From Candidatus Heimdallarchaeota archaeon (lineage in GTDB: Archaea; Asgardarchaeota; Heimdallarchaeia; Heimdallarchaeales; Heimdallarchaeaceae), in the NCBI GenBank assembly GCA_021399395.1, contig JAAFKJ010000162.1, positions 1 through 41,017 on the forward strand: a stretch of DNA of 41,017 nt, in the 5' to 3' direction. Positions 1-41,017 of this stretch are shown here, in pieces. The first letter of the stretch is position 1; every line of letters starts with the position of its first letter. Both the position numbers and the translations under genes were made by a program. Under the pieces are notes generated by a model that worked only from the letters and a program-made list of their open reading frames with translations, searched no databases and had not been told where the DNA came from.

Positions 1-338
1 AATACTGATCTTAAGTTGATATCCATCATATAATCGAATTCGTGAATTGGTGTATTCATGATATTTCCAGACCGGAGTATCCCTGCTGAGTTTACTAATA
101 CTTCTATTTTTCCAGATTCCATTACAGCATCGCCAATTACCCTCTCAGCTGCTCCTTCATCTGTAATGTCTATAGCAATAAATCGACATCCTATCTCTTT
201 TGATATTTCCTTCAATCTTGCTTCTGATCGTGCAACTATAAGAACATCCGCTCCCTTTTTGCTGAAAGCTCTTGCAGTTGCCAAGCCAATTCCTGAACTA
301 GCTCCGGTTACAATAACTGTCTTTCCTTCGAATGACAT
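1..338 (-). CDS. Short-chain dehydrogenase/reductase (SDR), runs off the window edge (C-terminal part missing)
   Basis: Not in the ORF track. Manual translation from ATG at 338 gives MSFEGKTVIVTGASSGIGLATARAF...LVNSAG..., with the Rossmann TGxxxGIG motif and an NNAG-like NSAG motif. Confidence 0.9.
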   Translation of the reverse strand, partial: MSFEGKTVIVTGASSGIGLATARAFSKKGADVLIVARSEARLKEISKEIGCRFIAIDITDEGAAERVIGDAVMESGKIEVLVNSAGILRSGNIMNTPIHEFDYMMDINLRSV

Positions 339-426
339 GTGTAACAGGTTGACTCGGAGATAATTAATTTTTCGCAGAGTTAGGATAAAATATAAAAGAG
401 AGTAAACATTACACATCTTGATAATA

Positions 427-639
427 ATGGTAGTGAAAGAATTTACCTCAGACGATTGGGTAATCAAAATTGACCACGATAAATGTACAGGTGCAGGAGA
501 TTGTGTTGATGTTTGCCCAGCAGATGTTTTCGTATTGGTTGACAGTAAATCTACTGCACCCAACGTTGATGATTGTATAGAATGTTGTGCCTGCGTAGGA
601 GCATGTCCAGTGGAAGCAATAGAACACACTAGCTGCTGA
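427..639 (+). CDS. Dicluster ferredoxin, probably [3Fe-4S][4Fe-4S]
   Basis: Motifs CTGAGDCVDVCP and CIECCACVGACP. ATG at 427 is preferred over TTG at 418. Confidence 0.9.
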   Translation: MVVKEFTSDDWVIKIDHDKCTGAGDCVDVCPADVFVLVDSKSTAPNVDDCIECCACVGACPVEAIEHTSC

Positions 640-1087
640 TCTTGATACCAGCTATCTGTTCAATTTTTTTTTTTGTAACCTTCCTAAATGTAAAGTGTCC
701 TTGAGTACATATTTGTCCATCTTTATTCTTGATATAACTTTTAACTAGAATATCCTTTTCTTTGTGTTCAGCAATTTCTCCAATTATCTCCACTTCTTCT
801 TCTACATACAATGGTTTGAAGAATTGCAGATCTACTTTGATTGTCAAACAAGCTTCCTCCAATAATGTAATTACTGTCCACCCTGATACTTCGTCCATTA
901 ACACTGTCTGAAGCCCTCCATGGACTATTTTCCCCCATCCTCCCCAAGTTTTTGGAACTAAGAAAGACGAACCTACTGACTTGTCTGATAATTTGTAAAA
1001 GGATAATTTCGCACCAATAGGATTTTCTTCTCCACAACCAAAACAAAGAGAATTGATTCCTAAATCCTTCTCAATATGTTCCTTCAT
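629..1087 (-). CDS. PaaI-family (hot-dog fold) thioesterase
   Basis: CFGCGEENPIG and HGGLQTVLMDE motifs typical of PaaI/THEM4-like thioesterases. Confidence 0.85.
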   Translation of the reverse strand: MKEHIEKDLGINSLCFGCGEENPIGAKLSFYKLSDKSVGSSFLVPKTWGGWGKIVHGGLQTVLMDEVSGWTVITLLEEACLTIKVDLQFFKPLYVEEEVEIIGEIAEHKEKDILVKSYIKNKDGQICTQGHFTFRKVTKKKIEQIAGIKISS

Positions 1088-1142
1088 GATATCTTAAAAA
1101 TGGTTATTTCCATTTTACTCTTTTGATAAGACTATTACAGCT

Positions 1143-1442
1143 CTAATCATCTTTTTCTTTAGGTGGAACTGCTAATTTGTAGGCTTTAATTCCTCCTGAT
1201 ATGAGCATAGCTATTCCGCATGCTAGTAATGGAAATAGAATCATTAGCCATCCAAGTAAAAGTGGATCTCCAACCCTTTCTTCAATAGGAATATGAACTA
1301 CACTGTTATAGAACCAAACAAAGAAACCTTCCCAACCAAGCCAAAAGCCTAGTAGAATTAGTAAAATTGCTGCACCACCAACTCCTTTGAAAAGTTGTTT
1401 AAAAAACTCTCTTTTTGTTTCTTGGTTATTTCTGAAACTCAT
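1143..1442 (-). CDS. Small two-TM membrane protein, unknown function
   Basis: Two hydrophobic segments (AAILLILLGFWLGW; LLLGWLMILFPLLACGIAMLI). ATG at 1442. Confidence 0.65.
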   Translation of the reverse strand: MSFRNNQETKREFFKQLFKGVGGAAILLILLGFWLGWEGFFVWFYNSVVHIPIEERVGDPLLLGWLMILFPLLACGIAMLISGGIKAYKLAVPPKEKDD

Positions 1443-1552
1443 ATTCTTCAATGTTCAGAAAAAGTTATTCTTTAAATCTTTTTTGCTCACGTATTATTTA
1501 CACGGTACTAAAAGACAAGCTTTATTTTAGTAGTCCAAATTCGATATTATCT

Positions 1553-2362
1553 ATGTCAAACACTTCTGAGGAATACAAACAGAGAGAATTATTAGATCTA
1601 AATGAATTTAGGTTCTATTACTATATGCCCAACTCAGAAGTGGTGCAAAATGATCTTGGTTACTTTGTTAAGAACAAATCAATTGAAACATACAGTTATG
1701 TTACCCCAGCTTATTTAGGTGATCTAAATTTCGATGACTTCATGAAATTCGCTTTCTCCTACTTTAATAATGGTGAGGAATATTTTGTTGTCAAAATTTT
1801 CTACAATGACACCTTTAACAGAAACTCTAAGATTCTTAGACAACAAAATTTTATTCAATACCCTGTTGATACCTCTTTAATGTCATGGTCAAAAGAGAAT
1901 GGCGATGAGCTTGTTCCTGATCCAGACCTAGAACTTGATTTACTCACATTGAAAAATGCCAAACGATGGGTTGATGTGTTCTTTGATTCGTTTAGCTATC
2001 CTCCTCATCTGAAGAAGTATATCTCTTCAATGGTTGATGAACAGTTGAATCATGGAATAGAGTTTTACGTTGGTAGAAAATTTGGTAAAGATCTCAGCTG
2101 TTTTTGTGCATTTGAGCATGAGAACTTCATAGGTTTCTATGGTGTAGGAACAAGGAAACGTTTCAGAAGGCAAGGTTATGCAAGAAAGACTATGTCTAAT
2201 TATATGTTAGATGCGATTGAGAAATCACCTGATATTCAATTCTGTTTACAAGCTCAAAACAACTCTGGGGCTGAACAACTTTATCAAAATCTAGGTTTCA
2301 AAATTCCATTTACCCAAAAAAGGTTTGACTGGGACCCTTCAACTTGTAATCTAAATCTCTAA
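1553..2362 (+). CDS. GNAT-family N-acetyltransferase
   Basis: Acetyl-CoA motif A VGTRKRFRRQGYA and AEQLYQNLGF. Start MSNTSEE at 1553 is more plausible than 1451. Confidence 0.85.
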   Translation: MSNTSEEYKQRELLDLNEFRFYYYMPNSEVVQNDLGYFVKNKSIETYSYVTPAYLGDLNFDDFMKFAFSYFNNGEEYFVVKIFYNDTFNRNSKILRQQNFIQYPVDTSLMSWSKENGDELVPDPDLELDLLTLKNAKRWVDVFFDSFSYPPHLKKYISSMVDEQLNHGIEFYVGRKFGKDLSCFCAFEHENFIGFYGVGTRKRFRRQGYARKTMSNYMLDAIEKSPDIQFCLQAQNNSGAEQLYQNLGFKIPFTQKRFDWDPSTCNLNL

Positions 2363-3061
2363 TTACAATCCTTTCCAATCTCTTTCAGTTTCTTGAACAT
2401 CTTTTGGGTTATCTATACTTCTCCAGAAGAACCTTGGATCTATTCTGTATGCTCTGAGCTGATTTTCTTCTGCAAGTTTTACAAAAATCGTTTCTTCCAT
2501 CTGTCCTTTTTCAGGAAATCTGTCTAGAATATCTTCAGCAAAGATATCTACACCTGCATGAATCCAATGATTGAGAATTGGTTTTTCTTTGAACTCAATA
2601 ATATCGTCACTATCAGTCGTTTCTACTATACCAAATGGACTCTTCATCTTAGCTATTGCGATTGAACCGTTTTTCTTATCCTGTTTGTATCTAGCAATCA
2701 TTTCCTTTAAGTTGAAATTAGTTATAATATCGCCATTCATAATGAGGACATCTGAACTGGTAACAAAGTTTTTTGCAAGTTTGACAGCCCCTCCAGAGCC
2801 AAGTTTTTCATGTTCTCTACTATAACTTACGCTAATCTCTCCATATCCTGTCTCGTAGGTGTTACCAAACTGTTCTTCTATATAAGCTGCGAGATGTCTA
2901 ACTGCTAATATGGCGTGTTCAACTCCATGCTTCTTCAACCAAGTCATCTCCCATTCTAAAATAGTTTTTCCACTGATTTCTACCATAGCTTTTGGATAAC
3001 TATCTTTAGTAACAGTTCTAATACGGGTACCAAGCCCACCACAAAGGATAATTGCGTCCAT
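2363..3061 (-). CDS. Sugar-phosphate nucleotidyltransferase (NTP_transferase family)
   Basis: MDAIILCGGLGTR...PKAM, LGSGGA, MNGD and FKEKP motifs. Start trimmed to ATG at 3061. Confidence 0.9.
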   Translation of the reverse strand: MDAIILCGGLGTRIRTVTKDSYPKAMVEISGKTILEWEMTWLKKHGVEHAILAVRHLAAYIEEQFGNTYETGYGEISVSYSREHEKLGSGGAVKLAKNFVTSSDVLIMNGDIITNFNLKEMIARYKQDKKNGSIAIAKMKSPFGIVETTDSDDIIEFKEKPILNHWIHAGVDIFAEDILDRFPEKGQMEETIFVKLAEENQLRAYRIDPRFFWRSIDNPKDVQETERDWKGL

Positions 3062-3161
3062 AATGTAGAGGTTTTGAGTGGTAGGATAATAAGTTTTTGC
3101 CAATGTTGGTGATTCCTTGGACACAAGATTAATATTATTGAATAAGAAAGTGTTAGACAAT

Positions 3162-3737
3162 ATGTCCGAGACTGAAAAAACACCTTTAGAAGAGTTTATC
3201 GAGCTTTATGCACATATTAAAGACAAATTTGCAGAATTACCTTCTGTCCTAACTAGACTTTCCAGCTTTTCTGATGATATAGTTAAGGAGAATAACGACA
3301 TAAAAATAAAATTGAAGGAAATAGAGGGCAAATTCACTCAGCTGAAACAAGAGTATGAAACAAAAGACTCTAAAGCTGAAGAAGCTCTTAAGGAAGCAAA
3401 TTCATACAAAACCCAACTTGAAAGCGTTGAAAGTCAACTTTCAGGATTGCGCAAAATGTATGAAGAAATGACACAAGAAAAAGATGAAGAACTCAATTTG
3501 CAAGAATTACTTGAGATATATACCATCCTTTTCGAGAAGGTTTTTGCAGCAAATCCTCATACAAAGATTCTCTTACTTCTCCAAGGAGTTAATAAGGAAG
3601 AATGGACGAGAGATGAACTGGTAAAAACAACTGGATTCTCTCCAGCAGCTATAATTAAAGCTCTTCATGATTTAAGGAATAACGGTATTATTGAAACTGA
3701 TGATTCCGCAACTATGGCAAAATTGGCTCCAAAATAA
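3162..3737 (+). CDS. Coiled-coil protein with C-terminal winged helix-turn-helix
   Basis: Heptad-rich E/K region followed by PHTKILLLL...TRDELVKTTGFSPAAIIKALHDLRNNGIIE (wHTH pattern). Confidence 0.7.
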   Translation: MSETEKTPLEEFIELYAHIKDKFAELPSVLTRLSSFSDDIVKENNDIKIKLKEIEGKFTQLKQEYETKDSKAEEALKEANSYKTQLESVESQLSGLRKMYEEMTQEKDEELNLQELLEIYTILFEKVFAANPHTKILLLLQGVNKEEWTRDELVKTTGFSPAAIIKALHDLRNNGIIETDDSATMAKLAPK

Positions 3738-3766
3738 ACTTAACTGGAGAAATTGAAAGGAAAAGA

Positions 3767-4717
3767 TTATTTCTCCACATTTTTCTTATTTTCTTCTTCA
3801 CTTTCATTTTCTGTTTCTGAATTTTTGATATTCACAGCTGCTTTTACATATACAAGATCTGCTAGATAAGCTTTCAGAGGTACAATAATCAACCCCATCA
3901 GGTAAACTATTCCTCCAATTACTGAAAGTGTAATCCATAATGCCCCTCCTTGTATGAAAATAGGTGCTAACATTAGTCCTAATAGAGCAAATATTAATGA
4001 CCCTAAAGTATAATTCCAGACAATAGTCATGGTTTTCACAGGTCGTTTAATCTCAAAAGCTCTGTATAACCAATTTGAACTTACATAATAGATACCAAAA
4101 AAAGGAGCAGATAATAAAAACGCACCACCAATCGCACCTGCTATAATAGGAAAGACGAGATATTGGAAGAATGCCATTCCTATTGAGAATATCACTACCC
4201 CCATAGCAATAAGAGCTAATGCAATACCAAAAGCTTCTACGACCGAACTTAAAATATTAGATGTGGGTAAAGGACCTCCTAAAAATCCTAATATGCGTAC
4301 TTTACTATAAGTATAATTCAGTTTTTTCGGTTCATAAGTTGGTTCTTTATCCAGGTATTCGGTGTTAGGACTTAGTCTAGGTCTGGGTCTTGCTTGAGAT
4401 AAATATCTGGATTCCGATACCGGAGGCCATACAACTAACTTTTGTTCTTTTTCTTCAAGATCTAAATAATCTTGAACCATATCTTTCTTCCCAGCTTTTG
4501 CGTCAGAATCTTCTGTCACGTCGTTATAACTCTCTACTACATCGATTGCCTTAATATCTGTACCGCACTCACTGCAGTAAGCATCATCTTTTTTGTTTAC
4601 TGTCGAACATTCAGGACATAATTTTAGAGTTGATCCACAAAATTTACAGAATTTGGACGATGGTTTAATTTTCCTATAGCATATTGGACAATCTTGAGTA
4701 CCACTCATTATATTCAA
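3767..4717 (-). CDS. Double zinc-ribbon (DZR) protein with C-terminal four-TM domain
   Basis: CPIC..CKFCG..CPEC..CSECG at the N-terminus; four hydrophobic helices in the C-terminal half. Confidence 0.8.
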   Translation of the reverse strand: MNIMSGTQDCPICYRKIKPSSKFCKFCGSTLKLCPECSTVNKKDDAYCSECGTDIKAIDVVESYNDVTEDSDAKAGKKDMVQDYLDLEEKEQKLVVWPPVSESRYLSQARPRPRLSPNTEYLDKEPTYEPKKLNYTYSKVRILGFLGGPLPTSNILSSVVEAFGIALALIAMGVVIFSIGMAFFQYLVFPIIAGAIGGAFLLSAPFFGIYYVSSNWLYRAFEIKRPVKTMTIVWNYTLGSLIFALLGLMLAPIFIQGGALWITLSVIGGIVYLMGLIIVPLKAYLADLVYVKAAVNIKNSETENESEEENKKNVEK

Positions 4718-4788
4718 AATAAGAAAAGTTCGTATCTTTATATCAATTTGGATGTATAAAAAATGAAAAAAAGAGTAAGGTTTAACCC

Positions 4789-5928
4789 TTAATCTATTTG
4801 TAGATGTGCTTGTCTGAGCTTCTCTTCAGATTCTAGAACCTTTTTTCGACTGTCTCTTCCTTTCTCAAGCACTTCCCAAAACCTTCCTACATAATCAGGA
4901 TGAATACCTGTTAGCACTCCTCTTATAGTTAGAATAGGTTCATCAATGGAATTGAGTGATGCTTTGATATCTCCTCGTTCAAATTTCTTTACAATTTTCC
5001 TTGTTTCGAAAGTGGATTGATATGTTGTTGGAGATGATATTGCTAAGAACCCTAATTTTGCTCTAGTAATATCAGCTGTTAGACTTGAACACTCATCTAT
5101 TTCATTGAAAAACAGATCAGAAAATCTTATGCTTTGAGCTTGTTCAAGGGTTTCATATTCTTTATCCAGAGAGACGATAACTCCCAATCCTCTTGCTTCT
5201 TCAGTGAAAGAATGAAAGAAATCTGTTAAACCTGCGTTGAACTCTTCATGAACACTCTCTTGTAATGCTGCAAGTATCGTTGTGGTGAGAGAATCAGCTA
5301 GGAATTCATTGCTTTTTTCCAATGCAACTTCAATCGATTCTTCTTTGAAAAGTCTCAAAAGTTTATCATTGTCAAACAAAATTATTGGACATTTTGGTCC
5401 TTGAAAATCAAACCCTAAATAATAGAGAGCTCTTGCAGAGTTATATTGAACTAGTGATGGCTCATTTTTTTCAGGTATAACAAAGACCACTGTAGGTGGG
5501 GTTCCAGTTAATTCTGCTATGATTTTACTTATCTTCATAGCTCCGGCACTGCCTGTTCCACCTCCACTACCAACAATTAAGTGAAGAGCTAAATCTTCTT
5601 CATCTCTTCTCTCATGTTTCTTGTAGAAAAGTACCTTTTCGATTTGGTCTCTTAGTTGGGATTCATTTTGCGACAATTCTTTGAATACTTTTTCTAAATC
5701 ATAATCAGAAGACTGAATATCTTTTGACCCGAACCAGTAATGGTCAGAGAAGTTGTTTACTTTAGGAGCGAAATTGTCTGTCAGATTTACAGCAAGTGAT
5801 TTTACTGTTATCCTGCTCTCTCTTAGAAGATGGATGAGTCTATCACCAATGCGACATCCTGCATTCCCTACTCCTATAACTGCGATGGATATTTTCTTGC
5901 GAAATAGTTTTTTCTTAAGCCAACTCAT
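4789..5928 (-). CDS. Tubulin/FtsZ/CetZ-superfamily GTPase
   Basis: IAVIGVGNAGCRI (T1 loop), signature GSGGGTGSAG, IILFDNDKL and T7-like FNAGLTDF. Confidence 0.88.
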   Translation of the reverse strand: MSWLKKKLFRKKISIAVIGVGNAGCRIGDRLIHLLRESRITVKSLAVNLTDNFAPKVNNFSDHYWFGSKDIQSSDYDLEKVFKELSQNESQLRDQIEKVLFYKKHERRDEEDLALHLIVGSGGGTGSAGAMKISKIIAELTGTPPTVVFVIPEKNEPSLVQYNSARALYYLGFDFQGPKCPIILFDNDKLLRLFKEESIEVALEKSNEFLADSLTTTILAALQESVHEEFNAGLTDFFHSFTEEARGLGVIVSLDKEYETLEQAQSIRFSDLFFNEIDECSSLTADITRAKLGFLAISSPTTYQSTFETRKIVKKFERGDIKASLNSIDEPILTIRGVLTGIHPDYVGRFWEVLEKGRDSRKKVLESEEKLRQAHLQID

Positions 5929-7289
5929 TATGTACCAACTCCTACAGATTTTATGATTTTGAAGATATTAGCTACCCATAGTGCTATGGCCATTATTGTT
6001 CTGAAGATTTTTTGTGTAGATATTGGAAACGTTCTCATAGATGCTACAAATTCTCGTAACTGTAACATCGTAACATTTTCTTGTTTAGCTTCCTCATTGT
6101 ATTTTTCACCAAATTCAACAACATTAGCAAAAATATAATTGTCTAATTCCATGAGGGCTTTAATCTTGAATTTTTTTGCCTTGGCGTTAAAACCAATAAG
6201 AGGGATGAAAATAAATAAAACCATCAACGCAGCAACCAGAGCAGAGATTGTTACAATAAAAATTGTCAAAGGTTGATCTTTGTTAAGGAACAAGAAGTCA
6301 ACAATGTTGTTTGGCATTCCCTCATTCAACCCATAAACTAATTCGTTAGCATTACCCATACCCATTGCTATTATGATGATTAAGGTAGATAAGATGCCTG
6401 CTGTAGGGATATTTTCTAACTGACTAATAGACCTCCCTTTTGACCATTTATCCCCTAAGGACCAGATCATATCATAATTGTCCCTTTTCAAGAGAGTTCC
6501 ATATTCATTCAAGTATGTATTCATTCTATCTTTGAAAGGTTTAAGCGCTTTAGCATATATTCTTGTGTTGAGTATCATGAAATAAACAGCTATAAAGAAT
6601 ATATAGAATAGAAGTGGGTTGAAGATGCAAGCCAAAACCCCAAAAACTGCTGCTACAGTGTATCCATATGTAAAGGCTAATTGCAGCATAGGAATTTGGA
6701 TACCTATTCCTGCAGCTAGTGACATTAATATTATCAATGGATTTCTTGGTAAGTGCCTATCATAGTATTTCGAATAATATTCTCTTACAGGCTTTTCTAC
6801 AAATTCAACTCGTTTTGCTTGAATTAAACCGAGAAAACCATCATGAGTATATTTCAGATAGAATAAAGATAGCAGTATTGCTATAAGAATAGGTGTACCT
6901 ACATTGAAAAGTATATCAGATATCCACCTAAGTACAGTCTTGCCACCATCAGTTACAAACGCTTTTTCCAAAGGAATGATTGTGAAAAATATTGTAGGGA
7001 TGAAGAGTATTGTAACATATATCCACAGTTTTAGATATTCCTTCCATCTTAAAGAAAGAATTGTGTTTAATTTTAATCCAAAAAGAGCAACTGGTAAGAG
7101 ATAAAACCTTCTGAAAGGTTGTTTTAATGCTCTAACAAACCTTGGTTTTTCAATCATTTCAGCTGTTCTTGGAAACCTCTTATAATGTTCATTTATCATT
7201 TCTTCAAAGTCAAAATTTGGTAATTCAACATCATCCGGAATAACATTTTTTGCTTTAACAGAAATTGATTTTGGAGAACTCGATTCCAT
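5928..7289 (-). CDS. Polytopic membrane protein (6-7 TM), translationally coupled to the tubulin-like gene
   Basis: Multiple hydrophobic helices. Its TAA overlaps the next ATG (TAATG at 5926-5930 on the minus strand). Confidence 0.75.
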   Translation of the reverse strand: MESSSPKSISVKAKNVIPDDVELPNFDFEEMINEHYKRFPRTAEMIEKPRFVRALKQPFRRFYLLPVALFGLKLNTILSLRWKEYLKLWIYVTILFIPTIFFTIIPLEKAFVTDGGKTVLRWISDILFNVGTPILIAILLSLFYLKYTHDGFLGLIQAKRVEFVEKPVREYYSKYYDRHLPRNPLIILMSLAAGIGIQIPMLQLAFTYGYTVAAVFGVLACIFNPLLFYIFFIAVYFMILNTRIYAKALKPFKDRMNTYLNEYGTLLKRDNYDMIWSLGDKWSKGRSISQLENIPTAGILSTLIIIIAMGMGNANELVYGLNEGMPNNIVDFLFLNKDQPLTIFIVTISALVAALMVLFIFIPLIGFNAKAKKFKIKALMELDNYIFANVVEFGEKYNEEAKQENVTMLQLREFVASMRTFPISTQKIFRTIMAIALWVANIFKIIKSVGVGT

Positions 7290-7384
7290 GACAGTTTTCT
7301 ATATAGTCTGCTTACTTTTAATCGTTTCGTAAGAGGTTCCCCTAAACACTTTAATGTGACCTAATCATATTTTACTTGATAACG

Positions 7385-8803
7385 TTGAGATTAACAAAGA
7401 TAGTTAGTACCATTGGACCTGCTAGCAATTCTCCTGAAATTCTTAAGAAAATGATTGATTCAGGTATGGATGTTGCTCGTTTAAATTTCTCCCATGGAAA
7501 TCATCAAAGTCATGAGCAAGTTTTTGAATCAATCAGGAATATTTGTGATGATGTTGCTGTTGGAATAGATATCAGTGGTCCTAAAATCAGACTTGGTAAT
7601 CTAGAAGGTAAGATTGAACTTCAGAGTAATAATGTGGTTACACTAACATCAAAAGATGTTGTGGGGAGCAATGAAATTGTCCCGGTTAATTATCCAACAT
7701 TTTCAAAAGAGGTATCCACTGGTAATTCTATCTTTATCAATGATGGGCTTGTAAGATTAGAGGTCAAAGAAATCAAAAATGATGATGTGATTTGTACTGT
7801 TATTGACGGTGGAGAAATTTCTTCAAGAAAGGGAGTAAACTTACCAGATGCTAATCTGTCACTTAGGGTTCCAACACCCAAAGATGTAAAAGATTTGGAA
7901 AAAGCATGCGAACTTGGAACTGATATGCTTTTCATATCTTTTATCAGGGGAGTGGATGATCTCAAGAAAATCAACGAGATAGTGGAATCCCGTACAAACA
8001 AAAATATCCTTCTTATTGCTAAGATTGAACACAGAGATCCTTTAGATAGTATTCAAGATATCATTGAATTTAGCGATGGATTAATGGTCGCTAGAGGGGA
8101 TCTTGCGATAGAAGTGGGTCCAGCTAGAGTACCTGTTTTACAAAAGGAACTTATCAAGTTAGGTATGATACACGCTAAACCCATCATTGTAGCAACACAG
8201 ATGTTAGAGTCGATGACTAAAGAAGCTCTTCCTACAAGAGCAGAAGCAAGTGATGTTGCCCACGCAGTATTTGATGGTGCAGATGCACTTATGCTGTCAG
8301 CTGAAACAGCAACTGGAAAACATCCCCTACAGGTACTGAAGATAATGCAAGAAATCATCTGTGAGGCTGAGAAGAATATATCTGTGATTGTACCTTCAAC
8401 AGCTGGTTCTCCTGTTAATATTGGAAAAGAAATAGGTATCTCTGCAGTTCGATTAGCAGAACGAATGTCTGCTAAAGCAATTCTCGCTCTTACTCGAACT
8501 GGATATTCTGCTAGTATGGCTTCAAGGAACAGAAAAAACATTCCTATTTTTGCTGTTACCCCCAATCAAGACACTAAACGTACTACACGTCTATATTGGG
8601 GAGTCAAACCTTTCTACCATGAGTTTGAAAAAGACTATGATTCGCTAGTTTATAATGTAATAAAAGAAATGAATGAGCAGAATTATCTCGAAAAAACAGA
8701 TAATGTAGTTATCATTGCAGGTTCAATGGTTGGAATATCTGGAAAAACCCATACTATTCAGCTTCTAAATGTAAACGAAACTCTATCAGATAAGAAAAAA
8801 TAA
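7385..8803 (+). CDS. pyk: Pyruvate kinase
   Basis: TKIVSTIGPAS, RLNFSHG, AKIE, MVARGDL, ATQMLESM, PTRAEASDV and MLSAETATG motifs. Confidence 0.97.
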   Translation: MRLTKIVSTIGPASNSPEILKKMIDSGMDVARLNFSHGNHQSHEQVFESIRNICDDVAVGIDISGPKIRLGNLEGKIELQSNNVVTLTSKDVVGSNEIVPVNYPTFSKEVSTGNSIFINDGLVRLEVKEIKNDDVICTVIDGGEISSRKGVNLPDANLSLRVPTPKDVKDLEKACELGTDMLFISFIRGVDDLKKINEIVESRTNKNILLIAKIEHRDPLDSIQDIIEFSDGLMVARGDLAIEVGPARVPVLQKELIKLGMIHAKPIIVATQMLESMTKEALPTRAEASDVAHAVFDGADALMLSAETATGKHPLQVLKIMQEIICEAEKNISVIVPSTAGSPVNIGKEIGISAVRLAERMSAKAILALTRTGYSASMASRNRKNIPIFAVTPNQDTKRTTRLYWGVKPFYHEFEKDYDSLVYNVIKEMNEQNYLEKTDNVVIIAGSMVGISGKTHTIQLLNVNETLSDKKK

Positions 8804-8824
8804 GAAAAATAAAAGAAGAATAGT

Positions 8825-11800
8825 CTAAAGATCTTCTTTTGGTTTTGTTCTTTGTAGAACTACAGAAGCTATAACAAATCCAACAGTAATTAAGAACATT
8901 GCACCAAATGCTCCACCAGTTCTGGAAGCATCTGCAGCTTTGATCTGGTTAAGGAACTCTTCTTTGATATCTTCATAGAATATTTCTGTTGCTTTATGAA
9001 CATCTTCTTGCCAGAAGAGAGTACCCATTTTACCAGTCAAACCTGGGAATGTTGTATGCCAAGTTGGATAGAAGTGGAAAGGTTCTAAATCTGTTTTTGG
9101 ATTAAAAAACTCTTCATTTAATCCAAATTTGAAAGGATCAAGATAATCGTAGAATTCTAGATAATCTGTTGCAAACGTATTATATTGTACTCTATCTCGT
9201 CTCTCAACTACAGATCCAGTTACCGGTTCAACAAACATCTCGTGCATATGGAATTGATCTCTTGGTTGTCCTGGGAAGGAGAGAGTTATGAAAAAGTCAT
9301 CAACATTAAAATCAAAAGTGTATTCTTGATTCCACATTCCTGCATAGATGTAGCTGGAATTTATGAAGTTTGCATCATGCATCCAATATAGTTCATATTC
9401 TTCCATTTGACGATAAGGAATTTGATATTCTGCTTTGTAGTAATATACAATTTCATCAAAGAAAAGTGCAGTATCTGTTTCAGATGTGTAAGAGAAAGGT
9501 CTCAAAAATGTATCTGACCATTGTAATCTCAGCCCTTTTTCAATACCTGGATATGTGGAGTATGAGGAATATGTTTTATTGAAAGCTATTCTCTCAATCT
9601 GAGCTGTTGGCCCAAGATCCCAACCACCAAACTGAACTTTACTGTTTCTATTCCATTGTTCAGAGAATGTGTGAAGTTGGTCATTGGTCATGTAAATGAT
9701 ATTTGATCCTTGTTTTGTTAAATGCACTAATCCTTCTGTATAATCTGCTAAGTAGATATCATTGCCAATTGCATATACACCGAGTGCTGTACCTTTATGT
9801 TCAATACCTGAAAAAGTAGAATCTTCTACAGGACTGGATTTAGTGCTGATATCTACAACAACTAAACCATCCTCTCCAAGTGTAAGATACACCAAATTAT
9901 TATCAATATCTACATGCATATCGATGAAAGGTGTTCCTGGAGGAAAGGCATATTGTCCGACTAAAGAGTCTATTACTCCAGCTACAATTCCTAACTGGAA
10001 TATCAACAATCCTTCAACTTCATCCAAAACATACAGATTGTATTCTTCTACTTGGACATCTATAACATTAGTAAGTTCTGGGAAGTCCAATGAATTATAA
10101 TGATTTGCTAGAGTTATGATATCGGATCCTACAGCATCGATGGTAAAGGTGTTGATTCCATCAGGTCCTAAAGCTGCGTAAGCTGCATATGAGGTTTCAT
10201 TGGTTACATCAATTGCATAAACTGTCCCATCAGCTGATTCTGCCCAGATATTGTCTGATGGTAAACCTGTTGCAGAATCGATTTCTATAATATCTACTCC
10301 GTATATTCCATTGGCTAAAATTAGTGAAGCATTTGCACCATTTTCTGCAAAATAAACAGTATCTACATCATACATATCGTCGAACCCATAATAACTCCAT
10401 TGACTGCGTTCTTCTAAATACATTGGATTTCTAGCATCAATTATCTCCATTCCATTGGTACCTTCAACCACATAGATATAACCATTACAAACATCAAATG
10501 ATTCGATTATTCCATTGTGATCTCCATATTGACCAACTGCTAGGAAGAGAGGACTGTCGTTTTGAACTATTTTTATTTCGTTACCTTCTAGAACGTATGA
10601 GTAGTTACCTAAAACTACAACATCACTTGATTCTTCATATTCGTAGTATGGTAAATTAGCAATACCAATTATTTCGTGAGTGTCTTTGTAGTCATTTACA
10701 CCGAGTTTCTCTGCATAGTAAATATCTGTGTTCCAATTAATACTAGCACTTGTAAGAGTTTCATTCTTAACTAGTGGGAAGCTTTCTCCTAAGAGTGGGT
10801 CTTCAATTCCTATAACCCATTCCATAGCAGTTCTGGGACAAACATATGAAATTTTATTGTCGTAAAGCCAGTCTAAACATGGTTCGTCCAAGAAGTAGTT
10901 CAAATAAGCAGCGAGTGACATTGCGGCTAGTCTTTCTGAATCTGTGTCTATACCATAGATGTCAGCTAGAAGCTGAACAGGATCAATTATGATATCTGCT
11001 GGGTCATAATATAATCCTCTAACTAAATCAAGGAAGTATTTCTGTGAGCCACTTTCTCCTGTTATTAGCGAGTAGTCATGGCCATTGTAAGTTGAGTTAA
11101 ATAATATCTTGTAACTTGTTGCTGCATCAAAGTCTAAATCTTTGTAAGCAGGACGTACGCTTATCCAATTGTGAGGAAGATAAATTCCTAAATCTACAAT
11201 TCCTTCTGATTCTGCATATACTCTGTTAAGAGTTGCAAAAGCTACATCGGCATCAGTCCATCCTTTGAGATTCTTAATTATTTCAAGTTCTGAATTTATA
11301 AGATAGGACGCGATATAAGCTTGGAACCCATATTCGGATCCATTTCCAAAGTTCTCAATGTAATAAGGCCACATATAATTGAAATTCAAAACAGTTTCAT
11401 TTCCAAATAAAGTTGAAGCTGATGAGTTAAATCTGTATTGTGTTCGTTCTGCATAGACTACATAATCTCCTTCAGGACTATCATCGTAATCAATGATTGT
11501 TTTATTGATTATTATATCAAAAACAAGTTCTCCTTGAACGAAGTAGTATGATACCGGCGTGTTATAGTCAAGATACCCTCTACGATCGGATACATTGAAG
11601 AATTCAAAGAAAGCTTGATCATAGACTTTTGAACCTTCATCAGACATATCGGTAAACATCCAAGGTGAAGGGGTTTCTCCTGTTCCTTCTCTAACGAAAT
11701 CATCCTCGACTGTTAATTGACCAAAGTCACGTAATCTCGAGTTGATGTCATCCATTTGTACAATAGAATTTTGGGGAAGAATAATACCAATGGCTAAACC

Positions 11801-11860
11801 TGAACCAATCATAACCACTAAAATTAAAGTACCTATTAAAACTCGAAGTCTTTTATCCAT
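8825..11860 (-). CDS. CD36/LIMP-2 (scavenger receptor class B)-like two-TM protein with LVIVD-repeat insertion
   Basis: N- and C-terminal TM helices. CD36-like motifs FEFFNVSD, RTAMEWVIGIEDPLL, HEMFVEPVTGSVVERRDRVQYN and LFWQE. Internal LVIVD-type repeats such as YLTLGEDGLVVVDISTKSSP. Confidence 0.7.
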   Translation of the reverse strand: MDKRLRVLIGTLILVVMIGSGLAIGIILPQNSIVQMDDINSRLRDFGQLTVEDDFVREGTGETPSPWMFTDMSDEGSKVYDQAFFEFFNVSDRRGYLDYNTPVSYYFVQGELVFDIIINKTIIDYDDSPEGDYVVYAERTQYRFNSSASTLFGNETVLNFNYMWPYYIENFGNGSEYGFQAYIASYLINSELEIIKNLKGWTDADVAFATLNRVYAESEGIVDLGIYLPHNWISVRPAYKDLDFDAATSYKILFNSTYNGHDYSLITGESGSQKYFLDLVRGLYYDPADIIIDPVQLLADIYGIDTDSERLAAMSLAAYLNYFLDEPCLDWLYDNKISYVCPRTAMEWVIGIEDPLLGESFPLVKNETLTSASINWNTDIYYAEKLGVNDYKDTHEIIGIANLPYYEYEESSDVVVLGNYSYVLEGNEIKIVQNDSPLFLAVGQYGDHNGIIESFDVCNGYIYVVEGTNGMEIIDARNPMYLEERSQWSYYGFDDMYDVDTVYFAENGANASLILANGIYGVDIIEIDSATGLPSDNIWAESADGTVYAIDVTNETSYAAYAALGPDGINTFTIDAVGSDIITLANHYNSLDFPELTNVIDVQVEEYNLYVLDEVEGLLIFQLGIVAGVIDSLVGQYAFPPGTPFIDMHVDIDNNLVYLTLGEDGLVVVDISTKSSPVEDSTFSGIEHKGTALGVYAIGNDIYLADYTEGLVHLTKQGSNIIYMTNDQLHTFSEQWNRNSKVQFGGWDLGPTAQIERIAFNKTYSSYSTYPGIEKGLRLQWSDTFLRPFSYTSETDTALFFDEIVYYYKAEYQIPYRQMEEYELYWMHDANFINSSYIYAGMWNQEYTFDFNVDDFFITLSFPGQPRDQFHMHEMFVEPVTGSVVERRDRVQYNTFATDYLEFYDYLDPFKFGLNEEFFNPKTDLEPFHFYPTWHTTFPGLTGKMGTLFWQEDVHKATEIFYEDIKEEFLNQIKAADASRTGGAFGAMFLITVGFVIASVVLQRTKPKEDL

Positions 11861-12013
11861 AGTAAATCCTCAATTTACTTTTAGTGTCTCGATTTAGGAT
11901 AGATATTTAAAGTTAATGACAACTACCTATCTTTAGAGACCCTTACTTAAGAGGAAGAAGGTAGAATATTAATATATTTTATGGTTCATCTTCAGAGTTT
12001 TTTTCACTCAATT

Positions 12014-13276
12014 TCATGCTTTGTTTTTTGTATCATCAATTATTTCCAATTCGAATTTTTCAGCACTCAAAACATGTTCAAACAGATTTTGTTTATTAAA
12101 AACTATTATTTTATGTTCCGAATCGTATAATACTGCTGCAATTTTATCTAATTTGGAATATCTATCTGTCAAAATTTTAGGTGTAGAAATATAACTAAAA
12201 ATACCTCTGACTATAGCACCATTGGTCCTTCTGTTCAAGATTGATAGGATGATATCTGAATTTCCATAATACTCTCTAATGTTTTGATAAGCGTCTGTTC
12301 TCAATCCCTCTGGTCCAGGTTGAATAACGACATATCCTCTGGTTGGGAGTTCCTTGCTTGCATAACTGGTTGATTTTCTACCGTGTTTGAAAAGGACTGA
12401 TAAATCTGGTTTGTTGTCATAAATATCTAAACTAAAAAGTTGGCATATACCCTTTGTATTCTCAAAGATTCTGGTGAAATTACTATGATCAGTTTGGTAG
12501 AATTCTGATTTCATTAAAGTTCCTATTAGAATATCAGCTACTACATTAGCTTCTCTTTGCAGAGTTAAATTTGGTAATTCTTCGTTAGAAACATTTGAGT
12601 TCAATTTGACAGAATATTTCTCATCTACCAATATAATAGGAACATCAAATTTAGTTTCCTTTTTCAGAAGATTATAAATAAATACAAGGGCTGAAAACTC
12701 CTCTAAAATTTTACTCTCATCTAATGGTAGATGTACGAACAATACTGGCTGAACCTTCATCTCCTTGATATATTCAATTACTTTTTCCATTAAACCAAGA
12801 ATAAATGGGTTATTATCGAGAAAGATAAATGCTGATGACCTGTTTTTGATCGTCTTATCGATATAAGATTTAATTCTATTCTCATTTTCTTGATACCATC
12901 TTTTTCCGAACAAGAAAGAATTAACTTCTCTATTCTCTTCTGGTAATTCGATGTTTGATATATCTGATATATTAGTCAAGTTGGAGCTGAATCCAAGGAT
13001 TACTGATGAAGGTAGTGAGTTCTTAAACCTATCTTGAAGACCGTTTAAAATTCTTTGACCATGATCACCTGTAAAAATTAAGCCTATAGGCGTATCGAGC
13101 TTATCAGCTTCTAAGTATAATGTATCTGAATATTCGCATCCAACTAATGGATTTTCTTCCGATTTACTGTTTGAAATTATACCTTTATGGTTAAATTCTA
13201 AGAAACCGTTGTATTTTTTTGGAGAGTCTTCTTCCTTATTTTTTCCTCGTTTAAGAATTGATTTCATCTTTGACAC
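12014..13276 (-). CDS. Degenerate tubulin/FtsZ-like protein lacking the GGGTG motif (paralog of 4789-5928)
   Basis: Colinear similarity to the 4789-5928 protein: IGLIFTGDHGQRI, PIILVDEK, TKGICQLFSLD, IVRGIFSYI. Confidence 0.6.
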   Translation of the reverse strand: MSKMKSILKRGKNKEEDSPKKYNGFLEFNHKGIISNSKSEENPLVGCEYSDTLYLEADKLDTPIGLIFTGDHGQRILNGLQDRFKNSLPSSVILGFSSNLTNISDISNIELPEENREVNSFLFGKRWYQENENRIKSYIDKTIKNRSSAFIFLDNNPFILGLMEKVIEYIKEMKVQPVLFVHLPLDESKILEEFSALVFIYNLLKKETKFDVPIILVDEKYSVKLNSNVSNEELPNLTLQREANVVADILIGTLMKSEFYQTDHSNFTRIFENTKGICQLFSLDIYDNKPDLSVLFKHGRKSTSYASKELPTRGYVVIQPGPEGLRTDAYQNIREYYGNSDIILSILNRRTNGAIVRGIFSYISTPKILTDRYSKLDKIAAVLYDSEHKIIVFNKQNLFEHVLSAEKFELEIIDDTKNKA

Positions 13277-13435
13277 CAGTGCCTAAATTAAGATGCTATT
13301 TAATGATTTTAAGATTTTTCTATAGCAGTTGCCGATAAAATCCAACTTTAAATATGCATATGGAGTAATATAGCTAAATTAAGCTTATTCCGACATTATT
13401 CTTACATATAATTTAGGGGTAAGATTTCAATCGAA

Positions 13436-13440
13436 GAGGT
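13436..13440 (+). promoter_or_regulatory. Shine-Dalgarno-like GAGGT upstream of the top6B GTG start
   Basis: gaggt lies 7 nt before GTG at 13448. The AT-rich divergent intergenic region has TTTAAAA/TATATAA boxes upstream. Confidence 0.5.
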
Positions 13441-13447
13441 AACAAAC

Positions 13448-16400
13448 GTGTCTGATAATTCTGTTACAAAAAAGATGTCTGCGGCAGCATTTTTCAATGA
13501 TAACCGAGCTATTGCTGGCTTTGGAAATTCCATGAGAGCTGTTTTTACTAGTATTAGAGAATTAGTTGAAAATGGTTTGGATGCTGCTGAAAGAAGAGGG
13601 ATAAACCCCGTTATAGAAGTCGATTTAAGAAAACTGTCCAGTAGAGAAATAAATGAGTTATTGGATGTTACACAGTACAAAAAATTAGAAAAGCATCTTG
13701 ATTTTCTTCAGCTTACTTGTAGAGATAATGGTACTGGTGTTCCTGGACATCAAATCGCAGACTTATTTGGACGAGTATTAACTGGTACAAAATATGGCGT
13801 TATTCAGACACGAGGACGTTTTGGTCTAGGTGCCAAAATGTGCTTATTATACTCTATGTCTTCTGTTGATTTACCCGCAAGAATCAAATCTCGTTATTTT
13901 ATGGATGATATAACAAATGAAATGCATTTAATGATAAATCTTGAAAAGAATGAACCAATTATCATGGAACAAAGAGAATATCTTCCTGGAGATCCCAATT
14001 ACCTAGACGAACCAGGTGTTGAAATCAGTATAACTTTTACTGGCGCTTGGAGTCTTGCTAAAAACAGTGTAAAAGAGTATTTCAGACAATTAGCAATAAT
14101 CACACCTTATTCTACTTTTAATCTCAAAATTCCCGCAGACAAAGAAGGTGAATATGATGAGCTGATTTATGAGAGTGTAGTAGATGACATGCCTGACCCT
14201 CCTGAATATGTTAAAATTCATCCTTGGGGATGTGATATCACACAGTTCAAAGCTGAATTAGGAGCTAATAAAAATAAGAAACTCAAAGGCTTTCTTGCTG
14301 ACCATTTTATGGGAGTAACTGAAGAAATCGCAGAAGATTTCTTCCAACTTCTAGAGATTGACCCTAATAAAAACCCTAAGGATCTTTCTTCAAAAGAAAT
14401 CAGAAGAATTGTACATGAAGGTTTTGTAAAGGCCTATCAAGAAGCTAAAGACATCAAAAGGAAACGGGATAGAGTCTTTCAATTTGATAGTCCGAAAGGT
14501 ACTTCTCTATCCCCATTAGGCGCTGGAAGATTGAGAAAAGGTTTAGAAAAAGAGCTCAATCCAAAATTCGTTGAAGCAATATCAAGACCTGCAAAAGCAT
14601 ATTCTGGTCACCCCTTTATCATTGAAGCAGCTTTAGGTTATGGAGGAGGAGTAAGCGAAGCTGCCCAAACTCGAGGCACTACCGTTCAAGATAACAAAAT
14701 TATTTATAGATACGCTAACCGTATCCCACTTGTTTTCGGTGCAGGAAATGACGTTATAACTCACGTTACTTCCTCTATTAGGTGGAATGAATACGGTCTT
14801 ACCCGCCAATCAGATCCCTTGGCAATTGCTGTTTCCTTGGTAAGCACAAAAATACCTTTTCCCGAAACTAGTAAAGAATATATCTCAATAGTTCCTGAGA
14901 TTGAAGAAGAGATAAGATTAGCACTGATGCAGCTAGGTAGAAGACTTAAAACCTTCCTTAGCAGAGCTAAAAGGAAACGAAGGGAACATGCACGTCTTTC
15001 TCGATTTGTTAAATCAGCTCCTGTCATCGTTGATAATTTAGCTCAAATTTTAGAGGATGAAAATCTTCCCTTAACTGATTTCAGATTTGAGAAAAACAGA
15101 ATAGCTTCTGCACTAGCTCATGGGACGTCGAAAAAGGCAAAACTATTCATGCCTCTGAGTAAAAGGTTATTTGGTTTAAATATCTGGTGTCCTACACCCA
15201 TCCAAAACACTTTGAAATCACGTGGAATTATCTCTATATCTGATTTTCTACTAACACCTACTGAGGACCTGGCTAAGATTCTTGAGATGTCACTTGTTCA
15301 GGTATATAACATCAAACTGAGAACTATCTATGAACTTGATAAAGAAGGATTAAGTCCTGGTTTAGATTCTAAGATTTTTGTTACTAGAGCAATTGAGAGA
15401 AGATTCGATACAAGTGAAAGCAAGCCTTTAATCTCTCTAAAAGATGCTTTAAACAGACGCTGGATTCAAAATAGTTATCACTTCCTAGCAACAGATTATA
15501 GAAAACTTCATTCTGTTTCCGGTTTTGTAGAGAAATTATTTGAGAGCAAGAAAGATGACCTAATAAATCAACTTTTACTAAAGAATAGAAAATCAGATGG
15601 GTCAATCAGAGCAAGTCCATCTTTGAGCGAAATCAACAAACTTACAGGTATCACTCAACTTAAGATAAAACATCTCTTCCCAACCTTCAAAGAATTAAAG
15701 CAGAAGTCTAGTGGCCATCTTTCAGCAGATATGTCAATTGAAGAATTCTTTTATCAGACTCTTCATCCTGGAGAAATAAACTACCAACAAGAAGTTACTG
15801 TTGTACTTGTTGAACATCTAAAATCTGTATTCACTGCACTTTCAAACAAGTTCCCTAACTTCAAGAACACAAGCTTAACCAAAATGAAACCAGATTGGAC
15901 TGATGGATATACAAAAAATGCTTTTCATAGAAGGAAAATAAAGATAGTTGACGATTTTATTACAGGAAATACTGATGACCTAATACTAATTAAAGAAATG
16001 GAGAGACTTCTCTATTCAACATATCTAAAAATGCTTGTTAAGGAATCACCCTCTTCCAAATTGTCAGATTTTGTAATATTTCCACTAAACGAAATGAAGC
16101 CAAAAGAAAGCGAGTTGATTAAGAATCTGATTGCAAAGGGTATCACCACTTTAGCTAAGTTAGTCTATTATACTGCAGACCAGGTAAATCAAACTAAAAT
16201 AAAACAATTAATACCTCTACTATTAGAAGAATCGAAAAGAAAATTAAAACAATCATTAATTGAAAAAGAACATGAACACAGTAGTTCTCATATCAAGATT
16301 ATTCCTGTAAATTTGGAAAAAGAGCTTCTCAAAAATCAAATTTTTAATGCATCAGCATTTCTTGCTTACTCATCTCCTGCTCTAAGAAAAATGGGTTTGA

Positions 16401-19400
16401 AGAAACGTGATGTTGAACGTATGAAGAAAGCACTTGGAACACCTATACCAAATTGGTTAGAACATCAAGAATTAATCAAGAAACTGGGTATAAATACACT
16501 TGAAGAGTTTTTCTTCAACTCTCCTGATGCATATTCTATGACTGCAGATGAGACAAAGAAATATCTAGATATGAGTGTTTTCTTACGTTCCCCAATTACC
16601 TTTAATTTCCCACATCTACGAAATATATCTCACTTAGTAAGAGAAGTTGGACTAAATTGTATTGGGAGATTTGCAATCTGGCCAAATAAAGAATTAGTAG
16701 AAATACTGGAAGTTTCAGAAAACAAGATAAAATCAATGAAAGAAAGTATTTCTATTGCAGATTATCAGACGAATAAAGAGAAGTATGGAATAGATTTCAA
16801 ACAGCTTAAAGGTATTTATCCAAAACTTGTAGAATATTTCGGAAATACAGAACCTACAATTCAAGATCTGTTTTATCTTTATCCCTCTGAAAAACTTCAT
16901 TTCACAAAAGGCTATTGGATTAAAATCGAAAATATAAGCGATCTTTCGCAAATGGAGATCATTGAGTTATCACATTTGTTTGACAAGAATCCCAAGCAAC
17001 TTCCAGCACTAAAAGAAGCACTACTAAGATTAAAAGCACGGAACACAGTCACAATTAAACAATTTTTAGATTTGATTCCTGAGATTATTGAATCAGAACT
17101 AACCAATATTCCTCAAAGAAATGCAGCTCTTGAACTGCATAGAATGTTAAAGACCAGAAAAATAGAAGAAGAAGACGAATTTAGCAAACAAATTCTACTA
17201 ATATGTGAGTTTGATGATTTTCAAAGCGCTCTTGCACTACCCATATCAAGAGTTTCAAAGTTATCCCTTTCAGATTATGAAACCCTAAGGAGTAAGGGCA
17301 TAATTGCAGTTCATCAGCTGTTTGAATACCTTCCAAAGGAGATAGCTACAATTCTAGAAAAAGAAGAACAAGAAATGATTAATCTCTTGAATGATTTCCA
17401 ACTTGAACAACAAGGAACAAACTTCTTTGAGAAAATAGACAGAAATAGGTTTAAATCATTAGTATCTTTTGACTTTGAAGAGTCTGAAAGATTCTCCTCT
17501 CATGAAATTCTATCTTTAGTCCTTGCTGGTTATAATACTGTTGACAAAATCTTCTATCTCGCACAACCAATGATTTTCTCAGCCCCTCTAGTAAATTGGA
17601 ATGTTGTTGATAAATTCAGAAAGTTACTGAGATCACCTTTAACGTTAGTTACTTGGGAGAAAAAGGTAAAGAAGACCATACAAATTGAAGGAGAAGAAGG
17701 AACAAAAACAGTTGAAGAAGATCAAATAACAACTCTCTCAACTGAACAGTTAAGCACACTGCAAAATAACGGTATAACTAGAATAATTGATCTGCTTGTA
17801 AGTCAAGCTGAGAATATTTCTTCCTATCTCGGAATTGGTTTGGATGAAGCAAGGAGCTTCCAGAAGAACATTAGAATTAGTGATACAGGAACTGATATTT
17901 CTGAACTTGACTTATTCAAGACTGAGGTTGTTAAGGCGCTTGAACTATCCAATATTTACACTTTAGAAGATCTTTATTTCTCATCCACTGAAAATAAATG
18001 GGACCATACAATATTACCATGGAGAACAGTGGAGGCATTCAAACAAGTTCTGAATTTACCTCTAAATCACATATCTGATATGCTTGATGCTGAGTTAATT
18101 ACAGCTTTACAAGAAGTAAATGTTCTGACACTTCTTGGATTTATGCTCAGTTCCCCAGAAAGTCTGATGGAAAGGACTGGTATTCCTGATGAACGAATAG
18201 AAAACATAAAACGAGGTCTAGATTTATCAGATATTCTAAGTTATTTCTCTCTACCAAGTTACTTCCTACCCAATCTTACGTTCGAACAAACAGAAATACT
18301 AAGAGATAACAAAATCCAAACAATTGCGGATTTCATATTGAGTTCAAATCAAAAACTTACCAAATTACTCTCGATTCCATCAAAACAATTAGATGAAATA
18401 AAGGCATCCTTAACAGCTCAGAAAATAGTTGAAGTATATGAAGATAAAGGCATATTTGCATTTGAAACAAAGTTATTTGATAAAATGGAACAAAAACAAC
18501 TGAGTAGAGATTCTATCTTCCAATTTGAGAGATTTCAAACAATTCAAGAGTTGTTCTATGAAAGTGATCCTGCATTTTATCAACTAAACCCTGAATTATG
18601 GCCAAAAATATCTGCAGTTCAAAAAATACTAGCTCTTCCACTAAGAATCTTTACAGAGATTTCAGAATATTCTCTGGATGTTTGGGAGCAAAATAATATC
18701 AAGAATGTCTTTCAGTTACTATTCATTCCTGATGAAGATATCACAGATCCTTTACTATATAGATCGGTTTCTTCTAATTCTTCAAAAATGTTAGAAATGA
18801 GATCTTTCCATTTCTTCTCAAAATTACCTTCATCTGTCTATAATAGTTCTTTCTTTGAAAATATTGTTCAAGATTTCGAAAATAAGACATTATCAGATGT
18901 CATAACTGATCCTAAAGTTATATCTCATCTCCTTTCCAAGGATAAACGCTATCAAGCAGAGAATTATAATCTCACGCTAATAAGATCTCTTTTGGAATTA
19001 CCTCTCAGAATCACTCCATTCTTCACACGAATCAAGAAAATTCAGCGCGAAGAGTATACCAATACTAAGATAGGTGACGTGTTTGACATTGATTTAACAG
19101 AACATTCTGGTTTATCTCCCTTCTATAAGAAACTCATGGAAGTTGATTCTTTCAATAGTTTAGTAAAAGACGTTGCAGTACCAATTTCATCTATCGGTCT
19201 TCCTCGAGAAATGGCTCTCAAATTGAGCAAATCATCTGTTAACACATTGATCGATTTCTTCTCTGTACCTGCTCAAGTTCTTTCAGAAATTACTGGATTA
19301 TCCATGAGATATATCAGAGAGATACGAAATAGTCTAAACTACCAGCTGATAGTATCCTTTAGAGCAGAGAAATCACACAAGGTTCTTGAATCTTCAATTA

Positions 19401-22400
19401 TTACACAAAAACAGATTGATCAACTAGCAACATTAGGTTTGACAGATATAGAATCTATTTACTATTCAGCTGACACTCAGCGTATTTCCGACATACTACC
19501 TGTTCAGAACTATCAAAAGATAATGGAAATTCTCTCTGGATCAATTAGGTTTATTGGTTTTCTATCATTTGACGAAATTAAGCGTCTAGAGTTTTATGAA
19601 ATTAACTCTATCATTGATCTGGCTTTGTTAGATAAAAAAGAACTCTTCCATATCACACAAAATCCTATTTACAAAGAATTTCATGCCTTAGATATTCTAT
19701 CTTTGGATGAATTAGTAGATAAGAGAATTGAAGCAGCAATCCCAATCACACTATTGCCCTCTATTGAAGAAGATTATTTAGAGAAAATCAACAAACTTGG
19801 AATCTATTCCATCCAAGATTTTAATTCAAGAATGGCTGAAATAAGAGAATCACACCCCCATCTTGTTAAATTAGATGTTTTCCGCGAAGTACAAATGTAT
19901 CTCGCATCAGTTGCTTTCATAGGATTAACCAATCAACAAGTACAGAAGTTAATCTACTCTGGAGTTGGTGATATTCTCTCCTTTATAACCGAAGATGTTT
20001 CTACAATTGCTCTTATACTAGATATAAGCGAGAAGGATGTAAGAAAGCATATTGATAGGATAGAACCTCTTGCACTTGCACAAGAAGTTAGAAGAAAAGG
20101 AGTAAAAATTGAAGAATTTCCAGTTCTGAAGAAGTCAACTATTAATTATCTCTTAAAATCGGATAAAGAATATGTTCAAGATGTTTATAGTCATTATTAC
20201 CAAGCATTTACAATCACCAATGTCTCTGATGAAGTAATCAAAGATTTCCTTGGAAATTGTAACATTTCGATTTATAGAATAAAAGAAATATCGACTGAAA
20301 CAAAATTACAATTGTCACAAATGGGTGTTCTAAGAATAATAGATTTCCTTTGTGTAAATGATAGTGAATTGAAGAAGGCTTTTGATGGATCTATCCCCAA
20401 AGAAATATCTGAAATAAGAAAAGGGCAGTTTAGTTTAGATAGAGGTACACCTCTGTTACTAAATGAACCAATCAAAGATCTTCTAAGAGACCTCTATTTT
20501 GATCCAGATAAAAAGACTGTAGAGGACCTATTTGGATTTGTTCCTGAACACCTGCTACAGTTTTCAGAATTCGAAAGAATTGAGAAAATCTCAAATATCT
20601 CCTTCGTTGAGCAACTTGTAAGTTTTCTAAGTTTGAGTGTCTTTTCTCTCCCCTATTTTGACATGGATACTAAAGTTGCTCTAAGAAGAAATGGTGTCCA
20701 TCATGTAATTGAGCTGATTTCTACCAAAGTTCAAATGCTGGAAAATTCGAATTCTGAGATAAATAAAAATATTCGTGAATTTCAGAGCAACTTCAATTTG
20801 ACCAAAAGAATGTCTGAAACCTTCAGTCCTCATCTCAACCAAACACTCAATTTATCTAAGAAAATGAGTGAACAGTTCCGAAGTTATGGTTTAACAACAG
20901 GTCTTTTCCTCTTTGATTTTGTTCAGCATCCCCTATTCAATTTTTCAGATAAAGAACAGAAGGTTATCTCGGATATTACCTTTAATTTCTTCCGACCTGT
21001 TTCTTGGTTGTATGATGTTATCGGTTTAGATGTTAAAAATTTCAATCGGTTGATAAGTAGGCAAACAACTAACATTCTATCAGCTCATTTGCTTCTAACA
21101 GAATCAAAATCCAAACCCGAAATTGTAGCATTCCCTTCAAATATCATCTCCAAGTTCAATAAAACTCTCAATGAAGAATTGATTAGTCTCAAACCCCCAG
21201 CTTGGGCTATCAGACTTGACGAGATGAAATTGATTACTGATAGTAAATTCTTGAAGAGACTCAAATCAAGGAAAATAGTATATATTGATGAGTTGATCGC
21301 ATCAGATAGTTTAGTGAATTCAGATACTAAAATTGCACAAGAAATCAGACCTATACTTTACTCTCTCAAGAATTTCAATATCTCTACACTAGACGGATTA
21401 ACTTCTACACAAACCCAAAAACTAATTCAGAATGGTGTTCGTAATGTTCTCCATTATCTCTCACTTCCCGCACCTATGCTAGCCAAAATTACAGGGCAAT
21501 CAGTTGAATCAATTAGAGCAATTATTACTAAAATAGATTTAAACGTTTTAGAAGGAAGTGTCCGATTAGTAGGACTAGATATAGATTTATTCACAGAAAT
21601 TTCTGATAATGTTAAGAATCTTCTGAAGGAATATGGTTGTGTTTCACTCACTCAAGCAGCGAATCTGAATCTTGATCAACTACCAATTTCACATGAAGAT
21701 AGGAAAAGTTTAACACAATTGGTATCTATGCTCTTGACTCCAATTACAATTATTGGGAAAGTATTAAAATTAAGTAAGAAAGAAATTGATGAGCTTCTTT
21801 CTAATAATGTCTTAACTTATACTGACCTTTTAGAAGTTCCTCAACAGAAGTGGTCAGCTAGCATAAAACGGTTGATTTCAAGACAGAAAACAGACCCCAA
21901 TTACTTGATTAAAAGACTACATGATATTGAAAAGTTTGGTGTGTCTATTCAGAAAATAGGTTTAACAAAAGCAGTTACAGAATCATTAATCTCTGCTGGA
22001 ATAACAACAGTAGATCATCTACTTTACCTACCTTCAACACATGTTTCTTCGATAACTAAACTGAAGGAAGATGAACTTGAAGATTTATTAATAAAACTGA
22101 ACTCAAGTCCAAGTCTAATTCCAGGATTTTCAAAAAATATTTTGGTCTATATCTACAGTAAACCTCATTATTCAATAGCAGACTTATTGGTCAATTTCCA
22201 TAACATCTCAAAAGAGAATTTGAAGATAATTCTAGATGGTGTTGACAAAGTAAAGAATGTCGAGGAATTGAAGTTCAAAGATCCTCTTACCACAACTGAA
22301 AAATATATTATTGGAAAAGAGTTCCACTCATATACATCACTTATAACTTCAAAGAAATTTATTGAAGATAAAAAGATATTTTCAAGAGTTGCTCCTTACT

Positions 22401-25400
22401 TACTTGCTAATATTAGGTATCTTGGGTTAGATAATAAAATCGAAGCCGCACTTAAGAGAGCAGGGATTACAACAGTTGCAGATTTACTTATCCTTTCTCC
22501 GAAAACTATAGCGACTCAAGCAAGAACAAGTATTCAGAAAATACAGGAAATTATTATGGCAATCAATGTAGATGATATAAATTCAAAAGTTATTATGAAT
22601 CAGGATTTACATCTCAGAGATGCATTCTTTTTAACTGACAGAGACAAAGAGTTCCTAAAATCAATTGGTGTTTTCAACTTAAACGATTTGAAAGAATACT
22701 CTGTATACTCCTGGATTGTATCTGAAAGCAGGATTGAAACAATAAGGGGAAGAATAGGCTCTATACTTCAAACTCCAATCCTATACTACAAGGAAACTTT
22801 GAAACGACCATTCTATGAAATAGAGAACAACTATCTGTTAAAGGAAATTCATTCTGTTCAAGAGCTAATAACAATTTCAAACCAAAAAGAAGTGGATAAC
22901 ATTACCGAATTTCTTAGAACCTTTTCTGCTTCTACTGAAAAGATAAAAGAGGATTTTGTAACAATTGAGCAAGTATTCAGCGAAGTTGAACTTACTGCTC
23001 TGAACAAAGATCTCAAGATTAAGAAATTAACCTTGTTTAACGAGCTTCTACTTGAAATGTATATTAATTACAAGAAGCTTAGTCCAGAAATTCTCAAGAT
23101 GCTTCAAGTTCTGAAACATCCTCTTTCAGCTTCATCCAAATTTAGTACAAGTGATATTCAAAGCTTGAATTCCAAGAATATTTACACATATATTGATCTT
23201 TTAATTAAACCGATAAGTTACTGGCCTACATTTGCGCCAATCAAACTTAAAACAAAGATAAAAGAGTTAATACCAACTCTTACACTCAAGAAAATTAAAA
23301 GTGATATGACAAAGAGAACTAAGATTTCTTCAACTAAAATCTTTAATCCGAATGTAAAGAAAGTGTTGGGTTCAGCTTACCAAACAGTAGATGAATTAAT
23401 TTTTGAAATAATGGTTGAGAATTATCGCGTTTCTAAATCTGTAATTAACTCGGTTCAAAAAACTTTGACAACTTCTGTTTTATTGGTAAAAATTCCAAAA
23501 ATACCATTAAAAGCATGGAAGAAAACAACCAGCAGTCTAAAGGAAATTGGGGACTTGTATAAGTTATCAAACAAAGATCTTGGATCTATGCTTTCACTAC
23601 CACCTAATGATGCTACAAAGACTATTGATAATTTGACACCAGAAAATATCCTTAACCCACCTATGGTAAAAGCTAACAAAATCTTGTCTTTGAAGGATGT
23701 TGAATTTTTCCATAGTCTTGGAATAAGAAACTTCATTCAGCTGTTGGATGCTATGAAAGTGTCAAATACAATTCCTAAGAACTTGAAGGAGAAAATCAAT
23801 ACTTTAGTTAAACTTGATGTTAAGAAATTAGAACCCAAAATAAATGAATCACTAACATTGATGGAACTACTGTTCTTAAATCCTAATTTATCAACCCTAG
23901 CTATTACTAAATCGCAGAAAGATATTCTTCAAAGAACAGCTGATTTCATGTTCTCTAGAGGAACAGAACTTTGTACTGTTCTAAATGTAGATATGTCCAA
24001 TCGTAAAATCAAATGTCCAGATTTATCTTTAGAGTATCTCTTATTGTTACATAAGTTTGATACCAAATTATATACCTCGATTCTAGGTAATCTTCCTGAA
24101 GAATATTATTCCCAAATAAAAGAGCTCTTTGGATATCTTGAAAGATCACCTGTTATTCTCTCTAAACCAACGTTGGAAAATATCGATCAAATTGCCTCTC
24201 AAGAATTTGAAACAATTTCAGAGATGTTGCTTGAACCCAAAAAATCCCTCTTTAGTGTAGTAACAGATAATACTTTGCAGAGAAATATAAGAAATATCTC
24301 TCTTACCCTTCTCAAGGAACTCAAGAACAACTTCTTAGAATTTCCAGCAAAATTATTTGCTGCAAGTGAATTGAACACTTTGAAACGATCTTCAATCTAC
24401 ACAGTAGAAGAAGCTCTTCTGTTTAATAAGAAATCTAAATCAAAAATTTCAAAAGAATGGGAACTTTGTTCCAAACTAAAAAACATAATGTCGATGGAAC
24501 TGAATGATTTGCCAGCAATGATTGAAAATAAAGAAGCTTTCAATTATGCTGCTAAAAATAAACTAAAGACAATCTATGATTTGTTAGCACACTGTAAGCA
24601 TGGTGCTAGTTCTGAAGTAATATGTCAGGAAATATTACCTACAATAAGATTCGATTTACTCGCTGATTTGATAACTAAAGAGCAACGAAGACTCTCAAAT
24701 TTTGTAAAGGGAACAGAGCTGAATACTATCTTAAAGAAGCATAAGTTGAGCACATTTGGTTCCTTATTTAATTTCATTGAGAAAACAGAATTACAGAATA
24801 TGGAATCAGATTTTGAAAAGCTTCTATCAATCCTCAGAGCTCCTGTATCAATTTTAACAAGTGATAAATCTTTATCAGTAAAACTAAATAAACTTGGATA
24901 CAATCAGGTACTTGATCTCTTACTACCTGCAAATATTAGTAGCATACTCTCTAGAAGCAAATTAACTGATAGGCAGTTAGCTTCAGCAAAGGAAATAGTA
25001 AAGAAACTTAATTTTGTTACCATAAACAGCATTATTACAGCTGACTGTTATCCAATAACTAGTGTTAGTTTTATTGATGACAATATTAAGAAATTATTAC
25101 TAAGAGCAGGATATTCAACAATAACTCATCTAAATATTTCTGATGAAATTCTGATGAAAACATCTGGACTAACAGCGTTGCCACTATCTAGAATTAAGAA
25201 GATATTAATGACACCTTTCTATTATCTTTCAGACTTAACAAGAGAAAATCCTTCAAGCTTGTTTATCTTGTATAACAAGGGGATAAGCATAGTCAGAGAT
25301 ATATTCGTCTCTAACTGTAAGCAACTCTCAAGTCAGTTAGGAATACCTGAAAGACAAATGAAATCCCTTCTTTCCACACTTACAGATCAGTCCATAAAGC

Positions 25401-26020
25401 TAGCTCAAAAGGATGAAACAGATCTGAAACCATCTATGCCGTTTATTGGGAATCAAGAAATTCAAAAACTTGAAGAAGCAAGTATTACCTCGGTTCAAGA
25501 GATAATTTTCCCGACTAATAAAGCCAAGAAATCTTCAGCTCTTACATTGGTTAAAGTTGCTAAATTTGTGCAACATCTAGATAAGAAAATTGAAGAGCTG
25601 GATGTTAAAGCAGGTGTTTTAGTTCAAATAAAACAACTTGGTATAAACAATTTCAAAGAATTTATACTCTATCCGTCAGCTGTTTTGGACAGCAAAGTTG
25701 ACTTAAGTTATATGGCTATTAAAGGTCTAAAAAACAGACTTCCTTTAACTAGCACAAAGTCTTCAGCTGCAAAGAAACCACCATCTAAAGCTAAACCAAC
25801 ACCGAAAGCATCAACTACTAAGAAGACCACTTCTTCAGCATCCAAACCCAAGACTAGCTCTGCAAAAAAACCACCAACAAAGAAACCAGAGCCTAAGACA
25901 GCAAGTTCGAAGGGTACCAAACAAACAACCTTACTAGATATGGGTTCTGATAAAAAGAAGAAAACGTCATCTTCGTCTAAAAGCTCTTCAAAGAGCAAAA
26001 AAAGGAGTAGTGGAAAATGA
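13448..26020 (+). CDS. top6B: DNA topoisomerase VI subunit B with giant (~3600 aa) C-terminal HhH-like repeat extension
   Basis: GHKL motifs RELVENGLDA, DNGTG, TKYG..QTRGRFGLG; transducer motifs YSGHPFIIE, RYANRIPL, KIPFPETSKEYI. Directly upstream of top6A. Confidence 0.95.
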   Translation: MSDNSVTKKMSAAAFFNDNRAIAGFGNSMRAVFTSIRELVENGLDAAERRGINPVIEVDLRKLSSREINELLDVTQYKKLEKHLDFLQLTCRDNGTGVPGHQIADLFGRVLTGTKYGVIQTRGRFGLGAKMCLLYSMSSVDLPARIKSRYFMDDITNEMHLMINLEKNEPIIMEQREYLPGDPNYLDEPGVEISITFTGAWSLAKNSVKEYFRQLAIITPYSTFNLKIPADKEGEYDELIYESVVDDMPDPPEYVKIHPWGCDITQFKAELGANKNKKLKGFLADHFMGVTEEIAEDFFQLLEIDPNKNPKDLSSKEIRRIVHEGFVKAYQEAKDIKRKRDRVFQFDSPKGTSLSPLGAGRLRKGLEKELNPKFVEAISRPAKAYSGHPFIIEAALGYGGGVSEAAQTRGTTVQDNKIIYRYANRIPLVFGAGNDVITHVTSSIRWNEYGLTRQSDPLAIAVSLVSTKIPFPETSKEYISIVPEIEEEIRLALMQLGRRLKTFLSRAKRKRREHARLSRFVKSAPVIVDNLAQILEDENLPLTDFRFEKNRIASALAHGTSKKAKLFMPLSKRLFGLNIWCPTPIQNTLKSRGIISISDFLLTPTEDLAKILEMSLVQVYNIKLRTIYELDKEGLSPGLDSKIFVTRAIERRFDTSESKPLISLKDALNRRWIQNSYHFLATDYRKLHSVSGFVEKLFESKKDDLINQLLLKNRKSDGSIRASPSLSEINKLTGITQLKIKHLFPTFKELKQKSSGHLSADMSIEEFFYQTLHPGEINYQQEVTVVLVEHLKSVFTALSNKFPNFKNTSLTKMKPDWTDGYTKNAFHRRKIKIVDDFITGNTDDLILIKEMERLLYSTYLKMLVKESPSSKLSDFVIFPLNEMKPKESELIKNLIAKGITTLAKLVYYTADQVNQTKIKQLIPLLLEESKRKLKQSLIEKEHEHSSSHIKIIPVNLEKELLKNQIFNASAFLAYSSPALRKMGLKKRDVERMKKALGTPIPNWLEHQELIKKLGINTLEEFFFNSPDAYSMTADETKKYLDMSVFLRSPITFNFPHLRNISHLVREVGLNCIGRFAIWPNKELVEILEVSENKIKSMKESISIADYQTNKEKYGIDFKQLKGIYPKLVEYFGNTEPTIQDLFYLYPSEKLHFTKGYWIKIENISDLSQMEIIELSHLFDKNPKQLPALKEALLRLKARNTVTIKQFLDLIPEIIESELTNIPQRNAALELHRMLKTRKIEEEDEFSKQILLICEFDDFQSALALPISRVSKLSLSDYETLRSKGIIAVHQLFEYLPKEIATILEKEEQEMINLLNDFQLEQQGTNFFEKIDRNRFKSLVSFDFEESERFSSHEILSLVLAGYNTVDKIFYLAQPMIFSAPLVNWNVVDKFRKLLRSPLTLVTWEKKVKKTIQIEGEEGTKTVEEDQITTLSTEQLSTLQNNGITRIIDLLVSQAENISSYLGIGLDEARSFQKNIRISDTGTDISELDLFKTEVVKALELSNIYTLEDLYFSSTENKWDHTILPWRTVEAFKQVLNLPLNHISDMLDAELITALQEVNVLTLLGFMLSSPESLMERTGIPDERIENIKRGLDLSDILSYFSLPSYFLPNLTFEQTEILRDNKIQTIADFILSSNQKLTKLLSIPSKQLDEIKASLTAQKIVEVYEDKGIFAFETKLFDKMEQKQLSRDSIFQFERFQTIQELFYESDPAFYQLNPELWPKISAVQKILALPLRIFTEISEYSLDVWEQNNIKNVFQLLFIPDEDITDPLLYRSVSSNSSKMLEMRSFHFFSKLPSSVYNSSFFENIVQDFENKTLSDVITDPKVISHLLSKDKRYQAENYNLTLIRSLLELPLRITPFFTRIKKIQREEYTNTKIGDVFDIDLTEHSGLSPFYKKLMEVDSFNSLVKDVAVPISSIGLPREMALKLSKSSVNTLIDFFSVPAQVLSEITGLSMRYIREIRNSLNYQLIVSFRAEKSHKVLESSIITQKQIDQLATLGLTDIESIYYSADTQRISDILPVQNYQKIMEILSGSIRFIGFLSFDEIKRLEFYEINSIIDLALLDKKELFHITQNPIYKEFHALDILSLDELVDKRIEAAIPITLLPSIEEDYLEKINKLGIYSIQDFNSRMAEIRESHPHLVKLDVFREVQMYLASVAFIGLTNQQVQKLIYSGVGDILSFITEDVSTIALILDISEKDVRKHIDRIEPLALAQEVRRKGVKIEEFPVLKKSTINYLLKSDKEYVQDVYSHYYQAFTITNVSDEVIKDFLGNCNISIYRIKEISTETKLQLSQMGVLRIIDFLCVNDSELKKAFDGSIPKEISEIRKGQFSLDRGTPLLLNEPIKDLLRDLYFDPDKKTVEDLFGFVPEHLLQFSEFERIEKISNISFVEQLVSFLSLSVFSLPYFDMDTKVALRRNGVHHVIELISTKVQMLENSNSEINKNIREFQSNFNLTKRMSETFSPHLNQTLNLSKKMSEQFRSYGLTTGLFLFDFVQHPLFNFSDKEQKVISDITFNFFRPVSWLYDVIGLDVKNFNRLISRQTTNILSAHLLLTESKSKPEIVAFPSNIISKFNKTLNEELISLKPPAWAIRLDEMKLITDSKFLKRLKSRKIVYIDELIASDSLVNSDTKIAQEIRPILYSLKNFNISTLDGLTSTQTQKLIQNGVRNVLHYLSLPAPMLAKITGQSVESIRAIITKIDLNVLEGSVRLVGLDIDLFTEISDNVKNLLKEYGCVSLTQAANLNLDQLPISHEDRKSLTQLVSMLLTPITIIGKVLKLSKKEIDELLSNNVLTYTDLLEVPQQKWSASIKRLISRQKTDPNYLIKRLHDIEKFGVSIQKIGLTKAVTESLISAGITTVDHLLYLPSTHVSSITKLKEDELEDLLIKLNSSPSLIPGFSKNILVYIYSKPHYSIADLLVNFHNISKENLKIILDGVDKVKNVEELKFKDPLTTTEKYIIGKEFHSYTSLITSKKFIEDKKIFSRVAPYLLANIRYLGLDNKIEAALKRAGITTVADLLILSPKTIATQARTSIQKIQEIIMAINVDDINSKVIMNQDLHLRDAFFLTDRDKEFLKSIGVFNLNDLKEYSVYSWIVSESRIETIRGRIGSILQTPILYYKETLKRPFYEIENNYLLKEIHSVQELITISNQKEVDNITEFLRTFSASTEKIKEDFVTIEQVFSEVELTALNKDLKIKKLTLFNELLLEMYINYKKLSPEILKMLQVLKHPLSASSKFSTSDIQSLNSKNIYTYIDLLIKPISYWPTFAPIKLKTKIKELIPTLTLKKIKSDMTKRTKISSTKIFNPNVKKVLGSAYQTVDELIFEIMVENYRVSKSVINSVQKTLTTSVLLVKIPKIPLKAWKKTTSSLKEIGDLYKLSNKDLGSMLSLPPNDATKTIDNLTPENILNPPMVKANKILSLKDVEFFHSLGIRNFIQLLDAMKVSNTIPKNLKEKINTLVKLDVKKLEPKINESLTLMELLFLNPNLSTLAITKSQKDILQRTADFMFSRGTELCTVLNVDMSNRKIKCPDLSLEYLLLLHKFDTKLYTSILGNLPEEYYSQIKELFGYLERSPVILSKPTLENIDQIASQEFETISEMLLEPKKSLFSVVTDNTLQRNIRNISLTLLKELKNNFLEFPAKLFAASELNTLKRSSIYTVEEALLFNKKSKSKISKEWELCSKLKNIMSMELNDLPAMIENKEAFNYAAKNKLKTIYDLLAHCKHGASSEVICQEILPTIRFDLLADLITKEQRRLSNFVKGTELNTILKKHKLSTFGSLFNFIEKTELQNMESDFEKLLSILRAPVSILTSDKSLSVKLNKLGYNQVLDLLLPANISSILSRSKLTDRQLASAKEIVKKLNFVTINSIITADCYPITSVSFIDDNIKKLLLRAGYSTITHLNISDEILMKTSGLTALPLSRIKKILMTPFYYLSDLTRENPSSLFILYNKGISIVRDIFVSNCKQLSSQLGIPERQMKSLLSTLTDQSIKLAQKDETDLKPSMPFIGNQEIQKLEEASITSVQEIIFPTNKAKKSSALTLVKVAKFVQHLDKKIEELDVKAGVLVQIKQLGINNFKEFILYPSAVLDSKVDLSYMAIKGLKNRLPLTSTKSSAAKKPPSKAKPTPKASTTKKTTSSASKPKTSSAKKPPTKKPEPKTASSKGTKQTTLLDMGSDKKKKTSSSSKSSSKSKKRSSGK
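15200..25740 (+). repeat. Protein-level tandem array of ~40-55 diverged HhH_5/RadA-NTD/alphaCTD-like repeats
   Basis: Recurrent consensus P[IL]xxLxLxxxxxxxLxxxG[IY]xT[IV]xD[LF], e.g. LKSRGIISISDFL, LQNNGITRIIDLL, LISAGITTVDHLL, LKRAGITTVADLL. Count is by eye; no DNA-level identity is visible. Confidence 0.8.
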
Positions 26021-27426
26021 CAGACCAAAATAATTTTACATTCATAAATTCTACAGTATTGCCTGCAACAGAGCGTGAAGCAAGTTTCGATAAAGATATT
26101 CTTACACGTGAGATGTATAACTGGGCAAGAGACACTTTTGATTTGAAAAGAGGTACATATATACTCTTTCTTAGAAGTTCAAAGAAATGGTATCAGCTAG
26201 AGCCAACTAAGAAACTCTCACGCTATCCACTCGAAAAGCAAAAAATGAAAGTTAGTGTCAAGCAAACCGTTCAATTAGATAAAATTGAAGCTTTAAAGGC
26301 TGAACTATTACATAAAAAAGAATTTTTCATGCCATATGGTGTAACTAATGTTGAAACAAAAAATTCACAGGAAACCAATAATCTTCTCGTTGAATATGCT
26401 CTAGATTTCCTTCAGCAAGCAATGGTAAATCCTGCAGATGCTTCCTTCTATATCCCTTCTAGAGGTGGAACTAATGTGGGCTTTGATGAAGAACAAGAGC
26501 TTGTTTTGATAGGTAGACAGATGATTGAAAGACAATTCAGAAGTTTATCTTCTGTAAGTTCTGTTGAACAGATGACTATCATAATGAAGCTAATACACGA
26601 CTTGCTCTCAAGAGATATACATAGTACAAAAAGAGATATTTTCTATATGGATGTAAATTCATTTGAGAAACAGTCTGTCTCTGATTCTCTTGTAGAAGAT
26701 CTTGGTGCTATGTTACAGGTTACTCGCTCTTCCCTAAATGTAAGTGCTTCATCCAAAGGAATTGTTGTTGGAAGAATGAGTTTTAGAGAAAAAGGAGACT
26801 TTATTGACTGCAGTGCTATTGGGGCTGGTAAAGCAATTTCACCCAATATCGACGATATTGAGGATTTTGATACAGATGCGGAAATGTGTCTTGTCATTGA
26901 GAAGGACGCTGTCTTTAACAGATTAGCTGAGGATCAATTTTATGATTATGTTCCTAGTATCCTGATTACAGCAAAAGGACAACCTGATGTAGCAACACGA
27001 CAATTTCTAAAGAAGATAAATGATGATCTTAGTATACCTATTTTTGCCATTATGGATGCTGATCCATATGGATTTGAAATTATGAGGGTGTATAGTGTAG
27101 GAAGTAAAGCTTTGAGTTTTGAATCGAGCCATCTTGCTGTTCCTAATATCAAATGGTTAGGTCTTCTTCCAAGTGATCTTTCAACTGACAGTGGTTTTGA
27201 TATTCCACGAAGTGCTTTACTCAAATTAACTTCTAAAGATATTCACAGATCGAAACTAATGTTAGAAGAAGAATTTGTTCAACGAAAACCAAAATGGAAA
27301 GAACAACTTCAAATTCAGTTAGATAGTGGTTTTAAAGCGGAAATACAAGCTTTGAATGCACGTGATCCTCAATATATTACTAACTTCTATTTACCACATA
27401 AAATAGAGTCTGGGGATTTTATTTAA
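26017..27426 (+). CDS. top6A: DNA topoisomerase VI subunit A (Spo11 family) with N-terminal extension
   Basis: TKRDIFY (catalytic Tyr), IEKDAVF and DADPYG TOPRIM motifs, KAEIQAL. ATGA overlap with the top6B stop. Confidence 0.96.
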   Translation: MTDQNNFTFINSTVLPATEREASFDKDILTREMYNWARDTFDLKRGTYILFLRSSKKWYQLEPTKKLSRYPLEKQKMKVSVKQTVQLDKIEALKAELLHKKEFFMPYGVTNVETKNSQETNNLLVEYALDFLQQAMVNPADASFYIPSRGGTNVGFDEEQELVLIGRQMIERQFRSLSSVSSVEQMTIIMKLIHDLLSRDIHSTKRDIFYMDVNSFEKQSVSDSLVEDLGAMLQVTRSSLNVSASSKGIVVGRMSFREKGDFIDCSAIGAGKAISPNIDDIEDFDTDAEMCLVIEKDAVFNRLAEDQFYDYVPSILITAKGQPDVATRQFLKKINDDLSIPIFAIMDADPYGFEIMRVYSVGSKALSFESSHLAVPNIKWLGLLPSDLSTDSGFDIPRSALLKLTSKDIHRSKLMLEEEFVQRKPKWKEQLQIQLDSGFKAEIQALNARDPQYITNFYLPHKIESGDFI

Positions 27427-27495
27427 ACCTAAAATTCACAGTGTTCATCAATTTATATGAAAAAAATCGGAAAAGTGAGTTACTCTAACTATTTA

Positions 27496-27858
27496 TCACT
27501 TGACTTTTTTCAAGATTATTTCAACTGTTGAGACTGTTTTTGGTGGGATTCCTTCTTCATCTGACTTTATCTCTTCGGAACCGATTATAACATCAGTAAC
27601 TTCAACCATATCTTGTAGAAATTTTCTTCTAGTTATCTCTGCAACATCTACAGCTTTAGAAATTTGTCTTCCACGAGCTTGTATGGAACATTCGTCACTT
27701 TTGTTCAGGATAGTTACTGCAACCAAAACATAGCTAATTGTGTTCTTTTTACCTATGTAGATAATTTGGCTTTGGATTTCGGGTTTCTTCTTTGGAGTAG
27801 TCTTTTTAGCAGGAGCTTTTTTCTTAGTTTTTTCAACTTTAGCTTCTTCTTCACTCAT
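27496..27858 (-). CDS. albA: DNA/RNA-binding protein Alba with basic N-terminal extension
   Basis: IYIGKK, ARGRQISKAVDVAEI and VSTVEIIL motifs. GGTGA SD upstream of ATG at 27858. Confidence 0.93.
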   Translation of the reverse strand: MSEEEAKVEKTKKKAPAKKTTPKKKPEIQSQIIYIGKKNTISYVLVAVTILNKSDECSIQARGRQISKAVDVAEITRRKFLQDMVEVTDVIIGSEEIKSDEEGIPPKTVSTVEIILKKVK

Positions 27859-28055
27859 ATTTCTCACCTGTAGTATGTATGTGTAATGTGTTAAGAGTAA
27901 GTAGTAAAAATCATGCGCCCATGCTTAAAAATTTTTCCTTGAACATTTTAGCACAAATATACTGAATAATAAGTTAAAATCGAATGAAACATACTTATAA
28001 ATATCTAAATGTTGAGGTTGCATAAGAATATTCTCAAAGAGAAAGAGTAGATAAT

Positions 28056-29789
28056 ATGCACAAAAAGAGATTAGCTTTCGATTCTTTGTTCATTTTTCTT
28101 AGCATTTCTCTATTTAGTGTAATCAGAGTCATTTTCGAGCGCTCACTTCCCATAAACGAATTGAATCAAGGTTCCATATTACCGGGGTTTTCTATTACTT
28201 ACTCTATATTCTTATACATTGGAATAATTATCATTTTCTTATTATATGGGTGGACACTTAGAAGATGGTTTCTAAAAAAAGAGTTAGAGAAAAATGATTA
28301 TACCTTAAAGCATATTTATGTAATTTTCATCGTTGTGTTTCTAATAATTATTGTCAATTTCATTACAATTTATCTCCTTCCTCTAGCACCAACAAACTTC
28401 TATGTACAATTTACTACTGCCGTTTTTGAAATTCTGCAATTAGTCGCGATTAGTACTACTTTTGGAATTTTACTCTATCCTCAAATAGAGGAGAAACTAG
28501 GATTATTGTTATTCAAAGAGATTCTACAAGCTGATGAGACCAAACTAGGTTTAGGTTCAGTTCAAAAGCAAGTAAGATTCTATTCCAAGAAATACTGGAA
28601 AATTCTGATGGTCGTAATGGGATTAGTTATAATTTTCTCAAACCTCTTACTTTTCATCATCTATCCTTCTATTCCAGTAGCAGCTAATGAGGGGTTGAAT
28701 ATTTTCTATCCAAATTTTGGATATACTTATGATCCTAGCACAGGTTTTAGACAAAAGTTCTTTGACTACACAACTATTCCATCATCTGTTCTTGTTGATT
28801 GGAAATTAGTTCAATCTATTATGAGTCTGATAATACTCGCTTTTATTGCTTTGATAATCTATTTGCCATCTAAACCTGAATCTAAACCAAAATCAGAAGT
28901 AAAAGAGATAAAGGAATCACCAAAAGACGAGTCTTCACAAGAAAACATAGCCTACAATGTCCTTTCTCCTTCTGTAGAACTCAAGGATTATAGTCCCTCT
29001 CATCAGATTAACTCCAAATCAGAGAGGAGAGCAAGCAAGATTTTTTCAAAAGCGCTTGAAAGTGATTTAATTGGTGTGATGGGATTATTGTGTTTTAACT
29101 TTGCACTTTCAATGTTAATTATTTTCATTTTTCAGAACATGGGTATCATAACAACAATCTCCCTACAGTTGGATGAACTATATGATAATTTATACATAAA
29201 TCTTTCAAATCTATTCTGGGCTGGTTTTGCAGAAGAGATGATATTCCGTTGGTTAATTTTTGGATTACCGCTATTCGTAATCTATGGTATTATCTATCTT
29301 ATTCTACGTATCATTAAGTTCAAATCTCAACAAAAATCAATCAAACAAGAATCTAAAAAACCTCCACGATTTCTGGAAAAAATCAAAACAACTAATCCAC
29401 TTCTCTATCTTATAGGGGGATGGAAACGAGTTGATTTTATCGGGATAATTTTTCTTATATTTTCATCATTTGCTTTTGGATATGTTCATTATGCTAATGG
29501 TTGGGGTGCATGGAAAATTTTCCAAGCAGGAGTTGCTGGAGCAGTTTTTGGTTATGCTTACATTAAATATGGATTTCATGCTGCTATTTTCTTACATGCT
29601 GCTAATAACTTCATAATTGGTTATCTAATAACACCCAATTACGGTTTGATAATAAATGGCCAATTCATGTTTTTGGTTTTAACATTCCTTGGCGCGTTCA
29701 TACTACTAAATTTCACCATGATAGTACTTTCTAAATTCTTTAAAGGGATGAATATACTGTTTGGTAGATATAACAAAGAGCTTAGTTAA
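28056..29789 (+). CDS. CPBP/Abi (type II CAAX protease, Rce1-like) intramembrane protease with extended multi-TM N-terminus
   Basis: AEEMIFR (EExxxR), FGYVH (FxxxH) and HAANN (HxxxN) motifs; many TM helices. Confidence 0.85.
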   Translation: MHKKRLAFDSLFIFLSISLFSVIRVIFERSLPINELNQGSILPGFSITYSIFLYIGIIIIFLLYGWTLRRWFLKKELEKNDYTLKHIYVIFIVVFLIIIVNFITIYLLPLAPTNFYVQFTTAVFEILQLVAISTTFGILLYPQIEEKLGLLLFKEILQADETKLGLGSVQKQVRFYSKKYWKILMVVMGLVIIFSNLLLFIIYPSIPVAANEGLNIFYPNFGYTYDPSTGFRQKFFDYTTIPSSVLVDWKLVQSIMSLIILAFIALIIYLPSKPESKPKSEVKEIKESPKDESSQENIAYNVLSPSVELKDYSPSHQINSKSERRASKIFSKALESDLIGVMGLLCFNFALSMLIIFIFQNMGIITTISLQLDELYDNLYINLSNLFWAGFAEEMIFRWLIFGLPLFVIYGIIYLILRIIKFKSQQKSIKQESKKPPRFLEKIKTTNPLLYLIGGWKRVDFIGIIFLIFSSFAFGYVHYANGWGAWKIFQAGVAGAVFGYAYIKYGFHAAIFLHAANNFIIGYLITPNYGLIINGQFMFLVLTFLGAFILLNFTMIVLSKFFKGMNILFGRYNKELS

Positions 29790-29804
29790 TTCTACGCATC
29801 AGAA

Positions 29805-30404
29805 GTGGTCAATTTGAGTTATAGAGAAAAATTATTTCTTAAGGTTATACTTGCGGGTGAAGCAGGAGTCGGTAAAACAAGTTTGAGAAGGGCATATTTA
29901 GGAGAAGGGTTTGTTACTGAACATTTGCAAACTATTGGGGCGGATTTCGCATCTCTTACGAAAAAAATTCAAGACTATTCTGTACTCTTTCAGATTTGGG
30001 ATATTGCAGGTCAAGATGTTTTTGAGAATGTGAGGATGATGTATTATAAGGGCGCACTTGGTGCTCTGATGGTTTTTGATGCAAAAAAACTCTCTACCTT
30101 AAAAGTTCTTGATAAGTGGGTAAATGAGCTAGTAAAAGGAACTGAACGAGGCGTAGTGCCATTTTCGTTCTTAGGTAATAAAATGGATTTAGTCACCGAG
30201 AGCGCTAGGAATAAAATAAGAACTCAGGTTAAGGGTATAATTACCAATCTTAACAAAAAATATGCAGATAAAGGATTCAAAGTAGATTATTTCGAAACAT
30301 CTGCAAAAACTAGTGAAAATGTAAGCGATGCTTTTGAAAGCCTTGGAACAAAAATTATTGAGTATATTGAATATAGGAAGGAAATGAGGAGGAAAGGAGT
30401 TTGA
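29805..30404 (+). CDS. Rab-like small GTPase (Ras superfamily)
   Basis: G1 GEAGVGKTS, G2 TIGADF, G3 WDIAGQ, YYKGA, G4 GNKMD, G5 ETSAK. Confidence 0.93.
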   Translation: MVNLSYREKLFLKVILAGEAGVGKTSLRRAYLGEGFVTEHLQTIGADFASLTKKIQDYSVLFQIWDIAGQDVFENVRMMYYKGALGALMVFDAKKLSTLKVLDKWVNELVKGTERGVVPFSFLGNKMDLVTESARNKIRTQVKGIITNLNKKYADKGFKVDYFETSAKTSENVSDAFESLGTKIIEYIEYRKEMRRKGV

Positions 30405-32755
30405 GTAGAGAGCAAATTCAAGAGTATCTACAGACCAATAAAACTGATAGAATCAATCTGAGTAATATTAAGGAACTCCATCAACTTATCTCATTTATGG
30501 CTGATAAAGAAGAAAGGATTAGAAAGAAGTCAGCTCAACTTGTCTTTAGTAGCGCTTATATCCCTACAGACAAAATTCTAGATTATTACATCACAGATCC
30601 CCATCCATTTGTTAAACAAGTTATTATTGAACAACTTCACTACTTTATTCCAATTCTTTCGAAGTACTTAACCAAAGATTCAAGTTTTGAGAAGATAAAT
30701 GATTTATTAGCAACTCAAAAAGCTGAAAATTTCTTTAAATCCCTGGAGAAATCCTATGAAATTGTTCCTGTTTTAACTACTTTAGCTGAAATTGCTTTGA
30801 GAACCTGTGATTCATCCATCTCTAATATGGAAGAAACTTTCATCGATTTCCACTTCATTTCTACACAAACTAAAGAGATTAAGAAAATTCTCAATTTCCG
30901 AATCAAACAATCGGATCCGGTTTACACTGAATTAACACTTTTTACACTTACAAAATTTCCTGAACTTACAAATCTGATTATTAAAGAAGTAAGAAACATT
31001 ATCCTTAAAGAAAAAATAGAATCACACATCAAATATGCAGCCTTAGCATTAATGCAAATTGATAACCCTAAAAATGCTGATGTTCTGATTAATAGATTAA
31101 AGAACTTTAACGATTCAGTAGACACTCAACTTGCAATAATTGAATCTTTGGGAACATTGGGTAACAAAAGCGCAAGTGAAATCTTAATATCTCAATTCGA
31201 TAAGGGAGAACCTTTAGCTTATTATTCTGCACGATCTATGGCACTACTTGGGGATTCAGTTCTTCCTGATCTTGTCAACGCCTTAGAAGATGATAGTAGG
31301 GTTCCTTACATCATTGAAACAATGAAAAGGATTGGAGATATCAGTTATGAATATCTAATGTCTGCGCTTCAAAAGGGTAACAAGAATATTAGAAAAAATG
31401 TTGCACAATGTCTCACATTGGTTATGAGCGAAAAGCATGGTTATGAAGGTGCAATTAGATTATTAACAACACAATTAGCAGGAAAGAATCCTTCTGTGAT
31501 TGAAGCGATAACTGAGGCATTATTGACCTTGGGGACACCTTCAATCAAAGTACTTATTGAGGAATTAACTGAAGATGATTTAAGGCTCAGGAAAAACGCT
31601 ATTGACGTCCTTCATTATTTTGGCGAAAATAATATTGAATTAGCTTTAGATGGGATTCTGGATATAGATACACCTTTAGCTGTCAATCTAGGTTTAATTT
31701 TACACCTTTACTATCCTAATGAAGATTTGAAAAAACTTGGTTACTCTTTTGCATTCTCCTCAAGTAAATTGCGCATAAAAAATAATCAGATATTTGAACT
31801 TGCATTAAAATCACTCAAAGAAATAGATCCTGATATAAGGGTAAGAAGTAGCACATTACTTCATCAATTTGGGGCCAAAGCTGTTCCACATCTAAATAAT
31901 ATGTTAACCGATCCAAATATCCAAGTTCGAAGGAAAGCAATTGAATCTCTCAGAAAGATTAAGAGTAAAAGAGCCTTAATTATACTAACAAGGGCAGCAA
32001 AAGATCCTGATGATACTATTGCTGAAATCTCAACAAGAGCTCTAGGCGATTTGAAAGATCCTGGTGTAATTGATGTGATAATCCACAATATGAGAAGACC
32101 TAAAAAACTTGTTAGAGAAGCAGCAATTGATGCAGCAGTAAATATAGGGGCTCCAGTAGCAAAGAAACTTCTTGCACAATTGAATGCACCAAATGCTAAT
32201 CTTGTGAGTTCAACCATAGAAGCATTAGGTCAAATGGATTATAACATACTGAATCTCAGTACTCCTTTTCTGAAAACAGCTGATGAGAAATGGTTTAAGA
32301 ATTTACAAAAAACTGTTACCAAAATGGGAACTGGAGCTAAAACAGTTCTCTTGAAGATTTATAATTCATCAAAGAATCAAAAATCAAAAGATAGACTCTT
32401 AATCCTCCTCTCTATTGTTAAGGAAGGTTCTATTATTAACGATACAATTAAGAAAATCAACTCAGAAGAGCATAAATTGGGAGTTTTAGTTTTTAATAAT
32501 ATTGGAGAAACATCAGTTAAGATTCTTACTAGAGAACTTAAGAAACTTACAAAGAAAGCAAGAGCCGATTTCAGTCTTTACAGTAAAGGAATAAACGCTG
32601 AAATTCTAATTCCCCTACTAGAAAAATCAGTAAGTGATTCAAAGCTGAAGGATATAACACAGTCTTTGTTAAAAAATCATATGCGAACAATAAGAAGATA
32701 CTGTCAGAGCGTAGGAAAGAACTATAACGATTATGTAAGCCAATTTAAAGAATAA
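30401..32755 (+). CDS. HEAT-repeat (PBS-lyase type) alpha-solenoid protein
   Basis: Repeats such as AVPHLNNMLTDPNIQVRRKAIESL and LIEELTEDDLRLRKNAIDVL. TTG start overlaps the GTPase stop, preceded by AGGAG. Confidence 0.85.
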   Translation: MSREQIQEYLQTNKTDRINLSNIKELHQLISFMADKEERIRKKSAQLVFSSAYIPTDKILDYYITDPHPFVKQVIIEQLHYFIPILSKYLTKDSSFEKINDLLATQKAENFFKSLEKSYEIVPVLTTLAEIALRTCDSSISNMEETFIDFHFISTQTKEIKKILNFRIKQSDPVYTELTLFTLTKFPELTNLIIKEVRNIILKEKIESHIKYAALALMQIDNPKNADVLINRLKNFNDSVDTQLAIIESLGTLGNKSASEILISQFDKGEPLAYYSARSMALLGDSVLPDLVNALEDDSRVPYIIETMKRIGDISYEYLMSALQKGNKNIRKNVAQCLTLVMSEKHGYEGAIRLLTTQLAGKNPSVIEAITEALLTLGTPSIKVLIEELTEDDLRLRKNAIDVLHYFGENNIELALDGILDIDTPLAVNLGLILHLYYPNEDLKKLGYSFAFSSSKLRIKNNQIFELALKSLKEIDPDIRVRSSTLLHQFGAKAVPHLNNMLTDPNIQVRRKAIESLRKIKSKRALIILTRAAKDPDDTIAEISTRALGDLKDPGVIDVIIHNMRRPKKLVREAAIDAAVNIGAPVAKKLLAQLNAPNANLVSSTIEALGQMDYNILNLSTPFLKTADEKWFKNLQKTVTKMGTGAKTVLLKIYNSSKNQKSKDRLLILLSIVKEGSIINDTIKKINSEEHKLGVLVFNNIGETSVKILTRELKKLTKKARADFSLYSKGINAEILIPLLEKSVSDSKLKDITQSLLKNHMRTIRRYCQSVGKNYNDYVSQFKE

Positions 32756-32761
32756 TTCCTG

Positions 32762-33826
32762 TCACTTCTCAAAGATTTTGAAAATTGCTTTTGGTTGTTT
32801 TAAGATCTCTAATTTTTCATCGTTTAACCGTGCAATCCTATCTGAAACTAAAGGACTTAACGAGAGTTCGAAATGTGGTGGAATATTTAGGTAGAAAATC
32901 TCTTTGTCATTCATATAACCTAAGCTGTTATCTATTGTGTTTATTGTATCCAGTTTCTTATAACTTGCATCTAATATTTCCAATTTTCCAGAAAATGAGA
33001 AAATGTCATCAAAATCACTTTCAATACTTTCTAGACTTTCTCTCTTTTTGTCAGACGATCGGAAAATGTGGAAATAACCCGCTTCTTCAAGCCACATAAA
33101 AGATGCAGTAGATGCATCAAATAGATTTATTTTCGGAAATCTTTCAAATATGGGTGTAATGACCTTTACAAGGTTACTTGTACGCAGTTCTGTTGGGTGT
33201 TGATTATAATTCGAGGTTGTAAAAACTAAATCTCTCCCAGAATAATCTGTAGAAGCAGTTGATAATATTCTCTTATTTTTGATACTAATTCTTTCTTTTT
33301 CTCGGATGATATATACATCATTTTCTTCAGCAAGTTTTTGAAAGGAAGTAAATAAATCAAAAGGATTTGAACAAGTGTAAGAATTATGAATTTCAGTTAA
33401 ATGGATCTCTTTTTCTGTTTTGATGAATGGAAAATAACTTTCTGTCTCTTCCAAATTTAAGTTCTTATGACTAATAGTACTGCCTTCTAATTTCTCTTGA
33501 TGCAAATTCATCTTAGCAATAGAGTTTTTATCTCGATAGAGCAGAACTAATGGATTCTGAGAAAACTCAAAATCTTTTGTGATTGTGTTCAATTCTTCTA
33601 GAATAGTAATGTTTCTTTGAAAAATAGCACTCATTAGTGAATCTGGTAACTGGAAAATTGGTAGTATGATTCCAGGGTTAAAATGAGATAAATTAAGTCC
33701 TTTTTGTTCTCTAAGAACCAAATTTATACTCGAATCTGTTTTATATTTAGACAGAAAATAAGCTAAGGCAACTGCGGTAATCCCTTCACCTTCTACCAGA
33801 ATGTCACTCTCAATCTTCTCTACCAT
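32762..33826 (-). CDS. DAO/sarcosine-oxidase-like FAD-dependent oxidoreductase fold, degenerate
   Basis: DILVEGEGITAVALAYFL resembles GxGxxG. SHFNPGII and ESYFPFI resemble DAO-family segments. Confidence 0.6.
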   Translation of the reverse strand: MVEKIESDILVEGEGITAVALAYFLSKYKTDSSINLVLREQKGLNLSHFNPGIILPIFQLPDSLMSAIFQRNITILEELNTITKDFEFSQNPLVLLYRDKNSIAKMNLHQEKLEGSTISHKNLNLEETESYFPFIKTEKEIHLTEIHNSYTCSNPFDLFTSFQKLAEENDVYIIREKERISIKNKRILSTASTDYSGRDLVFTTSNYNQHPTELRTSNLVKVITPIFERFPKINLFDASTASFMWLEEAGYFHIFRSSDKKRESLESIESDFDDIFSFSGKLEILDASYKKLDTINTIDNSLGYMNDKEIFYLNIPPHFELSLSPLVSDRIARLNDEKLEILKQPKAIFKIFEK

Positions 33827-33876
33827 ACCATACTATAGGGGAATAGATATTTAAACTTTGAAGGAAAGAAAGTGCC

Positions 33877-34146
33877 ATGGCATACAATATTGTGTTGAAA
33901 GTAATTAAGCAAGAAGGATCTTGTGCAGCTGGTCACAAAGTTGGAGATGAAATTTTGATAAGTTTTGACAAAAATGAAATGAAAGGAAAAATCTGTCTTC
34001 ACGCTCTCTACTCTGTCCTACCAAAAGTTTATGCTATGGCATATGGAGCGGAGTTTCCTTGGTTAGAAGATGGTGATGTCTCTACTCATGCATGCCCTGA
34101 TGCACACAATCCACTTGTTTACGAAGTAAAAAGAATAAGGGAGTAA
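33877..34146 (+). CDS. TIGR04076-family small Cys-containing protein
   Basis: CAAGHKVGDE, ICLHAL and CPDAHNPLVYE pattern. Confidence 0.8.
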   Translation: MAYNIVLKVIKQEGSCAAGHKVGDEILISFDKNEMKGKICLHALYSVLPKVYAMAYGAEFPWLEDGDVSTHACPDAHNPLVYEVKRIRE

Positions 34147-34148
34147 GA

Positions 34149-35096
34149 CTACACCCCAATTATCAGAAAAATTATTTTATCTATAATAAACAACAGTAGG
34201 AATACTAAGTATAGAATTAGCAGTATCTCTTTGGTTGTGTAAGCCCATTTAGGTTTTTGATTGAACAGGATTGCTATAGCTAAAAATGTTGCAATAGGTA
34301 ATACGAGAACATATCCTGCAATTCCACTGGCAAGATAGTTGAGCCCTAAGAAAATTGCCGTAAAACCTCCTGAAATCAAAACCCACAGAAACAGCGATGC
34401 GATTATAGCTGTTATCTTTGGTCCATACTTAACAGCTATAGTTCTTACCCCAGCTTCCCTATCACCTTCAATATCCGGCAGTCCTTTGATTATCTCTCTT
34501 CCTACATTTCCTGATCCTGCTGCTACACCAACAACAATTGGAATCCAAGCAAATTTGAAACCAGGTATCTCTTTGAAAACTAGAAATGAATGTAGCGAAC
34601 CATAGAGGAACAACGCTAGAACATTAATACCAATGGTAAGATTTCCCCAAAAACCTAGTTTCTTAAGTTTGAAGTCATACAACACCAAGGATCCTCCGAA
34701 GATTAATGCTGTAGCAAAACTTAGTCCATATAAGCCTCTAAAAAAATCAATGGCAAGAGCGGTACCTAAAGCAAGACCAACGAAAATGAAACCATATATT
34801 TTCGCTGCTTTTACAGATATTTTTCCTGTAGGAATAGGTCTATGTGGTGCATTTATTGCATCTTCTTCTCTATCTGCAATATCATTAAAAATCATAGCTT
34901 GACAGGATACAAACATTCCAGCAACAATAACTAAAACTACTGTAATATAATCAGCTGCAGTTAAAGTGATTCCATCGGGGAAAGATAGTACAACTCCAAA
35001 TGCTGCTGCAGCTCCTGCTACCAAGCCGTTAACTAATCTAAGAATTTTGATATATGCTATAACAATCTCTTTTCTAGAAAACTGATTAGCCGTCAT
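34149..35096 (-). CDS. UbiA-family prenyltransferase, probable digeranylgeranylglyceryl-phosphate synthase
   Basis: NDIADREEDAINAPHRPIPTG and GREIIKGLPDIEGD motifs; multiple TMs. Confidence 0.85.
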   Translation of the reverse strand: MTANQFSRKEIVIAYIKILRLVNGLVAGAAAAFGVVLSFPDGITLTAADYITVVLVIVAGMFVSCQAMIFNDIADREEDAINAPHRPIPTGKISVKAAKIYGFIFVGLALGTALAIDFFRGLYGLSFATALIFGGSLVLYDFKLKKLGFWGNLTIGINVLALFLYGSLHSFLVFKEIPGFKFAWIPIVVGVAAGSGNVGREIIKGLPDIEGDREAGVRTIAVKYGPKITAIIASLFLWVLISGGFTAIFLGLNYLASGIAGYVLVLPIATFLAIAILFNQKPKWAYTTKEILLILYLVFLLLFIIDKIIFLIIGV

Positions 35097-35143
35097 ACGG
35101 ACATAAAGGTAAAGAGTTGGTTTTAAAATTTGTTACTCAGCCT

Positions 35144-35308
35144 TCACTCAGTTTTCTCAATTTTGATTTGTATAGTATGAATGTTCTCTAAGTCAATACC
35201 TTTGAGAGTTTCGACAATTCCCCAATTAATATTGGTGAATATTTTTGTAAGAAAATTATTCAAAGGAACTTCTTCATCATCAATTTTTAACAAAACTTCT
35301 GTATTCAT
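35144..35308 (-). CDS. Small 54-aa protein resembling the C-terminal domain appended to some MobB proteins
   Basis: Not in the ORF track. Translation MNTEVLLKIDDEEVPLNNFLTKIFTNINWGIVETLKGIDLENIHTIQIKIEKTE; co-oriented with its neighbours; purine-rich upstream sequence. Confidence 0.6.
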   Translation of the reverse strand: MNTEVLLKIDDEEVPLNNFLTKIFTNINWGIVETLKGIDLENIHTIQIKIEKTE

Positions 35309-35506
35309 TATTCTCACTACCACTTATTTCATGCTCATTTTAAACTTTGTTCAGTCAATTAGTATCGATTTCATCTTTGGATTGCAGTTGCTGTTATGTT
35401 ATTTTCCTCATACATAGTGTTTTTGGGATAAAGACGAAAACGTGAAAAGAAGATTAAACTTGCAGAAATAAATTAAAAAAATAGGAAATAGAAAGAAATG
35501 TTTCTT

Positions 35507-36304
35507 CTATTTTAGCTTGATAGTTGGGTTCGGATCATCCTTACCATGCATTTCTATTTCAACTAAACCAGCTGATTCCAACATTTGAACATATCTCAGA
35601 ATGGCATGTGTTGAAGATCCTGTTGACATTGCTAATCTTTTGAGCTCAATTACTCTAAATTTTTCCAAAGTTGAGAGCCAACCGTAAGAGGGATCTGATT
35701 CAGCTATAATTTGGAACCTTCTCAAGGCTTCCTCTTTATCTCTTAAATCAGTCTTGATTTGCTCTAATCTTGAAGAATCGGTCAATAATTCATTGTATTT
35801 ATTCTCAATTGTAGCCTTCTCATCCTTTACTTGTTCAAATTGAGCTTCAATTTCGGTTTTTGCACTCTCTAGTTCGCTCATGCTCTCTCGTAGCTTGTCA
35901 ATTGTATGTTGCTTGTCTTGATACCCTTCACTTTGCTCGTCCATTTCTCTTGTTATATTGGCAAAATCTGTATCTTTCGTCATAGCTTCATTTTTGAGAT
36001 CTTGAACCTCTGTATTCAAATTCTCTTTCTCTTCTTTGAGATTTGCATTTTCATCTTTGAGAGTATTAACTTCATTCTCAAGATTTGTTTTAGTTGTCTC
36101 TAATTCACTGAATCCTTCTGCTTTTATTTTGAGTTCATCAAGTTCAGTTTGCAGGGCATTCTTCTTCTCTGTTAACTCATTATTAGCAGTTTCAAGTTCA
36201 TCAACCTTTGTTTGTAGATTTTGAGCTTTGTTTTCTAACTCAGTGATTTTTATAGCATCACTAACTGAAATACTTCCATCTTCTTCTGTCAAATTATTCA
36301 CCAA
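35507..36304 (-). CDS. Long coiled-coil protein with C-terminal winged HTH
   Basis: About 180 aa of heptads, then DPSYGWLSTLEK...LKRLAMSTGSSTHAILRYVQMLESAGLVE. Confidence 0.75.
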   Translation of the reverse strand: MVNNLTEEDGSISVSDAIKITELENKAQNLQTKVDELETANNELTEKKNALQTELDELKIKAEGFSELETTKTNLENEVNTLKDENANLKEEKENLNTEVQDLKNEAMTKDTDFANITREMDEQSEGYQDKQHTIDKLRESMSELESAKTEIEAQFEQVKDEKATIENKYNELLTDSSRLEQIKTDLRDKEEALRRFQIIAESDPSYGWLSTLEKFRVIELKRLAMSTGSSTHAILRYVQMLESAGLVEIEMHGKDDPNPTIKLK

Positions 36305-36376
36305 TTTAATAATGGAAAGACTAAATGTTTCTAAAGAACAGAAACATGAATATCTTACTTAAAGTTTATGAAAGTT

Positions 36377-37519
36377 TTAACTTTCACCTACATCGAGTAT
36401 CCCGTCTTGTCCTATCATGAAAACGGTTTCAATTTCTGGGATATGTGGACTGTCAATTACTCTTGCTATTCTCTTCTCTCCTTTACCTTTCCTTAGAAAA
36501 ACTCTAGTTGTACAAGAATGGGCAACGATATGACCTCCAATTGGAAAAACTGTCTCACCATATAATACATCAGGCTTTGAAAGGACTTGATTAGTCGCTA
36601 CTACAGCTATATCATATACTTCTGCTAATCTTAGGAGTTGATGCAAGAACTTGTTTAGTTTTTGCTGCCTCTCGAGTAAGGAATTTCTTCCTGTGAATTC
36701 AGCTCTAAAATGGCTTGTTAAGGAGTCAATAATCATCAATTTTACATTCCCCTCCTTTATAAATTTTGGACTTTCCAAAACTAGAACCATCTGATGATCA
36801 GAATTATATGCTCTACCGACATTGATACGACTTAAGACTTCCTCAGCAGGAGCATTAAATCTGTTACATATTTGCACGATTCTCTCTGGTCTAAACGTTC
36901 CTTCAGTATCTATGTAAATTACTCCAGATTCAAGTCCACCAAGACTTTTTTCCATGGCAGTTGTAACACACAGTTGGAAACAAATCTGAGTTTTACCTGT
37001 TCGAAATTCACCAGAAAATTCAGTCAAAGAACTGGTTTCGATACCCCCCGCAAGAAGAGTATCAAGAGCTTCACTCCCTGTTGATATTTTTACCAATTTA
37101 TTTCGAATTTTTAGAAGCTCTTTTGCACTTTTGAATCCAATACCAATCTGGCTTCGAGATGCTGAAATAAGTCTTTTTGCGGTTTGTTCTCCTATCTCAC
37201 AATGTTCTGCAAGTTCTATAGGTGATGCATGCGCTACTGCTGCTAATGTTAGATATCCCGATGACATCAATTTTTCAGCTACTGCTGGACCAATCCCTGG
37301 AATCTGGTTTACTGCAACATCGCTTAAATCTTCAGTCTTTGGTTTTTTAGCCTGGGTTTTTTTCTGTTTTGGTAATATCTCTTCAATCCAATCTTCTGGC
37401 TCTTTTTTAGGTTTAGCTGTTTTACTAACCTCGTCCTTTGCTTTGGTTGTTGTAGTTGTTTTCTTAACCTCAAGTTGCTTTTCTTTTTTAGGTTTTGGAG
37501 TTTCTTCCTTTTTTGACAT
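36377..37519 (-). CDS. radA: DNA repair and recombination protein RadA
   Basis: HhH N-terminal domain, FKSA polymerisation motif, Walker A GEFRTGKT, YIDTEGTFRPER, IIDS, GGHIVAH. Confidence 0.96.
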   Translation of the reverse strand: MSKKEETPKPKKEKQLEVKKTTTTTKAKDEVSKTAKPKKEPEDWIEEILPKQKKTQAKKPKTEDLSDVAVNQIPGIGPAVAEKLMSSGYLTLAAVAHASPIELAEHCEIGEQTAKRLISASRSQIGIGFKSAKELLKIRNKLVKISTGSEALDTLLAGGIETSSLTEFSGEFRTGKTQICFQLCVTTAMEKSLGGLESGVIYIDTEGTFRPERIVQICNRFNAPAEEVLSRINVGRAYNSDHQMVLVLESPKFIKEGNVKLMIIDSLTSHFRAEFTGRNSLLERQQKLNKFLHQLLRLAEVYDIAVVATNQVLSKPDVLYGETVFPIGGHIVAHSCTTRVFLRKGKGEKRIARVIDSPHIPEIETVFMIGQDGILDVGES

Positions 37520-37624
37520 AACTTCACTTTTCCAACTGCTGATTAATTATCAAGATTTGTATATTTAAGAAGTGCTATTAAAATGTTAAATTTACTTGCT
37601 TTTTAAATTTAATAGTTTACTCAT

Positions 37625-38101
37625 TTACTTCTCGTTTTGATATGTTCCTGAATAGCCTTCATCTAGCTTTTCTTGTGTCTTAATAAATACAATTTGAGCA
37701 ATCCTAGCTCCCTCAAATACTGTAATCTTGGCATTGACTATTAAAAGACCAATCCCTCTTCCTTTATATCCTGGATCCCAGACTGCAGAACAGAGCATAG
37801 CTCCAATTCTCATCAAACTTGATCTAGGGAGAACTATACCAATTGCGTTTAATGGAACTTCTACTATTTCATTATATCTGACTAAATATCCACCTGGTTC
37901 AAGAATCCACTTTTTGTTTTGCGGTTCCAGAATTTTATGTTCGGGAATGAATCTTTCGGAATTATCAAAGTCAATAATTCCTCCATCTTCTAGAATCATA
38001 ATATCTTTAGCTGTTAAATCAAAACCAGCAATCTGTGTCTGTGTATCCGCATCTAGGTATTCTTTAATTATATTATCTTTAAATGGAGGTAGCATAGCCA
38101 T
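37625..38101 (-). CDS. dut: Trimeric dUTPase (dUTPase/dCTP deaminase family)
   Basis: GFDL, PRSSLMR, VWDPGYKG, RIAQ and YSGTYQ motifs. Confidence 0.85.
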   Translation of the reverse strand: MAMLPPFKDNIIKEYLDADTQTQIAGFDLTAKDIMILEDGGIIDFDNSERFIPEHKILEPQNKKWILEPGGYLVRYNEIVEVPLNAIGIVLPRSSLMRIGAMLCSAVWDPGYKGRGIGLLIVNAKITVFEGARIAQIVFIKTQEKLDEGYSGTYQNEK

Positions 38102-38136
38102 ATCTATAAAATATCGAAACCACTTTTAACTTTTTA

Positions 38137-39048
38137 CTAATCTTGTTGAAACATTCTTGCGACAAGTTTTTTACGACAGTTTGGGCATTGTGGTTTAACT
38201 TTTATCCATTCAACAATGTGTGCATAATGAGAAGGAATTTCACAGAAAGGACATCTAACAAAACTTTCTCCTGCTTTAATCGGAGACATACAAACACTAC
38301 ATCTGTCATCTAATTCAGCAGTAGCTGATTTCAGCCTTTGTTTCTTAGGCAACTTAGATACCTTCTCTTTGATTACTACAGGTTTAACCTCTTCCTTCTT
38401 CTCTACAGTTTTTTCTTGCTGTTCAATTGTTTCAGCAGCAATTTCCTCTAGTTCTTCCAAAGTTTTTTCTTCTTCTAGTTCTAAAGATTGATCTATAGCA
38501 GCGACTTCAACTACACCTAGTGGAGCGATGTCTTCCACTGATTTTCCTATTGTTGCTAAAACAGCATCAGCTTCTTCCTCGAGACCTTTTTCATAAAGTA
38601 TGTATGCAGAAATTTCTGTTTCTCCACTATCATAGAAGTATCTTGATAGGTTTCGAACCATCTCTTCTTCTCTTTCTGGCGCATATCTAGATATAATTTG
38701 AATTGAATCAGTAACAAATTCTCTTCCTTTTGCAGCTACAGATTTTGCTGCACCAAATACTCTCCCTGTTTTTAGATATTCTTCTTTTGCTCTATCGAAC
38801 ATTCCTGCTCGGAAGTATTCATCTGCACTTGCATATGCGGCACGAGAATCTGAATTTGGGCTTGTTGTATAAGCGGATCTATCATTAGGTGGACTGGATC
38901 TAGGCGTTTGTGTTTGAGTTACTGGTTGGTATGGCTTGTATCTTCTTTTCGGAGTATCCTTCTTTTTCTTGTTTCTTGCTACAGCTCTTGCTATCACTAT
39001 CACGGAAATTGAAAGAAAAACTAAGAAAATAAGTAATCCGTAATCCAT
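38137..39048 (-). CDS. Single-pass membrane protein with helical-repeat middle and C-terminal RING finger
   Basis: N-terminal TM; CSVC-x12-CPFC-x4-HYAH-x3-W-x6-CPNC at the C-terminus. Confidence 0.8.
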   Translation of the reverse strand: MDYGLLIFLVFLSISVIVIARAVARNKKKKDTPKRRYKPYQPVTQTQTPRSSPPNDRSAYTTSPNSDSRAAYASADEYFRAGMFDRAKEEYLKTGRVFGAAKSVAAKGREFVTDSIQIISRYAPEREEEMVRNLSRYFYDSGETEISAYILYEKGLEEEADAVLATIGKSVEDIAPLGVVEVAAIDQSLELEEEKTLEELEEIAAETIEQQEKTVEKKEEVKPVVIKEKVSKLPKKQRLKSATAELDDRCSVCMSPIKAGESFVRCPFCEIPSHYAHIVEWIKVKPQCPNCRKKLVARMFQQD

Positions 39049-39054
39049 GATTTA

Positions 39055-40773
39055 TCATCCGTGTATATAATTCATCTTAATTTGGTTGTTAATTTTATTA
39101 ACTTTTGTATATCCAAACCTCTCAAGTTGAACAATTTCTCCGATATTTAAATCAGTTAGATTGTTTTCGCCTAAACCTTGAATATACTTCATGCTATCTT
39201 TGTTTATACGCTTATTTAAATATAACATTTCTGGCTTGATGATTTCAACTTCTACAGGTTCTGAAACCCATTGCAGCTTTGGAAAATTTGGGTTTACTTC
39301 TTCACCTATTATTGTTGCAACTAATTCTTTCTCAGATTTTTTCTCTTGAATTTGAATATTGAATAAATCTTTCAGTCTGACTACTGAATTAATATCAAGA
39401 TGCTCTTGATCTGTTCCACTAAGATAAATAATGTCATTAACATTGATTTTTCTTGACCCTAGTTCTTTATTATGGGGGTGTAAATCAATTTCAACAGTCT
39501 TCTTCTTAGGATTCGAAATTGAAATCTTTATAGGGTTTTCAACAAAATAATAATGTTTCACTTTAGGTTCTATGATTTTTCTATTTATTGAAAAAATCAA
39601 AGAAAAATCTATATTGGTTGAAGATTTTGTTGCACCTACTCGTCTTATTATTTCTGAAAATACTTGTGGCTGAATCCCTCTTCTTTTCAGAGCTTGATAA
39701 GTAACTAGACGATAGTCGTCCCATCCTGTAACAATTTTCTCTTCTACTAATTCTCTGATAACTCTACCTTGTGTAGGCGCACCAATGATATTGTATCTTT
39801 GGTATTCCATAAATTCTGGAACATTGAGTTTTAATCTCTTTGCAATAGTTTTTTGTAACTCTTCCCTCATCTTTCCAAATTCCATGCTTCTTAGAATATG
39901 AGTAACCTTAGTTAGATCTTCCATAATTGGTGATTCAAAATCATACATGGGCCACAAAATGTATTTATCTCCTTGAATACAATGTGTATGATTTGATAAT
40001 CGTAAAAGCACGGGATCTCTCATTACAGAATTGGGCGATTTCATATCTCCTCTTAATCTTACTACCGCTTCTCCTGGTGCATATTTACCCTCAAGTATCT
40101 CTTCGAAAAGTTGAAGATTAAATTCTACAGTGTTTTCTAGATTGCACTTGCATGCTTTCTGTTCATTTCGTAGTTGTGTGAATAAATCTCTCTCACAGCG
40201 ACAGATAAAAGCATCATTCTTCAGAATAAGTTCTTTTGCTTTTTCATAATAAAGTTTCATGTGATCGGATGCCAGTACTTCTTCGTCGACTTGCAGATCC
40301 AACCAAGCTAATACTTCTCTAAAGCTGTCATAAAATTCTGATTGAACCTTTTCAGGATTAGTATCATCAAAACGTAAGACTGTTTTACCTTCAAATCTCT
40401 CTGCTATTAGATGGTTTATGCAGAACGATAACATCTGACCGATATGAGGGTGTTTAGAAGGTTCTGGAGGATAACGTACTTTTACCTTCCCATGTGTTGC
40501 ATTTACTATTTCAGGTAGATAGTCTCTTTCTTTTGTTTCTTCCACTATACTTTCTGGATATTTTTCTTCTACTATCTTCTCGATATCCTCTCTTGGTAGA
40601 TTATTGACTTCCTCAACAATCCTTTTCAAAATCTGCTGGATTTCTTTTGCTTTACTCCTAAGTTCTGGGTAGCCTGACATAATTTTCTTCATAACAATAT
40701 TAACATCAGCTGAACCATATTTGTAAGCATTAACCATGGTTTCTTTGTAGACTATGTCCTCAGAATCAGTCAT
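39055..40773 (-). CDS. gltX: Glutamyl-tRNA synthetase (archaeal/eukaryotic type)
   Basis: RYPPEPSKHPHIGQ, LRFDDTNP, MRDPV, WDDYRLVT..LKRRG and QLERFGY motifs. ATG at 40773 is preferred. Confidence 0.93.
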   Translation of the reverse strand: MTDSEDIVYKETMVNAYKYGSADVNIVMKKIMSGYPELRSKAKEIQQILKRIVEEVNNLPREDIEKIVEEKYPESIVEETKERDYLPEIVNATHGKVKVRYPPEPSKHPHIGQMLSFCINHLIAERFEGKTVLRFDDTNPEKVQSEFYDSFREVLAWLDLQVDEEVLASDHMKLYYEKAKELILKNDAFICRCERDLFTQLRNEQKACKCNLENTVEFNLQLFEEILEGKYAPGEAVVRLRGDMKSPNSVMRDPVLLRLSNHTHCIQGDKYILWPMYDFESPIMEDLTKVTHILRSMEFGKMREELQKTIAKRLKLNVPEFMEYQRYNIIGAPTQGRVIRELVEEKIVTGWDDYRLVTYQALKRRGIQPQVFSEIIRRVGATKSSTNIDFSLIFSINRKIIEPKVKHYYFVENPIKISISNPKKKTVEIDLHPHNKELGSRKINVNDIIYLSGTDQEHLDINSVVRLKDLFNIQIQEKKSEKELVATIIGEEVNPNFPKLQWVSEPVEVEIIKPEMLYLNKRINKDSMKYIQGLGENNLTDLNIGEIVQLERFGYTKVNKINNQIKMNYIHG

Positions 40774-40948
40774 ATTAAATTCCACTGTATTTTTCAATTT
40801 AAATACATGTTTATCTCTAATAAAACCTACCGTAAACTACTGAGGATTAAAGTCTTATCCAATCTTGCCAGAAGCGCTTTGGCGAATATACAATACTATT
40901 TGGGGAGAACATGTGCACCTTCTTCTTAAACAAACATTTTTCTACGAG

Positions 40949-40956
40949 TTTAAATA
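40949..40956 (+). promoter_or_regulatory. Putative archaeal TATA box (TTTAAATA) for a transcript running off the window end
   Basis: TTTAAATA lies ~25 nt upstream of a purine-rich segment; an ATG at 41005 opens MVRR... at the window edge. Confidence 0.4.
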
Positions 40957-41017
40957 TGAAAGTAAGGATATATAGGTAGTGCTAGGTGAATACTCACCTT
41001 TCCTATGGTTCGCAGGT

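Follow-up and report, generated by a model that had tools for sequence, protein, structure and literature searches.

The gene for the B subunit of DNA topoisomerase VI (Topo VI) in a 41,017-nucleotide stretch of DNA from a Candidatus Heimdallarchaeota archaeon (contig JAAFKJ010000162.1; hereafter the window) encodes a giant protein, about eight times the usual length of Top6B, in which the catalytic core is followed by ~3,550 aa of diverged five-helix modules. The whole extension, including a C-terminal tail, is ~3,650 aa long, and most of the protein mass is the repeat arm. Archaea rely mainly on Topo VI as their type II topoisomerase, and the meiotic Spo11 machinery descends from it; Top6B has so far been regarded as a compact subunit of roughly 500-800 aa. 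The giant arm is a class-wide feature and is not peculiar to this genome, and the lineages that carry it are the closest known archaeal relatives of eukaryotes. The gene and its partner were located as follows:

13448..26020, plus strand: top6B open reading frame, 4190 aa, GTG start, uninterrupted
26017..27426, plus strand: top6A, 469 aa, with TP6A_N and TOP6A-Spo11_Toprim domains

The true start of top6B is likely the ATG at 13475, nine codons downstream of the GTG, which gives a protein of 4181 aa. The public gene call P0002 (4181 aa, 100% identical) begins at this ATG, and conservation among orthologues begins at ..KKMSAAAFF. The start of top6A overlaps the top6B stop codon by 4 nt, and top6A lies directly 3' of top6B in every related locus with DNA past the stop (25/25); the two subunits are encoded as one operon, as canonical archaeal Top6B also shares an operon with top6A. 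The initial annotation had suggested a check for a second, normal-sized Top6B; a Pfam transducer search of the 2.8-Mb genome found none, PF09239 giving a single match. One Top6B match each was also obtained in two single-contig genomes of the same family (G065 and G104), with frames of 4185 and 4305 aa, and the giant protein is the only Top6B found here and in these two complete genomes.

The fused frame could in principle be an artefact, produced by a misassembly, by a lost stop codon, or by a top6B gene and a repeat-protein gene being read as one, and one related genome (G034) indeed has core and arm out of frame, the two being offset by 1 nt within an A-rich run that lies precisely at the junction. 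This explanation is extremely improbable, considering that the frames of 17 of 19 fetched orthologue loci are intact (4156-4305 aa, stop within the contig), two of the 17 coming from single-contig genomes, and that the fusion is also intact in complete forms of ~1120, 2293, 2312 and ~3500 aa from other families. Moreover, a 1482-nt contig from an independent second study covers positions 14204-15685, including the core-arm junction, with 1 mismatch and no gap; comparison with the contigs of that study lists no indel anywhere in the top6B gene, and module-sized tandem repeats able to mislead an assembler are absent at the DNA level. Open frames of 4140-4305 aa were present in 20 of the 30 same-family genomes with a match. 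A look-up of RNA data for the gene returned no run. The giant open reading frame is real and not misassembled, and a stop or misassembly near aa 540-590, which the initial annotation had named as a possible flaw, is contradicted by the intact orthologues and the junction-spanning contig. An intein or mobile insertion was likewise rejected as the source of the extra length, the extension being C-terminal, colinear among orthologues and built of repeats.

The N-terminal part of the protein contains the following elements:

13466..15079, plus strand: Top6B catalytic core, aa 7-544 (GHKL ATPase, H2TH, transducer), from NCBIfam equivalogs and the 2zbk_B alignment
14492..14992, plus strand: transducer domain, aa 349-515 (PF09239, Topo-VIb_trans, E 3e-52)

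Over aa 7-544, the models NF003218 and TIGR01052 scored 440.5 and 384.8 bits against curated cut-offs of 274 and 380.7, respectively. Alignment to Saccharolobus shibatae Top6B (2zbk_B) extends over residues 9-543 (E 1.7e-83) and places ELVENGLDA, DNGTGV and GRFGLGAK opposite ELIENSLDA, DNGIGI and GMYGLGVK, which we take to be the GHKL Glu/Asn box, DxGxG and GxxGxG. In the transducer, the lysine of ETSKEYI is aligned with that of AGKESI in 2zbk_B, presumably the switch lysine (K427). Homology thus shows aa 7-544 to be a bona fide Top6B core with its predicted ATP-binding and transducer motifs all kept and, on the same grounds, the protein to be the B subunit of what should be a working topoisomerase VI. 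The same GHKL-H2TH-transducer core is found in the canonical proteins of S. shibatae (2zbk/1mx0) and Methanosarcina mazei (2q2e; E 2.9e-60), whose solved chains of 469-621 aa lack the long extension. Because the core aligns throughout with the Top6B of a solved Topo VI complex, an A2B2 enzyme with two arms would be expected. In M. mazei, Top6B carries a ~100-aa Ig-like C-terminal domain, as described in a section of PMC9348778, whereas the first helical module of the giant protein is aligned from aa 588 (98.3% probability), ~40 aa past the core. An Ig-like domain after the transducer is excluded here, since the core alignment ends at aa 543 and the module from aa 588 leaves no room for it.

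The remainder of the protein is occupied by the arm:

15173..25759, plus strand: arm, aa 576-4104, with at least 37 diverged (HhH)2-like five-helix modules, from profile detection with controls and fold models

Using hhalign, 239 segments of 70 aa from a 13-orthologue alignment were compared with the module profile, and 152 of them matched at a probability of at least 50%, compared with 0 of 239 column-reversed control segments (maximum 11%). Clustering of these matches defines 37 modules from aa 588 to aa 4096 (42-44 when the cut-off is lowered to 15-20%), spaced 50-80 aa apart or at multiples of this distance, and from the spacing the arm probably contains ~55 modules. All 37 genome-wide matches of the module profile lie inside top6B. 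A 49-column module HMM built from the family found 13-25 matches in P0001, depending on iteration and threshold (25 at iteration 4 with i-E <= 0.1), and 0-1 matches in 154 shuffled or reversed decoys. The architecture proposed by the initial annotation, an intact Top6B core with a very large C-terminal HhH-like array, is therefore upheld by the NCBIfam cut-offs passed and the 37 modules detected. Its repeats are real as well, but looser than the motif it had given for them: L...G[IY].T[IV].DL in its strict form has a single match (aa 3002), and a relaxed version has 14, against a shuffle mean of 0.86 and maximum of 5 (500 shuffles).

Among Pfam families, RAD51D_N (89.5 bits) and RNA_pol_A_CTD (26.2 bits) exceeded their cut-offs of 27.3 and 23.8, and HHH_5 (16.7 bits) fell under its cut-off of 27; when the arm was cut into 90 overlapping 120-aa pieces, approximately five modules were recognised individually. 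Weak matches of the pieces to other families (dynamin-like, Asn_synthase, LBP_M, etc.), all under the cut-offs, were set aside as noise. A self-only iterative HMM that stalled at 8 modules was also discarded, its seed alignment having contained shuffled matches. PF26169 is listed among the precomputed domains of the homologues.

Two parts of the arm were modelled by AlphaFold:

17720..18442, plus strand: aa 1425-1665, four consecutive modules (pLDDT 85.7, pTM 0.69)
22715..25267, plus strand: aa 3090-3940, fast-evolving distal arm (pLDDT 88.7, pTM 0.71)

The first model (241 aa) has 19 helices over its four modules, arranged in units of four or five, and superposes on RAD51D (9q25_D, Z 8.6) and the N-terminal domain of RAD51C (8gj9_B, Z 7.8 over 64/64 residues). 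The second (851 aa) has 60 helices and no strand of three or more residues, and its residues 778-838 superpose on RAD51C (9svx_C, Z 8.8, rmsd 1.6 Å over 56 residues). Single-module superpositions on RAD51C/RAD51D gave Z 8.6-8.8 and rmsd 1.6-2.8 Å over 56-61 residues and cover modules within aa 1425-1665 and aa 3867-3927; for other distal modules, the fold rests on the secondary-structure pattern and hhalign, nearly all VIA rows lying at residues 778-838. Together, the models represent ~1,090 of the ~3,650 extension residues, and their high pTM, obtained for a repeat array with a 20-sequence alignment, may overstate rigidity. Foldseek returned no PDB match at E <= 0.001 for either arm model, and the usable structural matches are local or VIA-align ones. 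When the profile of the 37 modules alone was compared with PDB sequences, it matched the RNA polymerase alpha C-terminal domain (5.5e-5), RAD51B (9e-4), RadA (2e-3) and RAD51 (5e-3).

These comparisons support a predicted five-helix (HhH)2-type fold of the arm modules, as in the N-terminal domains of RadA/RAD51. The earlier expectation that the modules would model as HhH-type folds is in agreement with the confident all-helical segments and the RAD51C/RAD51D superpositions. The resemblance to RadA that had been noted earlier holds for the fold of RadA/RAD51 N-terminal domains, but the RadA encoded in the window itself gave a weak match (hhalign 37%, E 3.5e-4). The same module fold is shared by RadA/RAD51, the RAD51 paralogues and the RNA polymerase alpha C-terminal domain; in all of these the domain occurs once per protein, whereas giant Top6B has dozens in tandem.

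The G-h-G hairpins of HhH domains contact DNA phosphates, but HhH-like domains whose hairpins have degenerated can nevertheless keep the ability to bind DNA, the alpha C-terminal domain being one example. In the giant arm, the hairpin glycine is kept in 5 of 37 modules for the first hairpin and in 8 of 37 for the second. Only one G-x-G hairpin is present in 26 modules of P0001, compared with 4 in 6 modules of a ~1120-aa form, and long arms in general have 0-1 per 7-26 modules. Mean module charge is -0.38 in P0001 versus +3.2 and +2.0 in two short forms, and ranges from about -1.4 to +0.4 across long arms. The net charge of the arm is +18 over 3555 aa, and it is -15 to -123 in most 2300-3600-aa homologues. 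This charge profile is conserved among 20 orthologues: the junction (residues 501-600) has a mean of +11 and is positive in 20/20, residues 1200-2200 are acidic (0-2 of 20 positive in all bins but one) and form the best-conserved stretch of the arm, and the proximal arm (aa 801-1000) has milder positive patches, as does the distal third. An invariant T-G-I-P-D-E-R at aa ~1577-1583 marks a conserved hairpin in a subset of modules, and modules of this kind, judged by their hairpins, could bind DNA. The arm is followed by a strongly basic end:

25748..26017, plus strand: polybasic C-terminal tail rich in Lys/Ser/Thr/Pro, aa 4101-4190, net charge +24, from the charge profile

In the orthologues, the tail has a mean charge of +20.7 and is positive in 20/20; it is +20 to +41 in most complete 3500-4300-aa forms and weak in ~2311-aa forms.

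Topoisomerase V (Topo V) of Methanopyrus kandleri, as described in PMC9489208 and PMC4838376, likewise has a long tandem array, of 12 (HhH)2 domains, behind its topoisomerase domain. That catalytic domain is of type IC and unrelated to the Top6B core (type IIB) at the N-terminus of the giant protein, whose array has 3-4 times the module number of Topo V, retains few G-h-G hairpins and is non-basic. It is conceivable, though on balance unlikely, that most or all modules of the giant arm bind DNA non-specifically in the manner of Topo V, the two arms wrapping, bridging or sliding on DNA and making the enzyme processive, salt-tolerant or biased towards DNA crossings, much as the C-terminal domains of GyrA/ParC do in type IIA enzymes. 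In line with such a role, the modules have the (HhH)2-type fold, which is DNA-binding in RadA/RAD51, LigA, Pol X and Topo V; strong basic charge is found at the junction and in the tail, with mildly basic portions in the proximal and distal arm; and Topo V ranked first in the Foldseek search with the 851-aa model, although non-significantly (E 0.087, TM 0.09), with further entries at ranks 4, 5, 7 and 18, none of them significant. In structure, the models resemble Topo V weakly (Z 5.0 over 100 residues for the aa 1425-1665 model, Z 4.5 for the 851-aa model). In the ~1120-aa forms the modules are basic and their G-h-G hairpins canonical, so DNA binding was probably a property of the ancestral arm. 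In the long arms, however, canonical hairpins are almost lost, module charge is near zero or negative, and the best-conserved stretch is acidic. Thus, of the DNA-binding or scaffolding arm initially proposed, the basic junction and tail fit DNA contacts, whereas the mostly lost hairpins, the near-neutral arm and the acidic conserved stretch do not.

We lean slightly towards an arm that would serve a working Topo VI mainly as scaffold or tether and not as a uniform DNA-binding rod, a reading based on sequence features. The A2B2 complex would carry two arms, each of which may be a structured spacer with modules packed on one another, fitting the high-confidence, high-pTM prediction. The core-arm junction, the tail and the milder basic patches would be the likely contacts to DNA or chromatin, and the acidic, best-conserved middle (aa ~1200-2200) would more likely bind proteins. 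With gyrase able to handle bulk supercoiling in Heimdallarchaeia, the arm might anchor Topo VI, or direct its placement, for some specialised function, for example decatenation or the organisation of the chromosome.

A related but quite improbable alternative is that the SAM-like/HhH-like modules polymerise, arm with arm or arm with partner, into a chromosome-axis or segregation structure. Polymerising or pairing SAM domains (SARM1, tankyrase, Eph receptors) are among the structural neighbours at Z 5-6, the middle arm is acidic and conserved, and family members differ in arm length by no more than a few per cent (protein lengths of 4156-4305 aa), as would fit a structural ruler. On the other hand, the SAM scores are below those of the RAD51 paralogues (Z 8.6-8.8) and in a range that, according to the tool, is common for helical folds. 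A bolder extension of the scaffold reading, which we consider fairly improbable, is that Topo VI combines its enzymatic activity with a structural role in the chromosome, with the tails anchored to chromatin and the acidic middle to protein partners. If so, two semi-rigid arms, each a stack of ~55 modules, could reach across a considerable part of the cell (an estimate, not a computed value), the enzyme would be placed at loop bases or a segregation apparatus, and there would be a prokaryotic parallel to the scaffold function suggested for eukaryotic topoisomerase II, built up in steps (about 1120, 2300, 3500 and 4200 aa) after gyrase took control of supercoiling.

The survey of Top6B lengths that had been suggested earlier for Asgard archaea revealed, in this class, graded forms of about 1120, 2300, 3500 and 4200 aa. 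The sole Top6B found is ~4,200 aa in Heimdallarchaeaceae, ~3,500 aa in Kariarchaeaceae-labelled relatives and ~2,300 aa in Hodarchaeales, and the homologues sit in public databases named plainly 'DNA topoisomerase VI subunit B'. GyrA was found in most genomes of six families (f1, 26/26; f2, 1/1; f3, 8/9; f4, 3/3; f5, 18/19; f7, 2/2) and in 0/9 genomes of f6, which have a short-armed Top6B and, in 8/9, a second copy of normal size (~500 aa). In many f5 and f7 genomes, gyrA and top6B share a strand, with gyrA ~2 kb upstream. Long arms occur in gyrase-carrying families, a co-occurrence that comes from related lineages, hence few independent events, with arm lengths from this class only. A section of Villain et al. 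2022 (PMC9348778) reports a post-transducer extension of Top6B in gyrase-encoding Asgard archaea and proposes its co-evolution with gyrase, with which the class-level gyrase counts agree. In that section, the extension is called 'a globular domain', and neither thousands of residues nor HhH repeats are mentioned. In a supplement of PMC12680538, Top6B appears in tables only. No account of a giant or HhH-bearing Top6B turned up in the literature searches, in keeping with the initial annotation, and the giant-arm architecture has apparently not yet been described in print.

The combination of strand passage with a putative giant scaffold in the closest archaeal kin of eukaryotes bears on the rise in complexity of chromosome organisation before eukaryotes. 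The different forms also offer a naturally occurring range of lengths with which the function of tandem HhH-like arrays could be tested, and they carry a warning that phylogenomic marker sets with Top6B trim off most of the protein. In addition, the same domain class as in the arm occurs in tandem in the stand-alone alpha-CTD-like proteins P0099, P0100, P0101, P0104 and P0106, which contain 2-11 modules in 263-806 aa, are without a topoisomerase domain and show weak matches to the arm (E 6e-8 to 7e-4).

The giant open reading frame encodes an intact topoisomerase VI B subunit (Top6B), which lies in an operon with the A subunit and carries a giant, conserved arm of helical repeats and a basic tail. 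The genes concerned are:

13448..26020, forward strand: giant top6B, 4190 open codons from a GTG
26017..27426, forward strand: top6A, encoding TP6A_N and Toprim domains, with a 4-nt overlap with the top6B stop
36377..37519, reverse strand: radA, whose product's N-terminal domain was compared with the arm modules

The public gene call for the identical protein (P0002) starts at the ATG at 13475, nine codons further in, and because conservation among orthologues begins at ..KKMSAAAFF, the predicted 4181-aa product appears likelier than the 4190-aa one. In all 25 related loci with DNA left past the top6B stop, top6A follows directly downstream. The Top6A of the window has 469 aa and is aligned by NCBIfam models only from about residue 110, leaving an N-terminal extension of roughly 110 aa. 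Judged by its sequence, the core is a real Top6B: two NCBIfam equivalog models for Top6B score aa 7-544 above their curated cut-offs, the transducer domain is matched with an E-value of 3e-52, and unbroken alignments were obtained with the solved chains from S. shibatae (2zbk_B, E 1.7e-83) and M. mazei (2q2e_B, E 2.9e-60), in which the ATP-binding motifs and transducer lysine noticed in the initial annotation are in register. A search for a second, normal top6B returned the giant ORF as the sole match in this assembly (2.8 Mb, 201 contigs, 81.8% complete).

Among 30 same-family genomes with a match, open frames of 4140-4305 aa were found in 20 and of 631-3338 aa in 10, the shorter ones likely reflecting contig ends. 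Nineteen loci were fetched: in 17 the frame is intact, at 4156-4305 aa, and its stop lies within the contig, and the other two run off a contig end. Two single-contig genomes encode intact giants (G065, 4185 aa; G104, 4305 aa), each being the only Top6B match in its genome. Public contigs carrying the giant top6B come from two studies: a 27.9-kb contig, which may be from the source sample, spans all of 13300-27500 with two mismatches, and a 1482-nt contig from the other study covers 14204-15685, including the core-arm junction, gap-free and with a single mismatch. No indels relative to public contigs are listed for the giant top6B, and no DNA-level repeats of module size were found within it. 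An assembly artefact, which the initial annotation had placed near the junction as a possible objection, is ruled out as the origin of the giant ORF by the intact orthologues and the junction-spanning contig of the second study. Only genome G034 departs from the fused frame: a 1-nt shift in an A-rich run places core and arm in different frames. At this locus (L045, contig C4, 2230-2350), the core ORF spans 470..2347, the arm ORF opens at 2320, and the shift falls exactly on the core-arm junction, which could reflect an error in sequencing, recent pseudogenisation or a naturally split gene.

Single-sequence Pfam searches detected few arm modules (RAD51D_N, 89.5 bits summed over the protein; RNA_pol_A_CTD, HHH_5 and TfoX_C near aa 2983-3039). 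By using a module HMM built from 77 homologues (consensus LPGLPPEEIKKLKKNGITTIIDFLLTPPEELAKILGLSEEEIEEIKKSI), 13-25 modules were found in the giant Top6B, varying with iteration and threshold, and 0-1 matches in shuffled or reversed decoys (n=154). Profile-profile comparison, in which 239 windows cut from an alignment of 13 orthologues were run against the module profile, was more sensitive: 152 windows reached at least 50% probability, and none of the 239 column-reversed controls did so (maximum 11%). Together these windows define 37 modules lying between aa 588 and aa 4096 (42-44 if the cut-off is lowered to 15-20%), a count that can miss weak modules beside strong ones, as only the best match per window is reported. 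Because modules are spaced by 50-80 aa or multiples thereof, the arm of approximately 3,550 aa suggests some 55 units. A second profile, built from the giant Top6B's own 37 modules alone, matched PDB sequences of the RNA polymerase alpha C-terminal domain (5.5e-5), RAD51B (9e-4), RadA (2e-3) and RAD51 (5e-3). The resemblance to the RadA N-terminal domain of the same window, proposed initially, was recovered in weak form (37% probability, E 3.5e-4). In a six-frame search of the genome (E <= 0.01), this profile had zero matches outside the giant top6B. Only 43 of 1.84 billion cluster representatives match a four-module profile, comprising giant Top6Bs, their fragments and a few weak stand-alone repeat proteins. 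Several stand-alone proteins (P0099, P0100, P0101, P0104 and P0106; 263-806 aa) consist of 2-11 tandem RNA_pol_A_CTD-like modules without other domains, and P0097 (545 aa) is an unexpected fusion of a UbiA prenyltransferase (aa 20-195) with an arm-like region (aa 367-482, E 2.9e-10). Most giant Top6Bs have a precomputed match to PF26169, and P0076 (4099 aa) additionally to PF02037.

The region aa 1425-1665, modelled by AlphaFold2 with 20 orthologues (pLDDT 85.7, pTM 0.69), forms four modules with 19 helices. Z-scores below about 8 are common for helical folds, and the matches at or above about that value were whole-domain matches to RAD51 paralogues: RAD51D (Z 8.6, 61 residues, rmsd 2.8 A) and the RAD51C N-terminal domain (Z 7.8, all 64 residues), followed by the AF1548 C-terminal domain (Z 7.3), the RNA polymerase alpha C-terminal domain (Z 6-6.8), NusA AR domains (Z 6), Rad51 (Z 5.9), SAM domains (Z 5-5.8) and Topo V (Z 5.0). 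The distal, fast-evolving region aa 3090-3940 (pLDDT 88.7, pTM 0.71) was predicted to contain 60 helices and zero strands of at least three residues, and one of its modules superposed on RAD51C with Z 8.8 (rmsd 1.6 A, 56 residues). Based on the RAD51-paralogue scores, whole-domain coverage and agreement with sequence profiles, we accept a predicted RAD51 N-terminal-domain-like fold for the superposed modules. The HhH-like fold first proposed for the repeats is thus supported for these modules, and its assignment to the remainder extrapolates from the hhalign results and the arrangement of helices.

The main rival reading is a Topo V-like arm that would bind DNA along its entire length, on which hairpins and charge bear. 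Hairpin glycines are kept in the first hairpin of 5 and the second hairpin of 8 of the 37 modules, and one G-x-G hairpin is left among 26 HMM-defined modules. The arm's net charge over 3555 aa is +18, close to neutral, and in most 2300-3600-aa homologues it is negative (-15 to -123). The charge pattern along the protein is conserved across 20 orthologues: the junction (aa 501-600) is basic (+11; positive in 20/20), aa 1200-2200, the best-conserved part of the arm, is acidic (0-2 of 20 positive in all bins but one), the distal third is mildly basic, and the Lys/Ser/Thr/Pro tail is strongly basic (mean +20.7). Since hairpin glycines are lost, the middle is acidic and conserved, and predicted order is high, we read the arm as primarily an ordered spacer or scaffold. 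The basic junction and tail, and perhaps the distal third, would contact DNA or chromatin, and the acidic middle may bind proteins. A third reading, distinct from this one and from the Topo V-like arm, would be a scaffold that self-assembles. Solved Topo VI structures place the C-terminus of the transducer beside the A subunit and the DNA gate. The arm would leave the transducer at this point, so that an A2B2 enzyme would carry two arms, one on each side of the gate.

Going by source names, Heimdallarchaeaceae supply the closest relatives; homologues of ~3500 aa belong partly to Kariarchaeaceae and those of ~2311 aa to Hodarchaeales, with 'Candidatus Hodarchaeum mangrovi' among them. Every one of these homologues is publicly annotated as plain 'DNA topoisomerase VI subunit B'.

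Lengths of Top6B by survey family (open frame or protein, from the genome survey and fetched loci)
f1 (own family): 4140-4305 aa
f2: at least 4244 aa, reaching the contig end
f3: 3473-3587 aa
f4: 3573 aa
f5: 2312-2346 aa, a single-contig genome among them
f20 (same phylum, different class): 2286-2293 aa
f7: at least 1323-1359 aa, frames cut by contig ends
f6: ~1110-1155 aa, with a ~500-aa second copy in 8/9 genomes

Other Asgard Top6Bs among the matches listed have ~400-680 aa; the listing covers the stronger matches, and a further 284 weaker ones, which bear on several large families, lie beyond it. The arms are colinear among homologues, the distal half being lineage-specific and fastest-evolving: a Hodarchaeales protein aligns to aa 9-2318 of the giant Top6B (27.7% identity), and the 3500-aa forms as far as ~aa 2000-2125. 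The six modules of the short f6 form are basic and show canonical hairpins (PGVGP, KGLGA, PGMGK, KGLGV), so the arm probably started out as a conventional (HhH)2 array that bound DNA, and later grew and degenerated. In family f27, a 1353-aa frame (L039, G231:C93) starts a long way before the core and stops shortly past the transducer, its extra length being N-terminal or non-coding open frame without arm modules.

GyrA is encoded in the giant-Top6B genome and, within the class, in every family whose sole Top6B is long-armed (f1 26/26, f2 1/1, f3 8/9, f4 3/3, f5 18/19 and f7 2/2 genomes), and was found in 0/9 f6 genomes; these counts cover related lineages and overstate independence. In many f5 and f7 (Hodarchaeales-type) genomes, gyrA and top6B share a strand, with gyrA ~2 kb upstream (for example, G226:C1 4657199-4661141 and G248:C296 12612-16610), and in the window's own family the two are far apart or on separate contigs. 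A passage in Villain et al. 2022 (PMC9348778) proposes that Top6B C-terminal extensions were gained where gyrase is present, and the co-occurrence of long arm and GyrA fits this proposal. The arm may tether Topo VI for a specialised role alongside gyrase. GyrA matches are split inside one 939-1726-aa frame in several genomes (G000 C45 ~4047-6680, loci L033/L034; G008, G065, G104 and others), at profile positions 1-93 and 92-431 or, in some, 1-41, 39-93 and 92-431, which looks like one or two inteins.

The initial view that such an architecture is undescribed held: the literature searched gave no account of a Top6B that runs to several thousand residues or bears HhH modules, with supplementary figures and text covered in part, and the nearest published statement is a passage on a 'globular' Asgard Top6B extension (Villain et al. 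2022, PMC9348778). As the sequences are already public, what is new is that the architecture has been recognised and analysed; the proteins themselves are not. The window additionally contains eukaryote-like genes typical of Asgard archaea:

4789-5928, reverse strand: tubulin/FtsZ-family GTPase
29805-32755, forward strand: Ras-family small GTPase overlapping a 784-aa HEAT-repeat protein
38137-39048, reverse strand: RING-finger protein
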